Assembly: GCA_036676985.1 (NCBI GenBank)
Contig: JAKFBU010000038.1
Location: 32,001-96,000 of the forward strand
Direction of reading: 5' to 3'
Source: Candidatus Sericytochromatia bacterium
GTDB lineage: Bacteria > Cyanobacteriota > Sericytochromatia > S15B-MN24 > UBA4093
Length of the DNA stretch: 64,000 bases
Shown: positions 1 to 64,000 of the stretch, one piece after another
Numbering within the stretch: the stretch's first letter is position 1
Layout of the letters: every line of letters starts with the position of its first letter
Notes under the pieces: generated by a model
The model's database searches: none
Seen by the model: only the letters and a program-made list of their open reading frames with translations
Told to the model about the DNA's origin: nothing
Position numbers and translations under genes: made by a program

Positions 1-178
1 ACGGCAGCGCGGGGATGGCGGGTTCCGACTCCATGGCGAACGGCATGCCGCCAGAGGCGTCGTCGTTCAGGGAGAAGGGCAAGGGCGATGCCTGTGAGGA
101 AGGCGCGAACGGCAGTTCCGAAAGGTTGCCGTCGTCTTGGGGTAGCCCACCTGCCTCGAAGGGCAACTTTTCACTCAC
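1..178 (-). CDS. Partial hypothetical protein (N-terminus; runs off window), acidic/Pro-rich with repeated LPF/MPF motifs
   Basis: GGAGAG RBS then GTG at 178; open frame VSEKLPFEAGGLPQDDGNLSELPFAPSSQASPLPFSLNDDASGGMPFAMES... to the window edge. Confidence 0.55.
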   Translation of the reverse strand, partial: MSEKLPFEAGGLPQDDGNLSELPFAPSSQASPLPFSLNDDASGGMPFAMESEPAIPALP

Positions 179-258
179 GGATTACTCTCCAATTCAGGGC
201 GATGCCGTCGCGAAGTCAAGCGACCGCATTCTTATACCCTGAACAACCAGCGGTAATC

Positions 259-1347
259 CTAGCCGGCGATGGCCTTCCAACCCGACTGGAGCTTCTCACC
301 CAGCCATTTGGTGACCGATTTCGCACCGTCGCCGAGCGTCTTGGCCGTGAACTTGAGGCCTTCCAGCGGGTGAGTGAAGCCGTAGGTGAGCACCTTGTCG
401 GTGTCGCCCACCTGCTGGTCACGGCGGCGGGCGTAGAAGAGCCCGAGCTCGACGCCGATGCCCACAAGCGCCACCGGCAGGAGGAAGGGCGCGAACATGG
501 TGGTCACGGAGGTGAGGAAGAGGCCCGCGCTCGCGACGATGCTTCCCGCGGCGAGCGCCTTGGTGGCGACGGAGGACTTGGGGTCCTTCCAGACCGAGTG
601 CGTCACCCACACCGAGTTGGCAAGGGCCGCCACGTTCAGGAAGGGCAGGATCTTGCCGAGGCCGTTGATGAGCGAGCCGATGGGCGACTTCATGATCCAG
701 GCGACGGCGCCGCGGCCCGAGGCGACCATGGGCTTGAGGAACTCGGCCTTCTCGAGGAAGCGACCGAGACTGCCGACGGCACGGCCCATCTGCTGGCCGA
801 GCACGATGCTGCCCTGGACGTTGGTGGCGAGGTCCAGGCCGGACTTCACCTTCTTGGCCCGGCTCGCGATGGGGGAGGCCAGCGTCTGGAGGCTCTCCTT
901 GGCCGCCTTGGCCTGCGCCTTGATCTTCTCGTCGCCCTTGGAGAGCATCAGGACGTCGGCCGCGAGCGCCAGAGGGGCGAGGGCGGGCGTCTTTTCCAGA
1001 ACGGCCTTGGCGGCGACGGCGGCCCCGAAGGTATCGCCCTTGGCCGCAGCGGTGACACCGGCGACCATGGTGGCCCCGCTGGCCAGCGAGCTCTTGGCGG
1101 AATCGGTGGTGGCGACCGACTGGCCCACGGCCTTGGCCGTCTCGGCGACGGCGACGGCGGCATTGCCCGAAGCGGTGGCGGCGGCGAGCGCGACCGGAGC
1201 GCCGACGACCTTGCTCACCACCGCATCGGCCTTGCCGGCGGCATTGGTCAGCACGTCCTTGTCGGTCTTGTCCAGCTTCTCTTCCTGGGTGAAGCGGTGC
1301 TTGATCCAGGTTGGCTGGAGGTTGGTTGCGGTGGAAATTCCGGCCAT
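259..1347 (-). CDS. Hypothetical Ala/Lys-rich membrane protein
   Basis: 362-aa ORF with host-like codon usage, C-terminal hydrophobic segments, no recognised catalytic motif. Confidence 0.7.
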   Translation of the reverse strand: MAGISTATNLQPTWIKHRFTQEEKLDKTDKDVLTNAAGKADAVVSKVVGAPVALAAATASGNAAVAVAETAKAVGQSVATTDSAKSSLASGATMVAGVTAAAKGDTFGAAVAAKAVLEKTPALAPLALAADVLMLSKGDEKIKAQAKAAKESLQTLASPIASRAKKVKSGLDLATNVQGSIVLGQQMGRAVGSLGRFLEKAEFLKPMVASGRGAVAWIMKSPIGSLINGLGKILPFLNVAALANSVWVTHSVWKDPKSSVATKALAAGSIVASAGLFLTSVTTMFAPFLLPVALVGIGVELGLFYARRRDQQVGDTDKVLTYGFTHPLEGLKFTAKTLGDGAKSVTKWLGEKLQSGWKAIAG

Positions 1348-1454
1348 TGGTCGCCCCAGTGATTAACAGCTTATTACCATCCACTGGGGTTATAGGGCGC
1401 CAGGCGCCCAACTTGCGACTTTCCGGCCAGTCTTAGTAGGAACCTAAGACAAAC

Positions 1455-2132
1455 TTAACGCCAGACCTGCCACCACTTCTTGGGGGGCGGCGCGGAGGCC
1501 TGCTCCTGGATGGCGCGGGCCAGCTCGTCGAGGATGCCATCGTCCTCGTCCGCGTCGTGCCGATCGGAGATCTCGGTGGCGACGGCCGCCTCGAGGTCCA
1601 GGAGCCGGCGCTGGAGCTTGCGGATCATCTCGTCCTTGGTGGAGGCGTCCAGGGCTTCCTCGGAGGCCTTGGCGCGCTCCTCGAGATCGGCGATGCGGGT
1701 GTTGAGCTCATCGACGCCCGTGTCGCGCGGGGCCTCGAGCAAGAGCTGCATGCGATCGTTGAGGGCCTTGAGCTGCTGGTTCTCCTCGGTAAGGGTTTGC
1801 AGGGCCGTCATCTGGGCCTGCACGACCTTCTCGAGCTCGTCCTGACGCGCGACGATGGCGGCCAGGACCTCGCGCACGTCGGGGGCGACGGTGGTCTCCG
1901 ACTCGGTGGCGACCATGGCCGAGTGCGTGAGCATGTTCTTGATCTCGTCGATGGGCACGTTCTGGGCGCGGTAGGCACGGATGATGCGGAGGTTGGTGAG
2001 GTCCTGCTCCGTGAGCTCGCAGCGACCCTGGTCGTTGCGGGCGAACTGGAGGTTGAACTCGCGTTCGTAGCGCCGGATGAGCGACGCGGAGACTCCCAAT
2101 TTCTTGGCAGCCTCGGACATCGAGAAACTCAT
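1455..2132 (-). CDS. MerR-family HTH protein with coiled coil and Trp-rich C-terminal tail
   Basis: N-term SMSEAAKKLGVSASLIRRYE (MerR HTH), heptad-rich middle, ends PPPKKWWQVWR. Confidence 0.8.
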   Translation of the reverse strand: MSFSMSEAAKKLGVSASLIRRYEREFNLQFARNDQGRCELTEQDLTNLRIIRAYRAQNVPIDEIKNMLTHSAMVATESETTVAPDVREVLAAIVARQDELEKVVQAQMTALQTLTEENQQLKALNDRMQLLLEAPRDTGVDELNTRIADLEERAKASEEALDASTKDEMIRKLQRRLLDLEAAVATEISDRHDADEDDGILDELARAIQEQASAPPPKKWWQVWR

Positions 2133-2299
2133 GGGCGACCCTCCTGCACGAACCGGTTCTTGGCATGACCATTGCCCCGCCGGTGCGGGGCGCGCCTTGA
2201 TTATAGCTTCCAGGCCCGGTGCTGGCCACCCCAGAGACGCGAGGCTCGCTCGTATGCTATCGTTACGCGTGACCCGTCCCGGTCCGAAAGGAGGCCTCC

Positions 2300-2920
2300 A
2301 TGCGTCCCATCCTGCCCCTGGATTTGGTCGGCATGCTCGCGGCGACGCCCGCCGCCGCCCAGCTCGGCGACATGACGACCCTGCCGGGCCTCGAGAAGGC
2401 CCCCTCCTTCGAGGCGGACGTCACCATCACCTCGCGCGCCATGCCGCAGCCGACGGCCTACCACGTGACGTACATGGCCCGGCGGATCCGCTTCGACGGG
2501 GCGGAGAACACCTTCATCACCCGCATGGACCAGGGCGCGGTCTATATCGCCCAGGGTGGCAACCAGTGGATGCGCATGAGCCTGCAAGCCATGGGCGGCG
2601 TGGGGCTTTCCGAGGGCAGCTTCCGCCACACCATGCGCAAGGTGGGCCAGGCAACGGTCGATGGCAAGACCTGCGACGTGTACCAGTCGCAGAGCGCGGA
2701 CGGCAGCACGTCCTCGACCAACTACCTGTACCGGGACGTGCCCATCAGGTCCATCGTCCAGAGTCCGCAAGGCCAGACCGTGGTCGAGTACCGCAACCTC
2801 CGGATCGGCTACGTGCCGGCATCCCGCTTCGAGCTGCCCGCCAACGCCCAGGTCACGAGCATGGAAGATCTGCTGAAGGGGCTGGGCGGCAACCAGAGCC
2901 TCAAGGGGCTGATGCAGTAG
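2300..2920 (+). CDS. Exported DUF4412-like protein
   Basis: GGAGG RBS, signal-like N-terminus, beta-rich body with KVGQATVDGKTCDVY and PASRFELP patterns. Confidence 0.6.
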   Translation: MRPILPLDLVGMLAATPAAAQLGDMTTLPGLEKAPSFEADVTITSRAMPQPTAYHVTYMARRIRFDGAENTFITRMDQGAVYIAQGGNQWMRMSLQAMGGVGLSEGSFRHTMRKVGQATVDGKTCDVYQSQSADGSTSSTNYLYRDVPIRSIVQSPQGQTVVEYRNLRIGYVPASRFELPANAQVTSMEDLLKGLGGNQSLKGLMQ

Positions 2921-2979
2921 CCGCGAAAGCATCCGCCCTGTGCGGCTCTTGCTGTAGGTGGCTGCCGTAGCCCCTGCTT

Positions 2980-3116
2980 TGGACCCCCGCTTTCGCGAGG
3001 GTGACGGGAGCGCCGACTTGCCGGTTGAAGGCGCTTCCGTCGGTAGCCTGGTGTGATCGCTTCCGTCGGTAGCGTAGTGTGACCGCTCCCGTCACCCTCG
3101 CGAAAGCGGGGGTCCA
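2980..3116. repeat. Inverted pair of 33-bp CGTC-type REP-like palindromic units
   Basis: 2980-3012 is the exact reverse complement of CGCTCCCGTCACCCTCGCGAAAGCGGGGGTCCA (3084-3116); spacer has a 16-bp direct repeat CGCTTCCGTCGGTAGC (3032-3047, 3058-3073); lies between convergent genes. Confidence 0.8.
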
Positions 3117-3192
3117 GGGTCGGCGCTCGAGGCGACTTCTGGTCAGCCCAGAGCCGGGAAATCGGTTCGGTCGACGTGTAGGACGGCTAATT

Positions 3193-4050
3193 TCAGGCGT
3201 TGGCGCGGGTACGTTTGGGCTTCTGGAAGACGAAGACGTACTCGTGCTTGAACAGGTAGTAGCCCTGGGCGAGGGCGCGGTAGCGCCACAGGTTGCCGTT
3301 CTTGCCCTTGCCCTTCTCGTTGCCGTTGATGTCCTTGACCACGATGCTCTTGAGGACGAACCCGGCCTGCATGGCGGACTGCATGGTGTAGAAGCCGAGC
3401 GGCACCCACTGGCCGCTCGCGTACTTGTCCCCGATGACCAGCGCCATGAAGCGTCCCGGAGCCAAGAGCTCGTAGGCGTTGTCGATCACCTTGCGGAAGC
3501 GCTCGACGAACTCCATGTCGCTCTGGACGTTCGACAGGTCCTCGGCCCGCTCCCCCTTGGAGAACGAGATGATGTCACCGTAGGGCGGATGCAGGATGGC
3601 CAGGTCGGCGTGCTTCTTGCCATGTACGGCGAGCGCCTCCCGGACCCGGTCCGGCGTGTCGGCGGCCGCCGAGTCGCCCACCAGGATGTCCGTGCGGATG
3701 CCCTCGGGGTTCTGAGCGCCTTCGATGCGCTGGGTTGAGGCCTCGGCCACCCGCTCGAGGAGCTCCATCCCGATGCCGTGGCGGCCCAGCCGGCGGCACT
3801 CGATCAGCGTGGTGCCCATGCCGAGGAAGAGGTCGAGCACGACCTCGCCGGACTTGGTGTAGCGCTTGAGGAGCTGCTGCGGGATCTGGGGGATGAAGTT
3901 GCCGTGGTAGTCGCCGGCATGGGTCTCGCCCTTGTCGCGCTTGGTGAACGTCCAGAGGCTACCCGTTTCGATCTCGGGCAGGTAGTCCTTCCAGTTGGTC
4001 AGATCGATGTCCGAGTAGGCGCTCGTGGTGGCGCGCTTGCGAGGGGGCAT
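3193..4050 (-). CDS. N4/N6 DNA methyltransferase (orphan)
   Basis: YHGNFIPQIP, SAM-binding VLDLFLGMGTT, catalytic HPPY, C-terminal HEYVFVF. Confidence 0.8.
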   Translation of the reverse strand: MPPRKRATTSAYSDIDLTNWKDYLPEIETGSLWTFTKRDKGETHAGDYHGNFIPQIPQQLLKRYTKSGEVVLDLFLGMGTTLIECRRLGRHGIGMELLERVAEASTQRIEGAQNPEGIRTDILVGDSAAADTPDRVREALAVHGKKHADLAILHPPYGDIISFSKGERAEDLSNVQSDMEFVERFRKVIDNAYELLAPGRFMALVIGDKYASGQWVPLGFYTMQSAMQAGFVLKSIVVKDINGNEKGKGKNGNLWRYRALAQGYYLFKHEYVFVFQKPKRTRANA

Positions 4051-4186
4051 GCCTGGGCGGGTCTCCTTGAACCGGTGGGGCGGTCCCCCTATTGTATGCG
4101 ACTTGGAGCTTGGCTGCTAGGGGTAATCGGCGTGGCTTGCCGAATAGGCGGCCCCGTGCCGGGCGAGTCCGCGCTAGAATGGATGC

Positions 4187-4942
4187 ATGAAAGCCTGGAG
4201 ACTGCTCATGGACCCCGCGCTGCCGGGAGTCTGGAACATGGCCGCGGATCTCGCCATCCTGGAGACCTATCGCCAGGGCAAGGCGCTGCCGACGCTGCGA
4301 TTGTACGACTGGGACGTGCCGACCCTGAGCCTGGGGTACGCCCAGCGGACTTCGGAAGTGGACGTGGTGGCGTGTGAGGGGCGGGGAGTCGCCCGGGTGC
4401 GACGTCCCACCGGTGGGCGGGCCGTGTTGCACGGGGCGGGAGACCTCACCTACTCGGTCGTGGCCTCGGGGGCGGAGGGGTTTCCGGAAAGCGTGGCGGG
4501 ATCGTATGCGCGGATTGCGGAGGCGTTGGTCTTGGGCTTTCAGTCCTTGGGCTTGCTGATGCAAGTGGCGCCCGGCGAACGATCGTCCGGGACCACGAGC
4601 GCGTGCTTCGGGTCGTCGACCCGGGCGGACATGCTGGCAGCAGGGCGGAAGCTCGTGGGCAGCGCGCAGTTGCGGCGCGAGGGCGGGTTCTTGCAGCACG
4701 GGGCGGTGATGCTGACCCAGCAGCCGGAGGCGATCGCCGACCTGCTCGTGGCGCGTGAGGCGCCCACGGGAATGACGAACCTCGCGGCCGAGCTGGGGCG
4801 GGTGCCTGACCCGGAGGCGGTGCGTGAGGCTGTCGTGCGGGGATTCGAGCAGGCGTTCGGGATCCGGTTCGAGGTGGGGGGGCTCAGTGCCGAGGAGCGG
4901 GCACTGGCCGAGGACCTGCAGGGGGCCATGCGGCTGGAATAA
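4187..4942 (+). CDS. Lipoate-protein ligase / octanoyltransferase (LplA/LipM family)
   Basis: NMAAD, PTLRLY, RRPTGGRAVLH, KLVGSAQ, LQHG motifs. Confidence 0.9.
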   Translation: MKAWRLLMDPALPGVWNMAADLAILETYRQGKALPTLRLYDWDVPTLSLGYAQRTSEVDVVACEGRGVARVRRPTGGRAVLHGAGDLTYSVVASGAEGFPESVAGSYARIAEALVLGFQSLGLLMQVAPGERSSGTTSACFGSSTRADMLAAGRKLVGSAQLRREGGFLQHGAVMLTQQPEAIADLLVAREAPTGMTNLAAELGRVPDPEAVREAVVRGFEQAFGIRFEVGGLSAEERALAEDLQGAMRLE

Positions 4943-5066
4943 CTCCGCTCACTTGCACGGATCATGCACGTGCGGAACCGTTCGCATTTCGACCGGGCTC
5001 AAGGTGAACGGATTGTCGTGGGTCTCTCGGGGTGGGTTCCCTGCCAAGGAGCTGAGGTTGGCTGAA

Positions 5067-5678
5067 CTAGCGCTTGTCGCGGTCGTCCTTGTCCTGCTTC
5101 TCGTGCTTCTCGGCCAGCCGGCGCATCTGGTACATGGTGCGCGTGAGGCCCACGCCCAGGGCCACGCTGCGCAGATCGCGGATGTCGAGCACGCCCAGCG
5201 AGACGAACTGGTCCAGCATGTTGTAGGCGAGCTCGCCCAGCTGAATCAGCTCCGCGATCCGATCGGCGGCGATCTGCTTGGACTCGTCCTCCTCCGCCCC
5301 CACCTCGAGCTCGGACTCCACCTCGCGCAGCCGCTCCAGGGTCGTGGCCGCCTGGTACAGCTCCCGCTCGCGCAAGACCTTGGAGATCGGACGCCAGATG
5401 TTGCGCTCCGCCACGTAGTACTCGCGGCGCTCGCCAGGCATCGGGTAGCGGCTCACCACCCCCCAGCGCGCCAGCTCCGACAACACCATGCTCACAAGGC
5501 CGCTCGAGATGCCGAGGCCCTGGCGGATGTCCTGGGCCGACAGCGGCTTGGAGCTCAGGTAGAGGAAGGTCCAGACCATCCCGAGGACGCGCTTGAAGCC
5601 CCAGACCTCCATCGCCGCGCCCACGGCCTCGCAGGCGCGGTAGATGGCGGGATCGATGGCGGCGTCTTCTTGGGTCAT
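5067..5678 (-). CDS. GbsR/MarR-family transcriptional regulator
   Basis: ATG 5678 just after the HD-GYP stop; WGFKRVLGMVWTFLYLS..PLSAQDI..LGISSGLVSMVLSEL..WGVV..GERREYY. Confidence 0.85.
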   Translation of the reverse strand: MTQEDAAIDPAIYRACEAVGAAMEVWGFKRVLGMVWTFLYLSSKPLSAQDIRQGLGISSGLVSMVLSELARWGVVSRYPMPGERREYYVAERNIWRPISKVLRERELYQAATTLERLREVESELEVGAEEDESKQIAADRIAELIQLGELAYNMLDQFVSLGVLDIRDLRSVALGVGLTRTMYQMRRLAEKHEKQDKDDRDKR

Positions 5679-5680
5679 GG

Positions 5681-7660
5681 TTAGGCCGGGTTGAGGATGC
5701 GGCCCTGCTCGAAGATGCGGTACTCGATGAAGAGATCGAGCAGCTGGCCGTCGATATGCTCGTCCTTGGCCTCGAAGCGCAGGATGTCGAGCGCGCGATC
5801 GAGCGGCACGGCCTTCTTGTAGGGGCGATCGCTCGCCGTCAGGGCGTCGAAGATGTCGGCGATCGCCATCATCTTGGACTGGATGGGAATCTCGGGGGCC
5901 GCGATGGAGCGCGGATAGCCCTTGCCGTTCAGCTTCTCGTGGTGCGCATAGGCGATCTCGGGCACGCCCTTGAGGTCGTTGGTCCAGGGGATCTGGCTCA
6001 GGAACTTGTAGGTGTGCGAGACGTGGCTCTCGATCTCGAGGCGCTCGTGCGCATCCAGGCTGCCGCGCCGGATGGAGAGCTGCGTGACCTCGTCCCCGCA
6101 CAGGAGATGCTGCTCGTGCCCGTGGATGTCGCGGTAGGTCCGCTGAGCGATCTCCATGAGCCTCAGGAAGCTGCCCTCTTCGAGGACGGTGGGCTCGTTG
6201 GCATCGAGAATCGACTGCAGGAAGGAGTCCAGCTCCATGAGGCCCAGGTTGAACTCGTCGTCGAACCGGCCCTTCTCGAGCATGTAAGCCTCCCGGCCCT
6301 TCTCGAGCACGTACTCGAGGCGCGCGCGGCTGCTCTCGGCTTCGAGCGCCTTCTGCACGAAGGCGAAACGGCTCGTGATGAGGTCGAGCTTCATGGGGTA
6401 GAGCTTCTTGGCCTTGACGAGCACTTCTTCGCGCACGCCGACCTTGCCGAAGTCGTGAAGCAAGGAAGCGTAGCGCACCTCGCGGATCTGCTCGCGCGAG
6501 AAGCGGATGTCCCGGTACTGGCCCACGTCGATCCGGTCGACGAGCTCCGCCAGGCCCACCGTGAGGTTGGCGACGCGCGCGGAGTGACCCGAGGTGGTCG
6601 GGTCTCGGCTTTCAATCGCGGTGACCGAGGCGTTCACGAAGCCTTCGAACAGGCCCTCGATGTTCTTGTAGAGGATGTTGTTCTCGATGGCCACCGCCGC
6701 CTGGCTCGCCAGGCTGAGCACCAGCTCCTCGTTCAGGTGGTCGAAGTGGACGACGTCCTCGTCGACCTTGGAGGGGCTGTCCAGCACCAGGTCGCGGCGC
6801 CGCTTGCGGTTGATGAGCTGCAGAATTCCGATCGTCTCGTTGGACCGGTTGGTCATGGGGATGACGAGCATCGACTTGGTGCGGTAGCCCGTGCGCCGGT
6901 CGAAGGTCCGGTCGAAGTTGTACTCGACGTTCTGGGGCAGCTCGTAGACGTCGTCGAGGTTGAGCGTGTGTCCCGTCAGCGCCACGTAGCCGGCCAGGCT
7001 CTGACGCGAGATCGGCATGCTGAACTCTTTGTAGCCGAAGGGAAAGGTGTCGTTCTGCGACAGCTTGAAGCGCAGGACCTTTTGCTTGTGCTCGTTCTCC
7101 TCGACCAGGTACAGGCTGCCCGCGTCCGCATAGACGATGTCCCGGCTCTTCTTGAGGATGAGGTCCAGGAGCTTGTCCGGGTCGCGCTCGGACGAGAGCG
7201 CGATGCCGATGGAGTTGAGCTCCTGGAGCTTGATCGAGTACTCCTTGAGCTCGTGGCGGGAGCGCTCGGTCTCGAGCTGGTTGAGGATGAAGATGAAGGC
7301 GTTGGAGACCAGCTTGGCGAAGCCCTTGGAGTGGTAAGGCTCGCGCAGGTAGCCCCACAGGAGGTCTTCGGGCACGTCCTTGGGGGCCTCGGCCCCTTCG
7401 GGATAGGAGCAGACGAAGATGCCCGAGGTACCCCAGAGGGCTGCGATCTCGCGCAACAAGGAGGCGTCGCCCGACTCCATCAGGTAGCGGTCGACAATGA
7501 GGAGCTTGGGCACGTGCCGCGGCTCGTAGCGAAGCTCGGCCAGGGTGTCGACGACCCGCCACGTCACCCCATGGGCCTCTTGGGCCCGCAGGATGTCGAG
7601 GTTCAGATTCTGGCTCGAGCTGTACAGTATGCGCTCGGCCGTCTCGTCGATCGGCTGCAC
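5681..7660 (-). CDS. GAF + HD-GYP cyclic di-GMP phosphodiesterase
   Basis: GAF (FDRRTGYRTKSMLVIPM, QLINR), TSGHSARV, LHDFGK, HHEKLNGKGYP, ADIFDALT..DRPYK. Confidence 0.9.
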   Translation of the reverse strand: MQPIDETAERILYSSSQNLNLDILRAQEAHGVTWRVVDTLAELRYEPRHVPKLLIVDRYLMESGDASLLREIAALWGTSGIFVCSYPEGAEAPKDVPEDLLWGYLREPYHSKGFAKLVSNAFIFILNQLETERSRHELKEYSIKLQELNSIGIALSSERDPDKLLDLILKKSRDIVYADAGSLYLVEENEHKQKVLRFKLSQNDTFPFGYKEFSMPISRQSLAGYVALTGHTLNLDDVYELPQNVEYNFDRTFDRRTGYRTKSMLVIPMTNRSNETIGILQLINRKRRRDLVLDSPSKVDEDVVHFDHLNEELVLSLASQAAVAIENNILYKNIEGLFEGFVNASVTAIESRDPTTSGHSARVANLTVGLAELVDRIDVGQYRDIRFSREQIREVRYASLLHDFGKVGVREEVLVKAKKLYPMKLDLITSRFAFVQKALEAESSRARLEYVLEKGREAYMLEKGRFDDEFNLGLMELDSFLQSILDANEPTVLEEGSFLRLMEIAQRTYRDIHGHEQHLLCGDEVTQLSIRRGSLDAHERLEIESHVSHTYKFLSQIPWTNDLKGVPEIAYAHHEKLNGKGYPRSIAAPEIPIQSKMMAIADIFDALTASDRPYKKAVPLDRALDILRFEAKDEHIDGQLLDLFIEYRIFEQGRILNPA

Positions 7661-7670
7661 CCGGCCTCCC

Positions 7671-8513
7671 CTACTCCAAGCGGAATCGGAGGGTGATCTC
7701 CCCCCACTGGGTCACGGAGCCACCCTCGGGCAAGGGAGCGAACTTCCAGCGCTTCAGCGCCTCGACCGCCCGCTTGTCCATTTCAGGTGTACCCGAAAGT
7801 CGCACGACTTCAACGCGACTCACCCGGCCTTCGGGCGCGACCCAGACCCGGAGCCGCACGTCGCCCTCCGAGCCCGAGCGACGGGCGGATTCCGGGTAGT
7901 TGGGCTGGATCTGCTCGAGGATCCGGCGCTGCCCGATGTCGCCCGAGAGGCCCGATCCCGTGTCGATGGCCCCGCCCCGCAAGGGGCTGCCGTCCGAGGT
8001 GTCCGTGCCGGCGGTGCGGCCGAGGACGTCGTCCGCCGCCGAGGCGAGCTTGCCGATGCGCTCGGCTTCCCGCTCCTGGCGCTTGCGCTCTTGCTCGGCC
8101 AACAGGGCGTCGAGGTCCGGCTTGGACTCGGTGGGGGCGTGGGCGGGGGCGGCGGTGCGCGCCTTCTTGGGGGCGGTGATGCGCTCGGAGCGTTCTGCCT
8201 GCTTGGGCTCGGGAGCCTCGGGCGTCACGCGCTGGACGGTCTCCTTGGGAGCAGCGCGATCGCCGTTCGCCGGCCCGCCGTCGCCCAATGGAGCGTCCGT
8301 CAGCATGGTCACGAGCTCGATGGGCTCGGAGGTCGCCTCGACCGGGGGCTGGAAGCCGCCGAACCACACGAGGGCGGCCAAGAGGACGCCGTGCGTGCCC
8401 ACCGAGAAGGCCCAGGAACGCCACTCGGGATGCGCCGCCTTGGGCGGGGTCGGAACCTTGCCCGCGGGGGGCTTGCGCTTCTTTTTCTTGGGGCGCGGAG
8501 GTGCTGTCTGCAT
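7671..8513 (-). CDS. TonB-family energy transducer
   Basis: Single TM with His (SVGTHGVLL), Pro/Ala linker, TonB_C (PNYPESARRSGSEGDV..WKFAP). Confidence 0.85.
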   Translation of the reverse strand: MQTAPPRPKKKKRKPPAGKVPTPPKAAHPEWRSWAFSVGTHGVLLAALVWFGGFQPPVEATSEPIELVTMLTDAPLGDGGPANGDRAAPKETVQRVTPEAPEPKQAERSERITAPKKARTAAPAHAPTESKPDLDALLAEQERKRQEREAERIGKLASAADDVLGRTAGTDTSDGSPLRGGAIDTGSGLSGDIGQRRILEQIQPNYPESARRSGSEGDVRLRVWVAPEGRVSRVEVVRLSGTPEMDKRAVEALKRWKFAPLPEGGSVTQWGEITLRFRLE

Positions 8514-8521
8514 GGGCGCTC

Positions 8522-10204
8522 CTAGAATCCGAACGAGATACCGGTGACCGCGAGGGTGTCGGGGGCGAAGTAGTTGGGCGCCGGCTGATCCTGCTTGAGG
8601 GGCACGGCCTCGGCCCGCACGAAGGCGGACCAGGAGTCCGTCAGCTGGTAGCTGGCCTTGCCGTGCACCAGGGCCTGCCAGCCCGTCGAGCTCGCCTTGG
8701 CCACCTGGCCGTAGCCCAGCTGCTGCAAGAGGATCGAGCCCCCGAGATCCAAGCTTAGCTTACCACGAAGCCACACGCTGTGATGGGCCGTACCGGCCTC
8801 CTGGGCGATCTCGCCGAGGGGCTGGACCGAGCGCCAGCGGTAGAAGAAGTTCTGGCTGCCCGAGTCCCACGCCTGGTACTGCGCCGAGAGCTCCCCGAGC
8901 ACCGCGTCCTGCCTCCGGCTGCCCGCATCGTTGGCGAGGCCGGGGTTGTAGGGCTGCCAGAGCCCGGAGGCGTCCGGCGCCTGGCGCCAGGCGATCCAGC
9001 GATCGGCCATGAGGTAGGAGGCCTCGGCACGGGCATGCCAGCGATCGCCCAGCCGGTGGCTCGCCGTGAGGTCGACGCGCAGGGGGACGCGCTGGTCCAG
9101 CAGCTCCCCGTAGCCCGCCACGTAGCGCCGCGACAGGTAGAGCTCCGTGAAGGTGGGCAGCCACGTCTCCGAGCGGACCTGGGCGGCGAGCTCGGTGGTG
9201 GAGGTAGGCTGGTACTTGAGGCCGAGACCCGGATCGGCGATCGCCGACCCATACAGGGACCCCAGGCCGAGCTGGGCCGTGAGCGTCAGGTCGGGGCGCA
9301 GCGCCCAGTCGTCGGTTGCCCGGACGTAGGCGTTCCAGTCGAGCCGCTTGTCGGTGCGGTGGTTGCCGAGGAGCATGCCGATCTCGGCCACGTGGGGCCA
9401 CGCACCCAGGTCCGGGCGCCAGGAGCCCGCCACCGAGCCGTCCAGCGTGAAGGTGTCGAGCCCGACCGCCGTGGGCGTGCCCACCCGGCCGAGCGACGTG
9501 TCCACCTGGAGGCCGAAGGGGCCTTCGGTCGCCTTGGCGCCCAGGTCCATGCCCTGGGCGTAGGCGTCCGCTAGCGGCGTGTAGAGCGTCGAGCGGTGCG
9601 CGACCTTGAGACCGAGCGCCAGGGCATCCAGGGACGAGGTCGCCTCGGAGGTCCCCGTGGCCTTGAGGCGCAGGCCATAGCTCGACCAGTCGTTCAGGGC
9701 CCGGCCCCAGGTCGAACCCGTGCGGCCTTCCAGCTCCCCGATGGCCGTCACCCGCTCGACGAGCTGACCCGGAGCGAGCGAGAAGGTCTGGCCGGCGTAG
9801 GCGCCGAGGTCGTAGCGATGGGGGCCCGAGGTGCCCACCCGGAGCTGCTGATAGCCGGGCAGGGGCGAGGCGAGCTGCTCCTTGACCGCGTGCAGGTCGG
9901 GGCTCACGCTCTCCGAGGCCCGCGAGAGGTAGTAGTCCAGGTCGAGGGCCGTCTTGGGACGCGGCAGTGTGAAGGGCATGGCCCCCGGCTCGTCCGGGTT
10001 CAGCTTGTTGCCCGGCAGCAAGGGACCCGCCGTCTCGTCCTCGCCCCGGATCAGGACCGACGGCAGGTTCACGGGCAGCTTCTCGGCGCTGTCGAGGGCG
10101 GGCTTGGGGGCGGCGGGTTTTTCGGGGGCCACGGCCGCGGCGGGCATCGCCAGGAGTCCCAAGAGCAGGGCGGCGAGCGGCATGTGGGGGTGGTTCGCGC
10201 GCAT
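8522..10204 (-). CDS. Putative outer-membrane beta-barrel protein (TonB-dependent receptor-like)
   Basis: AGGAG RBS/ATG 10204, signal peptide, alternating beta-strand pattern, C-terminal ISFGF beta-signal. Confidence 0.6.
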   Translation of the reverse strand: MRANHPHMPLAALLLGLLAMPAAAVAPEKPAAPKPALDSAEKLPVNLPSVLIRGEDETAGPLLPGNKLNPDEPGAMPFTLPRPKTALDLDYYLSRASESVSPDLHAVKEQLASPLPGYQQLRVGTSGPHRYDLGAYAGQTFSLAPGQLVERVTAIGELEGRTGSTWGRALNDWSSYGLRLKATGTSEATSSLDALALGLKVAHRSTLYTPLADAYAQGMDLGAKATEGPFGLQVDTSLGRVGTPTAVGLDTFTLDGSVAGSWRPDLGAWPHVAEIGMLLGNHRTDKRLDWNAYVRATDDWALRPDLTLTAQLGLGSLYGSAIADPGLGLKYQPTSTTELAAQVRSETWLPTFTELYLSRRYVAGYGELLDQRVPLRVDLTASHRLGDRWHARAEASYLMADRWIAWRQAPDASGLWQPYNPGLANDAGSRRQDAVLGELSAQYQAWDSGSQNFFYRWRSVQPLGEIAQEAGTAHHSVWLRGKLSLDLGGSILLQQLGYGQVAKASSTGWQALVHGKASYQLTDSWSAFVRAEAVPLKQDQPAPNYFAPDTLAVTGISFGF

Positions 10205-10206
10205 CG

Positions 10207-13194
10207 CTATCTCCTGTTCACGTTCTGGTCGATCCATTTGAGGCGCTCGCGAGCCTCCGCGCGCTCGGCGGCGGGCATCTTGGCGTTGCCCACGAGCAGC
10301 TGGTAGGTCTTGGTCGCGTCCTTCCAGCGGCGCAGGTGCTCATAGGCCTCACCCTGCTTGAGCCAGGCGAGGGCCTGCCACTCGGGACCGACGCCGGCGG
10401 GCACCTTGAGCTTGGCGAGCTCGTTGGCCGCGTCCTCGTAGCGGCGGGCCGACACCAGGGTGTAGCCGAGCCAGTAGCGCGCCTGGACCGCACTAAGTGT
10501 GCCCGCCCTGGAGGCCTTCTCGGCCTGCCGGTAGGCGACGGCGGCCTCGGTGAAGTTGCCGCGCTTGAGCTCGATTTGGCCGATGCGCAGGTAGGCCGCC
10601 ATGGCCACCTCACCCGTGCCGCCGAGTCGCTTGGCGAGCTCCTCGTAGGCTGTGAGCGCGAGCTCGTCCTTGCCGCTCTTGGCGTAGGCGGCGGCGATCG
10701 CGACCGCTCCCTTCAAGAGGGCCGGGTGCTTGGGCGACTGCTTGGCGAGCAGGGCGTAGACCGCCCTGGCCTCCGCCGGGTTGCCGGCCTCCAGGTACCG
10801 GTCGGCGAGCTCGGCGAGCCAGTCCACCTGGCGTGGGCCCGGGATGCGCGCGATGGAGTCGAGCGTCGAGAGCCCCGCCTCGGTGTCTCCCGCCTGGCGG
10901 TAGGCGACCGAGAGCAGGTATCGCTGGTCCAACGTCGGCTGGTCGATGGCCGACAGGGCCTTGACGGCGTCCGCGGGACGCTTCTGGTCCAGGTAGCCCT
11001 GGGCCGCGCGGTAGAGGGCGTCCGCCGCCCAGAGGGAGCCCGTGGCCTGGGGCAGCGCGATCGCCAGCGCCCCGTCGTAGTCCTTCTTCGCGAGCTTCGC
11101 CTGCGTCAGGGGATGCGCCAGCTCGGCGCGGTCCTTCTCCGGACGCTTGGTGTCGGTGTAGATGGCCTCGTAGGCGGCAATCGCCTTGTCCAGCTGGCCT
11201 GCGTTGTAGTAGGCGGCCCCGATCCGCGCCTCGGCCTCGGAGCGCTCCTCCGGGGTGGCCTTGGCGTCGGCGAGGATGGCCTCGAAGCGCTTCACGGCCT
11301 CTTCGAACTTGCCTAGCCGGAAGTGGGCCTGGCCCGTGAGGCTGCGCACGCGGTTGACCTTGTCATGGGTGGCGAGGCGCTCCTCGAAGCTCGCGCCCCA
11401 CTTGACGGCCTCGTCGTTCGAGCCGAGGCGGAAGCTCGCGTAGGTCAGCCCGTAGAGGACGTCCGGCAAGGCGTTGGCATCCAATTGGCTCGAGTAGAGC
11501 TGGTTGTAGGTGGCGTTCGCGCCCGCCCAGTCGTGCTGGTGCAGCTGCAAGGAGCCCAGGCGCAGGAGGGCATCCTGGCGCATGCCGCCCTTGAGGCCGG
11601 ACGAGGCCTGCTTGAAGGACTTGAGGGCCGCGTCGTAGCGCTGCAGCTGGTAGGCCGAGTAGCCCTGGCCGTAGGCCGCCTCGGCAGCGAGGCTCGAGCC
11701 CGGGTAGGCCTTGAGGAAGCGCGCGTAGAGGTTGACGGCCTGTGCGAAGTCCCCCGTGCGGTAGGTGGCCTCGGCGAGCCAGTAAAGGGCGTCCTCGCCG
11801 TAGCGGCTGTCGACCACGTCCTTGAGGAAGGAGGCCGCCGCCGGGTAATCGCCCGTGCGGAAGTGGGCGAGGCCCAGGCGGAAGGTCACGGCGTCGCCCT
11901 TGCCCTCGAGGAAGGTCAGGTCGCCCTCGGTCTTGGCCATGTCCGTGTAGACGGCGATGGCCTCGCCATACTTCTTGAGGGCCAGCAGGCTCTCGGCCAA
12001 GAGCCAGCGGGTGGGACCGCGCTGGGAGCTCTTGGGGTAGGTCTTGAGGAGCTTGCGCGCGTACTCCGCGCAGTCCGCATAGCGCTTGTCGTTGTACGCC
12101 AGGTCCGCGAGGCCGAACAGGGCGAGCTCCGCGTACTGGTTGGGTGTCGCGTCGGCCGCGGCCTTCTCGAAGGCGTCGCGGGCAGGCTCCGGAGCGCCCA
12201 GTTCCAGGTTCACGCGCCCCAGGGCGTAGAGGACCGCAGGGCGGGCGATGCTCTTGGAGTACTTGGAAAGCCAGCGCTCCAAGAGGGGCTTGGCGCCCTT
12301 GGCGTCGCCCAGCTGCCAGCGTGCATAGGCCTCGGCGTACTCGGCCGGCTCGCTCCAGCGGGTGCCGGGTTTGACCATGGCATAGGTTGAGCGCGCCATG
12401 CGCCAGTTGCCTGCCATGGCGTAGCCCTCGCCCGCGAGGAACTGGGCCCGGGCCACCAGCTCGGGGTCCGTGCTGTCCTTGGCGAGGGCCATGAGCTCGT
12501 CGGACGCCAAGAGCGGCTTGCCCAGTCTCAGGTACTGGTTGGAGAGCATGAGGCGGGAGGGCACGACCTGCGCGCTCTTGGGAAAGAGGCGCACCGCCTC
12601 GCGCCAGGACCAGATGGCCCGCGCCGGGTTGGCGAGCCGCTCGTAGCACCAGCCCATGGCGAATGCCGCATGCTCGCGGCTCGCGGCCGCGGAGCCCTCG
12701 TCGAAGACGCCCCGATACAGCTCGAGGGCGTCCGCGTAGCGCGTCCGCTCGAACCAGGCGTCCGCGAGCTCGAGCCGGAGCAAGTCCTTTTCGGGGCCCG
12801 TGAGCATGCCCTGCAGGGCCACGAGGAGGGCGTCCGCCCGGGCGTCGTCGCCCGCGGCCCGGTGCAGGGCGGCGAGCTCCTTCTGGGCCCGGGGGTACCA
12901 GAGGCTGTGCGAGGGAACGGACTCGAGGCGTTCCTGGGCGACGGGCACGTCGCCGAGACGACGCTCGACCACGCCCAGGTAGTAGCTGCCGCGGTGGCGG
13001 TCCTCGCCCAGCATGCGGGCCAGATCGTCGCGCAGCTCCTCGCGGGCCACCCGGTAGGCGCGCCGTTCGATCAGGGTCTCGAGGCGGCTCCAGTCCATCG
13101 GAGCCGAGGCGGCCCAGGCCGGGAGGCCGAAGCTGCTCAAGCCGATCGCGATCGCCAGCGCGAGGGGAAGGCGGTGTGTCGAGCGTTTTGCCAA
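10207..13194 (-). CDS. Large exported tetratricopeptide-repeat protein
   Basis: Signal peptide ending PAWA; many TPR repeats (ALYWLAEATY, YP.S..A.EA.Y) over ~995 aa. Confidence 0.85.
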   Translation of the reverse strand: MAKRSTHRLPLALAIAIGLSSFGLPAWAASAPMDWSRLETLIERRAYRVAREELRDDLARMLGEDRHRGSYYLGVVERRLGDVPVAQERLESVPSHSLWYPRAQKELAALHRAAGDDARADALLVALQGMLTGPEKDLLRLELADAWFERTRYADALELYRGVFDEGSAAASREHAAFAMGWCYERLANPARAIWSWREAVRLFPKSAQVVPSRLMLSNQYLRLGKPLLASDELMALAKDSTDPELVARAQFLAGEGYAMAGNWRMARSTYAMVKPGTRWSEPAEYAEAYARWQLGDAKGAKPLLERWLSKYSKSIARPAVLYALGRVNLELGAPEPARDAFEKAAADATPNQYAELALFGLADLAYNDKRYADCAEYARKLLKTYPKSSQRGPTRWLLAESLLALKKYGEAIAVYTDMAKTEGDLTFLEGKGDAVTFRLGLAHFRTGDYPAAASFLKDVVDSRYGEDALYWLAEATYRTGDFAQAVNLYARFLKAYPGSSLAAEAAYGQGYSAYQLQRYDAALKSFKQASSGLKGGMRQDALLRLGSLQLHQHDWAGANATYNQLYSSQLDANALPDVLYGLTYASFRLGSNDEAVKWGASFEERLATHDKVNRVRSLTGQAHFRLGKFEEAVKRFEAILADAKATPEERSEAEARIGAAYYNAGQLDKAIAAYEAIYTDTKRPEKDRAELAHPLTQAKLAKKDYDGALAIALPQATGSLWAADALYRAAQGYLDQKRPADAVKALSAIDQPTLDQRYLLSVAYRQAGDTEAGLSTLDSIARIPGPRQVDWLAELADRYLEAGNPAEARAVYALLAKQSPKHPALLKGAVAIAAAYAKSGKDELALTAYEELAKRLGGTGEVAMAAYLRIGQIELKRGNFTEAAVAYRQAEKASRAGTLSAVQARYWLGYTLVSARRYEDAANELAKLKVPAGVGPEWQALAWLKQGEAYEHLRRWKDATKTYQLLVGNAKMPAAERAEARERLKWIDQNVNRR

Positions 13195-13303
13195 GTGGCC
13201 CCCCTGAATGGTTCAAACCGCGCCATTCGGCGCGTCGTAGCTCATTATAGGAGGGTGTTGGGGGGCTGTAAAGGCGCCTAGGACGCCGCTATCGTCCCAA
13301 TGG

Positions 13304-14122
13304 CTAGGGGTTGGCGCTTCCGGGGGTGCAGGGATCCGAGCTCGTGTTGGGATTGGCCATGTTGACCAGGTACGAAACGGCCCACATGAGCGGCCCCGAG
13401 GTGGTCACGTCTCCGGTCTTGGCGTTGACGACCACCGTCGGCGTCCAGCTGCGGTCCTCGATGAAGACCCACTGCGGCCCGAAGCCCACCAGGTGGAGCA
13501 GGGTGGCCGTGACGTACTTGCCGGGCCGGTAGCCGGCGCGCTTGGCCCGGGCGTAGGCGTCGCGGGCCTGCCACGGGTGCATGTCGTAGGCGTCGCGCAG
13601 GATGAGGAAGGCGTCCTTGAAGTCGGACCCGTCGCACTCGACCCGCTCGAGGCGGTTGCGCGTGAACGAGTACTCGAGCCGGAGCTGACGGTTGGTCTTG
13701 GGCGAGTAGTAGACGTGCCGGACCTTGCCGAGCAGCGAGATGCCCCAGAAGCCCCAACCGACGTACACCTGGCGCGCGTCCGGCTGCCAGGCCCGGGCGA
13801 GCTCCTGGGCGCGATCCTGGGTGTCCCCGGGCAGGATCTGGACGGATTGGCCGCCCTCCTCCTCGGTGCCGAGGCTCATGAGGCCCTTGACCAGGCCGCC
13901 CCGGTCGCCGATGGCGCGCAGCGTCTCGAAGGGCAGCTCGGAGGCCGCCGCGGCGGGCCGGGTGACCGCGAGCGGCAGGTCGGCCGGAGCGTCCGGCAGG
14001 ACCGCGGCGGGAGCCGGAGCGGCCGAGCGGGGCGCCGCCAAGGGCGCGCTCGCCGGCATGGGCGCGCGCTGGCAACCGGCCAGGAGCAGCCCGAGCAGTA
14101 CGCACGCTTTCAGCTTCGCCAT
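13304..14122 (-). CDS. Hypothetical lipoprotein
   Basis: GGAGG RBS, lipobox LLAGC, Pro/Ala linker, C-terminal PepSY-like VVVNAKTGDV. Confidence 0.7.
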   Translation of the reverse strand: MAKLKACVLLGLLLAGCQRAPMPASAPLAAPRSAAPAPAAVLPDAPADLPLAVTRPAAAASELPFETLRAIGDRGGLVKGLMSLGTEEEGGQSVQILPGDTQDRAQELARAWQPDARQVYVGWGFWGISLLGKVRHVYYSPKTNRQLRLEYSFTRNRLERVECDGSDFKDAFLILRDAYDMHPWQARDAYARAKRAGYRPGKYVTATLLHLVGFGPQWVFIEDRSWTPTVVVNAKTGDVTTSGPLMWAVSYLVNMANPNTSSDPCTPGSANP

Positions 14123-14144
14123 CCGCCCTCCAAAAGCTAAAGGG

Positions 14145-14175
14145 GAGGTTAACCGTTTAAGGAAAGGTTAACCTC
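14145..14175. promoter_or_regulatory. Candidate operator upstream of the lipoprotein gene
   Basis: GAGGTTAACC-N11-GGTTAACCTC perfect inverted repeat containing TTAA-N7-TTAA (14157-14171). Confidence 0.45.
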
Positions 14176-14210
14176 AGGATAGCGAAGCCTTCGGAAGCTT
14201 GTCAATAGGC

Positions 14211-15572
14211 CTAGCGCTGGATGGCCTTGCTGGCGTCGAGGATGCCGTGGCCGTAGTAGACGGGGTCCGCCCCCCCGGCGGTCGCGGCGAGCAGGATCTG
14301 CTCCATGAGGGCCGGCTTGAGGGGCCCGTGCGCCGAGCGAGCGAGCGCCGCCACGCCCGAGACGTAGGCCGTGGCCATGCTGGTGCCGCCGAGGAACATG
14401 TGGGGCGCGGGCCCCACCTTGAAGCCCTGGTCCTCGTGGGGCAGGGCCTGGTTGCTCCAGGTGCTGAGCACCAGGTCGGTCTTGTGCACCACGGGCGTGT
14501 AGGTCTCGGGATCGAGGCCCATGCCGCCGCCGGGCGCGGCCACGTCGAGGTAGCCCTGGCCGAAGTTCGAGTAGAAGGCGTAATTCGTGGGGTTCTGGCC
14601 GTTGAAGGGGCCGACGGCTCCGACCACGATGCCGGTTCCGGCTTCGGCGGGCAGCACGAAGTGGCCGTCGATGGGGATCTGCTGGCCGAAGTTGCCCGCG
14701 GCGATCACGACCACCGCCCCGCGCGACTGCGCATGGCGGATGGCCGCGGCGTAGGCCCCCTTGAGCCGCCCGCCCGTCGCGTTCTTCTCCCAGAGCCCCT
14801 CGAGGCTCAGGTTGATGACGGAGGCGCCCTGGCTCACGGCGTAGTCGATGCCGCGGATGATGCCGTAGTCGTTGCCCTGGCCGGTGGCGTCGAGCACCTT
14901 GATGGGCAGGATCGTGGCCTGCGGGGCCACGCCCGCGACGCCGTACCCGTTGCGGGCGGCGGCGATGATGCCCGCCACGTGGCTGCCGTGCCCGTTGCGA
15001 TCCACGAGGTCCGGCTCGTGCGGCACGAAGGAGCGCCCGTGGGCGAGATCCAGGTTGGGAGCGAGGTCCTGGTTGGTGGCGTCCACCCCCGAGTCGAGGA
15101 CGGCCACGACGGTGCCGCGGCCCTGGAAGCCCGCCTCCCAGGCGGAGCGGACCTTGCCGACGTCGAGGCCCCACTGGTAGCCGGAGAGGGGCTCGCCCTC
15201 GGGGCCGGGCTTGGCGGGGAGGTCGGCGTCGAGCGACGTGTCGCTGGCCGCGGAGGCCAGGATCGTCCGGCCGAGCATAGGGCGCGGGGCGGTCAGCGGG
15301 GCGCTGTCCACCCCGGGCGTCTCGGCCAGGCGCTGCATGAAGTTGGGGTCGGTGGTCTGGACCACCATGCCGCCCAGGCCGTCCAGGCTCTCCGTCACCT
15401 TGCCGCCGGCGGCGACGATGGCCGCGGCCACCTCCTCGGGGCTCCGCGCGGGATCGGGGAGCACCACGTAGCTCGTGGGGGTGGCGGGAGGCGCCCCCGG
15501 CACGCTGCAGGCGGCCAGGAGGGCGGCGATCGCCAGGGGGGGAAGTCGGCGTAGCCTCTGGAACGTGCCCAC
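14211..15572 (-). CDS. S8 subtilisin-family serine protease, lipoprotein
   Basis: GAGGAG RBS/GTG 15572; lipobox LLAAC; VAVLDSG, HGSHVAG, AAGN, GTSMA. Confidence 0.9.
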   Translation of the reverse strand: MGTFQRLRRLPPLAIAALLAACSVPGAPPATPTSYVVLPDPARSPEEVAAAIVAAGGKVTESLDGLGGMVVQTTDPNFMQRLAETPGVDSAPLTAPRPMLGRTILASAASDTSLDADLPAKPGPEGEPLSGYQWGLDVGKVRSAWEAGFQGRGTVVAVLDSGVDATNQDLAPNLDLAHGRSFVPHEPDLVDRNGHGSHVAGIIAAARNGYGVAGVAPQATILPIKVLDATGQGNDYGIIRGIDYAVSQGASVINLSLEGLWEKNATGGRLKGAYAAAIRHAQSRGAVVVIAAGNFGQQIPIDGHFVLPAEAGTGIVVGAVGPFNGQNPTNYAFYSNFGQGYLDVAAPGGGMGLDPETYTPVVHKTDLVLSTWSNQALPHEDQGFKVGPAPHMFLGGTSMATAYVSGVAALARSAHGPLKPALMEQILLAATAGGADPVYYGHGILDASKAIQR

Positions 15573-15668
15573 GCGATCTCTCCTCAAAAAAACACTCGAG
15601 CGATGACCCACCGGGGTTATACATCGCTCGAGCGTAGAGTTAACGAGAGAAACGAGGGTTATTTGGGC

Positions 15669-17126
15669 CTATTCGGCGTGCACCGCGTTGTAGACGTTGA
15701 GGCGACCGTGGCCGTAGTTCGCGTCGAAGCCCTTGGCGCCGAGGTCGTCGGCCGTCTTGTAGAGGAGCTGCGCCAGCTGCTCGGGCTTCATCTTGCCCTT
15801 CTCCGCGAGGACCAGGGCGGCGGCACCCGCCACGTGCGGGGCGGCCATGCTGGTGCCCGCCAGGTACATGAAGGGGCTCGGGCCCACCGGGAAGACGCCG
15901 AAGAGCAGCTGATCCAGGGCGTGGGTGCTCCAGGTGCTCAGGACCATGTCCTCCATCGCGACCGGGAAGACGCCGAACTCGGGGTCGTAGGCCACGCCGC
16001 CGCCGGGGGCGGCCAGGTCCGTGATCTTGCGGCCGTGGTCACTGTAGAGCGCCGGCGCGTCGAAGTCCTGCTGGCCGACCGGGCCCGTGGCCGAGACGCC
16101 CACGTTCTGGCTGCCGGCGTCGACAGGCAGGTAGACGTTGCCGGAGGTGTCCGCGTTCTCGCCGTAGTTGCCGGTGGCCGACACGACGAAGGTGCCCTGC
16201 TTGGTGGCGTAGTCGATGGCCGCGCGGAAGCCCTTGCTCATGATCTTGGCTTCCTTGCTGCCGACCGGGAAGCGGTCCTCGAGGCTCATGTTGATGACGT
16301 CGGCGCCCGCGTCGGCGGCGTAGACGATGCCCGCCATGATGCCGAAGTTGTCGCCAAAGCCCGAGGCGTCGAGCACCTTGACGCTGATGAGGGTGGTCTT
16401 GGGGGCCACGCCCACCACGCCGAAGCCGTTCTGGTTGGCGCCGATGATGCCCGCCACGTGGCTGCCGTGGCCGTTGAGATCCAGGACGCCGACCGCGGCG
16501 TCGGGGCCGTAGTCGATGAAGGACTTGGACAGCTGCGGGTCGAAGTTCTCTGCGAACTCGGGGTTGTCGAAGTCGATGCCGGTGTCGAGCACGGCCACCT
16601 TGACGGCGGGGCTGCCCAGCTTATCCTCGGCCTCGGTCTTGTCCGCGCCGATCTGGTTCATGTTCCAGCTGAAGCTCATGGTCCGGGGCTCGCTGCCGGG
16701 GGGCATCAGCTCGGCGATCTTGGGATTGCCGGCCGCGACCGAGCCGCTCAGGCGGAAGGCCTCGAAGTCCTTCATGGCGCCGTCGACGCCCTTGATGGCC
16801 TGGGCCTTGGCGAGGAAGTCCGCGTCCGTCGAGGCGACGCCGATGATGCCGAGCTCGCTGGGCAGGTTGCCGACCAGCTCGCCGCCGGCGGCCACCAGGG
16901 CGCTGGTCACCTGGGCGGCGTCAGCGTCCGCCTGCAGGCTCACGAGATACTGCTGCTTGCCCTGGTGCAGGGCGTCTCGCCGAGCCGGGGCCGCCTGATC
17001 GAACGAAGCGCCGGCGATCTGGCCGACCGAGGGGCGGTTGACGTTGGAGGGAGCGGCGTTGCAACCCAGCAATAAGGATGTTGCCAGCAGCGTGGGGATA
17101 GCGAAGCGACGAATAGAAGCGCTCAT
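15669..17126 (-). CDS. S8 subtilisin-family serine protease, lipoprotein (paralog of neighbour)
   Basis: Lipobox LLLGC; VAVLDTG, HGSHVAG, ATGN, GTSMAAPHVAG. Confidence 0.9.
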   Translation of the reverse strand: MSASIRRFAIPTLLATSLLLGCNAAPSNVNRPSVGQIAGASFDQAAPARRDALHQGKQQYLVSLQADADAAQVTSALVAAGGELVGNLPSELGIIGVASTDADFLAKAQAIKGVDGAMKDFEAFRLSGSVAAGNPKIAELMPPGSEPRTMSFSWNMNQIGADKTEAEDKLGSPAVKVAVLDTGIDFDNPEFAENFDPQLSKSFIDYGPDAAVGVLDLNGHGSHVAGIIGANQNGFGVVGVAPKTTLISVKVLDASGFGDNFGIMAGIVYAADAGADVINMSLEDRFPVGSKEAKIMSKGFRAAIDYATKQGTFVVSATGNYGENADTSGNVYLPVDAGSQNVGVSATGPVGQQDFDAPALYSDHGRKITDLAAPGGGVAYDPEFGVFPVAMEDMVLSTWSTHALDQLLFGVFPVGPSPFMYLAGTSMAAPHVAGAAALVLAEKGKMKPEQLAQLLYKTADDLGAKGFDANYGHGRLNVYNAVHAE

Positions 17127-17261
17127 AGCACCTTCCTTTTTCGGTGAGACCGTACCTACTGGGCTCTTACCCTTGGTAGCTCACGATTTTCTCACGAAAA
17201 CGAAGATTTAATGAAGACTGAAAGCCGGTTAGCGGCCTCTTATCAATCGAGCGAAGGTCCC

Positions 17262-18599
17262 CTAGAGGCCCAGGTGCTTGCCCCAGAACCGGAAGGCCAG
17301 GACGGCGAGCAACCCGACCGTGCCCAGGCCGAGCAGACCGTAGATGGTCAGGATGGCGGCCTCCCGGGGGGGGACGGACCCGGTGGGGCGACCGGTCAGT
17401 TTCTTCCCTATATAGGAAAAGGCCCTGGCCTGGAGGTTGGGGAGGGCGAGCAGATCCTCCGTCAGGTAGTAGCCGTCCAGGCGGGCGAACGGGATGAGGT
17501 TGAAGGCGCCGGCGGCCACGCTGATGATGGCGAGGTCCAGGGCCAGGGTCCGTCCTCCGGTCGTGAGGGGCAGCCAGGCCCAGGCCAGCATGCACAGGGC
17601 GGCCAGGCCGAACTGGTAGTAAAGGCCCGCCAGGCTCACGGCGACTCGGCCCCTGAGTGACAGGCGATGGGCTTCGCTGGTGTCGCAGAAGCCGAAGGGC
17701 ATGCCGATGAACAGCATGACGCCCATCTGGCGCACGGTGGCCCCGAGGGCGGTGGAGACGGCCGCATGGCCGAACTCATGCACGGCCAGGGAGAGGAAGA
17801 GGAGCGCGTAGATGCGCCCCAGGTGCAGGGAGTCGTACTGGTTGGAGAGCGCCTGCACCTCGGCCATGACCTCCGAGGCATGCAAGACGCCGAGTGCGGC
17901 GGCCGTGAGGGCGATGGGCAGCCAGACCGCCGAGAGGAAGCCGAGCGAGCTCGTGGGCTTCAGCACCGGCAGGCACGCATGCAGGAGGCGGCTCGGGTCC
18001 CAGAGGGGCAGCCGCCAGATGAGCCAGTCGAGGCCGGAACGACGGCGGCCGGTGGCGGTGGGAGCGTCCGGATCCTGCAGGAGGCCGGCGTCCCAGAGCC
18101 GCGCCCCGAGGTCCGCGACCTGACCCGGCGTGATCAGCAGCCCCTGGGAGTGCCAGACGGCGTTCAGGATCTCGGCGTAGGTCCGGGAGGTGGCGATCGC
18201 CTCGGCCACCGCGAACTCGGCGGCATCGAAGCGCATGTAGACGCCGAGCGGGGCGACACCCGCCACGATGAGCTCGCGCTGTCCCTCCATGACCGGGCTG
18301 GTGCGCAGGTCCGGGTGCCATGCGAGGCGCTCCAAGGACGACCAAACGGGGTGTGCGGCCAGGCGCTGTGCCTCGAGGGCCGCATCGATCTGGGGCTTGG
18401 TACAGACGCCCGCCCCTACGAGCAGCTCCCCGAGCCGGGTTGACTCCCGTTTTTGTCGTTCCAGGGCAAACGACACGTCGTCGGAAGAGCAATATCCCTG
18501 CCTGATCAGCAGCTCACCAAGCCGAAAGACGCCTGGTCGGAACTCCAGGAAGGCCTCTGCGAGAGGAGGAAGGGGCGAGCCGCCTGAAAGGGTCGTCAT
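17262..18599 (-). CDS. M50 (site-2-like) membrane metalloprotease with N-terminal tandem MshEN motif and RRE-like domain
   Basis: RLGELLIRQGYCSSDDVSFALERQ-KREST-RLGELLVGAGVCTKPQIDAALEAQ; GVYMRFDAAEFAVAEAI..TYAEI..LWDAGLL; HEFGH; NLIPFARLDG; several TM helices. Confidence 0.85.
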   Translation of the reverse strand: MTTLSGGSPLPPLAEAFLEFRPGVFRLGELLIRQGYCSSDDVSFALERQKRESTRLGELLVGAGVCTKPQIDAALEAQRLAAHPVWSSLERLAWHPDLRTSPVMEGQRELIVAGVAPLGVYMRFDAAEFAVAEAIATSRTYAEILNAVWHSQGLLITPGQVADLGARLWDAGLLQDPDAPTATGRRRSGLDWLIWRLPLWDPSRLLHACLPVLKPTSSLGFLSAVWLPIALTAAALGVLHASEVMAEVQALSNQYDSLHLGRIYALLFLSLAVHEFGHAAVSTALGATVRQMGVMLFIGMPFGFCDTSEAHRLSLRGRVAVSLAGLYYQFGLAALCMLAWAWLPLTTGGRTLALDLAIISVAAGAFNLIPFARLDGYYLTEDLLALPNLQARAFSYIGKKLTGRPTGSVPPREAAILTIYGLLGLGTVGLLAVLAFRFWGKHLGL

Positions 18600-18793
18600 A
18601 AGGCTATCTTACCCGATCCCGAGGAAGGGGTACCCGGACCCTCGAAAGTTTGCAGGAATGTTGCACGATCTTCAAAGGTCCGCTTATTTCGCTCAAGTCT
18701 TGATTAAACCTGAGGTCCAGCTGTTAAGAAGCCGTATGGACGGGTAGGAAGGAAGTAACGGATGGGGTTCACAGTAAAGAGGAGGATGTATCA

Positions 18794-19015
18794 ATGCTTT
18801 CGAACACCAAACTCATCAGCTTCGTCAACCGCGTGGCCTCCGACAACGATCTGCGCGCTTCGCTGGATGCCGACTTCGAAGGCACCCTGAAGGCCAACGG
18901 CCTCGAGCTCACCGGCAAGGAAATCGAGTCGCTGCGCGCCAGCTACGGTTACATCCGCGGCGTCAACCCGACCGCTCTCGAGCGTCGCATCGCGGCCGCC
19001 GGTGGTAGCTGCTAA
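18794..19015 (+). CDS. Putative RiPP precursor/scaffold peptide with Nif11/NHLP-like leader
   Basis: Strong GAGGAGG RBS; 73 aa; FVNRVASDNDLRASL..GLELTGKEIESL leader pattern; ends ERRIAAAGGSC; directly upstream of a radical SAM gene. Confidence 0.75.
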   Translation: MLSNTKLISFVNRVASDNDLRASLDADFEGTLKANGLELTGKEIESLRASYGYIRGVNPTALERRIAAAGGSC

Positions 19016-19038
19016 ACAAGGGTAGGTGGTATCTGCAG

Positions 19039-19074
19039 GGCAGGGGGCGCTTGCCCCCTGCCATTTTCGTTTTT
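19039..19074 (+). terminator. Intrinsic terminator/attenuator between precursor and radical SAM gene
   Basis: GGCAGGGGGC-GCTT-GCCCCCTGCC 10-bp stem followed by ATTTTCGTTTTT. Confidence 0.75.
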
Positions 19075-19086
19075 AAAGGATCGCTC

Positions 19087-20145
19087 ATGGCCGTGTCGTA
19101 CGATCGCGAGTTCTGCGTCCAGATCTCGGTGACCAACAACTGCAACCTTTCCTGCCGTCACTGCTACCGGGATGTGCGCAAGGCCTTCGACGACGAGTTC
19201 AGCACCGCCGAGCTGATCACGCTCCTGCACCAGGTCCGCGACCTGGCGGCCGACCTCGATCGCGAGCCCAACGTCGTCTTCAGCGGCGGCGAGCCCCTCT
19301 CCCGCCCGGATTTGGGACTGCTCGTCCGGGTGGCGCGCTCCCTGGGCATCGAGACGCACGTCAACACCAACGGCACGCTCGTCACCGAGGAGCTGGCCGC
19401 CGCCCTGCGCGAGTGGGGGATCCTCGCGGTGCAGGTGTCGCTGGACGGCCCGACCCCCGAGAGCCATGACCGGATCCGCGGACGCGGCAACTTCGAGCGC
19501 ACGCTCGTGGGCGTCCGCCACCTCCTGGCCGCAGGCATCGAGGTCATGTACAAGGTGACGCTCATGCCGGGCGTCAACACCGCGCTCATCCCCGAGTTCT
19601 ACTCGCTCGCCAACCGCGAGGGCGTGCACATCCTGTCCTTCGCGCGCCTGATCGCCATCGGTCCGGGCGCTCGCCTGCAACAGATGTCCATGCAGGAGTA
19701 CCGGGACACCCTGGAGGCGATCGCCCAGGAGGCCCACCGCTCGCCCTTCACCCGCACCGAGATCCGGGACGCGGGCTTCGACCGGGCCTTCTCCCTCGAC
19801 TTCGGGCAGAATTTCCAGAGCGAGGAAGGCCTCTCCTTCATGGCCATCGACGCCAACGGCACGGCCTATGCCGGCCGGCGCACGCCCATCCAGCTCGGCA
19901 ACTGGCGCGAGTCGTCGCTCGCCGACCTGTGGCGCCATCCGGTGCTCGAAGAGCTCAGGAGCCGCCGCATCACGGGCAAGTGCCAGGGCTGCGAGCTCTT
20001 TTCCGTCTGCGGCGGGGGCTCGCGAGCGGCCGCCTACGGCGCGACCGGGGACTACATGGCCCCCGATCCCCACTGCTGGTACGAGCCCGGGGTGGGCGAA
20101 CGAGTGACGGAGGTGGCTGCGGTCGCCCTCCCGGTGGTAAGCTAG
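19087..20145 (+). CDS. Radical SAM enzyme with partial SPASM domain
   Basis: AAGGA RBS/ATG 19087; CNLSCRHC, SGGEP, TNG, VSLDG; C-terminal CQGC-x5-C...DPHC. Confidence 0.9.
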   Translation: MAVSYDREFCVQISVTNNCNLSCRHCYRDVRKAFDDEFSTAELITLLHQVRDLAADLDREPNVVFSGGEPLSRPDLGLLVRVARSLGIETHVNTNGTLVTEELAAALREWGILAVQVSLDGPTPESHDRIRGRGNFERTLVGVRHLLAAGIEVMYKVTLMPGVNTALIPEFYSLANREGVHILSFARLIAIGPGARLQQMSMQEYRDTLEAIAQEAHRSPFTRTEIRDAGFDRAFSLDFGQNFQSEEGLSFMAIDANGTAYAGRRTPIQLGNWRESSLADLWRHPVLEELRSRRITGKCQGCELFSVCGGGSRAAAYGATGDYMAPDPHCWYEPGVGERVTEVAAVALPVVS

Positions 20146-20149
20146 TGGC

Positions 20150-21280
20150 ATGCCACGCACGCTAGGAATCGATCTCGGCAACAGCAAGGTCAAGTACGTC
20201 GCCCTGGAGCTCACGGGGGACCGTCCGACCGCGCGCTATGCCACCTTCCCCCTGCCCTACACGCCCGAGCTGATGCCCGATCGCAGCACCGACTTCGAGG
20301 CGGGGCTCGTCACGACGTCGGCGGCCTTCCTCTCGGAGCTGGGCCTGTCCGCGGGCGCGTTCGACCAGGCGGTGGTCGCGACCAGCCACTTCTACAGCTA
20401 TCCCACCTTCAGCCAGGCGCTGCACCACACCGCGCGCCTCACGCAGGCGATCTGGGGCGATGCCGTCCGGCTCATCGGAGCGGACGGCAAGCTGTACTCC
20501 ACGAGCGCGGCCCTGGAGCGGACGGGGTCCGAGGTGGTGCGCTTCGCGGCCACCAAGTTCTGGGGCTCGGCGTACCTCGCGAGCAAGCTCATCCAGCGGG
20601 GCCTCTCGGTGGACGTGGGGACGACCTCGACGGATGCGATCGCCATCGTCGACGGAGTCATCGATCCGGCGTCCCAGCACGATCCCGACCGCTTCAACCT
20701 GGGCCGGCTGGAGAGCCAGCGACTCATGTGGTACGGCATGACGGCGACCCCGCTCGACTACGCGGCGCGCCGGGCCTCGGTGGGCGATCGCTCGTACTAC
20801 CTCTATCCGCGCATGGCGCAGACCGAGTGCGTGACGCGCATCCTGGACCTGGTCCCGGAGGAGCTCGCGCGCCGGCATGCCTACTTCGGGCGCTATCCCT
20901 CGCGGGAGGAGGCCCTGTTCGAGCTCGCCCAGGCCTTCGGTCTGGACCGGGAGCTGTTGAGCGACCGGGATCTGGTCGATCTGGCGGGCAACTTGCATCG
21001 CCAGCTGATCGCCCGGGTGGCCGAGGGCGTGGCCCGGGTCATGGCCCAGGCGGGCCTGGGGCATCCGGGGTCGATCCAGGCGGCCGTGATGGGCCTGGGC
21101 AAGGACGCGCTGGCGCGCCAGGCGTTGCTGGCCTGCGGGGTCAAGCACGACCGGATCGTGGACGTCGAGGACGTCATCGGGCCGGAGCTCGCGGCGGTGT
21201 CCACGGCCTACGGCGTGGCCCTCAAGGGCCTCGAGGAGGTCGCGGGGCGCTCCTTGGGCTTCGAGGCGGCTCGGACCTAG
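20150..21280 (+). CDS. Hydantoinase/oxoprolinase-family (ASKHA fold) protein, MfnF-like
   Basis: LGIDLGNSKVK and VDVGTTSTDAIAIVDG phosphate motifs, RL..RLMWYGMTATP; size and motif spacing recall methanofuran MfnF. Confidence 0.7.
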   Translation: MPRTLGIDLGNSKVKYVALELTGDRPTARYATFPLPYTPELMPDRSTDFEAGLVTTSAAFLSELGLSAGAFDQAVVATSHFYSYPTFSQALHHTARLTQAIWGDAVRLIGADGKLYSTSAALERTGSEVVRFAATKFWGSAYLASKLIQRGLSVDVGTTSTDAIAIVDGVIDPASQHDPDRFNLGRLESQRLMWYGMTATPLDYAARRASVGDRSYYLYPRMAQTECVTRILDLVPEELARRHAYFGRYPSREEALFELAQAFGLDRELLSDRDLVDLAGNLHRQLIARVAEGVARVMAQAGLGHPGSIQAAVMGLGKDALARQALLACGVKHDRIVDVEDVIGPELAAVSTAYGVALKGLEEVAGRSLGFEAART

Positions 21281-21415
21281 GGCGAACTCCCGCGAAACCA
21301 CGCCCGACTTGCCCTGCAGCGTTCGGGCGGAACACACATCCCTTCCTCACCTCGTGTCCCGGAGACCCAAAGCGACTATACTGCGGCCATCGTCCCAGGC
21401 AAGTCAGGCGGGAGG

Positions 21416-22054
21416 ATGTTCATGGCCAGGGTAGTGATCGTCGATGACCTCCAGGAGACCATCGATATCCTGGCCCCCCCCCTTGTCAGCCAGGGGCACG
21501 AGGTGTTGACGGACATCAGCCCGATTGACTTCGAGCGGGTCATGGCCTTCAAACCCGACGTGCTCACGCTCGACCTGTACCGTCGGCTCGAAGCGTTCGA
21601 CCGCCCGATTCAAAACATCGAGGCCGACGTGATCGGCTTCAAACCCCTCGTGGAGATGGAGCAGTACCCCGCCATCAGCGTCATTCCCATCATCCTGATT
21701 GGCAACTGCCTGCAGGAGAAGGACATTCCCACGTCCGTCAACTACGACTTGTTCCTCAGCCTTCCGGGGGATGTCAAGCTCTACTTCCCGAAGGTGGTCG
21801 AGATCGCCACCACGGTGAAGACGCGCCGCCAGATCAGCGACTACGTCTGTCCCCACTGCGGGAGCCGGCTGACGTTCACGGGGAAACGGAGAACGGACTT
21901 CTTTTGCCCCCGCTGCCACACCGCCGTCGCCCTCATCGACGACGAAAGCTGCATTGCACACACCAGTGACGGGCGCAAGCTTCCCTGCACCCTCGACATG
22001 TTGCGGCCACCCAAGGCGCTGCCCTTGAAATCCAGGAACAGACCGTCCGACTAG
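21416..22054 (+). CDS. Atypical receiver domain fused to zinc ribbon
   Basis: RVVIVDD..KPDVLTLD..IPIILIG receiver pattern; CPHC-x15-CPRC. Confidence 0.7.
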   Translation: MFMARVVIVDDLQETIDILAPPLVSQGHEVLTDISPIDFERVMAFKPDVLTLDLYRRLEAFDRPIQNIEADVIGFKPLVEMEQYPAISVIPIILIGNCLQEKDIPTSVNYDLFLSLPGDVKLYFPKVVEIATTVKTRRQISDYVCPHCGSRLTFTGKRRTDFFCPRCHTAVALIDDESCIAHTSDGRKLPCTLDMLRPPKALPLKSRNRPSD

Positions 22055-22106
22055 CGAGGCGGTGCCGGCCCAGCGGCCGATCCGGATCAGGAGGTCGAGA
22101 CGGCTG

Positions 22107-24524
22107 CTAGTTGGCCTTGAGCGTGACGAGCGTGATGTCGTCGAACTGGTCCGTCCCCTCCGAGAAGCGACGGATGGCCGACAGGATGGCCGTCTCCACC
22201 TCCTGGGCGGGCGACGTCACGTTGGCCGCCACGATCTCTGCCAGGCGCTCCTCGCCGAACTGTTCGCTGGTAGGGTTGAGGGCGTCCTCCGCCCCGTCGC
22301 TGTAGAAGACGATGAGCTCGCCTTCCTTCAGCGTCGCCCGGTTCTCCTCGTAGCCGATGGACGGGAACATGCCGAGCGAGACGCCCTTGGCCTCCAGCCG
22401 ACCCGTCGTGCCGGCCCGCGTCTCCATGGGCAGCGGGTTGCCGGCGTTTGAGAAGACGAGGCTGCGATCGCGCGAGTCGTAGACTGCGTAGAACGCCGTC
22501 ACGAACATCTTCTTGGACGGACGGTTGAGGTAGATGAGCTCGTTGGCCTTGGCCATCACGTCTGCCGAGGAGTAGTTGTCGCGGGCGATGGAGCGGAAGA
22601 TGACGAGGGTCATGGCCATCAGGAGGGCCGCCGGCACGCCCTTGCCCGACACGTCCCCGATGAGGATGCCCAGCCGGTGCTCGTCCACCGGGATGATGTC
22701 GTAGAAGTCGCCGCCCACCTCGAGCGCCGGGATCGAGGTGGCCGAGAACTCGACGCCGTCCAGGGCGGGGAGGCTCGTCCGCAGGAGGCCCGACTGGACC
22801 TCGTGGGCGATTTCCAGCTCGCGCTTGAGACGCTCCTGGCTCGCGAGCTGGCCGAACAGCTGGGCGTTCTTGACCCACAGGGCGAGCTGCTGGCAGAGGC
22901 TCACGAGCAGCGTGCGGTCCGTGAAGGTGTAGTTGAGGTCGCTCTTGCGCGGACCCACGAGCACGAGGCCGACCAGCTCGTCCTTGAGGCGCAGGGGCAA
23001 GGCGGTGGCCTGCAGCAGGCCGTCCACGTCCAGGGGCTCGGTGGTGACCGAGAGCTGCTGATCGGCGAGCAAGGTCCTGAGGGCAGGGTGCTCCGGGCTC
23101 AGCTCGATGCGCTGCCCGTACTCGAGTCCGAGGCTCTCGCGCTGCACGAGGTTGCCGGTGGCCTGGTCGCGCAAGAGGACCGCCACGTACTGGGGATAGA
23201 GCGCGAACTCGATGGTCTTGACGAAGAGGCGCAAGAGCTCGGTGGCGTCGAAGGTCTCGCGGGCCCGGTCGCCGAAGTCCGTCAGCAGCTGGGCGAGGTT
23301 GTAGCCGGTGCGGAAGAAGAGCTTGTCGACGAGGACCTTGGTGCGATCGCGCAAGGGAGCGAACGCTACGGCCACCGCGCCGGTCGCGACGATGTTGGTC
23401 CACTCGGAGCCCGTGCCGAACAGGCTGCGGATGCCCGCCGTCAGGATGAAGTAGGCCGACGTCAAGGCCGCCGTCACGATGGCGTAGGTGACGGTGCGCT
23501 TGACGATGACGTCGATGTCGAAGAGCTTGTGGCGGACGATGGTGTAGGCGACCGCCGCCGGGAAGATGACCATGCCGAAGAAGGTGTACTCGCCCCCCGG
23601 AAGGGTGGTGCCCATGGTCATCAGGCCGTTGACGATGATGACGGGCAGAAAGGCGATGAGGGCCCCCCACAGGATGAGGTTGGCCTGGCTCTTGACCTGA
23701 GGCGGGCTCGTGCGGCTGAAGCGGGCCCAGATGGAGGCGATGGGCACGATGAGGGTCGCGCCCGAGCCGATGAGCGTCAGGAACTCGAAGGCCACGGGCC
23801 ACATGTCCGGCCGGTAGAAGCTGAACAGGATGTAGCCCATGAACAGGAAGCCCGCGACGAGGTTGGCGGGCACGATCCAGGGGAACCGCTCGATGACGGG
23901 CATCTTGCGGGGCATGAGGAACGCCAGGTTGATGGCGAAGGCCCCCAGGAGCGCAAAGGCCTGGTTGTGCGGGAAGGTCGTGAAGACCTGGGTCGTGATG
24001 CCGTCGAAGTTGGTGACGAAGAACGTCCCGAAGAAGATGCAGAACAGGAGGTGCGCGCGGGCGACGGGATCGCCCGGCTTGACCAAGGAGACGAAGATGC
24101 CGATGAAGAAGTGGAAGAAGCCCACCACCCAGAACGCCAGGAAGAAGCCCACGTAGTCGAAGAGCGTGAAGCGCTGGGTCGGGATCGAGAGGTCCTGCTT
24201 CGCGAAGCCGTCGCCGGAGCGCCGCTCCACCGTGTAGCGCAACGGCGTGCCGGGGGGATGGGCCGCGACGATCCGGTAGACTTCCTGTCCGTCGGCCACC
24301 GGCGCGCCGTCGACGGCCACGACCCGGTCCTTCTGCTTGATCCCCGCCTGGATGCCCGTCCAGCGGGACGACGCCAGGGAGTCGACGGTGTTGTTGCGCA
24401 GGACGACGAAGCCGGGGAAGGGGCGATTGATCCAGGTGAAGGAGAGCAACAGACACGCTATCGAAATTATCACGAGCGAGCCCATGGTCGCCCAGAATAA
24501 GGCCTTGGTTAGCTTCTGCTGCAT
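22107..24524 (-). CDS. PDZ/multi-TM/GAF PP2C (SpoIIE/RsbU-family) phosphatase
   Basis: GIKQKDRVVAVDG (PDZ), ~8 TM helices, VGGDFYD, IGDVSGKGVPAAL, YSDG, DDITL. Confidence 0.9.
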   Translation of the reverse strand: MQQKLTKALFWATMGSLVIISIACLLLSFTWINRPFPGFVVLRNNTVDSLASSRWTGIQAGIKQKDRVVAVDGAPVADGQEVYRIVAAHPPGTPLRYTVERRSGDGFAKQDLSIPTQRFTLFDYVGFFLAFWVVGFFHFFIGIFVSLVKPGDPVARAHLLFCIFFGTFFVTNFDGITTQVFTTFPHNQAFALLGAFAINLAFLMPRKMPVIERFPWIVPANLVAGFLFMGYILFSFYRPDMWPVAFEFLTLIGSGATLIVPIASIWARFSRTSPPQVKSQANLILWGALIAFLPVIIVNGLMTMGTTLPGGEYTFFGMVIFPAAVAYTIVRHKLFDIDVIVKRTVTYAIVTAALTSAYFILTAGIRSLFGTGSEWTNIVATGAVAVAFAPLRDRTKVLVDKLFFRTGYNLAQLLTDFGDRARETFDATELLRLFVKTIEFALYPQYVAVLLRDQATGNLVQRESLGLEYGQRIELSPEHPALRTLLADQQLSVTTEPLDVDGLLQATALPLRLKDELVGLVLVGPRKSDLNYTFTDRTLLVSLCQQLALWVKNAQLFGQLASQERLKRELEIAHEVQSGLLRTSLPALDGVEFSATSIPALEVGGDFYDIIPVDEHRLGILIGDVSGKGVPAALLMAMTLVIFRSIARDNYSSADVMAKANELIYLNRPSKKMFVTAFYAVYDSRDRSLVFSNAGNPLPMETRAGTTGRLEAKGVSLGMFPSIGYEENRATLKEGELIVFYSDGAEDALNPTSEQFGEERLAEIVAANVTSPAQEVETAILSAIRRFSEGTDQFDDITLVTLKAN

Positions 24525-24652
24525 CTGATCGCTTTCTATCCCAGTATTTATAGGCCTTATACCATGGGAGATTGGAAAGTTATCGTGACAAAAACACGGC
24601 TTGCGTGAGGATGCGCGGTAGTTCAGGCCCCCTTCGCGGGTATGATCTCCCC

Positions 24653-25723
24653 ATGGCCAGCACCGCGATCGACTCCCGCCTCGTCTCTAGCCTCCTGGGC
24701 TTTCTCATGGCCCAGGCGGCCGACGACTTCTCCGAGGCCGTCGAGCTGCAGGGAGCCGTTCCGGGCTATCCCCTCTTGATCGGAGCGACGTTCCCGCTGT
24801 CGCTCATCGCCTCGGCCCTCGACCGGGCGGCGCCCTCCGACCCGGAGGTGCAGGCCGTCGTGGCCCGTCTCGTGGAGGCGCTGGTCGGCTTCGGCGACGA
24901 GGACGGCTGGCGCTACTTCACGATCTGTCCGGACATCCCGCCCGATGCCGACGACCTGGCGCAGGTAGTCGCCATCCTGGCCGAGCGCCGCCACCCCCAG
25001 GCGGCCATGCTGCTGGCAGGCCCGTTGCGCCGCCTCGCGCGCAACGCGCAGGGGACGGGGCGCTACCGGACCTGGCTCGTGGACACGCCGGAAGAGGCGG
25101 CGCAGGCGGACTTCACCTGGGCGGCCGGCCGGGATCCCGTGCATCCCGAGGTGGTGGCGAACGTCCTGTACGCGCTGTGGCGCCTCGATCGCGAGGCCTG
25201 GCGGGACGACATTCTCGCGGGCGCCCGCTGGCTCTTGACCCGGCAACAGGCGGGACTCTGGGCCAGCTACTGGTACTACGGCCACGGCTACGGGACGCAT
25301 CTGGTCCTGCGGCTCTTGGCGGCGGTCGCCGAGACCTGGCCGGGCGAGGTCGCGGGCCTCCCAGACGCGCAGGCCGCGGCCCGGGAGTCGCTACTCGCGG
25401 CCCAGGAGGCGCTGGGCGGCTGGAAGGTGGCGCAAGCGCCCCTGGGCCTCTTGGAGCTCGGTGAAGCTTGGGAGTCCGGCCCGGAGCGGGCGCTCGAAAC
25501 AGCCCTTTGCCTGTCGGCCCTGACATATTTGCCGGTGGATGACACCGTACGCATGGCCCAGGAACGGGCCATTGCCTATCTCGCCTCGATCCAGGAGCCG
25601 GACGGAGGCTTCGCGGCCGAACCGTACTACTTTACGATGGGTCGTATTCCGCACCAGAGCAGGTGTTTGACCGCTGCTGCCGTTTTGTCGGCCGCGGCGT
25701 TCGTGGGTCATGGGGGCAGTTAG
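24653..25723 (+). CDS. Squalene-hopene cyclase/prenyltransferase-repeat protein (single class II beta-domain)
   Basis: PPDADDLA (DxDD) plus QW-like repeats QQAGLW, QEALGGW, QEPDGGF. Confidence 0.7.
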   Translation: MASTAIDSRLVSSLLGFLMAQAADDFSEAVELQGAVPGYPLLIGATFPLSLIASALDRAAPSDPEVQAVVARLVEALVGFGDEDGWRYFTICPDIPPDADDLAQVVAILAERRHPQAAMLLAGPLRRLARNAQGTGRYRTWLVDTPEEAAQADFTWAAGRDPVHPEVVANVLYALWRLDREAWRDDILAGARWLLTRQQAGLWASYWYYGHGYGTHLVLRLLAAVAETWPGEVAGLPDAQAAARESLLAAQEALGGWKVAQAPLGLLELGEAWESGPERALETALCLSALTYLPVDDTVRMAQERAIAYLASIQEPDGGFAAEPYYFTMGRIPHQSRCLTAAAVLSAAAFVGHGGS

Positions 25724-25839
25724 CCTGCGTCTGGTAGGGGGTATGGGAAGCAAGGGGGAAGAAAGCTAGGTCATTTCCTGCGCGGCAGCGTATAATGACA
25801 GCAGCAACCCAATCGTACCAACCGGGAGAGGGATCTTCG

Positions 25840-26190
25840 TTGGAGACATTCAAGCAAAGCATCGAAACAGCTGGTGATATCACCTTCCTGAAGCCCGAGG
25901 GGTTCATCGACGCCCACACGGCTCCCGAGCTCGAGAAGGTGCTCAATGACCTGCTGGCCCAACACCGCTACAAGGTGGTGCTGGATTGCCAGAACATGGA
26001 GTACATCTCGAGCGCGGGTCTCGGCGTCCTCATGGGGGCCATCAGCACCTTCCGTCAGAACAAGGGCGACATGAAGCTCGTCCAGCTCCCGCCCAAGGTG
26101 TTCAAGGTCTTCGACCTGCTCGGCTTCACCAAGCTGTTCGAGATCTTCGATTCGCGCGGCGAGGCGATCGCCGCTTTCCAGGAGAGCTAA
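25840..26190 (+). CDS. STAS-domain anti-sigma-factor antagonist
   Basis: GFIDAHTAPELE, YISSAGLGVL, VFDLLGF; TTG start after GGAGAGG (the upstream ATG 25795 overlaps a TATAAT box). Confidence 0.9.
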   Translation: METFKQSIETAGDITFLKPEGFIDAHTAPELEKVLNDLLAQHRYKVVLDCQNMEYISSAGLGVLMGAISTFRQNKGDMKLVQLPPKVFKVFDLLGFTKLFEIFDSRGEAIAAFQES

Positions 26191-26195
26191 CGTCC

Positions 26196-26630
26196 ATGGG
26201 CGAGTCCAGCCAGTTCGAGGCCACCTTCCGCAACGACACGGCGAATCTCTACGAGATTCGCACCTTCGTGCGCGAAAAGGCGCTTGCGATGGGATTCCCC
26301 GAGGAGTCCATCGACAACATCGAGCTGGCCGTGGACGAGGCGTGCGCCAACATCATGGAGCACGCCTATCCGCCCGGCGTCTTGGAGCCGGGGCTCCACC
26401 TGATCATCCAGTACGAGGACGACAAGTTCACGGTGATCATCTCCGATCGCGGGGAGACCTTCGATCCGGGCAAGATCAAGCCGCCGGTGATGAAGGAGTA
26501 CATCTCCGAGTACCGGGTGGGCGGCCTCGGCATCTACCTCATGCGCACCCTGATGGACCAGGTGGATTACCACATCCAGCCGGGCATCAAGAACGAGGTC
26601 CGCATGGTCAAGTTCCTGCCTGCCGTCTAG
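26196..26630 (+). CDS. RsbW/SpoIIAB-like anti-sigma factor kinase
   Basis: IELAVDEACANIMEHAY, ISDRG, GGLGIYLMRTLMD. Confidence 0.9.
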   Translation: MGESSQFEATFRNDTANLYEIRTFVREKALAMGFPEESIDNIELAVDEACANIMEHAYPPGVLEPGLHLIIQYEDDKFTVIISDRGETFDPGKIKPPVMKEYISEYRVGGLGIYLMRTLMDQVDYHIQPGIKNEVRMVKFLPAV

Positions 26631-26632
26631 CA

Positions 26633-27412
26633 GTGCTCCTCACCAGCCTTCAAAACCCCAAGCTCAAGTCGCTCCGCTCGCTGCACGCCCGCAAGGGTCG
26701 AAAGCAGGCGGGCCTTTTCATGTTGGAGACCACCAAGCTGGTCCAGGAGGCGATCGCCTCTGGCTGGCCCCTGGAAGAGGTCTTCGCCACCGAGGAGTGG
26801 GTCGCCAAGTACGGAGCCCCCGCTGATGCCCCCGTGACCCTCGTGGCCGAGCGGCTGTTCACCCAGATCGTCACGACGGAGACGCCCGAGGGGGTCGTGG
26901 CCGTGGCACGGCTGCCGCAGGAGCCGGAGCTGCCGAAGGTGACGGCGACGTCGTTCTTCGTGGTGGCGGACGCCCTGCAGGACCCGGGCAACCTCGGGAC
27001 CATCATCCGCACGGCGGATGCGGTGGGCGCGACGGCCGTGCTCGTGGGGCCCGGGACGGTGGATCCCTACTCCCCGAAGGTCGTGCGCGCGACCATGGGC
27101 TCGCTCTTCCACCTGCCGGTGCTCGTGCGTTCGTCCCTCTACGACGATCTGAAGCAGCTCAAGGGACAGGGCGTCGCGGTCTTCGCCACGGCCCTGCGTC
27201 ACGACCGTTCGCTGTACGACCTGGACCTGTCGGGCCCCTTGGCGTGGCTCGTCGGGAACGAGGGGGCGGGGCTCACGCCGGAGGCCCTGGCGCTCGCCAC
27301 CGAGGCCGTCTCCATCCCCATGCCGGGGCAGGCGGAGTCCCTCAACGCCTCGGTCGCGACGGCCGTGTGCCTGTACGAGACCCTGCGGCAGCGCGTGGCT
27401 AGGGGCCGCTGA
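26633..27412 (+). CDS. TrmH/SpoU-family RNA methyltransferase
   Basis: QDPGNLGTIIRTADA, GNEGAGL, IPMPGQAESLNASVA. Confidence 0.9.
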   Translation: MLLTSLQNPKLKSLRSLHARKGRKQAGLFMLETTKLVQEAIASGWPLEEVFATEEWVAKYGAPADAPVTLVAERLFTQIVTTETPEGVVAVARLPQEPELPKVTATSFFVVADALQDPGNLGTIIRTADAVGATAVLVGPGTVDPYSPKVVRATMGSLFHLPVLVRSSLYDDLKQLKGQGVAVFATALRHDRSLYDLDLSGPLAWLVGNEGAGLTPEALALATEAVSIPMPGQAESLNASVATAVCLYETLRQRVARGR

Positions 27413-28031
27413 ACGGCGCGCGCTTTCTCAACTGACGAACGTACCAGATGATGGCCCAGCGGTCCTCCGTGCTCAGGCGCTTGCGGAAGCTCGGCATGGT
27501 GGAGAAGCCGTTGGTGATCCGCTCGAACATCAGACCATCGGACATGCCGCGAACGTGCGTGTCTGTGAGGTCGCGAGGGCGGGGGGCGTAGACCTCGCCG
27601 ACCGGTCCGTCGCCCTTGCCGCCCTGGCCGTGGCAGAAGGAGCAGTAGTCGCGGTACCGCACGGCGCCGACCGCGAGCACGGCGGCGGTGCGGGGCAAGG
27701 GGTTGGACGCGGTGGCGCCACCCGGCGGCAGGGCGGCCATGGACCAGGGGCGGGGCGGGGTCAAGGGGATCGAGCCGCTCGCGGGGAGGAGCGGGTCCTC
27801 TTGGGAATGGATGGACGGCTGATCGGCCATCTGGCCGGAGCAGCCCATGAGTAAGACCGTCAGCGCGAGGGTGACCCAGATACCACCCCCCCAACCCCCC
27901 CTGCTTCGCAAGGGGGGCTTTTGTTGGGGCGGGGCGGTGGATGGCGTTCCAATCTCCCGGCGCAGCCGGGCAGTCCTTGTGCCCCCCTTGCTTGCAGGGG
28001 GGGAAGGGGGGGTGGCTCTCGTCAGTCCCAT
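27399..28031 (-). CDS. actE: Monoheme cytochrome c lipoprotein, ACIII subunit ActE-like
   Basis: Lipobox LLMGC, CSFCH, distal Met MPSF; last gene of the ACIII operon. Confidence 0.75.
   Translation of the reverse strand: MGLTRATPPSPPASKGGTRTARLRREIGTPSTAPPQQKPPLRSRGGWGGGIWVTLALTVLLMGCSGQMADQPSIHSQEDPLLPASGSIPLTPPRPWSMAALPPGGATASNPLPRTAAVLAVGAVRYRDYCSFCHGQGGKGDGPVGEVYAPRPRDLTDTHVRGMSDGLMFERITNGFSTMPSFRKRLSTEDRWAIIWYVRQLRKRAPFSGP
27886..28012. repeat. Inverted pair of C/G-rich palindromic repeats inside the actE 5' region
   Basis: CCCCCCCAACCCCCCCTGCTTCGCAAGGGGGGC (+, from 27886) and CCCCCCCTTCCCCCCCTGCAAGCAAGGGGGGC (-, 27981-28012). Confidence 0.75.
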
Positions 28032-28522
28032 CGCCGCACCTCCAACGCCCCCGCCATCGCGGCCTCCGCCGCTTCCACCCGCTCAGCGGGCGCCGTCACC
28101 GTCACCCCGATCTTCCCGGCGGCGATCCGGTCGTCGTACGGCACCTTGCCCCGCGACTGCCGGCCGATGTGATACAGCGCCAGGAAGAAGGCGGTCCAGA
28201 TGGCCCCCAACATCGTCATCTCGTACATGATGACCCCCGACGTCGGCATGGACACGATGGCCTTGCCGCCTGTCGGCAGCGGGTAGAGCCACGCCGTCCC
28301 GGCCGCCAGCAGGAAGCCCGCGAGCGTCCCCACCGCCCCCATGACCACCGACGCGCGGACCTGGTCGTGGGTCCGGGTGTGGGGCAACCCCAGGGCGTCC
28401 GGTGGCAGGGGAATCGACGACAGCACGGCGATCTCGCGCGCCGCGAAGCGCGCCGCCTTGAGGGCATCGACGGCGCGCACCGCCGCGTCGAGGTCGCCAA
28501 AGAGCCCCAGCACGCTAGCCAT
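28022..28522 (-). CDS. actD: DUF3341 membrane protein, ACIII subunit ActD-like
   Basis: Two TM helices, YPLPTGGK..S.P..YEMT.L, YDDRI; operon position. Confidence 0.8.
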   Translation of the reverse strand: MASVLGLFGDLDAAVRAVDALKAARFAAREIAVLSSIPLPPDALGLPHTRTHDQVRASVVMGAVGTLAGFLLAAGTAWLYPLPTGGKAIVSMPTSGVIMYEMTMLGAIWTAFFLALYHIGRQSRGKVPYDDRIAAGKIGVTVTAPAERVEAAEAAMAGALEVRRWD

Positions 28523-29915
28523 GGCCGCCCTCCTGGCCCGTCTCCGGCAGGGCCACCGCCGTATAGGACCCCTTGCCCACCTGCTTGGTCGTCGCGTACA
28601 GCCGCTCCTCGCGCACCTCCCAGATGGCGATGACCGGGATGAGCTTGGAGAAGACGGTGTAGAGCAGCGCGAAGCCCGCGAAGGCCGCGCAGAAGATCGT
28701 CCACTCGACCCAGGTCGGCCAGTAGCTCCCCCACACGTAGGGGAAGCGCTTGAAAGACAGTGGCGGCACCACGATGAGCATGCGCTCGATGTACATGCCC
28801 ACGTTGATGAGCAGCGTGAGCACGACCATCGCCGGAATGCTCTGCCGGAAGCGCCGGAACGAGAGGCACAGGGGCGGCAGGATGGCGTTGCAGACGAGCA
28901 TGACCCAGCTCATGATCGAGAACCGGCCGAACAGGTACTCCATCCAGGCATGCCGCTCTTCGGGAAAGCGGCCGTACCAGCCCGTCAGGAAGTCGGCCCA
29001 CCACAGGTAGAACCAGATGAGTGAGATGGTGAGCAGGATCTTGCCCATCTTGTCGAAGTGCTCGGGGCGAAGGTAGGTCTCGAGCTTGTAGACCCAGCGC
29101 AGGGTGGCCATGACCGTGATGACGAGCGCCAGCCCCGAGTAGATGGCGCCCGCCACGAAGTAGGGCCCGAAGACCGTCGTGTGCCAGAGCGGGGGGGCGA
29201 TCGCCATGGCGAAGTCCCACGACACGATGGTGTGGACCGAGACCGCCACGGGCAGGATGGTCACGGCGAGGATGGCGAGCGCGCGCTCCAGGCGCTCCCA
29301 CTGCACGTTGCTGCCCCGCCAGCCGAAGCTGAGGAGCCCGTAGATGCGGCGCTTGAGGCCCGCACTCCGGTCGCGCACGGTGGCGAGGTCCGGGATGAGG
29401 GGCAGGTAGAAGTACATGGTGCTGCCCGTCAGGTAGGTCGTGATGGCGATGAAGTCCCAGAGCAGGGGAGAGCGGAAGTTGGGCCAGATCATCCGCTCGC
29501 TGGGATAGGGCAGGAGCCAGTAGAAGAGCCAGGAGCGCCCCAGGTGGATGATGGGGAAGAGGCCCGCCACCATGATGGTGAAGAGGGTCATGGCCTCCGC
29601 CGCCCGGACCACGGGCCGCCGCCACTCGGCCCTGGTCAGCCGGAGGATGGCCGAGATGAGCGTGCCCGAGTGCGACAGGCCAATCCAGAACACGAAGTTC
29701 GCGATGAGCATGCCCCACATGTTCGGTCGGCTGAGGCCCGTGACCCCCATGCCCGTGCGCGCCATGTACAGGTAGGCCCCGGCGCCCGCCAGGATGATGA
29801 GTGACAGCACGGCTACCAGGAGCCAGAACCTCCAGGTCGTCCGGGCCATGGGCCGGAGGATGTCGTCGACGATCTGCTCGTCGGACGGTAGGGGATGGCG
29901 GTGGGGGGCGGCCAT
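28515..29915 (-). CDS. actC: NrfD/PsrC-family membrane quinol-binding subunit ActC
   Basis: NFVFWIGLSHSGTLISAIL, HLGR, WPNFRSPLLWD, SVHTIVSWDFA, PYFVAGAIYSG. Confidence 0.9.
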   Translation of the reverse strand: MAAPHRHPLPSDEQIVDDILRPMARTTWRFWLLVAVLSLIILAGAGAYLYMARTGMGVTGLSRPNMWGMLIANFVFWIGLSHSGTLISAILRLTRAEWRRPVVRAAEAMTLFTIMVAGLFPIIHLGRSWLFYWLLPYPSERMIWPNFRSPLLWDFIAITTYLTGSTMYFYLPLIPDLATVRDRSAGLKRRIYGLLSFGWRGSNVQWERLERALAILAVTILPVAVSVHTIVSWDFAMAIAPPLWHTTVFGPYFVAGAIYSGLALVITVMATLRWVYKLETYLRPEHFDKMGKILLTISLIWFYLWWADFLTGWYGRFPEERHAWMEYLFGRFSIMSWVMLVCNAILPPLCLSFRRFRQSIPAMVVLTLLINVGMYIERMLIVVPPLSFKRFPYVWGSYWPTWVEWTIFCAAFAGFALLYTVFSKLIPVIAIWEVREERLYATTKQVGKGSYTAVALPETGQEGGHG

Positions 29916-29917
29916 GG

Positions 29918-30664
29918 CTACTCCCTCTGCCGCTTGAGGTAGATGACCACAGGGTCGGTCCCGAGCTCGCCGAGCAGCTGGAAGCGCCGCTCGTCGCCCG
30001 CGAGCTTGCTGACCCGGCTCTCGGGATCGGCGAGGTCGCCGAAGACCAGGGCGTCGGTCGGGCACGACTGGGCGCAGGCCGGCACGATCTCGCCGTCCCG
30101 GACGTCGCGACCCTCGTTGGCGGCCGTTTGCTTGCCCGTGTTGATGCGCTGGATGCAGAAGGTGCACTTCTCCATGACCCCGCGGCTGCGGACCGTGACG
30201 TCCGGGTTGAGGTGGTTGTGCAGTGGCTCGGGCCAGACCGGGTCGAACCAGTTGAAGAAGCGGACGTCGTACGGGCAGTTGTTGGCGCAGTAGCGGGTGC
30301 CGACGCAGCGGTTGTAGATCTGGGTGTTGAGGCCTTCGGGGTTGTGGTAGGTCGCAAACACCGGGCACACGGGCTCGCAGGGGGCATGGGTGCAGTGCTG
30401 GCAGAGCACGGGCAGGAAGCGCGCCTGGACGTCCGGGTACTCTCCGTCCCAGTAGCGCTCGACGCGGATCCAGCTGATGGACCGGCCGCGGCCGCACTCG
30501 TCTTCGCCGACCACCGGGATGTTGTTCTCGGCCTTGCATGCGACGACGCAGGCCTCGCAGCCGTTGCACCTGTCCAGGTCCACGACCATGCCCCAGCGAT
30601 GCAGGCCGGTCTCGGGGGCGGTCGGGAGGGGCATCCGGTCTTGCTTATCGGCTGGTTCCGCCAT
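29918..30664 (-). CDS. 4Fe-4S ferredoxin subunit (ActB2/QrcC-like)
   Basis: CNGCEACVVAC, CQHCTHAPCEPVCP, CVGTRYCANNCPY, EKCTFC..PACAQSCP. Confidence 0.9.
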   Translation of the reverse strand: MAEPADKQDRMPLPTAPETGLHRWGMVVDLDRCNGCEACVVACKAENNIPVVGEDECGRGRSISWIRVERYWDGEYPDVQARFLPVLCQHCTHAPCEPVCPVFATYHNPEGLNTQIYNRCVGTRYCANNCPYDVRFFNWFDPVWPEPLHNHLNPDVTVRSRGVMEKCTFCIQRINTGKQTAANEGRDVRDGEIVPACAQSCPTDALVFGDLADPESRVSKLAGDERRFQLLGELGTDPVVIYLKRQRE

Positions 30665-32888
30665 GGGGACCTCCTGCGCGATCGTCCCAGGGCCATTGCT
30701 TGGAGACGAGATCTTCGAGGGAGACGTAGTTCGGGGAGTCGTGGTGCTCAGGGGGCCATGGTCGCCGCTCGACCTTGGTGAAGGACGGGGCGTCCGGCGT
30801 CCGTTCGAGGCTCACGCGAGTGGCGGCCCAGGCGAGTCCCCCTGACCCCGGAACCGTGGTCGGGGCCACCACGTCCATGGGGTTGCTGCCCCGGCCGGCC
30901 GCGTAGCGCCCGTAGGCCCGGTGGCCCTGGCCCATGGGCATGGCGACGACGGTGGGATGGAGCCCGGGATAGAGGTGGACGCGCGCCTCGAGGGTGCCGT
31001 GGGGCGATCGCACCTGGACGGCGTCGCCCTCGGCCACTCCGAGCCTTAGGGCGGTGGCGGGGTTGAGCTCCACCCAGCTGCTCCAGACGCCCGCGGTCAT
31101 GGGGTCCGGCAGCTCCTGCTGCCAGGGCAGGTTGGCCGCGCGCCCGTCATGCAGGGAAGGAGAGACGTAAGGGTAGAAGGCGAAGGGAAACTCCTGCGGG
31201 CTGCCGGTGAAGGTGGGCGCAGGAACGGCCGGAACGCTCGTCTTGCCCCGTAGCGCGCCGGGGCCTGCCGCCTTGCCGCTCCAGAGTCCGGCCTGTCGTA
31301 CGTCGGACCAGAGCGCGGGCTGTTGCGGTGCGACCGAGGCCCAGGTGGATCGGACCAGGTCCACGTACGAGGCCCAGGGCATGGCGGCTGCGAGCGAACC
31401 ACCGAGGGCCTTGCCGAGCGAGATCAGCACGTCCGGGGTAGGCCTGGTGTCGAAGACCGGGGAGACCACGGGCTGCCGGCTCGTGAGCACGGGGACGCCC
31501 GGGCTGGGCTCGCCGGCAACCAGTCCCCAGCTCTCGAGGTAGGTGTGGTCGGGCAGGATGAGGTCGGCGTGGGCCGTCGTGTCATCGACGAAGCTGCCGA
31601 AGCTCACGATGAAGGGGACGTTGGCCAGGGCCTCGCGAAAGCCCATGCGCTTGGGCAGCAGGTAGGCCGGGTCCGCCTGGTGGACGAGCAGGACCTGCAC
31701 CCGGCCCGCGCGCATGCGCGCGATGAGGGCCGTCCACTCGCTGAAGGCGCCCGGGGCGAAGGCGTTGAGCTGGCGCACGGGAGCGGGTGGCGAGGCGAGC
31801 AGGCCGCCCGGGACGCCCACGCTGCCGACCAGCATGTTGAGGGCATGGACCGCCGATGCCGTCTGGACGCCGTTGGTGTGCGCGAGGGCGGGCCCGCCCG
31901 CGATGGCGAGTGCCGGGCGACTGGTCGCGAAGTCGCGTGCCAGCTCGCGGATGGTCCGGGCGGAAACCTCCAGGGTCGCGGCCACCTGTTCGGGGGCATA
32001 GGCGGCGAGGGCGGGCCCCCAGGCCTCGAAGCCCGGCACGGCCAGCTGCTCGGTCACGAGGACATGCGCGAGCGAGAGGGCGAGCATGCCCTCGTACCCC
32101 GGCGGCACCGGGATCCAGCGGTCGGCGGATCCCGCCGTGAGGGACATGCGCGGCTCCACGTGGACCATGCGGCCTCGTATGCCGGGCCGCCCCTGGCGCA
32201 TGTGGCCGTACTGGAGCGAGTAGTTGACGGGCGAGAGCCAGGTCTCGAAGAGGTCCGCGCCGAAGTTGATAAGAAAGCGGCTGTTGGCGAGGTCGTAGTG
32301 GGGCGGGCGGTCCATGCCGAGGCGATCGCGCAGCCCCGCCACGAGCGTCTCCTGTCCCTGGATGTCCAGGGTCACGGGCCCGCGGCCGCCCGCCGCCCGG
32401 GCAAAGCGGTCGAGCACGAGCCCTAGCGTGCCGTTCAGGGGACGCGAGACCAGGGTCACGGTCCCCTTGCCCACTTCGGGAACCAGGCGCTGGGCGAGCA
32501 GCGACAGGGCATCGTCCCACTTGATCGGCTCGAACGAGGCCTGGCCGCGATCGCCCTTGCGACGCATGGGCCCGCGGACCCGGTCGGGGTGGTAGAGCAC
32601 CTGGAGGCCGGACTGCCCCATGGCGCAGAGCTTCCCGCGGTTCACCGGATGGGCCGGATTCCCCTCCAGCTTGACCGCGCGGCCCTCGATGACCCGGGCC
32701 ATGATCCCGCAGCCCGCCTCGCACTGGCCGCAGGCCGTCGCGTACCAGTTGTCGACGCCGGGCAGGACGTCCTCGGGCTGCTCCACGTAGGGCACGTAGT
32801 AGGAGCGGGGCCGGGGCACGGTACAGGCGGAGAGCAGCGTCGAGGACGCCGCCAGGCCTCCGAGCTTGAGAAAGTCCCTGCGCTTCAT
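30645..32888 (-). CDS. Molybdopterin-oxidoreductase-like subunit (ActB1/QrcB-like), Tat lipoprotein
   Basis: GGAG RBS/ATG 32888; MKRRDFLK Tat motif, LSAC, CGQCEAGC..KLEGNPAHPVNRGKLC, ADLILPDHTYLESW, QELPDPMT. Confidence 0.88.
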   Translation of the reverse strand: MKRRDFLKLGGLAASSTLLSACTVPRPRSYYVPYVEQPEDVLPGVDNWYATACGQCEAGCGIMARVIEGRAVKLEGNPAHPVNRGKLCAMGQSGLQVLYHPDRVRGPMRRKGDRGQASFEPIKWDDALSLLAQRLVPEVGKGTVTLVSRPLNGTLGLVLDRFARAAGGRGPVTLDIQGQETLVAGLRDRLGMDRPPHYDLANSRFLINFGADLFETWLSPVNYSLQYGHMRQGRPGIRGRMVHVEPRMSLTAGSADRWIPVPPGYEGMLALSLAHVLVTEQLAVPGFEAWGPALAAYAPEQVAATLEVSARTIRELARDFATSRPALAIAGGPALAHTNGVQTASAVHALNMLVGSVGVPGGLLASPPAPVRQLNAFAPGAFSEWTALIARMRAGRVQVLLVHQADPAYLLPKRMGFREALANVPFIVSFGSFVDDTTAHADLILPDHTYLESWGLVAGEPSPGVPVLTSRQPVVSPVFDTRPTPDVLISLGKALGGSLAAAMPWASYVDLVRSTWASVAPQQPALWSDVRQAGLWSGKAAGPGALRGKTSVPAVPAPTFTGSPQEFPFAFYPYVSPSLHDGRAANLPWQQELPDPMTAGVWSSWVELNPATALRLGVAEGDAVQVRSPHGTLEARVHLYPGLHPTVVAMPMGQGHRAYGRYAAGRGSNPMDVVAPTTVPGSGGLAWAATRVSLERTPDAPSFTKVERRPWPPEHHDSPNYVSLEDLVSKQWPWDDRAGGPHGGTSR

Positions 32889-32896
32889 GGCGTCTC

Positions 32897-33400
32897 CTAG
32901 TAGTGGCAAGTGAAACAGTCGGTGGGCGCCTTCATCTGGTTGTGGCACTGGAGGCACTCGCCCATGGTGAGGGCGCGGGCCTTCACCACCCGGTCCATCC
33001 GCGCGACGTCCCCGTGACAGGACGTGCACGAGACGCCCTTCCGGATGTGGCGCATGTGGTTGAAGCGCACGTACTCCGGGAGGTTGGTGACCCGGATCCA
33101 GCGGATGGGCTCCTTTTGCTGGTAGGCCGCCATCACCTTCTGGACGTCGGGGTTGGTGGGCATCACCACCCGGTGGCACTCGTAGCAGGTCTCGACCGCC
33201 GGGATCGTGGCATGGGCCGTGGTCGCCACCCCCTGGTGGCAGTAAATGCACGAGATCTGGCGCTTGCCGGCGTGGGCGGCGTGGCTGAAGGCGATCGGCT
33301 GCACCGGTGCCGGGTGCCGGCTCGCATAGCCGTAGAGCCCCCCGGCGACGGCGATCGCGAGGAAGGGGAGGCCGATCAGGATCCAGCGACTGCGCTTCAT
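32897..33400 (-). CDS. actA: Pentaheme cytochrome c, ACIII subunit ActA
   Basis: N-terminal TM, QPIAFSH, five CxxCH (CIYCH, CYECH, CTSCH, CLQCH, CFTCH). Confidence 0.9.
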   Translation of the reverse strand: MKRSRWILIGLPFLAIAVAGGLYGYASRHPAPVQPIAFSHAAHAGKRQISCIYCHQGVATTAHATIPAVETCYECHRVVMPTNPDVQKVMAAYQQKEPIRWIRVTNLPEYVRFNHMRHIRKGVSCTSCHGDVARMDRVVKARALTMGECLQCHNQMKAPTDCFTCHY

Positions 33401-33497
33401 TCGCTCCTGCGTTCGTGACTCACAAAAGTTAATGAAGATGATTTCAGGTCGTCGTCCACCTGTCAAACGATCGGGACCGGAACGTGCGCCAACAAGC

Positions 33498-33532
33498 TCA
33501 GGGCCCCTTCCGCCAAGCGGAAGGGGCCCTGA
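33498..33532 (-). terminator. Hairpin downstream of valS
   Basis: TCAGGGCCCCTTCCGC-CAA-GCGGAAGGGGCCCTGA 16-bp stem. Confidence 0.7.
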
Positions 33533-33557
33533 AAGTCGTCCGATGGATGGGCCGGAG

Positions 33558-36209
33558 CTAGCTCCAGCGAGCGATCTGGGCGGCGAGGGTGGTGAGTTGC
33601 TGCTCGACCTCGACCACCCGGTTGCGCAGCTTGTCGACCACCTGGGCCGGGGCCTTGGAGACGAACGCCTCGTTGCCGAGCTGATTCTGAAGGCGCTCGC
33701 GCTCGCCCTGGAGCTGCTTCTGATCCTTGTTGAGGCGCTCGATCTCCTTCTGGATGTCCAGGAGGCCCGCCAGGGGCAGGAGGATCGTGTTCTCGCCGGC
33801 GACCCCCGAGGCCGCCTGCGGGATGTCCTCGGCAGTGGTCGAGATGTCCACCGTCTCCGAGCGGGTGAGGAAGGCGATCGCCCCCTGCATGGCGCTCAGG
33901 ATGGGGGCCTGGCCCTCGCTCGCGTGGATGAACAGGCGCTCCGCCTTCTTGGCGGGCGGCACGCCGAGCTCGGCGCGGATGTTGCGCACCGTCCGGATGA
34001 CCTCCATGACCAGGCCCATCTCCGTCTCGGCCTTGGCGCTGCGCAGGTCGTCGCGCACCCGGGGCCACTCGGTCCTGAGCAGGGTGTCGACCGGCGGCAC
34101 CAGCTCCTGGGCGACCAGCTGCGCGTAGATCTCCTCGGTGATGAACGGCATGAAGGGGTGCAAGAGGCGCAGCACCGTCGAGAGCACCTCGCGCAGGACG
34201 GCCTTGACCGTCTCGTCGCCCGCGTGCATCCGGGGCTTGGCGAGCTCCACGTACCAGTCGCAGAACTCGTTCCAGGTGAACTCGTAGAGGGCCGTGGTGG
34301 CGTCGCTCATCCGGAAGGCGTCCACGGCCTCGGTGACGGTCTCGATGGTCTGCTGCAGGCGGCTGAGGATCCAGCGGTCGGCGAGCTCGAGCTGGCGCAG
34401 CTCGCTCTTGTCGCCCTGCGGCAGGTTCATGAGCACGAAGCGGCTGGCGTTCCAGAGCTTGTTGGCGAAGTTGCGTCCGCTCTCGAGCTTGTCCTCGGTG
34501 TAGCGGACGTCCTGCGAGCTGGTGCCGGCCCCCGCGAACCAGAAGCGGCAGGCATCGGTTCCGTACTTGGCCATGATGTCGAGCGGATCGACGCCCGTGC
34601 CCTTGGACTTGCTCATGCGCTGGCCCTTGGCGTCCAGGATGGTCGCGTGGATGACGACGTCCCGGAACGGGATCTCGTGCTCGAACTCCATGCTCATGAA
34701 GACCATGCGCGCCACCCACAGGTAGAGGATGTCCCGCGCCGTCGAGAGCACGTTGGTCGGGTAGTAGTAGTCGAACTCGGGCGTCTTGTCAGGCCAGCCG
34801 AGCGTGGCGAAGGGCCACATGGCGCTCGAGAACCAGGTGTCGAGCACGTCGGGGTCCTGCTCCACGGCGGCCGAGCAGACCGGGCATTCCGAAAGGTCGG
34901 TCATGGACGCGTTGACGTGGCCGTTGGTGCAGGTCCACACCGGGATCCGGTGGCCCCACCACAGCTGGCGCGAGACGCACCAGTCCTTGATGTTGCGCAG
35001 CCAGTCCAGGTACACGCCGCTCCAGCGATCGGGCGTGAAGTGGACCTGGCCCTCCTCGACCACGCGGATGGCCGGGCCCGCGAGCTCCTTCATGGCCACG
35101 AACCACTGGTCGGAGAGGCGCGGCTCGATGACGGTGCTGCAGCGATCGCAGTGGCTGACGTTGTTGCGGTAGGACTCTTCCTTGACGAGCACGCCCTCGG
35201 CCTTGAGGCGCTGGGTGGCGGCCGCGCGCGCCTCGAAGCGGTCCATGCCCTCCCAGTCGGGGCCGGCGGCCTCGCTCATCTTGCCGTCGGGGGTCATGAC
35301 GTCGATCTTGGGCAGGCCATGCGCCTCGCCGATCTCGTAGTCGGCGGGGTCGTGGGCCGGGGTGATCTTGAGGGCGCCGGTGCCGAACTCGCGCTCCACG
35401 TGGGTGTCCGCGATGACAGGCACCAGCCGGTCGGTCATGGGCACGCGCACCTTCTTGCCGATCATGGCCTGGAAGCGCTCGTCCTCTGGGTGCACGGCCA
35501 CGGCCACGTCGCCGAGGATCGTCTCCGGGCGAACGGTCGCGACCGTGATCGAGCCCGAGCCGTCCTCCAGGGCGTACTGGACGTGGTACAGGGTGCTGTC
35601 GGCCTCCTTGTAGGCGACCTCCAGGTCCGAGAGGGACGTCAGGCAGCGGGGACACCAGTTGATGATGCGGTTGCCGCGGTAGATCCAGCCCTTGTTGTAG
35701 AGGTGCACGAAGGCCTTGCGGACCGCACGGCTGTAACCCTCGTCCATGGTGAAGCGCCAGCGCGAGTAGTCCATGGACGCGCCGAGCTTCTGGAACTGGT
35801 TGATGATGGTGTTGCCGTAGTGCTCCTTCCAGTCCCAGACCTCGGCCAAAAAGGCCTCTCGGCCCAGGTCGTGGCGCGTCTTGCCCTGCTCGGTGCGCAG
35901 CTTGCGCTCCACGACGTTCTGGGTGGCGATGCCCGCGTGGTCGGTGCCGCCCTGCCAGAGCACGCCGTAGCCCTGCATGCGGCGGGTACGGCAGAGCACG
36001 TCCTGGATGGTGCCGTTGGTCGCGTGGCCCAGGTGCAGGGAGCCCGTGACGTTCGGAGGCGGCAGCGTGATGGAGTAGGGCTTCTTGGCCGGATCGACGT
36101 CCATCTTGAAGACGCCCAGGGTGTCCCAGCGATCGCTCCACTTGTTTTCGACGGCCCCCGGTTCGTAGGCGGTGGGCAGCTGGGCGGGTGCGGTCGTGGT
36201 GGGTTCCAT
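33558..36209 (-). CDS. valS: Valine--tRNA ligase
   Basis: PPPNVTGSLHLGHA (HIGH), DWCVSRQLWWGHRIP, RMSKSKG (KMSKS), C-terminal coiled coil. Confidence 0.97.
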   Translation of the reverse strand: MEPTTTAPAQLPTAYEPGAVENKWSDRWDTLGVFKMDVDPAKKPYSITLPPPNVTGSLHLGHATNGTIQDVLCRTRRMQGYGVLWQGGTDHAGIATQNVVERKLRTEQGKTRHDLGREAFLAEVWDWKEHYGNTIINQFQKLGASMDYSRWRFTMDEGYSRAVRKAFVHLYNKGWIYRGNRIINWCPRCLTSLSDLEVAYKEADSTLYHVQYALEDGSGSITVATVRPETILGDVAVAVHPEDERFQAMIGKKVRVPMTDRLVPVIADTHVEREFGTGALKITPAHDPADYEIGEAHGLPKIDVMTPDGKMSEAAGPDWEGMDRFEARAAATQRLKAEGVLVKEESYRNNVSHCDRCSTVIEPRLSDQWFVAMKELAGPAIRVVEEGQVHFTPDRWSGVYLDWLRNIKDWCVSRQLWWGHRIPVWTCTNGHVNASMTDLSECPVCSAAVEQDPDVLDTWFSSAMWPFATLGWPDKTPEFDYYYPTNVLSTARDILYLWVARMVFMSMEFEHEIPFRDVVIHATILDAKGQRMSKSKGTGVDPLDIMAKYGTDACRFWFAGAGTSSQDVRYTEDKLESGRNFANKLWNASRFVLMNLPQGDKSELRQLELADRWILSRLQQTIETVTEAVDAFRMSDATTALYEFTWNEFCDWYVELAKPRMHAGDETVKAVLREVLSTVLRLLHPFMPFITEEIYAQLVAQELVPPVDTLLRTEWPRVRDDLRSAKAETEMGLVMEVIRTVRNIRAELGVPPAKKAERLFIHASEGQAPILSAMQGAIAFLTRSETVDISTTAEDIPQAASGVAGENTILLPLAGLLDIQKEIERLNKDQKQLQGERERLQNQLGNEAFVSKAPAQVVDKLRNRVVEVEQQLTTLAAQIARWS

Positions 36210-36352
36210 GGGGCCTCCAGTGGGCTCTAGCGCGGGCGAGCGGCGAGTGGGCAGGACGGGGTCCGTGAGGAGGTCATTTTACCATGCATGAACCGTCCAA
36301 CCGTTCCACGACCTGTGCTAGAGTGGGAAGGAAGCGTTTTGACGAGGTGACC

Positions 36353-36811
36353 ATGCGGTTTGAGGCCTATTGTGACGGTGCCTGCTCGGGCAACCCCGGC
36401 CCCGGAGCGGCCGGAGCGGTGTTGCTCGCCTACGAGGGCAACGTCCTCATCAAGGAGAAGGAGCTCGTCTCGGCGGTCGAGCCCACCACCACCAACCAGC
36501 GCCAGGAGCTGGTCGGGGCCATCATGATCCTCGAGGCCCTCACGCGGTCCGGCGTGGAGATCACGATCCACACGGATTCGCGCTACGTCATCGACGGGAT
36601 CACCAGTTGGATCCACGGCTGGAAGCGCAACGGCTGGGTCAATTCCCAGAAGCAGCCCGTCGTGAACAAGGAGCTGTGGGTGCGCCTCGACGAGCTCGCA
36701 TCCAAGCACAAGATCAGCTGGAAGTGGGTCAAGGGCCACGCGGGCAACGCCTACAACGAGCGTTGCGATCAGCTCGCCGTGAAGGCCGTCAAGGAGTACA
36801 TGGGCGCCTAG
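36353..36811 (+). CDS. rnhA: Ribonuclease HI
   Basis: [37 protein letters not shown]. Confidence 0.95.
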
Positions 36812-36815
36812 CCCT

Positions 36816-37301
36816 TTACTGCTGGATCCCCACCACCAGCATGAGCGTCCCGTGCGACATGACGAGCGGGATGGACATGGCCCGGATCCGGTGCCAGTTG
36901 GCGCTGATGTCGTGGCCGATGACGGTCTTGGGCGGGGTGATGTCCGAGGTCACGTTGAGCTGCGCGAGGTAGGTCCGGGCGTTGCCCGAGATCATGTTGC
37001 CGAGCTCCTGCAGGGCCGAGATGGACATCTCGTCGTGGGCCGCGCACGTCTCCATGAGCATGGCCGAGGCGATGTTGAGGCTCGTCTGCATGTCCATGCC
37101 GTAGTTGACCTGGCCGGGGATGTCGCCCGAGATGCCGAGGCTCACGTTGACGTCGCCCAGGTGGACCATCGGGCCGATCTGGAACTGCGGGGAGCCGACC
37201 GTCGGCTCCTCGCCGACCACCTGCGCGATGACGCTGGTGGCGGCCTGGATGAACCCGCGGACGTAATCCAGGCGGGCGACGTTGGAAGTCTGGTTGGCCA
37301 T
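36816..37301 (-). CDS. cheX: Chemotaxis phosphatase CheX-like
   Basis: ISALQELGNMISGNA (ExxN), DITPP. Confidence 0.85.
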   Translation of the reverse strand: MANQTSNVARLDYVRGFIQAATSVIAQVVGEEPTVGSPQFQIGPMVHLGDVNVSLGISGDIPGQVNYGMDMQTSLNIASAMLMETCAAHDEMSISALQELGNMISGNARTYLAQLNVTSDITPPKTVIGHDISANWHRIRAMSIPLVMSHGTLMLVVGIQQ

Positions 37302-37403
37302 CGGTTCCCCCCCTGACGCCCGGATCCCCTGGGCTGCCATGGCTATGATACCCGTCTCACTAAGTAAATTACCGTGTCAACGGGCGGGGAGCCGTGATGG
37401 AGG

Positions 37404-39794
37404 TTACGCCTTGGGGATCGCCTCGGCCGGCAGCGGCTCGACGACTTCCTCGATGGCCTTGGGGACGCGAGCTTCGAGGGCCGGCAACAGGAGGATGGCC
37501 ATGGCCTCCTCCAGCCGCTCGATGAGCTTGAACTCCACGGCGGCCTTGACCTCGTCCGGGATGTCCTCGAGGTCGGCCTCGTTGCCGATGGGCAGGAGCA
37601 CTGTCGAGAGCTCCGCGTGGTAGGCGGCTAGCACCTTCTCCTTGATGCCGCCCACCGTGAGCACGCGCCCGCGCAGCGTGACCTCGCCGGTCATGGCGAC
37701 GTCCGAGCGCACGGGGCGGCCCGAGAGGGCCGAGGCGATGGCGACGGCGATGGCCACGCCGGCGCTGGGGCCGTCCTTGGGGATGGCGCCCTGGGGCACG
37801 TGCAGGTGCAAGTCCACCTGCTTCCAGTGGCCGTCCTCGATGCCGAGCTCTTCCGCGTGCGCCTTGACGAAGGTGTAGGCGGCCTGGGCCGATTCCTTCA
37901 TGACGTCGCCCAGCTGGCCCGTGAGCGTCAGGTGGCCCTTGCCCTTGAGACAGGCGATCTCGATGCCCATGAGCTTGCCGCCGGCCTCGGTCCAGGCGAG
38001 GCCATGCACGGTCCCGACCTCCGGCGAGCGGTGATGGGGCGGTAGCCGGTGCGGCTTGGGGCCGAGCAGCGCGTCCAGGTTGTCCGCCTGGGGCCGGGGC
38101 AGGTCCTTGCCGCTCACGATGGACCGGGCGACCTTGCGCGACAGGGCGGCGAGCTGGCGTTCGAGCTGGCGGACGCCGGCCTCGCGGGTCCAGCCGCGGA
38201 TCAGCGCCCGCAGCGTCTCGTCCGAGAGGTCCAGCTGGCCCTCCTTGAGGCCATGCTTCTCGAGGGTCTTCGGCAACAGGTGCTCGTGGGCGATGGCGAC
38301 CTTCTCCGACTCGGTGTAGCCCGACAGCCGGATGACCTCGAGCCGGTCCAGCAGGGCATGGGGGATGCCCGCGGTGGAGTTGGCCGTCGCGATGAAGAGC
38401 ACCTCCGACAGGTCGAACGGCGTCTCCACGTAGTGGTCCGAGAAGGTGGCGTTCTGCTCGGGGTCGAGCACCTCGAGCATGGCGGCCGACGGGTTGCTGC
38501 GCTGATCGCGGCCGAGCTTGTCCAGCTCGTCCAGGAGGAAGACCGGGTTCTTGGTGCCCGCCTGCTTGAGGGCCGAGAGGATGCGGCCCGGCATGGCGCC
38601 CACGTAGGTGCGGCGGTGCCCGCGGATCTCGGCCTCGTCGTGGACGCCGCCCAGGCTCGCGCGGACAAACTTGCGGCCGAGGGCGGTGGCGATCGAGCGC
38701 GCGAGGGACGTCTTGCCGACGCCGGGCGGGCCGACCAGGCAGAGGATGGTGGCGGGCTGGCCCTTGCGCAGGGCGCGCACGGCCAAGAACTCGAGCAGGC
38801 GGTCCTTGACCTTCTGGAGCCCGCAGTGGTCGGCGTCGAGCACGGCCTCGGCGTGGGCCAGGTCCAGCCGGTCGCGGGTGCGCTTGGACCAGGGCAGGGC
38901 GATGAGCGTGTCCAGGTAGGCCCGGATGACGCCCGCCTCGGCGGAGTGGTTGCTCATGCGCAGGAGGCGCGCGAGCTCCTTTTCGGCCCGCTCGGCGGCC
39001 TCCTTGGGCAGCTTGGCCTTGGCGATCGCCGCGCGGTAGTCGGCGGCCTCCTGGGCCTTCTCGTCGCCCTCTCCGAGCTCGGTCTGCAGGGCGCGCAGCT
39101 TCTCCTTGAGGTAGTAGTCGCGCTGCACCCGGTCCATCTTGGCGCGGACCTTCTGGTGGATCTCGTGGTCGAGGCGGTGCTCCTCGACCAGCCGCGCGAT
39201 CTTGATGGACAGGGACTCCATGCGCTCGGGCAGGGCGAGGGTCTCGAGGATCGCCTGGCGATCGGTGGCCTTGGGCAGCATGTAGGCCGCGGCCAGGTCC
39301 GTGAGGTGGTCCGGCGTCGTGACGGTCTCGAGCGCGAGGGCGGCCTCGGAGGGCAGCTTCTTGTCGAACGAGAGGAGCTCGGTGATCTGCTCGCGCAGGA
39401 GACGCTCCAGGGACACGATCTCGGGCGTCGACTCGGGCGCGGCGGACTCGACCGGGGACGCCTCGGCGCGCAGCGCGCCGCCCTCCTCCGCCAGCCCGCG
39501 CATGAACACGCGGGTGCGGCCTTCGAGCAGCACGCGGGTGGAGCCGTCCTGCTGCTTGAAGGTCTGCAGGATCTCGGCGATGACGCCCACCGGCTGGAGG
39601 TCCTCGAGGCCCGGCAGGTCCACGTCGGCCGCGCGCTGCATGGCGAGGATCAGGCGGCGATCGCCCGCCAAAGCCGCCTCGACGGCCGCCAGGGAGCGGG
39701 CGCGCCCGACGGAGAGGGACGCCACCATGTGCGGCAACACGACCAGATCGCGCAGCGGCACGAGGGGGAGGGTCACGCGGGTCTCCGGGGCCAT
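37404..39794 (-). CDS. lon: Lon protease (endopeptidase La)
   Basis: [35 protein letters not shown]. Confidence 0.95.
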
Positions 39795-40021
39795 GGGGAT
39801 CCTTTCCGGGGTGGTTCGAAATGCCGTCAGGGCGCCTGTTTGGCTGGTAAAGTCGCCCGTGGGCGCGCCTTCACAATGATATCACCGATTCGCCCATTCG
39901 TTCAGCGCCCGCTGGGGCCGGTGACCTGGCCGGGCGAGGCCTCGATGCGGGGCGCCGGAAGCCTCGCTCCCTTCGATGGGTATAGACTCCTCGGTTCTTC
40001 CCCGCTCGAGGACGTGACGCC

Positions 40022-40411
40022 ATGACCACCGACCCGCTGGCCGCCCTGAACGACGGCTTCATCAACCCGCTCGCCCCCGACGAGATCGCCCCGCGCCTGC
40101 GCGGGCCGGAGGGGCGGCAGCTCATGGACTGGCTGCGCGAGGGCGGCGTGAACGCGGGGCTCCTGCGCGACGTCCACGTCTCCTTTCGCCTCGCGGGCGA
40201 GGGGTATCAGGCAAGCGGCAACCTCGCGGGCCTCCAGGTCGCCCTGCGCGGCGTCATCTACGCCCGCGGCTTCGACGCGTACCCGCGGCTCGCCACCATG
40301 CTCCATGCCGCCATCCCGGGCGTGTCGGACGGGGCGCAGTGGGAGGGCCTCCTGCGCTACCTGCAGGGGCTCGCGCAGGCCATGCTCGTCTTGGGGCCGC
40401 GCGAGGCCTGA
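40022..40411 (+). CDS. Hypothetical protein
   Basis: 129-aa ORF with GAGG RBS and host codon usage, ends at a bidirectional terminator. Confidence 0.6.
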   Translation: MTTDPLAALNDGFINPLAPDEIAPRLRGPEGRQLMDWLREGGVNAGLLRDVHVSFRLAGEGYQASGNLAGLQVALRGVIYARGFDAYPRLATMLHAAIPGVSDGAQWEGLLRYLQGLAQAMLVLGPREA

Positions 40412-40414
40412 TCG

Positions 40415-40462
40415 CCAACAAAAAGAGCGGCCCGGACGCGTCCGGGCCGCTCTTTTTGTTGG
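40415..40462. terminator. Bidirectional terminator (perfect 48-bp palindrome)
   Basis: CCAACAAAAAGAGCGGCCCGGACG|CGTCCGGGCCGCTCTTTTTGTTGG between convergent genes. Confidence 0.85.
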
Positions 40463-40466
40463 GGGG

Positions 40467-41745
<1,279 letters not shown>

Positions 41746-41753
<8 letters not shown>

Positions 41754-42411
41754 TTTCCGAACGTACTCCCTGGCCACCGGTCGCCGGAGGCATCGGCACC
41801 TTGTCCTTGCCGATCTTCGGAACCAGGACCTCATCGATCAGACCGTACTCCTTCGCCTCGTCCGGGCTCATGAAGAAGTCGCGGTCGGTGTCCTTCTCGA
41901 TTTTCTTGAGCGGCTGGCCGCTGTGCAGGGCCATCAGCTCGTTGAGACGCCGCTTGAGGCGCAGGATCTCGGCGGCCTGGATTTCGATGTCGGTCGCCTG
42001 ACCCTGGGCACCGCCCAAGGGCTGGTGGATCATGATGCGGGCGTTGGGCAGCGCGATACGCTTGCCCGGCGCCCCGGCGTTCAGGAGGAAGGCGCCCATC
42101 GAAGCGGCCTGCCCCATGACGATGGTGGAAACGTCCGGCTTGATGTACTGCATCGTGTCGTAGATCGCCAGACCCGCCGTCACCACCCCGCCCGGCGAGT
42201 TGATGTACATGTAGATGTCCTTGGTCGGGTCTTCGGCCTCGAGGAACAGCAGCTGAGCCATGGTGAGGCTCGCCACGCCATCATCGATCGGGGTGTTGAG
42301 GAAGATGATGCGCTCCTTGAGCAGGCGCGAGAAGATGTCGTAGGCACGCTCGCCACGGCTCGTCTGCTCGACGACCATTGGAACCAATCCGGCATGTGCT
42401 GGCATATACAT
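41746..42411 (-). CDS. clpP: Clp protease proteolytic subunit
   Basis: [33 protein letters not shown]. Confidence 0.97.
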
Positions 42412-42444
42412 CGGAGTTTCCTCTCTAGGCTGCGACGACTGGGA

Positions 42445-43752
42445 CTACGCGTTGGCGGCGGCAGGGGCGGCGTCGGTGACCTTGGCGCGCTCGACCAGCC
42501 ACTCGATGATCTTGTTGCTCAAGACCTCGTCGGCGATCTGCGGCCAGGCGCCATTGCGGATGACCTGGCTGCGGAACTGCTGGGGATCCACGCCGTAGCT
42601 CTGGGCGTAATCGGCGATCGTCTCCTCGATCTCCTCCTCGGAGGGCTGGATGCCTTCCTTGCGGGCGATCTCGCCCAGGGTCAGCGAGGTGCGGATGCGC
42701 TTCTCGGCCTCGGGACGGGTGTTCTCACGCCAGGTGTCGATGTTGTCCTTGGTGAAGACGCGGTTGGGGTCGATGCCCTGCTGCGCCAGCATGTTGGCCT
42801 GCTGCTGAAGGAGGAAGTTGGACTCGCGGGCGATCATCGACTCGGGGATCTCCATCTGGGCCCCCTCGACGACCTTCTCGATCAGCTGCTTGCGCAGCTC
42901 GATGTCGCGGTTCTCCTCGCGCTCCTTGGCGAGCTGCTCGCGGAGCTTGCCCTTGAGGGCGTCCACCGACTCGTCACCGAGGGTCTTGGCGAACTCGTCG
43001 TTCAGCTCGGGGAGCTGGCGCTCCTTGACTTCCTTGACGGCCAGCGAGAAGACGACGGGCTTGCCGGCGAGCTCCTGGTTGGGGTAGTCCTCGGGGAACT
43101 TCAGGTCGGCGTCCTTGGACTCGCCGGCCTTCAGGCCGACCATGGCCTCGACGAAGCCCTCGATGAAGCGGCCCGGCTCCACCTCGAGCGTGTAGTCCGT
43201 GGCCTTGCCGCCCTCGAACTCCTCGCCGTCGATCTTGCCCGTGAAGTCCGCCACGACGGTGTCGCCCATCTGGACGGCGCGATCGACGGTCTGGAGCGTG
43301 CCGCGCGACTCGCGCAGCTTGGTGAGGCGCTCCTCCACGTCGGCGTCCGAGACGTCGACCTTGGGGGCCGCGACCTCGAGGCCGGTGTAGTTGCCGAGGG
43401 TCACCTCGGGGCGGACCTCGATGGTCGCCTTGAAGACCAGGGGCTGGTCCTTCTCGAAGGAGACGAGCTCGACTTCGGGCTCGGCGATGGGCTCGACCTT
43501 GCCCTCCTCGATGGCCTGGGGATAGACCTCGGGCAGCAGGAACTTCTCGAAGGCGGTGTGCTTGAGGTAGTCCACCCCGACGGTCCGCTCGACGATCGGG
43601 CGGGGCGCCTTGCCAGGACGGAAGCCCGGGATGCGGACCTCGCGCGCGACCTGACGATACGCCCGGTCATAGGCCTTCTCGACGCGATCCGGTTCGACCT
43701 GAACCTCGAGCAGGACTTGGTTCTTTTCCTTTTTCTCCAGGGTGACTTTCAC
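42445..43752 (-). CDS. tig: Trigger factor
   Basis: GGAGG RBS/GTG 43752; IPGFRPGKAP ribosome-binding motif, FKBP domain. Confidence 0.95.
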   Translation of the reverse strand: MKVTLEKKEKNQVLLEVQVEPDRVEKAYDRAYRQVAREVRIPGFRPGKAPRPIVERTVGVDYLKHTAFEKFLLPEVYPQAIEEGKVEPIAEPEVELVSFEKDQPLVFKATIEVRPEVTLGNYTGLEVAAPKVDVSDADVEERLTKLRESRGTLQTVDRAVQMGDTVVADFTGKIDGEEFEGGKATDYTLEVEPGRFIEGFVEAMVGLKAGESKDADLKFPEDYPNQELAGKPVVFSLAVKEVKERQLPELNDEFAKTLGDESVDALKGKLREQLAKEREENRDIELRKQLIEKVVEGAQMEIPESMIARESNFLLQQQANMLAQQGIDPNRVFTKDNIDTWRENTRPEAEKRIRTSLTLGEIARKEGIQPSEEEIEETIADYAQSYGVDPQQFRSQVIRNGAWPQIADEVLSNKIIEWLVERAKVTDAAPAAANA

Positions 43753-43915
43753 TGTTGCCTCCTGATGTTCCCGTCGAATACGGGATTTCAACGATGTTAG
43801 TCCTCAAGTATAGCACACATTGTTGCGCTCTATTGAGCTGCTGGCGAGCGCTTTGCTTGCTTTGGGAGCGAGCGATCGTCGACGTGGGGATGATGGGGGG
43901 AAGGGGTGGAGCCGC

Positions 43916-44659
43916 CTACCTCGAGACGGATCGGGCGGGATCCGCGGCGAACCGGACCCCGGCCTGCACGAAGGCCGCGAAGAGGGCCGCGGTGAAGGGG
44001 CCGGGCTGGAGCTCCGGGTGCCACTGGACGCCGACCATCCAGCCCTGAGAGCCCTCGAGAGCCTCGATGACCCCGTCGTCCGCCCAGGCCGTCGCCTTCA
44101 GGCCGGGGGCCAGGTCCTTGACCGCCTGGTGGTGGAAGGTGTTCACCCGCAGGTCCGTCGCGCCGGCAAGCTTGGCGATCAGGCTGTCCGGGGCCATCTT
44201 GACGTCATGGATCGACACGTGGACCGGCTCGTCCTGGACATGGCCCAGGGCCCCCTCGTGCTGGGCCGGGAGATCCTGGTAGAGCGTGCCGCCGAGGGAG
44301 ACGTTGAGCAGCTGGATCCCGCGGCAGATGGCGAGGATCGGCATGCGACGCTCGACCGCGGCCTTGGCGAGCGGGAGCTCCTGGGTGTCGCGACCGGCAT
44401 CGACCGTCCCGAGCTCCGGGATCGCCGCTTCCCCGTAGTAGCGGGGATCCACGTCCTCGCCTCCGCTCAAGAGCAGGCCGTCGAGCCCGTCCAGGACCTC
44501 CGGCTCCACGGCGCCGGGCGGCAGGAGCAGCGGAACGCCGCCCGCCTCGCGGACGCGATCGGCGTACTCGGCGGAGAGGAAGTAGATGGGGCGGCCCCGC
44601 TTGATCTCGGGCGTGCCCGCGTGGCGCTGGGTGGTGATGCCGATCCGGGGTCGCTTCAC
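43916..44659 (-). CDS. Peptidase C26 / PuuD-like gamma-glutamyl hydrolase
   Basis: GTG overlapping the surE stop; LSGGEDV, AICRGIQ, NTFHHQ, VQWHPE. Confidence 0.9.
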   Translation of the reverse strand: MKRPRIGITTQRHAGTPEIKRGRPIYFLSAEYADRVREAGGVPLLLPPGAVEPEVLDGLDGLLLSGGEDVDPRYYGEAAIPELGTVDAGRDTQELPLAKAAVERRMPILAICRGIQLLNVSLGGTLYQDLPAQHEGALGHVQDEPVHVSIHDVKMAPDSLIAKLAGATDLRVNTFHHQAVKDLAPGLKATAWADDGVIEALEGSQGWMVGVQWHPELQPGPFTAALFAAFVQAGVRFAADPARSVSR

Positions 44660-45453
44660 TTCGATTCCTGACTGACCGAGAGCCCCGACAGGGTGGTGGG
44701 GATGTGCCAGCCCTTGAGATCGTCGACCATGGGGCGGTAGGTCATGTCGTAGTGGATGGGCGTCACCGAGATGCAGTTCTCCCGGATGGCCGTGACGTCC
44801 GTGTCGTGGGCCTCCTCGACCTCGACCACCTCGCCCGCGAGCCAGTAGTAGGTGCGCCCGCGCGGATCGGTGCGGGCCTCGAAGATGTCCGTGTACTTGC
44901 GCTCGCCGAGGCGCGTGACGCGGACCTCCTGGGGCGCCTGCTCGGCGATGGCCGGGAAGTTGACGTTGAGGAGCACCTTGGGCGGCAAGCTGCGGTTCTC
45001 GAGCATGCGGGCCATCACCAGGGCGAACTGGGCGGCCTGCTCGTAGCCCACGTCCGAGAAGGTCGCGAGGCTGAAGGCCACCGACTTGATGCCGAGGATG
45101 GTCCCCTCGAGCGCGGCCGAGACGGTGCCCGAGTAGATGACGTCGGTGCCGAGGTTGGGACCGCGGTTGATGCCGGAGAACACCAGGTCGGGGGGGGCCT
45201 CCAGCAGCGTGCCGACGGAGAGCTTGACGCAGTCGGAGGGCGTGCCGTTGAGGGCATAGGCGGCCTTGACGTTGCCGCCGAGGGCCACCTTCTCGACGCG
45301 GAGGGGCTTGTGCAGGGTCAGGGCGTGACCGGTGGCCGAGCGCTCCCTGTCGGGGGCGACCACCGTCACCTCGTGCTCGGTGGCTAGGGCAAGGGCCAGG
45401 GCCTGGATTCCGGGCGCGAGGATCCCGTCGTCGTTGGAGACTAGAATGCGCAT
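44656..45453 (-). CDS. surE: 5'/3'-nucleotidase SurE
   Basis: MRILVSNDDG, GTPSDC, SGINRGPNLG..YSGTV. Confidence 0.95.
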   Translation of the reverse strand: MRILVSNDDGILAPGIQALALALATEHEVTVVAPDRERSATGHALTLHKPLRVEKVALGGNVKAAYALNGTPSDCVKLSVGTLLEAPPDLVFSGINRGPNLGTDVIYSGTVSAALEGTILGIKSVAFSLATFSDVGYEQAAQFALVMARMLENRSLPPKVLLNVNFPAIAEQAPQEVRVTRLGERKYTDIFEARTDPRGRTYYWLAGEVVEVEEAHDTDVTAIRENCISVTPIHYDMTYRPMVDDLKGWHIPTTLSGLSVSQESK

Positions 45454-45704
45454 GAGTGGTGGGACCGTCCTTCGAGTGGCAGGGCGACGGGCGCGACGTG
45501 GCGCTCATTACCAAGATAACGGCCCGCCCCGATGATTGCAAGCCACCCGGTCCCGGCAGGGCATGGGGTCGTCGGGGCCCGCGCAGAGCGGAACAAACGA
45601 ACTCTTAACGAACATTTGATGCCCCGCCAATGCGGCTTAAGAAACTTGGCGGGACGTTTTGCACATAGTTAACATACGACCCTTACCCACTGGAGGAGGA
45701 CCTC

Positions 45705-46976
45705 ATGAGCGGACCCGTCGACACTCGGAACGTTGGGGCTACCCAGCAAGCCCAGCAGGCCGAAGCGGCCCGGCGTCGCCAGCAAGCCGAGGAGGCTCGC
45801 CGGCGCCAGGAGCAGCAGGCGAAGGCGAGCCAGACCAAACAGGCGGGTGATGCCAGCAACGTCACCAAGCCCGGCCGCACGTCCTCCTTGAGCCTCGACA
45901 GCAAGCCCGACAGCAGCGCCCAGAAGTTCATCGACGAGGCCCTCAAGTTCCGCGGCCAGCCCTACCTGTGGGGTGGCGGCCACTCCGGGAAGATGGCCAA
46001 CATCGGTCCGGTCGACTGCTCGGGCCTGGTCAGCCAGGCGGCCATGCGGGCGGGCATCAAGGGCGTCAACGGGACGACCGACACCTTCTACGCCATGAGC
46101 CCCAAGGTCGACAAGAACAACCTCAAGCCGGGCGATCTCATCCTGTTCGACACGGCGGGTCCCGGGTCCCACAGCCACGTGGGTATCTACCTCGGCGACA
46201 ACAAGTTCCTGCATGCTCCCCGGACCGGAGACGTGGTCAAGGTCTCGGAGTTCGACAGCTACTGGCAGGGCAAGTTCGCCGGCGGCCGCCGCATCGCCGA
46301 GGGCGACGTCTCCCTCGACTTCTCGAGCTTGCCGCCCGCCTCCAAGGGTGGCCCCGGCATGCCGGCCGTCGGCTCGTCTGGCCGCCTGCCGACCACCGGT
46401 CAGACGGATCCGTCCTTCGCGGCCAATCCCCCCATGGGCGGCAAAGGCAACATCGACACGGACGGCATCTCCAACAAGACCTACCAGGCCGGCCCCATCT
46501 CGGGCGCGGATCCGAGCTTCAACCGCGACTACCTGTACCAGGTGCTCTCGGCACTGGGCATCGACCAGAGCTGGATGAAGGAGATGGCCGAAAAGTACGG
46601 CGTGCCCCTCGAGGTCATCGAGCGGATGATCTGGCAGGAGTCCATGAAGGCCGCCAAGGCCAAGGCGGGCCCCAACGCGAGCCCCGAGGAGGTCGCCAAG
46701 ATCGCCAAGGAGATCGGCTCGCCTGCCGGCGCCCGCGGTCTCTTGCAGCTGATGCCCGACACGGCGCGCGGCCTCGGCGTGGGCGACGTGACGGATCCCA
46801 AGCAGAACCTCGAGGCGGGCTTCAAGTACCTGAAGCAGAACCTCGACACGTTCGACGGCGACGTCACCAAGGCGGTGGCTGCCTACAACGCGGGCCCCGG
46901 CAACGTCCAGAAGTACGGCGGCGTGCCCCCCTTCGCCGAGACCCAGGGCTACATCAAGAACATCCTCGGTCAGTAA
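45705..46976 (+). CDS. NlpC/P60 endopeptidase + lytic transglycosylase (SLT) fusion
   Basis: PYLWGG..DCSGL..PGDLILF..HVGIY..LHA; IWQES..GARGLLQLMP..AAYNAGPGNV..ETQGY. Confidence 0.9.
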   Translation: MSGPVDTRNVGATQQAQQAEAARRRQQAEEARRRQEQQAKASQTKQAGDASNVTKPGRTSSLSLDSKPDSSAQKFIDEALKFRGQPYLWGGGHSGKMANIGPVDCSGLVSQAAMRAGIKGVNGTTDTFYAMSPKVDKNNLKPGDLILFDTAGPGSHSHVGIYLGDNKFLHAPRTGDVVKVSEFDSYWQGKFAGGRRIAEGDVSLDFSSLPPASKGGPGMPAVGSSGRLPTTGQTDPSFAANPPMGGKGNIDTDGISNKTYQAGPISGADPSFNRDYLYQVLSALGIDQSWMKEMAEKYGVPLEVIERMIWQESMKAAKAKAGPNASPEEVAKIAKEIGSPAGARGLLQLMPDTARGLGVGDVTDPKQNLEAGFKYLKQNLDTFDGDVTKAVAAYNAGPGNVQKYGGVPPFAETQGYIKNILGQ

Positions 46977-46982
46977 GACCTG

Positions 46983-47014
46983 CGGCCCCCGCCCCGGCGG
47001 GGGTCGTTCCTTTT
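46983..47014 (+). terminator. Probable intrinsic terminator
   Basis: CGGCCCCCGC-CCCG-GCGGGGGTCG stem followed by TTCCTTTT. Confidence 0.55.
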
Positions 47015-47078
47015 CGGGGGGCCGCGGGCATAATGCCCCTGGACCCTCGTTTGCCCACGGGCCAGATCGGAGACCGTC

Positions 47079-48656
47079 ATGAGCACCGGCCGCGTCGACC
47101 AGACCACCCGCTCCGCCCCCGTTCGTCGGGCGGCCGAGACGCGTCCCCTGGACGAGCCGTCCAAGCAGCCGCAGCGCACGGCCCAGACCGATCGCCTGAA
47201 CTTGCAAGGTCAGACGTCGGGGGCCGCCAGCCTCTCGGACGTGGTGGCCTCCGCCAAGGCCGAGAGCCGCAAGCAGATCGGCAACGCCGTCGTGGACGGA
47301 GCGCGTACCTTGCACACGCGCGGCTACGTGTACCCGCCCGATCTCGGTGCCAACTACTACCACAAGTACAACGACAGCGGTCGCAGCGTGGGCTGCTGCG
47401 CGGACTTCGTCGCCGACTCCTACAAGGAGATGAGCAAGACCCTCGGCAAGCCGGAGTATGACATCGGCGCGCGTATGCAGGCCCAGGGCTACAATCCCCA
47501 CTACTGTCCCTCGATGATCCAGTTCTTCCAGAAGCAGGAGACCCTCCTGCCGTCGCCCAAGGATGGCGGCAAGGCGCACGTGGGCGACGTGGTCTTCTTC
47601 GACTGGGACGGCAACGGCAAGGCCGACCCGGACCACGTGGCTGTCGTGACCAAGGTCGATGACAAGGGCAACCCCGTCGAGCTGATGGAGTCGCGCCACT
47701 TCAACTCGCCCACAGAGGTCACGACCATGACCCCGGGCGATCGCCGCTGGAACAGCATCGTCGCCATCGGCCGCCTCAAGGACGCCACGAGCGACGACGA
47801 GGCCGCCAACGCCCTGCCTCCGCTCGGAGCCTCCTCGGCGCCGGGGGATGCGACCTCGCGCGGCTCGGCCAACCACGCGGTGGGCGGCGGAGCGTCCGGC
47901 AACGGCGGTTCGGTGGCGCGCACCGAGCCCTCGGAGGTTCGGTCCAGCCAGGGCACGCCGACCAACTACCAGCCGTTCCGAAAGAACGAGTTCCTGCAGA
48001 ACCTGGCGGCCTCCTACGGCCTGGCGTTCGATATCATGAAGCAGCTCGCGGACGCCCTGGCCTCGGACGGCGACATGACCGTCGATCAGCTGGCGCAGCT
48101 CGCGCAGAAGAAGGGCGTTCCCCCTGAAAAGGCCAAGGAGCTCGCCAAGAAGCTCATGGAGAAGAAGGCCGAGCTCAAGAAGGTCAACGCCTCCAGCGCG
48201 GAGCTCGCGAAGCTCATGGGCAAGCTCACGCCCGAGAAGATCGAGAAGATCCTCGCCGATCGAGGGTCGCCGCTTGCCGGCAAGAACATGGGCGAGTTCA
48301 TCGTCCAGATGGAGGAGAAGTACGGGGTGCCGGCCGCGCAGTTCCTCGCGCAGGCGACCATGGAGTCGGGGCTCGGCAAGACGGGCTACACCCAGGGCGA
48401 CCACCACAACATCGGCAACCTCCGGCCCGGCTCGAGCTGGGAAGGCCCCACGGTGTCGGGCGGCAGCGGCACGTTCCGCAGCTACGGATCCTGGGAAGAG
48501 GGCATCGAGGACTACTTCAAGCTCCTCGGTGGGCCCCTGTACCAGGGCAAGTCGCTGCAGGACCAGATCTATACCTACGCGCCGCCGTCGGAGAACGATT
48601 CGAGCCATTACTACGATACGGTGGTGAGCCTTATCAACAACTGGACGAAAGAGTAG
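47079..48656 (+). CDS. CHAP-like amidase + GH73 glucosaminidase fusion
   Basis: CCADFV..GDVVFFDW..DHVAVV; FLAQATMESGLG..HNIGN..FRSYGSWEEGI..YAP. Confidence 0.8.
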   Translation: MSTGRVDQTTRSAPVRRAAETRPLDEPSKQPQRTAQTDRLNLQGQTSGAASLSDVVASAKAESRKQIGNAVVDGARTLHTRGYVYPPDLGANYYHKYNDSGRSVGCCADFVADSYKEMSKTLGKPEYDIGARMQAQGYNPHYCPSMIQFFQKQETLLPSPKDGGKAHVGDVVFFDWDGNGKADPDHVAVVTKVDDKGNPVELMESRHFNSPTEVTTMTPGDRRWNSIVAIGRLKDATSDDEAANALPPLGASSAPGDATSRGSANHAVGGGASGNGGSVARTEPSEVRSSQGTPTNYQPFRKNEFLQNLAASYGLAFDIMKQLADALASDGDMTVDQLAQLAQKKGVPPEKAKELAKKLMEKKAELKKVNASSAELAKLMGKLTPEKIEKILADRGSPLAGKNMGEFIVQMEEKYGVPAAQFLAQATMESGLGKTGYTQGDHHNIGNLRPGSSWEGPTVSGGSGTFRSYGSWEEGIEDYFKLLGGPLYQGKSLQDQIYTYAPPSENDSSHYYDTVVSLINNWTKE

Positions 48657-48670
48657 CCGTTACCCGGTTA

Positions 48671-48712
48671 CCCCCCCCCTTCCCCCCCTGCCTTCGGCAA
48701 GGGGGGCTTTTT
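48671..48712 (+). repeat. Third copy of the C/G-rich palindromic repeat found in actE
   Basis: CCCCCCCCCTTCCCCCCCTGCCTTCGGCAAGGGGGGCTTTTT. Confidence 0.7.
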
Positions 48713-48718
48713 ATGAAG

Positions 48719-48750
48719 AAGCGCCCCCGCTGAAACCAGCGGGGGCGCTT
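48719..48750 (-). terminator. Terminator hairpin after the ATP-grasp operon
   Basis: AAGCGCCCCCGCTG-AAAC-CAGCGGGGGCGCTT. Confidence 0.7.
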
Positions 48751-48763
48751 GCAGCTTGCAAGC

Positions 48764-49849
48764 TTACTTCTTGGACTTCGAAGCGGGCTTCTTGGCGGGA
48801 GCCGCGGCGGCGAGCTCCTTCTCGGCCTTGGGAGCCGCGGTCTTCTCGACCTTCTCGACCTTGGCCTTGGCCTCGGCGCCGACGGCGGGCACCGGGGTGT
48901 AGAGGCCGCGGTACATCTTCATGAACGGGTAGTGCTCGGCGAAGACGCGCTCTTCCTTGCAGACCTGGATCACGAAGTCCGACATGGCGTTGACCACCCA
49001 GTCGAAGTAGTGGGGCAGGATCGACCAGTAGTCCATGTCCGGAGCCGGGTTCATGAAGTCGATGGCGTAGGGGATGCCATCCTTGATCGCGAACTCGACC
49101 GAGTTCATGTCGTAGCCGAGGGCGTGGTTGATCACGCGGGCATCGCGGATGATGCGAGCCCCCATCTCGGGCGACAGGTGGTTGTGGTCCTCGACGTAGC
49201 AGCGGCGCTTCGGATCGTAGTGGATCGGCATGATGTTGTCCTTGCCGACGCACAGGCAGCGCACGTAGTGGTCGAAGTCGATGAACTCCTGCAGCACCAT
49301 GATGAGACGACCGGTCTGGTGGTAGTAGTGGAAGAACTCCTCGGCGTTGTTGACCTTGTAGACGTGCTTCCAGCCGCCACCATCGTAGGGCTTGAGGAAC
49401 GCGGGGAACTTGATGTAGTCGAAGATCTCGTTCCAGTCCGTGAGGCACAGGTTACGGTGCGACTCGGGACGGGTCGTGGGGTTCATCTGCACGGGGGGCA
49501 GGACGACGGTCTTGGGAACGGCGACGCCCAGCTTCTCGACCAGCGAGTTGTCGAAGAACTTGTCGTCCGCGATCCACCAGAACGGGTCGTTGATGACGTA
49601 GGTGCCCTGGAGGACGGCGTTCTTGAGGTAGGGCTTGTAGATTTCGATCTCGTGCGAGATGCGATCGACGAGCACGTCGTAGGGCACGGCCTCACCCATC
49701 TTGGGGGCATGCACCTTGGCGAACTCGGCGACGATCTTGCCCTCGCCCTTCTCGTTCACGGCCTTGATGAAAGCCTGGGGGAACGTGTCCTCCCAGCCCA
49801 CCAGGATACCGACCCGCTTGGGATCGTTCGGATTCTTCTTCGTGGTCAT
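48764..49849 (-). CDS. RimK-like ATP-grasp ligase
   Basis: VDRISH, VINDPF..DDKF, LKPYDGGGW, LQEFI, NSVEFA..IDFMNPAPD. Confidence 0.85.
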   Translation of the reverse strand: MTTKKNPNDPKRVGILVGWEDTFPQAFIKAVNEKGEGKIVAEFAKVHAPKMGEAVPYDVLVDRISHEIEIYKPYLKNAVLQGTYVINDPFWWIADDKFFDNSLVEKLGVAVPKTVVLPPVQMNPTTRPESHRNLCLTDWNEIFDYIKFPAFLKPYDGGGWKHVYKVNNAEEFFHYYHQTGRLIMVLQEFIDFDHYVRCLCVGKDNIMPIHYDPKRRCYVEDHNHLSPEMGARIIRDARVINHALGYDMNSVEFAIKDGIPYAIDFMNPAPDMDYWSILPHYFDWVVNAMSDFVIQVCKEERVFAEHYPFMKMYRGLYTPVPAVGAEAKAKVEKVEKTAAPKAEKELAAAAPAKKPASKSKK

Positions 49850-49876
49850 CTAAATCTTCCTCTCGGTAGAAGTGGG

Positions 49877-50599
49877 TTACAAGTAGACGTGCGCCATTTC
49901 GCGCCAAGTGGGCCAGTCATGCTTGTGATGGCCGTGTTCCCAGACAACGTAGTTGGGTTGGACGCCCTTGCGTCCGAGGGCCTGCGCCATCTCGTAGGTC
50001 GCATGCCCCAGTCCCGGGACCTCCCCGTGCTTGGTGGTCGTCAGGACGATGCGCTGGCGCCGGATGGCGTCCAGGTGCCGGCTCGGGCCCATGTGGTGCA
50101 TGAACGCGAGCGGGCTGTTGAAGTAGCAGTTGTCGTCCCAGTGGCCCCGGACGAAGTCGTCGATGCGGTAGTTGCCCGAGAAGGCGAGGATCCGCGTGAT
50201 GACGTCGGGGTGCCGCAGGCCGAAGTTCATGGCGTGGTAGGCGCCGAACGAGCAGCCGAACGTGGAGATGAAGCGGTTGGGGTTCTTCCAGTGGATGAAC
50301 GGCACCACCTCGTGGCGGACGTAGGAGTCGTACTGGTTGTGGTAGTACGACCGGAAGCCCGGATGGGCCCGGTAGTTGTACCAGGACTGCCGGTCGACGG
50401 AGTCGACGCAGATGAGCTGGACATGACCCCGGTTGATCTTGTCGGAGAGGGCGCCCACGATGCCGAAGTCGTAGGCCTCGTGCTGCCGACCGCCGGAGGT
50501 CGGGAAGATCAGGACGGGGGCGCCGGCATGGCCGTGGATTTGCAGGGACATCTCGCGTCCGAGACGGGGGCTGAACCAGCGGTGGTGCTCGTAATGCAT
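49877..50599 (-). CDS. Alpha/beta-hydrolase esterase
   Basis: FPTSGG, GCSFGAYHA nucleophile elbow, HDWPTW. Confidence 0.85.
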   Translation of the reverse strand: MHYEHHRWFSPRLGREMSLQIHGHAGAPVLIFPTSGGRQHEAYDFGIVGALSDKINRGHVQLICVDSVDRQSWYNYRAHPGFRSYYHNQYDSYVRHEVVPFIHWKNPNRFISTFGCSFGAYHAMNFGLRHPDVITRILAFSGNYRIDDFVRGHWDDNCYFNSPLAFMHHMGPSRHLDAIRRQRIVLTTTKHGEVPGLGHATYEMAQALGRKGVQPNYVVWEHGHHKHDWPTWREMAHVYL

Positions 50600-50617
50600 G
50601 GGGTCCGGGGGGCTCTC

Positions 50618-51664
50618 CTAGCAGTCAGGGTTGAGGTTGACGAAGCGGCCGTGCAGCATGATCGCCTGCCCGTCCGCCCAGATGGAGCACTCGCGAGCCA
50701 ACAGGTCGATGTGGGCCCGGCAGGTCCAGTTGGCGCCCGTCAGACAGCCGCACGGCTCTCCAAAGGCGATGTGGAAGCCCGGGATCTTCTCGTCCTGCAA
50801 GAGGTTGCCCGTGAACTCCTGGACGCCCAGGTTGGTGCCCACGGCGATCTCGCCGATACGGTTGGCGTTCTCGGTCGAATGGGTGTAGGCCCAGAACTCC
50901 TTGGCGATCTCGTCGTTGGGGCAGGTGACGCCCTTGAGGTAGTTGTTCTCGATCTCCACCGAGACCGGCGAGTCCTTGAGGTCGCCGTACTTCTGGCTGA
51001 AGTAGTCGCCGATGGGGCCGTCCGCCACCCAGATGCCGCTGATGCGCTTGGGGGTGGTGAAGATCTCGCCGCCGGGCAGGTTGCCCCACGCGTCGCGCGA
51101 GATCATGCCCGAGGTCTTGATCCACTTGAACTGCTTGGGGTCGTGCTCGATCTCGATGTCCGTGCCCGCGGGCGTCGTCACGTGGATGCGCCGGGCATTC
51201 TGGAGCACCCGGCGCAGGCCGAGGCTCATGCGGTTGATGGCGTCGAAGTCGGCGCGCATTCCCGTTTGCATGATCTCGCCCGTGATGCCCACCATGTGGC
51301 CGTAGCGGACCTTCTTGACGGTGGCGAGGTTGATGACCTGCGCCCGCGAGGGGACCTCGCCCGGCCGCGGGTTGACGGTGTAGAGGGTCGCCGCGGAGTC
51401 GGCGACGGCCTTGAGGATCTCGTAGGGCATGTCGAGGATGGGCCGCGGGCCGAAGTCCTCGACCACGAAGCCGTCCGCGATCCCGTCGGCCTTCTCGATC
51501 TCGTGCACCAGGGCCGCCCCGATCTGGATCGAGTCGAGGTCGGCGATGACGACGACCTTCTCGTTGGGGCGCACCCGGAGGCACTGGTGGACGGCGTTCC
51601 AGGCGCCCGGGAGGTACTCGGGCGGGAACGGGATGCTGCGTAGGTCGGTTCGTTGATTAAACAC
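50618..51664 (-). CDS. M29 (aminopeptidase T-like) metallopeptidase
   Basis: NLPGGEIFT, IGEIAVGTN, DEKIPGFHIAFG, HID. Confidence 0.85.
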   Translation of the reverse strand: MFNQRTDLRSIPFPPEYLPGAWNAVHQCLRVRPNEKVVVIADLDSIQIGAALVHEIEKADGIADGFVVEDFGPRPILDMPYEILKAVADSAATLYTVNPRPGEVPSRAQVINLATVKKVRYGHMVGITGEIMQTGMRADFDAINRMSLGLRRVLQNARRIHVTTPAGTDIEIEHDPKQFKWIKTSGMISRDAWGNLPGGEIFTTPKRISGIWVADGPIGDYFSQKYGDLKDSPVSVEIENNYLKGVTCPNDEIAKEFWAYTHSTENANRIGEIAVGTNLGVQEFTGNLLQDEKIPGFHIAFGEPCGCLTGANWTCRAHIDLLARECSIWADGQAIMLHGRFVNLNPDC

Positions 51665-52871
51665 CAGTGGGTCCTTGCAGGAGGTCGGCGGTCTGCGCCT
51701 TCACGCGCTTCTGGAGCGAGGTCGTGAGGGCGGTGCCCTGACCGATCAGCTCATCGGCCATGCTGAGGTCGATGCCCGTGAGCGTGCGATCGCAGATGTC
51801 GTCCACGACGGCCTTGAGGTCGCCGGTCTCCTTGAAGACCTCGAGCTGCCGATCGGCGTCGGTGCCCCGGTCGAGGAGGGTGTGGACGTGGCTGAGGGCC
51901 TCGCGGCTGCCCAGGGCGTCCACCACGTCGTCCACGAACTCGAGCAGCTCGATGATGAGGGCCTTGGTGTGCTTCTCTTCCTTGGCACCGAAGTCGATGA
52001 GCTTGCCGTCGAGGCCGTAGCGGTATGCGCGCCACTTGTTCTCGTCGATGAGCGCCGTCGGGTAGACGCGCCAGGACATGTTCTGCTGACGCAGGACGTA
52101 GAGTTTGGCGACGATGGCCTGGATGAGGGCCGCCAGCGCGATCGACGTCCGGTAGTCGGTGGGCAGGTCGCAGACGCGGAACTCGATGGTGTTGTAGACC
52201 GGGTGCGGACGCAGGTCCCACCAGATCTTCTTGCCGTTGTCGATGCAGTTGGTGCGGATCAGGGTCTGCACGTAGGAGTCGAACTCGGCGTAGGAGTTGA
52301 AGACGCCCGGGATGCCCGTGCGCGGGAAGTTCTTGAAGACGCTCGAGCGGTGGGACTTGAGGCCGGTGGGGCGACCCATCCAGAAGGGCGAGCTGCAGCT
52401 GATGGCCAGCAGGTGCGGCAGGAAGTACCGCGCCTGGTTGATGAGGTCGATGGCCAGATCCTGGTCCTCGATGCCCACGTGCACGTGCATGCCGAAGATC
52501 AGGTTGGCGCGGGCCACGTCCTGCAGGTCGTCGACCAGGACCTTGTAGCGGTCCTTGTCCGTGATGTCCTGATGGCGCCAGTCGCTGATGGGGTGGGTGC
52601 CGCTGGCCATGATGCGCAGGTTGTGCTTCTCGGCCAGGCGGGCGATCGCCGCGCGCAGCTGCATGACGTCGCGGGCCGCCTCGGTCACGTTCTTGCAGAT
52701 GTCCGTGCCCACCTCGACGATGGACTGGTGCATCTCCGGCTTGACCCGCTCGCCGAGGATCATGCCGCCCTCTTCGAGCATCACCGAGATGTGGCTGCGC
52801 AGCTCCCGGGTCTCGGGATCGATGATCTGGTACTCTTCCTCGATCCCGATGGTGAACTTGTTCTCAAGCAT
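51657..52871 (-). CDS. Carboxylate-amine ligase (GCS2/YbdK family)
   Basis: FTIGIEEEYQ, GTHP, FGMHVHVG, SSPFW, WWDLRP, TIEFRVCD. Confidence 0.9.
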   Translation of the reverse strand: MLENKFTIGIEEEYQIIDPETRELRSHISVMLEEGGMILGERVKPEMHQSIVEVGTDICKNVTEAARDVMQLRAAIARLAEKHNLRIMASGTHPISDWRHQDITDKDRYKVLVDDLQDVARANLIFGMHVHVGIEDQDLAIDLINQARYFLPHLLAISCSSPFWMGRPTGLKSHRSSVFKNFPRTGIPGVFNSYAEFDSYVQTLIRTNCIDNGKKIWWDLRPHPVYNTIEFRVCDLPTDYRTSIALAALIQAIVAKLYVLRQQNMSWRVYPTALIDENKWRAYRYGLDGKLIDFGAKEEKHTKALIIELLEFVDDVVDALGSREALSHVHTLLDRGTDADRQLEVFKETGDLKAVVDDICDRTLTGIDLSMADELIGQGTALTTSLQKRVKAQTADLLQGPTGV

Positions 52872-54266
52872 TTAGTTGCTCCTCGGTGAGACCCCTGTCG
52901 GGGTCGAGCTCGCGGCGCGGGGCTCGATGACGAAGGTGGGGACGATCCCGCCTCCGGACGTGACGTTACACAGCGCGGTCCCGGACAACCGGGTGAGGAA
53001 GCCCTCGACCTCGCCCTGCCAGATATAGGGGTCGAGATCGACGTTCATCGTGTCGAAGACCAGCCCGTCGCGGATGGTCGGGAAGTCCGCCGACGCCACG
53101 ACGACCTTTTCCTGGACGACGTAGAGGTTGGCGATCGCCTTCTCGATGGCCTCGTTCCAGGCGGCCTCGTCCGACTCCCAGCCGATGTAGATGCCGCGGC
53201 CGCCGTAGTCGTCGTTGGGTTTCATGACCAGCCGGTCGCGGTTCTGACGGATGAAGTCGATGAGCTCGATCTCCTCACCCTTGTAATCGGTCTTGCCGGG
53301 GCGCACCTTGCGCGTCCAGGGGATGTGGCGGGCGATCGTCTCCTGCTCCTCGGGCGTGAAGAGGTGCTGGTTCTGGCCGTCGGTCAAGAGGCCGAAGATC
53401 ATCTTCTTGTGCAGGAACTTGCTGCGGAACGAGTTGACGATGCAGACGGCCCCGGCACGGGCGGCCTCGACCAGGGCCTGGACCTCGTCCCAGCGGGCGA
53501 CGAACTCGTGGGTGAGGACGCGGCGGTAGACCAGATCGATGGCCTCGCCGTTGGAGTCCACCAGGCGGCCGCCCTCGAAGCGCAGCCGGCGGGGATCCTC
53601 GATGACGGTCGGGATGCCCTGGGACTCGAAGTAGGCCTTGCACAGCTCGAACTCGTGGCGGGTCGAGAGGCCGTCCCAGTCGACGATGGCGATGCGCGGG
53701 GTGCGCGCGGGAAGCCCCTTGCCCTTGGCCCACACGGCGTAGGTGTCGAGCAGCGTCTTGACGAGGCGATCACGGGTCTTGAAGGCCTGGAGCGAGTACT
53801 CGCCCTCGAAGGCGCGCATGACGTCGGTGTCGCGGAAGACCTCGGCCATCACCTCGGTGTAGGCGGGACCCGCCGGGCACTCGGCGTTGAGCTCGACGAA
53901 CTGCAGATGGTCGCCCGACAGGAACGAGTCGAAGCGGGCCATGGTCGAGAAGCCGGGGTAGCCGGGGTCGATGGCGGCGAGCTCCCGCTCGCGGTCGGTC
54001 AGGCCCAGGTCCTCGACGAAGCGGGGATCCGTGAAGAACTGGTCGGAGAGCTTGTCCAGCGCCTTCCAGATGGTCTCGCACGCGTGCTTGATGAGGGCGT
54101 GCTGCTGCGGGGACAGGAACTGCGCGCGCAGGTACTCGACGGAGACGCGGTCTCCGTACATCACCCGCGCCTGACGCAGGCGGTCCGTGAACCCTTCGAA
54201 GTCGGCAGGTGTCAGGTTGGCTTGGCCAACCAACGCGTGGAAACGGTCGATCGCGCTGTTGATCAC
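52872..54266 (-). CDS. Circularly permuted ATP-grasp ligase
   Basis: RFDSF..FVELNAECPAG, IDLVYRR, IPWTR, VMKPNDDYGGRG, VVQE, NVTSGGG. Confidence 0.85.
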   Translation of the reverse strand: MINSAIDRFHALVGQANLTPADFEGFTDRLRQARVMYGDRVSVEYLRAQFLSPQQHALIKHACETIWKALDKLSDQFFTDPRFVEDLGLTDRERELAAIDPGYPGFSTMARFDSFLSGDHLQFVELNAECPAGPAYTEVMAEVFRDTDVMRAFEGEYSLQAFKTRDRLVKTLLDTYAVWAKGKGLPARTPRIAIVDWDGLSTRHEFELCKAYFESQGIPTVIEDPRRLRFEGGRLVDSNGEAIDLVYRRVLTHEFVARWDEVQALVEAARAGAVCIVNSFRSKFLHKKMIFGLLTDGQNQHLFTPEEQETIARHIPWTRKVRPGKTDYKGEEIELIDFIRQNRDRLVMKPNDDYGGRGIYIGWESDEAAWNEAIEKAIANLYVVQEKVVVASADFPTIRDGLVFDTMNVDLDPYIWQGEVEGFLTRLSGTALCNVTSGGGIVPTFVIEPRAASSTPTGVSPRSN

Positions 54267-54341
54267 GATGGAGCAACTCTCCTCTTGAACGGCGGGTAAC
54301 GGCGGAGGCCAGGAGACGGACTTAATCCGTGCCGTTGCTGG

Positions 54342-55313
54342 CTAACCTGGCCCTCGGGTGGTCGTCTGCACTGACGATGTAGACCATTGTAACGCGGACG
54401 ACGGGATTTTTCTAGTTTTGTGAAGTTGCTCATTCTCGCGGAGAGCCGCCCGTCCGCCCAGGGCCAGGAGCGCCCGGTAGGCATTGACGCGCAGGACCCG
54501 TCCGCCCTGAATCCGATCACTCGTTTCCAGGAGGATGCGCTTCAGCTCCTTGGGCTTCAGGTCGGGCCGCACCGTCCGCATCAGGGCGATGACGCCCGCC
54601 ACGTGGGGAGAGGCGGCGCTGGTGCCGCCGAAGCGCCCGTGGAAGCCCGGGAAGGTGGTGGTGGCTCCGGCCGGGGCCGCCAACGAGACGTACTCCCAGC
54701 GCGGACTCCAGGAGTGGAGGCGGTCGCGGTGGTCGGTGGCGCCCACGGCGATGAGGCCCGCGAACTCGGGCAGCATCTCCCAGGAGGCCGGGTAGGTCTT
54801 GCGCTCGCGCGGGCCGCCGGCGCAGACCACGGGAATGCCGCGGCGCAGGGCCTCGTAGATGGCGTTGGCCATCTGGGCCATCGATTCATGGTTGAACTCG
54901 GGCTCTCCGACGTCGCAGCCGACGCTCAGGTTGAGCACGTCGGCGCCGAGGGCGATGGCCTGCCGGATGCCCTCGGCGATCTGGGGGGCCCGGACGTTGC
55001 CGGAGCGCGGCCGGTTGACCTTGATGGGGAGGATGCGCACCTCGGGGGCGACGCCCCGGAACCGGGCGCGCACGCCGCCGTGGCCCGCGATGATGCCCGC
55101 GACCGCCGTGCCGTGACCGTTGTCGTCGTGGGCGGGGCGGTGCGGCTCGCACAGGTTGACCCCGGGCAGGACCTTGCCCTGCAGGTCCGGGTGGCGCGGA
55201 TCGACGCCCGTGTCCAGCACGGCGACCACCACGGACGGATCGCCGGGCGTAATCCGCCAGGCGCGCGGCGCTTCAATCCGTTCGAGGGACCATTGCCAAG
55301 TCTGTCGGGTCAT
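54342..55313 (-). CDS. S8 serine protease, catalytic domain only
   Basis: VAVLDTG, HGTAVAG, GTSAASPHVAG; no signal peptide or propeptide. Confidence 0.8.
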   Translation of the reverse strand: MTRQTWQWSLERIEAPRAWRITPGDPSVVVAVLDTGVDPRHPDLQGKVLPGVNLCEPHRPAHDDNGHGTAVAGIIAGHGGVRARFRGVAPEVRILPIKVNRPRSGNVRAPQIAEGIRQAIALGADVLNLSVGCDVGEPEFNHESMAQMANAIYEALRRGIPVVCAGGPRERKTYPASWEMLPEFAGLIAVGATDHRDRLHSWSPRWEYVSLAAPAGATTTFPGFHGRFGGTSAASPHVAGVIALMRTVRPDLKPKELKRILLETSDRIQGGRVLRVNAYRALLALGGRAALRENEQLHKTRKIPSSALQWSTSSVQTTTRGPG

Positions 55314-55352
55314 CCTTCCAGTGTAGCAAGCTTCCGAGCAGGTGCCAAGCGG

Positions 55353-56924
55353 CTATTTCCGGGGCCTCGTCCCGTCCCAGCCGCGCTCCGGGGGGAGTTC
55401 GCCGATCGGCTGCAGGTCGGACTCGGCCCGGCGGGACCGAGCGGCCGGTCCCATGGCGCTCGGCAGGCTCGCGACCAGATCGCTCGCGATCAGGGCATGC
55501 CGCCCGTCGGCGGCGTGGAGCCCCGCGAGACCATGCCAGGCGACGCCCTGGCGCGCGGCCGCGACCGGGGCGAGTCCCTGGGCGAGCAGGCCGCCCAGGA
55601 CGCCTGCGAGCACGTCCCCCGAGCCCGCGGTCGCCATGGCGGGGGTGCCCAGCACGTTGACGCCGTAGGTCCCCCCGGGCTCGGCCACGAGCGTCCGGGC
55701 CCCTTTGAGGATCGCGATCGCCCCGGCTCGGTCGGCGATCGCCCGCGCATGCTCCAGTCGATCGGCCTGTACCTGCCGGCTCGTCGAGCCGAGCAGCCGT
55801 GCGGCCTCACCCGGATGCGGCGTGAGCAGGCGCGGCCCCGGGGCGCCGAGGGCCAGGAGTTCGGGCTGGAGGGCGTCGGCGTCGACCACCAGGGGACGAT
55901 CCCACGTGCGGTAGAGGCGCTCGGCCAGTCCCAGGGCCTCGGCGCCGCGCGAGAGGCCGGGGCCGAGGATGCCCGCTTGGCAGCGCTCCAGGAGGGCCGC
56001 CAGGGGCTCCCAGGCTCCCGCGGCGAGCCCGCCGTCCACCGCCATGGGCAGGCCGTACACGACGGCCTCCGGGACCTGCACGGCCACCGCGTCGCGGATG
56101 CCCTCCGGCACCGCCAGGTACACGAGGCCCGCCCCCACCCGGGCGGCCGCCCGGGCCGCGAGGGCCGGAGCCCCGCTCATGGCGGCCGATCCCCCCACGA
56201 TGAGCAGCGATCCCGCCGTGCCCTTGTGGGCGGCGAGCTCCCGCGGGGGCAAGGCCTGCGGTACGAGGACCTCCCCCGGCAACTGGTCGAGCAGGCAAGG
56301 CGCCAAGCCGATGTCCGCGAGCACGAGGCGCCCGACCATGGCGAGGGCCGGGTCCATGAGCAGGCCGGACTTGAGGACGCCCGCGGCCACCGTGTGGGTC
56401 GCCGTCACCACGGGGCCCATGGCCGCGCCGGTGGTGCCGTCGAGCCCGGAGGGCAGATCCACCGCCACGACCGCCCGGGCCCGGGCGGTCTCGATGGCCT
56501 GGATCGCTTGGGCCGCAAGGCCTGTGGGCTCGCGGTTGAGCCCGCAGCCGAAGAGGGCGTCCACGAGGACGGCGTTGTCCGGCAGGCACGTGCCGGCCGC
56601 GAAGGACTCGAGCCTGACGCCCCAGCGCCTGGCCCAGTCGAGCTGACGGGCGTGGGAGGCCGTGCCCTTGCCTTCTAGGCCATAGACGACGGGATCGTGG
56701 CCCCAGCCTTTCAGGAGGCGGGCCGCCGCGAGGCCGTCCGCCCCGTTGTTGCCCGTGCCCGCCACCACCGCGATCGCCGTGCCGGGGGCGCAGAGGGCGC
56801 GCACCTGGTGAGCGACGCCGAGCGCCGCGCGCTCCATCAGGACCAGCTCCGGCACGCCCCAGGTCTCGATCTGCTCCGCCTCGAGGCGACGGGTTTCGGC
56901 GACGGTGGCGACGGCGGTGCGCAT
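55353..56924 (-). CDS. nnr: Bifunctional NAD(P)HX epimerase/dehydratase
   Basis: LMERAA, GNNGADG, DALFG, DLPSG, HKG..G, DADAL, TPHPGE, GSGDVLAG. Confidence 0.9.
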   Translation of the reverse strand: MRTAVATVAETRRLEAEQIETWGVPELVLMERAALGVAHQVRALCAPGTAIAVVAGTGNNGADGLAAARLLKGWGHDPVVYGLEGKGTASHARQLDWARRWGVRLESFAAGTCLPDNAVLVDALFGCGLNREPTGLAAQAIQAIETARARAVVAVDLPSGLDGTTGAAMGPVVTATHTVAAGVLKSGLLMDPALAMVGRLVLADIGLAPCLLDQLPGEVLVPQALPPRELAAHKGTAGSLLIVGGSAAMSGAPALAARAAARVGAGLVYLAVPEGIRDAVAVQVPEAVVYGLPMAVDGGLAAGAWEPLAALLERCQAGILGPGLSRGAEALGLAERLYRTWDRPLVVDADALQPELLALGAPGPRLLTPHPGEAARLLGSTSRQVQADRLEHARAIADRAGAIAILKGARTLVAEPGGTYGVNVLGTPAMATAGSGDVLAGVLGGLLAQGLAPVAAARQGVAWHGLAGLHAADGRHALIASDLVASLPSAMGPAARSRRAESDLQPIGELPPERGWDGTRPRK

Positions 56925-57049
56925 GGGCCCTCCTGGCTACGTGCGAGCGTTGGTTTACATCATAGTACCGCGGATCTAGGATGCCCGTGACGTCCCGGTC
57001 ACGGGCGCCTGGGCGCCTGCTGCCCCGCGGATGGCCGAGAGGAGGGTCC

Positions 57050-57697
57050 ATGATCTTCCCGAACCGAGAGCAAGCGGGCATCCAGCTCGCCCGTCGACTG
57101 AGTGATTGCCGGGATGCCCGTCCGGTCGTCTTGGCCCTGCCCCGCGGGGGGCTGCCCATCGGGCGAGCCGTCGCGGATGCAATCGGGGCCCCCCTGGACG
57201 TGGTGGTCGCCCGCAAGATCGGGGCCCCCGGCAACGAGGAGTTCGCCATCGGGGCCGTCACGGCCCGCGGCCAGCGGGTCCTCAACGAGCAGGCCCTCCG
57301 GTACGTGGTCCTGCCGCCCGGCTACCTGGACAGGACGACCGAGGCGCAGCGGCGGGTGGCGGAGGCGCGCGAGGCCAGCTACCGGGGCATCCACCCCCAC
57401 GAGGACCTGGCGGGGCGCACGGCGATCCTGGTGGACGACGGCATCGCCACGGGCATGACCATGCGCGCGGCCATCGAAGACGTCCGAGCGCGCTCGCCCC
57501 GTCAGGTGGTCGTGGCCGCCCCCGTCATGCCGCCGGACACCTACGCGGAGCTGTCGCGCCTGGCCGACCGGGTCGTGGCGCTCGAGGTGCCGCGGGACTT
57601 CCAGGCCGTCGGCCAGTTCTACCGCGACTTCACCCAGGTCACCGACGAAGAGGCCGAGGCCCTGCTCGCCGCCCGGCCCCGCGAGGGGGCGCCATGA
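57050..57697 (+). CDS. Phosphoribosyltransferase-family protein
   Basis: FPNREQAG, LALPRGG, ILVDDGIATG, AVGQFY.DF.QV.D. Confidence 0.9.
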   Translation: MIFPNREQAGIQLARRLSDCRDARPVVLALPRGGLPIGRAVADAIGAPLDVVVARKIGAPGNEEFAIGAVTARGQRVLNEQALRYVVLPPGYLDRTTEAQRRVAEAREASYRGIHPHEDLAGRTAILVDDGIATGMTMRAAIEDVRARSPRQVVVAAPVMPPDTYAELSRLADRVVALEVPRDFQAVGQFYRDFTQVTDEEAEALLAARPREGAP

Positions 57698-59019
57698 GCC
57701 CGCTACGCACGCCAACGGCGGCCGCTTCGCTCGCGTCCTGGGTGACCCACCGGGCACGCCCCTTGGCCGGACGCCATGACGACTACGACGACCTCATGGA
57801 ACTGGTGGGCGACGCGCGGATCGTCATGCTGGGCGAGGCCACCCACGGCACGGCCGAGTTCTATGCCACCCGGGCCCGGTTCACCCAGCGCCTGATCGAG
57901 GAGAAGGGGTTCAACCTGGTGGCCATCGAGGGCGACTGGCCCGACGCCCTGCGGGTCGACGACTACGTGAGCGGCGGAGCCGGGACGGCCCGCGAGGCCC
58001 TCGAGGGCTTCAAGCGCTTCCCCACCTGGATGTGGCGCAACTCGGTGGTGCTCGGCTTCGTCGAGTGGCTGCGCGCCCACAACCTCCGGCGGGGCAAGGA
58101 GGGCCCCGTTCGGTTCTATGGCCTGGACCTCTACTGCCTCCATGGGTCCATGGAGTCCGTCCTGCGCTTCCTGGACCGGGTGGACCCCGCGGCCGCGGCA
58201 CGGGCGCGCGGACGTTACGCCTGCTTCGAGCCCTTCGGGTCCGACACCCAGCAGTACGCGCGCCTGGTGCACTTGCTGCCCGATACCTGCGAGGCGGACG
58301 TGACCCGGGTGATGGTCGACCTCGCGCGCGAGCGCGCCCGCTATGAGCGCCATGCCGGGCCGGATGCCGCCTTCGCGGCGGAGCTGAACGCGCTCGCGGC
58401 CGTGGACGCGGAGCACTACTACCGCATGATGACCTTCGGCGGGGCCGTCACCTGGAACCTGCGCGATCGCCACATGGTCGAGACCCTCGAGCGGACGCTC
58501 GCCCACATGGGCCCCGACGCCAAGGCGGTCCTCTGGGAGCACAACAGCCACATCGGGGACTTCCGGGCCACCGGCATCGGACGCAGCGGCCACCTGAACG
58601 TGGGCCAGCTCCTGCGCGAGCGCTACGGCGCGCAGGTGGTGGCCGTCGGCTACGGCACCCACCGGGGGACGGTGACGGCGGCTTCTGCCTGGGACGGGCC
58701 CGCCGCGTACAAGCGCGTCCCGCCCGCCCGGGCGGGCAGCTACGAGGACATCTTCCACCGGGCGGAGCATGCGGCCTTCTACCTGCGCCTCAAGGGGCTG
58801 GACTACCGGCTCCCAGACGCGTGGCTCTTCGAGGTCCGCGACGAGCGCGCCATCGGCGTGGTCTACGACCCCGAGCGCGAGCACTTCGCCAACTACGTGC
58901 CCTCGCGGCTGGCCGAGCGCTACGACGCCTTCCTCTTCTTCGACGAGACGCTCGCCGTCGAGCCCCTGGACCCGGGCCCGGAGCCGCCCGGACTCGAGAC
59001 CTACCCGACGGGCCTGTGA
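57694..59019 (+). CDS. Erythromycin esterase-family protein
   Basis: ATGA overlap with the PRT gene; LGEATHGT.EFY, EGDWPDA, FPTWMWRN, WNLRD.HM, HNSHIGD, RAIGVVY. Confidence 0.9.
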   Translation: MSPLRTPTAAASLASWVTHRARPLAGRHDDYDDLMELVGDARIVMLGEATHGTAEFYATRARFTQRLIEEKGFNLVAIEGDWPDALRVDDYVSGGAGTAREALEGFKRFPTWMWRNSVVLGFVEWLRAHNLRRGKEGPVRFYGLDLYCLHGSMESVLRFLDRVDPAAAARARGRYACFEPFGSDTQQYARLVHLLPDTCEADVTRVMVDLARERARYERHAGPDAAFAAELNALAAVDAEHYYRMMTFGGAVTWNLRDRHMVETLERTLAHMGPDAKAVLWEHNSHIGDFRATGIGRSGHLNVGQLLRERYGAQVVAVGYGTHRGTVTAASAWDGPAAYKRVPPARAGSYEDIFHRAEHAAFYLRLKGLDYRLPDAWLFEVRDERAIGVVYDPEREHFANYVPSRLAERYDAFLFFDETLAVEPLDPGPEPPGLETYPTGL

Positions 59020-59022
59020 GCC

Positions 59023-59922
59023 ATGCGCGCGCGGATCGTCGGCCCCCCGAGCCAGGAGCCCCTGCTGCGCGCCGTCGCCCGAGCGGCGGACCTGCAAGTC
59101 GGACAGGTCACGATCGGGGGCTATCCCGACGGTGAGCGGGAGGTGCGCCTCCACGACTCGCTCTGGGGGCAGGCGGCCGTTCTGCTCTGCTCCACGGGCC
59201 CGCCCGTCGACGCCCTGACCATGACCCTCGCCTTGCTGGCCGACGCGGCGCGCCGCGCGGGGGCGGTCCGGATCGTGGCCGTCGTGCCCTACATGGGCTA
59301 CGCGCGCAGCGATCGCCTCGCGGAGTGGGGACGCCCCATCGGGGCCCGGGTGGTGGCGGACCTGTGGCAGGCCGCGGGCGTCACCCACCTGGTGGCGCTG
59401 GACCTCCACAACCCGGCCAGCGTGGGCTTCTTCACCATCCCGGTGCTCGAGGTGAGCGCCCTCGAACTCTTCGCGGAGGCCCTGAGGCCAGCCGAGGGCC
59501 AGGTGATCGTGGCCCCCGATGCGGGGGCGGCCAAGCGCGTGAGCCGCCTCTCCACCATGCTGGGCCGGCCCATGGCCGTCGCCGCCAAGGCGCGCCTCGG
59601 GCCCGAGAGCCCGCGCATCCTGCAGGTGTGCGGGGCCGTCGCGGGCCGCGACGTGGTGGTCCTGGACGACATGATCAGCACCGGGGCGACCGTGGAGCAG
59701 GTGGTGGCGGCGCTGCGGGCCGAAGGCGCCCGGCACGTCGACGTGGCCGCCTCCCATGCCGTCATGAGCGGCGCGGCCGAAGCGCGGCTGCGCCGGCTGG
59801 GGCTCAGGCGCCTGATCGTGACGGACTCCCTGCCCTATGGGCCGAGCGTCCCGTGGCCCGAGCTGGAGGTGCGCTCGGTGGCCCCGCTCTTGGCGCGGGC
59901 CGTCACGGCATGCTTGGAATGA
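59023..59922 (+). CDS. Ribose-phosphate pyrophosphokinase (divergent PRPP synthetase)
   Basis: YPDGE, PYMGYARSDR, LDLH, APDAGA, DDMISTGAT. Confidence 0.85.
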   Translation: MRARIVGPPSQEPLLRAVARAADLQVGQVTIGGYPDGEREVRLHDSLWGQAAVLLCSTGPPVDALTMTLALLADAARRAGAVRIVAVVPYMGYARSDRLAEWGRPIGARVVADLWQAAGVTHLVALDLHNPASVGFFTIPVLEVSALELFAEALRPAEGQVIVAPDAGAAKRVSRLSTMLGRPMAVAAKARLGPESPRILQVCGAVAGRDVVVLDDMISTGATVEQVVAALRAEGARHVDVAASHAVMSGAAEARLRRLGLRRLIVTDSLPYGPSVPWPELEVRSVAPLLARAVTACLE

Positions 59923-60283
59923 CGGGCCGCGTCCGACTCCGGGACTCGATGGGGTAGCCCACCTTGCGCCGCCGCCAGGCGGGATAGCCGCCCATGAGCG
60001 GGTGAGTGTTGGCGTAGCCGTGCTCGATGAGCCGCCGGGCCACCCGGGCGCTCGTGAGCTCGCCGGGGTCCGCGCAGTAGGTCACGATGAGCGAGTCCTT
60101 GGGCACGGGCAGGTGCAAGGCGTCGGCCTCGAGCAGGTCCGCCGGGTCGTAGTAGACCGCGCCGCGGATCTGCGTGGTGTCGGGCTGGGGTCGGACGTCC
60201 ATGAGCAGGAGGAGGTCGCCGCGGTCGAGCCGCTGCTTGACCTGTTGCATGGTGAAGCGCTCGATGGTGGGTTCGGGCCGCAT
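59903..60283 (-). CDS. Rhodanese-like protein
   Basis: GGAGG RBS/ATG 60283; MDVR, IRGA, VTYC, LMGGYPAW. Confidence 0.75.
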   Translation of the reverse strand: MRPEPTIERFTMQQVKQRLDRGDLLLLMDVRPQPDTTQIRGAVYYDPADLLEADALHLPVPKDSLIVTYCADPGELTSARVARRLIEHGYANTHPLMGGYPAWRRRKVGYPIESRSRTRPVIPSMP

Positions 60284-60479
60284 TGGGATCCTCCTTGGCC
60301 TCCTATGATGGGCGGCCCTCGGTCGCCAGGCGAGGGCCGTTTCGGCCAAACTTCATGCCCCCGCCTTTCGGTCGTCCGGCCCTTCCTGGCTCACGCCCCT
60401 TTGCTTGTTTGCGCTGAAAACGTTCGTTGTTATCATGCGCAAGTCCCGGGCCGGGGCCCGAGCGAGTGAGGAGGCGACC

Positions 60480-60842
60480 ATGAGCACGCGCGTCATCCCG
60501 GTGGAGCAGTGGCTGAGCACCCTCAACGACCTGAGCGTCCTCAAGCGGCGTGCGCCCGTGCGCGTCGAGCTAGAGAGCGACGAGCTGGGCCGCAAGACCA
60601 TCGCCGAGCGGGCCCCGCTCCTCGGCATGGCGCCCGAGATGAAGGGGAGTGCGGCCTGTGCGGTGGCCATCGAGGTCGGCGAGCAGCGGGTGGACCGGTC
60701 CGATCGCCTGACGCACGAGGTCATCTGCACCCGCCAGCTGGTCCTCGAGGAGGACGAGGCGGGTAACCCCACGTGCCTCGACATCGCGGGCGAGGACCCG
60801 CGCACGCATGCCAAGGTCACCACCGTCGTGCGGTTCCTCTGA
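60480..60842 (+). CDS. DUF5335-like hypothetical protein
   Basis: GAGGAGG RBS; IP.EQW..L..LS, PLLGM, THEV, ends VVRF. Confidence 0.6.
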   Translation: MSTRVIPVEQWLSTLNDLSVLKRRAPVRVELESDELGRKTIAERAPLLGMAPEMKGSAACAVAIEVGEQRVDRSDRLTHEVICTRQLVLEEDEAGNPTCLDIAGEDPRTHAKVTTVVRFL

Positions 60843-60851
60843 GGTGGCGTC

Positions 60852-61526
60852 ATGACCAAGCCGATCGAACGCGCGCGCGCCGGGGGCGGCGAGCGCCTGG
60901 TGCATGTCCCGATAGGCGACGTCTCGCTCGAGGGAAACCTGGTCGTGCCCGAGGGGGCCAAGGGGGTGGTCCTCTTCGCCCACGGCAGCGGCAGCAGCCG
61001 CCACAGCCCGCGCAACCGCTACGTGGCCGAGGTCCTCCAGCGCGCGGGGCTCGGCACCCTGCTCATCGACCTCTTGACCCGCGACGAGGAGGCCGCCGAC
61101 ATGCTCTCGGGCGAGTGGCGCTTCGACATCCCCCTGTTGGCCCGGCGGCTCGTCGGCACCACGGACTGGCTGCGGCGCGAGCCCGAGACGCGGGACCTCT
61201 CGGTGGGCTACTTCGGGGCGAGCACGGGCGGGGGGGCGGCCCTGGTGGCGGCCGCCGAGCGCCCCGACGTCGTCAAGGCCGTGGTGTCGCGGGGCGGGCG
61301 CCCGGACCTCGCGGGCGCGGCCCTTGCGCGGGTCGCGGCGCCCACCCTGCTCCTGGTGGGGGGGGACGACGAGCCCGTCATCGAGCTCAACCGCATGGCC
61401 GTAGCGGCCATGCCGGGCCCGAAGGAGCTTGCGATCATTCCGGGGGCCACGCACCTCTTCGAGGAGCCCGGCACCCTGGAGGCCGTCGCTCGCAAGGCGG
61501 CCGACTGGTTCGGGCGGTACCTCTAG
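60852..61526 (+). CDS. Dienelactone hydrolase-family alpha/beta hydrolase
   Basis: FAHGSGSSRHSPRN, GYFGASTG, VSRGGRPD, ATHLFEE. Confidence 0.9.
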   Translation: MTKPIERARAGGGERLVHVPIGDVSLEGNLVVPEGAKGVVLFAHGSGSSRHSPRNRYVAEVLQRAGLGTLLIDLLTRDEEAADMLSGEWRFDIPLLARRLVGTTDWLRREPETRDLSVGYFGASTGGGAALVAAAERPDVVKAVVSRGGRPDLAGAALARVAAPTLLLVGGDDEPVIELNRMAVAAMPGPKELAIIPGATHLFEEPGTLEAVARKAADWFGRYL

Positions 61527-61999
61527 GCGTTCGCCGCCCGTTTGGCGAGCGTGCGGCGCTCGGTCCACAAGAGCAGGAAGAGGCCGGTCCACATGACGCC
61601 GCTCAGGGGCAGGATCCATTGCCAGAGCACCTGAAAGCCATGGCGGCCCACGACCTGCAGGAAGAGCCATGCCATAGCCTTTTGCTCCACGGCGAAGCCG
61701 AGCGCCCAGAGGTTGGCCTGGTACTCCCGGCTCCACCGGTGCTCCACGTCCGGGCGGACGATGCCCGTGGCCCGAAAGAGCCGGTTCTGGCGGAAGGAGG
61801 CGGCGAGGGTGTAGACGAGCAGCAACACGCCGGCCACGCCCAGCGGGAAGTAGAGCAGCCCCACGGGCACCAGCTGCAGCACGAGGCCCGCGACGAAGAG
61901 GCGCGTGTAGGCGCTCTGACGGCGCAGGACGCCGACGAGCAGCCCCAGGAAGGGCAGGCTGGCGAACATGTAGCAGAAGACCACGGCAATCGCTTGCAT
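61523..61999 (-). CDS. Hypothetical membrane protein
   Basis: Several hydrophobic segments; TATCAT 6 nt before the ATG. Confidence 0.6.
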   Translation of the reverse strand: MQAIAVVFCYMFASLPFLGLLVGVLRRQSAYTRLFVAGLVLQLVPVGLLYFPLGVAGVLLLVYTLAASFRQNRLFRATGIVRPDVEHRWSREYQANLWALGFAVEQKAMAWLFLQVVGRHGFQVLWQWILPLSGVMWTGLFLLLWTERRTLAKRAANA

Positions 62000-62094
62000 G
62001 GCCCCATGATACCCGAGGTGCCCGCCGATGCCCCCGCTCGTGGCAGGCCGGACGGGTGTGGTATGGTGAGGGCGCAAATGCTCGGTGACATGGG

Positions 62095-63885
62095 GTGGCG
62101 TCTCGCATGAAGAACGTCGAAAGTCCCTCCGATGGGCGGCTGCGGCAGGTGCCGGCGGCCCTCATCGTCCTGGCCGTCTCGCTGCTCATCACCTGCGCGC
62201 TCTGGCTCGCCGTCGATCACGCCGTCCGCGAGCGCGATCGCCTCCGCTTCGAGGGGGCCGTGGACGAGGCGCAGCTGGCCATCACCCTGCGCATGGACAC
62301 CTACACCAACGCCTTGCGCGACGCGGTGGGACTCTTCGTGGCGTCCGGGGCCATCACGCGCGGCGAGTGGCACGACTACGTCCGGGCCCTCGAGCTGCGC
62401 CGACGCTATCCCGGCATCCAGGGGATAGGCTTCACGGAGCGCATTTCGGCCCCGGAGCTTGCGGCCCACGAGCGCCGGGTCAGGGCCGAGGGCTTTCCCG
62501 GCTATCGCGTCTGGCCGGAGACGCCCCGCTCCGAGTACTTCTCGATCGTCTACCTGGAGCCCTTCGACTGGCGCAACCAGCGCGCCTTCGGCTTCGACAT
62601 GTTCACGGAGCCGACGCGGCGCGAGGCCATGGCCCGGGCGCGGGACACCGGAGCACCCGCCCTGTCGGGTCGCGTCACCCTGGTTCAGGAGACGGACGTC
62701 TCCCCCCAGGCGGGGTTTCTCCTGTACGTGCCCGTGTATCGCAAGGGCATGCCATCGCGGACCGTCGAGGAGCGCCGGGCGTCCCTGGAGGGCTTCGTTT
62801 ACGCCCCCTTCCGCGCGGATGACCTGTTCAAGGGCATCTTCGGCCGCCTCGAGCGGAACCCGATCATCGACTTCGAGGTCTTCGACGGCCGGCGCATCAG
62901 CCCGGACACGCTGCTGCACGATCACAATCCGCTCTTCACGAGCGCCTACGGCGAGGATGCCACCTACCGCCCCCGCTTCCAGGAGGTCAAGGAGCTGACG
63001 ATCGCCGGGCATCGGTGGACGGTCCACTTCAGCACGCTGCCGGCCTTCGAGGCCGAGAGCAACCGCGCCCTGCCCCTGGTCGCCCTCATGGTCGGGCTCC
63101 TGGTGACGGGCCTGCTCGTCTGGCTCACATGGGCCTTGGGGACCGGGCGTGAGCGGGCGCTCGCGCTCGCCCGGGAGATGACGCTCGAGCTAAGGGAGGC
63201 GGACAAGGCCAAGGACGAGTTCCTGTCGGTCATCAGCCACGAGCTGCGGACGCCGCTCAACTTCATCATGGGCTTCGCGAGCATCCTCGAGGACGAGGTG
63301 GCAGGCCCCATGTCCCGCCAGCAGCACGAGTACATGGGCAAGATCCTCAACGGGGTCGATCGCATGCTGCTCCTGGTCAACGACCTTTTGGACTTCGCGA
63401 AGATCCAGGCCGGCAAGTTCGAGCTGCACCGCCACGCGACGCCTTACGCCCCCCTGGTCGAAGAGGTCGTCTCGACCATGCGCCCCCTGGCCGATCAAAA
63501 GGACATCGCCGTCTCGTCCGACGTGGCGGTGGACGTGACGCCGACCGTGGACGGGCCGCGCGTGGTCCAGGTGCTGACGAACCTGCTCTCGAACGCCGTC
63601 AAGTTCACGCCGGCGGGCGGCTCGATCCGCGTCACGGCCCGGATCGACGGCAACGACCTGCTTACGGAGGTCACGGACACGGGCATCGGCATCTCCGCCG
63701 AGGATCTTCCCAAGCTCTTCACGCGCTTTCGGCAGCTCGACATGAGCAGCACGCGCGAGGCGGGCGGCACGGGGCTGGGGCTTTCCATCTCCAAGGGCAT
63801 CGTCGAGGCCCACGGCGGGAGCATCGGCGTCAGGAGCGAGAAGGGCTGCGGCAGCACCTTCTGGTTCCGCTTGCCCCTGGGCTGA
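62095..63885 (+). CDS. CHASE-domain sensor histidine kinase
   Basis: TM-CHASE (YLEP..N.RAFGFDM..RREAM..ARDTG)-TM; SHELRTPL, NLLSNAVKFT, DTGIGI, GTGLGL. Confidence 0.92.
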   Translation: MASRMKNVESPSDGRLRQVPAALIVLAVSLLITCALWLAVDHAVRERDRLRFEGAVDEAQLAITLRMDTYTNALRDAVGLFVASGAITRGEWHDYVRALELRRRYPGIQGIGFTERISAPELAAHERRVRAEGFPGYRVWPETPRSEYFSIVYLEPFDWRNQRAFGFDMFTEPTRREAMARARDTGAPALSGRVTLVQETDVSPQAGFLLYVPVYRKGMPSRTVEERRASLEGFVYAPFRADDLFKGIFGRLERNPIIDFEVFDGRRISPDTLLHDHNPLFTSAYGEDATYRPRFQEVKELTIAGHRWTVHFSTLPAFEAESNRALPLVALMVGLLVTGLLVWLTWALGTGRERALALAREMTLELREADKAKDEFLSVISHELRTPLNFIMGFASILEDEVAGPMSRQQHEYMGKILNGVDRMLLLVNDLLDFAKIQAGKFELHRHATPYAPLVEEVVSTMRPLADQKDIAVSSDVAVDVTPTVDGPRVVQVLTNLLSNAVKFTPAGGSIRVTARIDGNDLLTEVTDTGIGISAEDLPKLFTRFRQLDMSSTREAGGTGLGLSISKGIVEAHGGSIGVRSEKGCGSTFWFRLPLG

Positions 63886-63890
63886 CGCGC

Positions 63891-64000
63891 CTACTCCAAG
63901 GCCTCGGGCGGGTGCGGCAACGCGCGCTCGGCCTCCGGATCGTGGCTCGGCACGACCATAAGGTCCGGGTCCAGCTGATGCAGATGGTGTAACAGCCGCA
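63891..64000 (-). CDS. Partial gene (C-terminus), probable metallo-beta-lactamase-fold hydrolase
   Basis: RLLHHLHQLDPDLMVVPSHDPEAERALPHPPEALE*; the PxHD motif is typical of AHL-lactonase-like MBL proteins. Confidence 0.5.
   Translation of the reverse strand, partial: RLLHHLHQLDPDLMVVPSHDPEAERALPHPPEALE

Follow-up and report, generated by a model that had tools for sequence, protein, structure and literature searches.

The locus raises the question of whether an intramembrane zinc protease can carry a c-di-GMP receptor of its own and, if so, what the receptor does there. The window, that is the whole 64,000-nucleotide stretch of DNA that was analysed, contains on its minus strand a 445-residue open reading frame with the following parts.

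17262..18599, minus strand: predicted MshEN_N-RRE-M50 intramembrane zinc protease gene, 445 aa (open reading frame call, Pfam, NCBIfam and structure model)
18546..18566, minus strand: N-terminal helix, residues 12-18 (model and homologue alignment)
18453..18524, minus strand: MshEN motif copy 1, residues 26-49, with R26, L27, G28, V42, L46 and Q49 (NF053729 and pattern)
18438..18452, minus strand: five-residue linker KREST, residues 50-54
18366..18437, minus strand: MshEN motif copy 2, residues 55-78, with R55, L56, G57, I71, L75 and Q78 (NF053729 and pattern)
18072..18332, minus strand: predicted RRE (PqqD-like, three strands and three helices), residues 90-176 (model and structural alignment)
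17766..17780, minus strand: HEFGH zinc-binding motif, residues 274-278
17472..17501, minus strand: NLIPFARLDG, M50 third-ligand motif, residues 367-376

Reading frame and protease domain

The stretch singled out in the initial annotation, 18366-18524, is exactly residues 26-78 of the product of the 17262-18599 frame. A translation start downstream of the repeats was rejected. There is no in-frame ATG, GTG or TTG codon between Met-1 and residue 42, and three orthologues (P0003, P0005 and P0007) have the same Met start and a similar N terminus. The lack of an internal start codon, together with the start common to the orthologues, places the motif inside the protein, and the start upstream of the repeats that the initial annotation presupposed is retained. 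No clear Shine-Dalgarno sequence was found ahead of Met-1, no sigma-70-like promoter was found in 17000-19200 and no Rfam family in 13000-27000. An assembly chimera was likewise rejected, because orthologues in other genomes carry the MshEN-M50 fusion and a 3,032-nucleotide contig from a separate run covers 17000-19961, with 171 differing letters.

Both zinc-site motifs described earlier, HEFGH and NxxPxxxxDG, are found at residues 274-278 and 367-376, and the Pfam model Peptidase_M50 (PF02163) scored 33.5 against a cut-off of 27.2. His-274, Glu-275, His-278, Pro-370, Asp-375 and Gly-376 are invariant in all 16 aligned sequences. In the structure model described below, the membrane part superimposes on RseP, S2P and SpoIVFB with Z-scores of 8-11 (3B4R, 9.3; 8VJM, 8.9). 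The gene product is predicted from its sequence to be a membrane zinc protease of the M50/site-2 family with intact zinc motifs.

A tandem MshEN_N motif

Residues 26-78 consist of two 24-residue motifs joined by the five-residue linker KREST. The NCBIfam model NF053729 (c-di-GMP_motif) aligns over its full length (positions 1-53 of 53) at 50.9 bits, above its cut-off of 38. In 20,000 shuffles of the M50 protein, no match to a relaxed tandem pattern occurred. The profile search thus bears out the tandem MshEN layout of the initial annotation, with both repeats and the linker present. There was also a weak match to NF008411 over residues 27-79. The MshEN_C subdomain was not found, the full MshEN (GSPII) Pfam model PF05157 having no match, and the RRE fold comes next instead. 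The nearest solved structures by sequence are PilF, MshE (PDB 5HTL) and PilB.

MshE contacts its ligand through R9, L10, G11, L25, L29 and Q32 and through R38, L39, G40, L54, L58 and Q61 (PMC5013675). The first six correspond here to R26, L27, G28, V42, L46 and Q49 and the second six to R55, L56, G57, I71, L75 and Q78, so that every contact has a counterpart, Val standing in for L25 and Ile for L54 as conservative swaps. The positions missing from the non-binder XpsE, namely G11, L29, R38, G40, L54, L58 and Q61 (PMC5013675), are all retained, L54 as Ile. The central core of the two copies reads GYC and GVC instead of the consensus G(LVI)(LVI), which puts a Cys at motif position 12; several paralogous motifs of the genome likewise have Cys at this core position. 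In MshE the central hydrophobic residues of the motif make no contact with the ligand, and MshEN_N in isolation binds c-di-GMP with a KD of 0.35 μM (PMC5013675). Judged by these correspondences, residues 26-78 are an MshEN_N-type c-di-GMP receptor motif.

The substitutions R26A and R55A, which had been put forward as controls for binding, are poorly suited to that use. Substitution of Gly-11, not of Arg, abolished binding by MshE, the Arg mutants costing at most about five-fold in affinity (PMC5013675). Position 55 is itself variable, with Arg in only 5 of 14 orthologues and Lys, Pro, Leu, Met or Gln in the others. Among PilF domains that do bind, the motif can begin with Lys, Leu or Pro (PMC11731258), which favours binding here.

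Structure model

A model was calculated with AF2 from 16 sequences (mean pLDDT 83). A second structural aligner resolved three domains where a Foldseek search with the whole chain gave no match at E <= 0.001. Residues 27-33, 39-51, 56-62 and 68-81 form a predicted four-helix bundle, and residues 24-81 superimpose on c-di-GMP-bound MshE (5HTL) with a Z-score of 11.5 and a deviation of 1.3 Å over 58 residues. The same residues gave Z-scores of 11-11.5 against PilF GSPII-B, the MshE and PilF overlays ranging over 1.3-1.5 Å, and only 4.5 against PilF GSPII-A, whose second motif is degenerate.

The winged-helix segment of RRE type proposed in the initial annotation is recovered as a fold, the model having three strands and three helices at residues 98-171. 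This region aligned with the B1 RREs of lasso-peptide systems (6JX3, Z = 8.6, 2.7 Å over 83 residues; 5V1V, Z = 8.2) and with TigE (8VPO, Z = 7.5), Z-scores near 8 being moderate. No Pfam PqqD or RRE model matched the M50 protein at E <= 0.1, and the assignment as an RRE is therefore a structural one. In NCBIfam, the alignment to NF041824 begins at residue 120 of the protein. Residues 90-176 are predicted from the model to be a leader-binding RRE domain.

There is no hydrophobic segment before residue 221, and the first loop, residues 240-258, is without Lys or Arg; the MshEN and RRE parts are therefore predicted to face the cytoplasm. A similar N-terminal helix segment is retained in homologues without the MshEN motif, which suggests that the motif is an insertion behind the helix, and the bundle sits between this helix and the RRE. 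From sequence and model together, we consider it very probable that the tandem motif binds c-di-GMP, likely as one molecule, in the cytoplasm.

Gene neighbourhood and a candidate substrate

The protease gene is flanked by the following features.

14211..15611, minus strand: second subtilase (S8)
15669..17126, minus strand: subtilase (S8), downstream of and co-oriented with the M50 gene, syntenic in relatives
18794..19015, plus strand: 73-aa Nif11/NHLP(Os1348)-like peptide whose last residue is an invariant Cys; a candidate for both precursor and substrate
19039..19072, plus strand: intrinsic-terminator-like hairpin with T-rich tail between the peptide and radical SAM genes (weak)
19087..20145, plus strand: radical SAM/SPASM enzyme (Pfam, NCBIfam)
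20150..21280, plus strand: Hydantoinase_A / TIGR03123 / MfnF-like protein (Pfam above cut-off; TIGR03123 and MfnF below)
22107..24524, minus strand: membrane phosphatase of SpoIIE type that includes PDZ-like and GAF-like regions; syntenic with the peptide cluster

The peptide is helical in its model, and its matches to two leader models were both below cut-off (NF038399, 29.3 versus 40; TIGR03798, 18.1 versus 32.3). In 15 peptides of the family, 14 of them distinct, a conserved body is followed by a Gly-rich tail that varies, and every one ends in Cys. An Atlas search with the peptide returned sub-0.9 leads only. The hairpin behind the peptide gene is a weak call, two terminator sites having been found against 1.2 ± 0.9 expected. 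In the radical SAM/SPASM enzyme the radical SAM domain starts at residue 13, which leaves no room for an N-terminal RRE. One RNA run contained a 229-nucleotide contig that falls exactly on the peptide gene and matches it at every letter; there is hardly any of the organism in that run, in which a control stretch had one piece only over 100 nucleotides, so the contig was not counted as expression evidence.

The M50 gene is divergent from the peptide, radical SAM and MfnF-like genes. The order S8-M50 followed by the divergent peptide, radical SAM, MfnF-like and SpoIIE-type genes is found on one contig in six genomes (G000, G002, G004, G005, G007 and G008); the same S8-M50/peptide order is split across two contigs in G001 and is held in three metagenome loci. 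Within family f1, seven of ten genomes have both the M50 gene and the peptide and three have neither. In three genomes of family f4, two of them with the cluster on short contigs, no M50 gene was found beside the peptide, radical SAM and MfnF-like genes. A search of G016 (98% complete) with the M50 protein gave no RRE-M50 match at E <= 1e-8.

Conservation and age of the fusion

Conservation of the motif was assessed in the 14 orthologues that have it in full. The ligand-contacting Gly(3) and Gln(24) of both copies are invariant in all 14, and the six hydrophobic-triad positions are L, I or V in 83 of 84 cells, the exception being an Arg at the L58-equivalent position of P0026. G(10) or the L58 equivalent has been lost in single orthologues, and nearby surface positions are free to vary. 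Protease-domain identity falls to 34% within this set, and the most distant orthologues have motif identities of 0.40-0.51 against 0.34-0.36 for the protease domain. The motif has been kept intact over a long time, and its conservation is selective.

An excess of A/T-ending codons in the motif had been noted initially and explained as either a recent fusion or a 5'-end effect. The excess is real: GC3 is 38/53 in the motif and 319/349 after it, the motif value being the lowest among 26 MshEN segments examined in the genome. Codons 2-25 are equally low (15/24), and repeat 2 has recovered to 20/24. Among 1,297 long genes from a crude gene call, some 6% have values this low at codons 26-78. In the four orthologues tested the gap is smaller or absent (GC3 in the motif and after it: 0.81/0.90, 0.87/0.86, 0.77/0.82 and 0.71/0.86). 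The bias behaves like a 5'-end effect. A recent fusion was rejected. The motif is common to genera whose protease domains are 34-36% identical, which makes the fusion old, and the nearest paralogous motif among the 26 compared in the genome is identical at 24 of 53 positions. The local MshEN profile was made from these 26 segments, one of which is offset by a single residue.

Distribution and loss in one genus

The RRE-M50 part was matched in 9 of 47 genomes of the class Sericytochromatia at E <= 1e-8. Five of these, all in family f1, have the MshEN motif (G000, G001, G002, G005 and G008); it is lacking in the two members of genus g4 within the same family (G004 and G007) and in two genomes of other families (G010, and G018, which has a longer form). 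Elsewhere the motif occurred in 6 of the best 150 of 19,768 representative matches (E <= 0.001), in 3 of 71 M50 open reading frames among the 80 GTDB loci listed, and in 3 of 80 metagenome loci among the matches listed. The remaining nine GTDB loci have no open reading frame that passes the M50 pattern, and a scan of all reading frames in the 80 returned the same three. The survey of MshEN-RRE-M50 proteins suggested in the initial annotation has thus found a narrow distribution. Motif-bearing rows that were placed in a tree group with Sericytochromatia proteins, and the three metagenome loci with the motif share the gene cluster. Among the matches listed, the fusion appears to be confined to one Sericytochromatia clade.

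In both trees, which were calculated for the region after the motif, G004 and G007 are nested among MshEN-bearing rows on starred branches. Two changes are needed on the larger tree and three on the smaller; the base of the Sericytochromatia group has no clear order in either, and the second is a quick tree. An early gain followed by loss in genus g4 fits this topology. In g4 the N-terminal helix runs straight into the segment that follows the motif, a clean deletion. Loss of c-di-GMP signalling as the cause was rejected, since G004 and G007 keep full c-di-GMP networks (14 and 18 GGDEF matches and 22 and 24 strong MshEN matches, respectively). Both also keep the whole gene cluster.

The motif is promiscuous in this lineage, so the fusion by itself says little. 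In G000, the source genome, there are 48 MshEN motif matches in 25 open reading frames, and the 20 of these that were scanned include five secretion ATPases, four TPR proteins and one C39 peptidase, the rest being poorly annotated. The source genome has 19 GGDEF, 4 EAL, 13 HD_5 and 12 PilZ matches.

A possible mechanism and its alternatives

The initial annotation had suggested that c-di-GMP might gate the processing or release of a peptide. The reading that we favour, tentatively, is that the intact MshEN_N motif may control the hand-over of the adjacent Cys-ended peptide by the RRE to the active site. Its components carry different weight. Binding of c-di-GMP, if it occurs, would probably change the output of the protease. 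We infer that the substrate is likely to be the peptide encoded next to the protease, once the radical SAM and MfnF-like enzymes have modified it. The RRE would capture the leader of this modified substrate, and a short Cys-terminal modified product would then be cut off by the M50 domain. The direction of control is the least certain component, and a release of inhibition is somewhat the better guess: the empty bundle would restrain the RRE, c-di-GMP would free it, the product would be cut at high c-di-GMP, and the g4 enzyme, with its bundle deleted, would be constitutive. This direction is favoured by the c-di-GMP control of NfrB, by the tolerated deletion in g4 and by MshE, in which a non-binding triple-Leu variant complements fully, read by its authors as constitutive activity (PMC5013675). 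Gating by c-di-GMP is also consistent with the synteny of the divergent peptide and radical SAM genes and with the 19 GGDEF and 4 EAL matches of the genome. In its fullest form the proposal is a possibility about which we are doubtful: an intramembrane protease switched directly by c-di-GMP would gate the final cleavage of a ribosomal-peptide pathway, the product would be an undescribed small molecule or signal, radical-SAM-modified, Cys-terminal and let go in a lifestyle-dependent way, and one genus would have escaped by in-frame deletion of the sensor.

That g4 keeps the cluster intact after a clean loss of the motif makes the motif dispensable and counts against gating. It would suit a module that binds c-di-GMP without gating catalysis and serves docking, localisation or stability, perhaps by recruiting a cognate cyclase or another partner, the peptide being cut regardless. 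The CBS domain of SpoIVFB, described as helping to localise the substrate, as not essential for processing and as enigmatic in its role (PMC11486902), offers a parallel, and PMC9042235 is a further source for the same caution. NfrB interacts directly with a specific cyclase (PMC8669469), and MshEN_N is attached to many TPR and uncharacterised proteins among the 20 of 25 motif-bearing reading frames scanned. However, the bundle is anchored at both ends, from the N-terminal helix to the predicted substrate-recruiting RRE, and the 64-kb window has no GGDEF or EAL match and a sole HD_5 match ~10 kb from the M50 gene; we regard binding without gating as unlikely. It is improbable that the repeat is merely structural, left over from the expansion of a motif family and binding c-di-GMP weakly or not at all. 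The GYC/GVC core, the variable position 55, the single-orthologue losses at G(10) or the L58 equivalent, the missing MshEN_C subdomain and the loss in one genus would agree with a relic, whereas the ligand-contacting Gln and Gly residues are invariant in 14 of 14 orthologues, the central hydrophobic positions of MshE make no ligand contact, its isolated MshEN_N suffices for sub-micromolar binding and the positions lost from XpsE are kept.

The identity of the substrate can be questioned separately, because the M50 gene is co-oriented with the S8 gene and not with the peptide. Here c-di-GMP would control a protease acting on a membrane protein or signal-peptide remnant, for example the S8 protein or the SpoIIE-type sensor, by regulated intramembrane proteolysis, and the S8 protease would mature the peptide. 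The M50 and S8 genes are adjacent and co-oriented also in G010, where the peptide search gave no match, and in the f4 loci of G016 and G018 the S8 gene is divergent from the peptide with no M50 gene between them; together with the f4 peptide clusters that lack an adjacent M50 gene, this counts against an obligatory link between protease and peptide. Among more distant relatives, 104 of 139 exceed 650 aa in length, and further C-terminal domains are present in those for which there are Pfam data, which suggests that the wider family has other settings. Against a different substrate are the RRE fold, which is kept in the model, the radical SAM enzyme without an N-terminal RRE of its own, and the exact co-occurrence of M50 and peptide in f1 (seven genomes with both, three with neither). 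In addition, one of 77 unrelated metagenome loci (L178) has a weakly similar peptide (20 bits) right after its RRE-M50 gene. We think it rather unlikely that the substrate lies elsewhere, and the adjacent Cys-ended peptide is retained as the candidate in the comparisons below.

Relation to known systems

Each part of the protein is known: MshEN occurs on pilus and secretion ATPases and on one glycosyltransferase, and RRE-M50 proteins occur as RiPP leader peptidases. The joining of MshEN_N with RRE-M50 is real, conserved and clade-restricted. No report of an MshEN-M50 fusion, or of a RiPP maturation enzyme controlled by c-di-GMP binding, was found in the literature searched, which was mostly openly accessible full text. 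By term search, the PMC5013675 supplement has the word 'peptidase' once, in MshEN_N-Peptidase_M23, and does not have 'M50', 'protease' or 'PqqD'; in the accessible portions of PMC12943098 and PMC7288161, 'M50' stands only inside DOIs, with nothing on the fusion.

The N-terminal part resembles MshE (5HTL), PilF GSPII-B and NF053729 in its tandem 24-residue motif, five-residue linker, contacts and 1.3 Å model overlay. Unlike MshE and PilF, the protein has no MshEN_C and no ATPase, is fused to an RRE and an M50 domain, and has Cys at motif position 12. NfrB of E. coli is a parallel in kind, being an MshEN protein that is a c-di-GMP-controlled, non-ATPase enzyme (PMC8669469); unlike the present protein it is no protease but a glycosyltransferase of exopolysaccharide synthesis.

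The protease part resembles MpaP/DapP (NF041824), with which it has in common the RRE-M50 order, a compact membrane protease and a short peptide gene nearby. MpaP, an RRE-fused site-2 protease, has been described as the remover of daptide leaders (bioRxiv 10.1101/2023.03.08.531785). No NCBIfam model matched better than NF041824, but its score of 158.6 bits falls short of the cut-off of 300. A daptide peptidase was rejected on this score, on the peptide, whose last residue is Cys instead of Thr and whose helical leader is of the Nif11/NHLP-like type, and on the neighbours: the 10 scanned include radical SAM and MfnF-like genes and not the dehydrogenase, aminotransferase and methyltransferase genes of daptide loci. 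The presence of MshEN_N is a further difference from MpaP/DapP.

In pearlin pathways the scaffold is reusable, and its terminal residue is added by a LanB-like tRNA-dependent ligase. Here the terminal Cys is gene-encoded, and there is no such ligase among the 10 neighbours. A role like that of the pearlin proteases TglG and TmoG would fit the long conserved scaffold, short variable tail and terminal Cys. TglG and TmoG are M50 proteins that cut off C-terminal residues, and the epipeptide protein EpeP cuts and is thought to export (PMC10885120); the likeness lies in an M50 protein that releases a modified C-terminal residue or peptide. The accessible portion of that source mentions no c-di-GMP module in any of the three.

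SpoIVFB and the M. jannaschii S2P also join a site-2 fold to an extra cytoplasmic domain from a family that senses small molecules. Theirs is a C-terminal CBS domain without an RRE, in contrast to the N-terminal c-di-GMP module here, and SpoIVFB acts on a pro-sigma factor. The significance of the present fusion is bounded by a narrow distribution, seen here in metagenome assemblies only, and by a lineage that attaches the motif to many proteins. If gating holds, c-di-GMP would be tied to the release of a peptide natural product after translation, and the protein would be a tractable example of ligand control in a site-2 protease, a matter that concerns the CBS-bearing members as well. Some close orthologues have the module and others lack it, at 45% identity and in the same gene cluster, which provides a ready comparison.

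Peptide Cluster and Its Neighbors

18794-21280 (+), RiPP-like cluster
22107-26630, SpoIIE-type membrane phosphatase and following genes
24650-25723 (+), squalene-hopene-cyclase C-terminal/prenyltransferase-like protein

The RiPP-like cluster is made up of a helical Nif11/NHLP-like peptide, a radical SAM/SPASM enzyme, and an MfnF/TIGR03123-like protein. The tail of the peptide is Gly-rich and variable and ends in an invariant Cys (15/15). Comparison of the cluster with described classes gave no match. The three-gene arrangement is also present in Sericytochromatia family f4, where it occurs without the M50 gene. Orphan second copies of the peptide gene were detected outside the cluster in two genomes of family f1 (L130 on G005:C31 and L131 on G002:C36), with insertion-sequence-like ORFs near the L130 copy. 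At an unrelated metagenome locus (L178, around 5840) a short peptide encoded directly 3' of an RRE-M50 gene has weak similarity to the window peptide (20 bits).

Both family f1 and family f4 keep the SpoIIE-type phosphatase, which gave weak matches to PDZ and GAF domains, in synteny with the peptide cluster; it could be the receptor of the peptide product. It is adjoined by the squalene-hopene-cyclase C-terminal/prenyltransferase-like gene, an arrangement conserved in family f1. In some genomes the genes 3' of the phosphatase are read, from their sequences, as STAS and RsbW-like.

c-di-GMP-related Features

5681-7660 (-), GAF + HD_5 (HD-GYP-like) protein
G000:C10:3508-4797 (L134; relatives L153-L157), MshEN-C39-like protease fusion

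The GAF + HD_5 gene lies ∼10 kb from the main MshEN_N-RRE-M50 protease gene. Motif position 12 of this protease is Cys in both copies of the tandem c-di-GMP motif (residues 37 and 66; window 18366-18524), as it is in 10 of the 14 full-motif orthologues for copy 1 and 13 of 14 for copy 2. Copy 2 of many paralogous motifs in the genome also has Cys here, possibly a lineage-specific feature.

L134 is a second case of MshEN fused to a protease in this genome. Three tandem MshEN_N domains precede a hydrophobic segment and a C39-like peptidase (PF13529, 53.6 bits). The hydrophobic segment ends in LTGC, which we take to be lipobox-like, and the product could be a c-di-GMP-controlled protease that is membrane-anchored or exported. 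Full-length orthologues of L134 (51-75% identity) were found in all five genomes checked.

Follow-up and report, generated by a model that had tools for sequence, protein, structure and literature searches.

What does a relative of the methanofuran enzyme MfnF do beside the gene for a small ribosomal peptide? The question is raised by a 64,000-nucleotide stretch of DNA (the window) from a member of the Sericytochromatia, a non-photosynthetic sister class of the cyanobacteria that is known almost solely from metagenomes. Within the ASKHA superfamily, the MfnF/Orf9 branch has, to our knowledge, one known reaction, which belongs to one coenzyme pathway. MfnF transfers the alkyl group of a diphosphate-activated donor to the side-chain oxygen of a Tyr or tyramine that terminates a gamma-glutamyl dipeptide, and it joins F1-PP to gamma-glutamyltyramine independently of ATP. 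A preliminary description of the window proposed that an MfnF-like enzyme had been recruited here for peptide tailoring, and that it may alkylate a Tyr (in the motif SYGY) or the C-terminal Cys of the peptide encoded upstream. The features of the locus are collected in Table 1.

Table 1. Features of the peptide-ASKHA locus, in window coordinates.
Feature	Position	Strand	Remarks
Second S8 peptidase	14211..15611	-	Tandem paralogue of the first; Peptidase_S8 153.8 bits
S8 peptidase, subtilisin-like	15669..17126	-	Peptidase_S8 170.8 bits; candidate processing protease
M50 intramembrane HExxH metalloprotease, daptide-type	17262..18599	-	N-terminal MshE-like c-di-GMP-binding domain; divergent from the peptide gene
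NHLP/Nif11-like peptide	18794..19015	+	73 aa; helical N-terminal domain, Gly/Ala-rich tail ...AAAGGSC; proposed substrate or scaffold
G+C-rich hairpin, then T-run	19039..19062	+	Between the peptide and radical SAM genes; 10 pairs, 9 of them G-C
Radical SAM/SPASM enzyme	19087..20145	+	352 aa; ATG at 19087; no N-terminal RRE; lineage-specific accessory
ASKHA-fold enzyme	20150..21280	+	376 aa; own family, sister to MfnF/Orf9 (TIGR03123); proposed modifier of the peptide C-terminal Cys

That the ASKHA reading frame is a real, conserved gene is shown by its 29 homologues (28-90% identity) and by the 1035 library proteins that its profile matched at E ≤ 1e-3, so it did not arise by chance. The GIDLG, DVGTTSTD and RL..L.WYG..ATP motifs and the 4-nt gap that were first described for it were all found: GIDLG occupies residues 6-10 of the translation, DVGTTSTD residues 155-162 and RLESQRLMWYGMTATP residues 186-201, and the gap separates the ATG from the stop codon of the radical SAM gene (TAG, 20143-20145). 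The phosphate-1 (GIDLGN), phosphate-2 (DVGTTSTD) and GLG motifs of the ASKHA fold are conserved in the family, and a Cys is invariant at none of its positions. The Pfam domain Hydantoinase_A (PF01968) was detected at residues 139-358 with 29.1 bits, above the gathering score of 22.9, and the same scan detected no Hydant_A_N domain. The AlphaFold2 model has a mean pLDDT of 96.6 and a pTM of 0.93. A look-up in the ESM Atlas returned generic hydantoinase clusters only.

By sequence and fold, MfnF/Orf9 is the nearest characterised relative of this protein. The best named matches are MfnF (NF040623, an equivalog model) with 49.4 bits against a cut-off of 520 (48.7 bits in the genome search) and TIGR03123 (probable H4MPT-linked C1 transfer pathway protein, the bacterial Orf9) with 83.3 bits against 244.1. 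The closest solved fold in a Foldseek search is 3cet/3c0b (E 2e-22, TMq 0.73, TMt 0.82, identity 18-20%); 3c0b matches P0231, a true MfnF member that scores 595 bits on the MfnF model, at 435 bits and is its orthologue. The homology to MfnF spans the entire length of the protein, both have an ASKHA/hydantoinase-A-like fold, and common residues include D155, G157 and G196, which are invariant between the ASKHA family and the MfnF/TIGR03123 rows, and G6, K15, R186, T200 and D266, which are at least 90% conserved across both.

The protein is nevertheless not MfnF but belongs to a separate sister family, because both model scores lie far below their cut-offs and because its clade stands apart from the seven true TIGR03123/MfnF rows in the tree, with an SH-aLRT of 99 on the dividing branch. 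A TIGR03123 scan of 79 library hits gave the same picture, as 20 of the 20 top-scoring relatives reached 85 bits or less or had no match, and many lower-ranked hits passed with 250-385 bits. Phylogeny thus sets the enzyme apart from canonical MfnF while MfnF remains its nearest solved fold, and of the proposed recruitment of MfnF the kinship stands but the identity does not. With an identity of only 18-20%, MfnF chemistry cannot safely be transferred to the new family.

The preliminary description reported no other methanofuran or H4MPT genes in the window, and this extends to the full 4.68 Mb genome, which is 100% complete by markers with a contamination of 5.09%. The whole genome gave zero matches to MfnB (4HFCP_synth, PF04476) and to MCH (PF02289), its best match to MfnE (NF040622) reached 18.9 bits against a cut-off of 300, and the MfnF model found no second match; the positive controls for these searches matched in methanogens. 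The methanofuran pathway is absent from this genome. An authentic MfnF/Orf9 with a role in methanofuran or methylofuran synthesis would fit the best named matches and the best solved fold, but given the model scores, the separate clade and the missing pathway there is virtually no chance that this is one.

A second tier of fold matches consists of ATP-using ASKHA proteins, namely MK0840 with bound nucleotide, acetone carboxylase 5svc and acetophenone carboxylase 5l9w (E about 1e-8, TM 0.4-0.57). The likeness to hydantoinase A, 5-oxoprolinase A and the acetone and acetophenone carboxylases is one of domain-level membership in PF01968 with the ASKHA motifs kept. The protein differs from these enzymes in that it has no detected Hydant_A_N domain and no hydantoinase B partner, and its fold resembles theirs much less than that of MfnF. 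Hydantoinase B (PF02538) was not found in its own genome, with a control positive in 6 of 14 genomes, and a HyuA/HyuB-type hydantoinase was ruled out because the B subunit is missing.

These matches bring in the main rival to an MfnF-type reaction, in which the enzyme would activate its substrate with ATP by phosphorylating either the peptide's C-terminal carboxylate or its last backbone amide, in the manner of hydantoinase A, oxoprolinase A, acetone carboxylase or acetate kinase. The terminal Cys would then be primed for cyclisation (for example to a thiazoline-type ring), amidation or ligation. The Hydantoinase_A score above gathering, the conserved phosphate-1, phosphate-2 and GLG motifs, with which an ATP-using enzyme is equally compatible, and the second-tier folds all favour ATP-dependent activation. 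The far closer MfnF fold and the lack of a hydantoinase B partner speak against it, and the motifs are no proof of ATP use because they are also conserved in the MfnF/TIGR03123 rows. We consider ATP-dependent activation rather unlikely.

The upstream peptide bears on both chemistries. Its gene follows a strong ribosome-binding site (AAGAGGAGG), and the product scores 29.3 bits on NF038399 (cut-off 40) and 18.1 bits on the Nif11 leader model. Peptides of a second type (type B), which were found on a metagenome contig and in MAGs of the Planctomycetota and Polyangiaceae, exceed the NF038399 cut-off (54.6 and 48.6 bits) and end in ...RRAAC. A search with NF038399 in 401 genomes of the window's phylum gave nothing above cut-off and recovered only second peptide copies in two genomes (G106 and G109). 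An alignment of 11 peptides has just three invariant columns, L24, L47 and the terminal C73, and the tail ahead of this Cys differs in both length and sequence from peptide to peptide. Of the peptides from 16 genomes or contigs, two unlinked second copies included, 18 of 18 end in Cys, compared with 72 of the 2452 small ORFs in the loci (2.9%, true peptides among them). The C-terminal Cys is thereby strongly supported as the target site. The Tyr of SYGY is not, because the equivalent positions read SWRF, AALH, AWQY and LVAL in relatives. S-alkylation alone does not account for Cys being the very last residue, which a chemistry of the free alpha-carboxylate, as in ATP-dependent activation, would explain.

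The conserved partner of the ASKHA gene is this NHLP-like peptide and not the radical SAM enzyme. In all 16 peptide-linked genomes or contigs the ASKHA gene is closely preceded, on its own strand, by a Cys-ended small ORF; these genomes or contigs come from Sericytochromatia, the Planctomycetota MAG, the Polyangiaceae MAG and the metagenome contig. Ten Sericytochromatia genomes have the gene order peptide, radical SAM, ASKHA. The radical SAM gene is absent from the locus in the other 6 of the 16, and a role as obligate partner was ruled out on that ground. In the three genomes of group g3 no radical SAM homologue was found genome-wide at E ≤ 1e-10, and the stop codon of the peptide gene overlaps the start of the ASKHA gene by 7 nt; the branch leading to the ASKHA proteins of this group is very long, at 1.84 changes per column, yet the gene is intact in all three species. 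In the type-B loci, which gave zero matches to the window's radical SAM enzyme, the peptide gene also comes immediately before the ASKHA gene, and these cassettes outside the Sericytochromatia have quite different surroundings and different accessory genes. The link of the enzyme to a ribosomal peptide, drawn at first from the gene context of the window, is strong because the pairing persists in lineages without the radical SAM gene. As in a generic RiPP cassette, a small precursor with a leader family is accompanied by modifying enzymes and a peptidase in the 16 genomes or contigs.

A structural prediction of the complex of the ASKHA protein and the peptide gave a score of 0.39 (runs of 0.39, 0.60 and 0.38), and the best of three controls scored 0.00. 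Among solved complexes 58 of 80 reach the mark used for such predictions, against 2 of 110 mismatched pairs, but at scores of 0.60 or less only 7 of the 80 solved complexes and both passing mismatches do so, and these benchmark counts are approximate here as own alignments were used. Agreement between the runs covers at least 49% of contacts, with a partner pLDDT of at least 66; the interface is not reported. The prediction passed the mark weakly and lends weak support to binding between the two.

The claim of a peptide-ASKHA pair is tempered by the paralogues in a sister order. The ASKHA family occurs in 35 of 401 sampled genomes of the phylum, all of them in the window's class and 3 of them with weak matches (79-99 bits). 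It is found in 9 of 9 genomes of the window's family, in 13 of 13 of family f5, mostly as two paralogues, and in 5 of 6 of family f6. In f5 and f6, which form the sister order, neither a Cys-ended small ORF nor a radical SAM gene lies beside the ASKHA gene at the 21 loci examined, and the peptide profile found nothing convincing in four of these genomes (the top f5 match has E 0.06). The contexts there are dnaG-rpoD-unknown-ASKHA, GGT-ASKHA-protein kinase and DapF-ASKHA. Adjacency to GGT and the kinase was seen at 6 of 6 loci of genus g16 and at none of 5 other paralogue-B loci; it was set aside as a functional clue since it is confined to one genus.

This distribution could suggest that the protein is a small-metabolite enzyme unrelated to the peptide, class-wide in the Sericytochromatia and merely syntenic with the cassette. 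Synteny in the window's family extends over more than 10 kb (S8, cassette, PP2C, STAS), so some of the adjacency is inherited. Inherited synteny is insufficient as an explanation, however, because the pairing recurs outside the class with different accessory genes and outlasts the loss of the radical SAM gene in g3, where stop and start codons overlap. We therefore regard an unrelated metabolite enzyme as improbable.

The radical SAM protein has matches to the Pfam domains Radical_SAM (101.6 bits) and SPASM (26.5 bits). Its best NCBIfam matches, all far under cut-off, are TIGR04053 (187 bits), AhbD (172) and MftC (127). Orthologues share at least 42% identity and are sharply set apart from generic relatives at about 35%, and the gene adjoins the ASKHA gene in 10 of 30 loci. 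The radical SAM domain begins at about residue 13, and an RRE has no room in front of it.

The missing RRE and the 4 nt between the two genes could be taken to mean that the ASKHA protein is a non-catalytic helper, either a leader-binding scaffold or an ATP-driven activator of the radical SAM enzyme like HgdC/BcrAD, and the HgdC-type activators 1hux and 4ehu are among the distant fold matches (E about 1e-7). The ASKHA gene, however, stays with the peptide gene in the six genomes or contigs without radical SAM at the locus, and the catalytic-type polar residues K15, D155, R186, T200 and D266 are conserved. A bridging Fe-S cluster is excluded because the family has no invariant Cys, and an Fe-S activator ATPase of the HgdC type was ruled out on the same basis. 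Leaders of the NHLP/Nif11 type, moreover, are described in published work as folded domains that engage enzymes directly (PMC12537861, PMC12455567). A helper role is accordingly very improbable.

The remaining neighbours differ in how far they follow the pair. The M50 protease (Peptidase_M50, 33.5 bits) is most similar to the daptide protease (daptide_HExxH, NF041824; 158.6 bits, cut-off 300) and carries the c-di-GMP motif NF053729 (50.9 bits, cut-off 38). It is syntenic in the window's family (G043, G046, G109) and was not found in f2 or g3 loci. An S8 gene flanks the cassette in the window's family, in f2 and in g3, and judging by eye from their N-termini both S8 peptidases of the window look like exported lipoproteins. 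A protease that bears a nucleotide second-messenger domain recurs in both cassette types: the window's M50 protease carries MshEN, and the HExxH...EEQ protein of type B carries a cNMP-binding domain. The hairpin in Table 1 looks like an intrinsic terminator or attenuator; in the window's family, 7 of 7 genomes have an equivalent hairpin and T-run, of differing sequence, after the stop codon of the peptide gene, and it was not seen in two f2 loci or three type-B loci examined. Together with the strong ribosome-binding site, the conserved hairpin gives the peptide gene the layout of a precursor gene. No transporter was seen in the cassette, despite the exported look of its S8 peptidases. A SQHop_cyclase-like gene is also among the neighbours.

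The arrangement recalls systems in which a product is built on a fixed C-terminal residue of a peptide, such as mycofactocin (MftA/MftC), PQQ and the pearlin-type scaffolds (for example 3-thiaglutamate). We know of none of these that uses an ASKHA protein. Like them, the present cassette combines a small scaffold peptide whose last residue is fixed with dedicated proteases and, in some lineages, a radical SAM/SPASM enzyme. It is likewise conserved across its lineage, as all sampled genomes of the window's Sericytochromatia family have it. The cassette differs in having no MftB/PqqD-type RRE, PEARL or MNIO enzyme, and its common enzyme is the ASKHA protein; no RRE protein was seen in the list of window ORFs. 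It is not a mycofactocin locus, as the radical SAM enzyme scores 126.7 bits against 265 on the MftC model and the peptide ends in Cys, not in Val-Tyr. The resemblance of the M50 protease to the daptide protease fits cleavage of a modified peptide, but it falls below the cut-off, the protease has an extra c-di-GMP-binding domain and is limited to the window's family, and no other daptide genes were seen.

How might the parts act together? On balance we lean towards a scheme in which the ASKHA enzyme modifies the C-terminal Cys of the peptide, the radical SAM enzyme is an accessory and the HExxH and S8 proteases process the product. We infer that the peptide is the substrate, that the Cys is the site and, above all, what the chemistry would be. 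The folded peptide would serve as a scaffold, and its flexible tail would offer the last residue to the ASKHA enzyme, which probably acts on this terminal Cys.

For the reaction itself we prefer MfnF-type S-alkylation, as a tentative and doubtful assignment made by analogy. The acceptor of MfnF/Orf9 is reported to be a Glu-Tyr or Glu-tyramine dipeptide that is joined to F1-PP, and is thus short and peptide-like with a terminal residue as nucleophile, which parallels the Cys-ended peptide (PMC8141765). Here the partner is a ribosomal peptide, a thiol would be the nucleophile and the donor is putative. Alkylation of a terminal Tyr or tyramine oxygen by MfnF suggests that the ASKHA enzyme may alkylate the Cys thiol with a phosphate- or diphosphate-activated donor, the kind of alkylation that the preliminary description had in mind. 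No donor-forming gene was seen in the window's cassette, and no NDT-like gene was found in its genome. In the lineage of the window, a second step on the same tail would be performed by the radical SAM/SPASM enzyme, which is translationally coupled; one may guess from the families nearest to this enzyme that the step is a C-H activation such as oxidative decarboxylation. Processing or release of the product would then fall to the M50 protease with its c-di-GMP domain and to the S8 peptidases.

The product may be, in an unlikely but attractive extension of S-alkylation, a new small molecule or a lipid- or heteroaryl-tagged signal built on the terminal Cys of the scaffold by thioether chemistry borrowed from methanofuran biosynthesis, and its release would be gated by second messengers. 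In the window's lineage c-di-GMP would act as the gate through the M50 protease; in Planctomycetota and Myxococcota the gate would be a cyclic nucleotide that acts on the HExxH protein. If such thioether chemistry holds, the peptide-ASKHA pair would be a new class of ribosomal peptide modification to which radical SAM and NDT-like enzymes are alternative add-ons.

No NCBIfam model is passed by the ASKHA protein, though NF038399 covers the type-B peptides. In the literature searched, no paper was found that joins hydantoinases with RiPP maturation, none of the listed matches for ASKHA proteins and RiPPs concerned peptide modification as far as their abstracts or excerpts go, and nothing usable was found on the MfnF mechanism, Sericytochromatia radical SAM enzymes or Franean1_4349. 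The evidence points to a peptide modification with a class-defining enzyme that is new to the model libraries and the literature searched. A sister family of MfnF/Orf9 is tied by gene order to obligatory Cys-ended ribosomal peptides in at least three phyla, and its two-gene form of peptide and enzyme in g3 is a minimal, directly testable system. In the Sericytochromatia, the product of the cassette may matter for physiology or signalling.

The ASKHA enzyme is encoded by a frame of 376 residues, and the GIDLG (residues 6-10), DVGTTSTD (155-162) and RLESQRLMWYGMTATP (186-201) motifs quoted in the preliminary description are all found in its translation. Its ATG (20150) also follows the radical SAM stop codon (TAG, 20143-20145) after a gap of 4 nt, as had been described. 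The frame is a real gene, as 29 homologues with 28-90% identity were found in a collection of 5.8 billion proteins, its profile matched 1035 proteins at E <= 1e-3 in a library of 1.84 billion proteins, and an AlphaFold2 model (89 sequences) has a mean pLDDT of 96.6 and a pTM of 0.93.

The enzyme had been described as MfnF-like, but the scores fall far short of MfnF proper. Pfam Hydantoinase_A is matched at 29.1 bits (gathering score 22.9), and the best NCBIfam matches are far under their cut-offs, with 83.3 bits against 244.1 for TIGR03123 and 49.4 bits against 520 for MfnF. Among the 79 proteins scanned with NCBIfam of the 150 library matches listed (fragments and the lowest-ranked rows were left out), the 20 best relatives (at least 172 bits to the profile of the enzyme) have 36-82 bits to TIGR03123 or nothing, many lower-ranked matches clear it at 250-385 bits, and one library protein, P0231, clears the MfnF model at 595 bits. 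The rows of a quick tree computed with IQ-TREE (70 in total) were 33 genome-locus ORFs, 25 metagenome representatives, 5 intermediates and 7 TIGR03123/MfnF proteins picked among the 150 listed matches. A branch with an SH-aLRT of 99 sets off the 58 rows of the enzyme's family, and the 7 true TIGR03123/MfnF rows lie across a branch of equal support. The solved structure nearest in sequence is 3c0b (E 8e-9), and the nearest fold is 3cet/3c0b (E 2e-22, TMq 0.73, TMt 0.82, 18-20% identity); the fold search otherwise gave generic ASKHA proteins only (E about 1e-8). Since the MfnF-passing P0231 matches 3c0b at 435 bits, 3cet/3c0b is an MfnF orthologue. D155, G157 and G196 are invariant in the family and in the MfnF/TIGR03123 rows, and G6, K15, R186, T200 and D266 are common to at least 90% of rows including these. 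The enzyme therefore belongs to an unnamed family that is sister to MfnF/Orf9, and it is not itself an MfnF.

The methanofuran pathway is absent from the window's genome (4.68 Mb, 100% complete by markers, 5.09% contamination), so that the lack of other methanofuran/H4MPT genes first noticed in the window holds genome-wide. MfnB/4HFCP synthase and methenyl-H4MPT cyclohydrolase had no match in the whole genome, the best MfnE match there was only 18.9 bits, and neither a second MfnF match besides the ASKHA enzyme nor a hydantoinase B was found; every model matched in its control genomes.

The profile of the family was run on 401 sampled genomes of the phylum (E <= 1e-20), of which 35 have a match, all in the window's class (3 weak, at 79-99 bits). 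By family, matches were found in 9/9 genomes of the window's own family (f1), 5/8 of f2, 1/1 of f3, 0/8 of f4, 13/13 of f5 (mostly two copies), 5/6 of f6 and 1/1 of f7, and in no genome of the phylum's other families. The window's proteins were compared by tblastn with 30 loci (1.5 kb flanks) and 11 longer stretches. The order peptide, radical SAM, ASKHA was found in 10 genomes (f1 genera g1, g2 and g4, and three genomes of f2), where it lies between an S8 gene and a SpoIIE-type phosphatase gene; within these loci the M50 protease is confined to f1. The genus g3, which also belongs to f1, departs from this order. In none of its three genomes (one with 99% completeness) was a radical SAM homologue detected at E <= 1e-10, and their ASKHA gene, a very long branch in the tree (1.84), is intact at the syntenic place, where a 72-aa ORF ending in PREGC overlaps its start codon by 7 nt. 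The pairing of the ASKHA gene with Cys-ended peptides is thus conserved with or without a radical SAM gene.

In the sister order (f5/f6), the ASKHA gene has no Cys-ended ORF and no radical SAM gene beside it at any of 21 loci, which counts against a role of the enzyme in peptide modification. Five f5 loci (L042, L043, L047, L027, L035) have the row dnaG, rpoD, unknown gene, ASKHA, all six loci of the genus g16 (L015, L017, L019-L022; one genus only) have ASKHA between genes for gamma-glutamyltranspeptidase and a Ser/Thr protein kinase, and DapF adjoins ASKHA in L045, the only f6 locus viewed with Pfam. Four f5/f6 genomes searched with a peptide profile gave no convincing match. It follows that the family, taken together, is not limited to peptides, and its ancestral substrate was possibly a small molecule.

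More distant members were found outside the class, on a metagenome contig (L048) and, by a search with a four-sequence alignment, on MAG contigs of Planctomycetota (L079) and Polyangiaceae (L080). These share a four-gene cassette (type B) of a nucleoside 2-deoxyribosyltransferase-like (NDT-like) protein, a peptide, ASKHA and a large protein with a conserved HExxH...EEQ motif. The peptides are about 74-80 aa and end in RRAAC, and those of L048 and L080 clear NF038399 at 54.6 and 48.6 bits. The NDT-like enzyme might provide a sugar-derived group or transfer one; its gene is absent from the window's genome. In none of the three loci did tblastn detect a match to the radical SAM, M50 or S8 proteins of the window.

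A protease gene occurs in both cassette types. The nearest model to the window's M50 protease is the daptide protease (158.6 bits, cut-off 300), and its N-terminus matches an MshE-like c-di-GMP-binding domain (50.9 bits, cut-off 38). In both complete copies, the unrelated large protein of type B carries a cyclic-nucleotide-binding domain at its C-terminus (63 and 68 bits). In both types, then, a peptide is accompanied by an HExxH metalloprotease-like protein with a domain for a nucleotide second messenger, which suggests that peptide processing is regulated.

Features of the window and of related loci
Feature	Position	Strand	Remarks
S8 peptidase	14211-15611	-	S8 match; lipoprotein-like start (by eye)
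S8 peptidase	15669-17126	-	S8 match; lipoprotein-like start (by eye)
M50-type HExxH protease	17262-18599	-	daptide protease and c-di-GMP models
73-aa peptide	18794-19015	+	NHLP/Nif11 clan kinship
Terminator-like hairpin	19039-19062	+	10 pairs, then T-run; between peptide and radical SAM genes
Radical SAM/SPASM enzyme	19087-20145	+	Pfam and NCBIfam
ASKHA enzyme	20150-21280	+	376 residues, ORF list
212-aa ORF	21416-22054	+	weak zinc-ribbon matches; between ASKHA and phosphatase genes
Membrane SpoIIE/PP2C phosphatase	22107-24524	-	partner-switching set
383-aa protein	24572-25723	+	weak squalene-hopene-cyclase C-terminal (alpha/alpha toroid) match, 31.6 bits
STAS antagonist	25795-26190	+	partner-switching set
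HATPase_c_2 anti-sigma-type kinase	26196-26630	+	partner-switching set
Second peptide copy	L077:1432-1689	-	genome G106
Second peptide copy	L078:1486-1713	+	genome G109
NDT-like gene	L048:6081-6620		PF05014, 34-36 bits; before peptide gene
NDT-like gene	L080:5287-5760		PF05014, 34-36 bits; before peptide gene
NDT-like gene	L079, about 5266-5700		PF05014, 34-36 bits; before peptide gene
Large HExxH...EEQ protein	L079:7116-10763		type-B cassette
Large HExxH...EEQ protein	L080:7041-9386		type-B cassette

The window's peptide scores 29.3 bits on NF038399, under the cut-off of 40, and is kin of the NHLP/Nif11 clan. A strong RBS precedes its gene, and a hairpin with a T-run, differing in sequence, lies at the equivalent place in 7/7 genomes of f1. 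A hairpin and T-run between peptide and enzyme genes is the usual way in which precursor output is kept above enzyme output. Neither a donor-making gene nor a transporter or exporter was seen in the window's cassette, which also counts against the preferred reading. The lipoprotein-like signals (LLAAC and LLLGC, by eye) that open the two S8 peptidases imply that both would be extracytoplasmic. Downstream, the 212-aa ORF, whose N-terminus appears receiver-like by eye, looks like a recent insertion in the window's genus, as tblastn found no counterpart in 11 longer related loci. At f1, f2 and g3 loci alike, the partner-switching set is syntenic with the cassette, and the toroid-like protein is syntenic in f1 and g3. 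Two kinds of protein acting on Cys thiols, the beta subunits of protein prenyltransferases and the LanC cyclases, belong to the alpha/alpha toroid class as well.

All 18 peptides, which represent 16 genomes or contigs and include two unlinked second copies, have cysteine as their last residue, against a background of 72/2452 Cys-ended small ORFs in the loci. In an alignment of 11 peptides only L24, L47 and the terminal C73 are invariant; the Cys follows S, H, D, G or A, and tail length ranges from 2 to about 15 residues. The ASKHA protein is the sole enzyme common to all Cys-ended peptides. Of the two sites proposed in the preliminary description, the Tyr of SYGY is not supported, as these positions read SWRF, AALH, AWQY and LVAL in other peptides, and the C-terminal Cys is upheld. 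We infer from its invariance that the terminal Cys is the site that matters. The peptide would be a folded scaffold whose flexible tail carries the last residue to the ASKHA enzyme. Complex prediction gave a score of 0.39 (runs 0.39, 0.60 and 0.38), and the highest of three controls scored 0.00. The score mark is reached by 58/80 solved complexes and 2/110 mismatched pairs, counts that are only rough here because the prediction used alignments made for this analysis, and at 0.60 or under by only 7/80 solved complexes and both passing mismatches. At least 49% of contacts are common to the runs, the partner has a pLDDT of at least 66, and no interface was reported; the prediction is a small and weak addition to the gene-order evidence.

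According to PMC8141765, MfnF/Orf9 links F1-PP, a furan diphosphate, with a dipeptide (Glu-Tyr or Glu-tyramine), so that the acceptor is a short peptide-like molecule with the nucleophile on its terminal residue; here, that residue would be the terminal Cys of the peptide. By this analogy the preferred reading, although less likely than not, is that the ASKHA enzyme would S-alkylate the terminal Cys with a phosphate-activated donor. The main rival, only slightly less probable, is ATP-dependent activation of the peptide's terminal carboxylate or amide, of the kind seen in relatives such as hydantoinase and acetate kinase; it would account better for the strictly terminal place of the Cys. There is no space for an RRE in the radical SAM enzyme, and its nearest named families (TIGR04053, AhbD, NirJ and MftC) are all far under cut-off. 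Oxidative decarboxylations are the reactions of AhbD and MftC, and that the radical SAM enzyme might decarboxylate the terminal Cys is, from this kinship, a reasonable guess and no more.

Literature searches returned no paper linking a hydantoinase, a radical SAM enzyme and a RiPP; among the matches listed, hydantoinase was absent for precursor peptide/NHLP and nothing related appeared for ASKHA and RiPP. The system would work like a RiPP or peptide-derived-cofactor pathway, in which a scaffold peptide, tailoring enzymes and proteases also occur. Its common enzyme comes from a family without a curated NCBIfam model that it passes.
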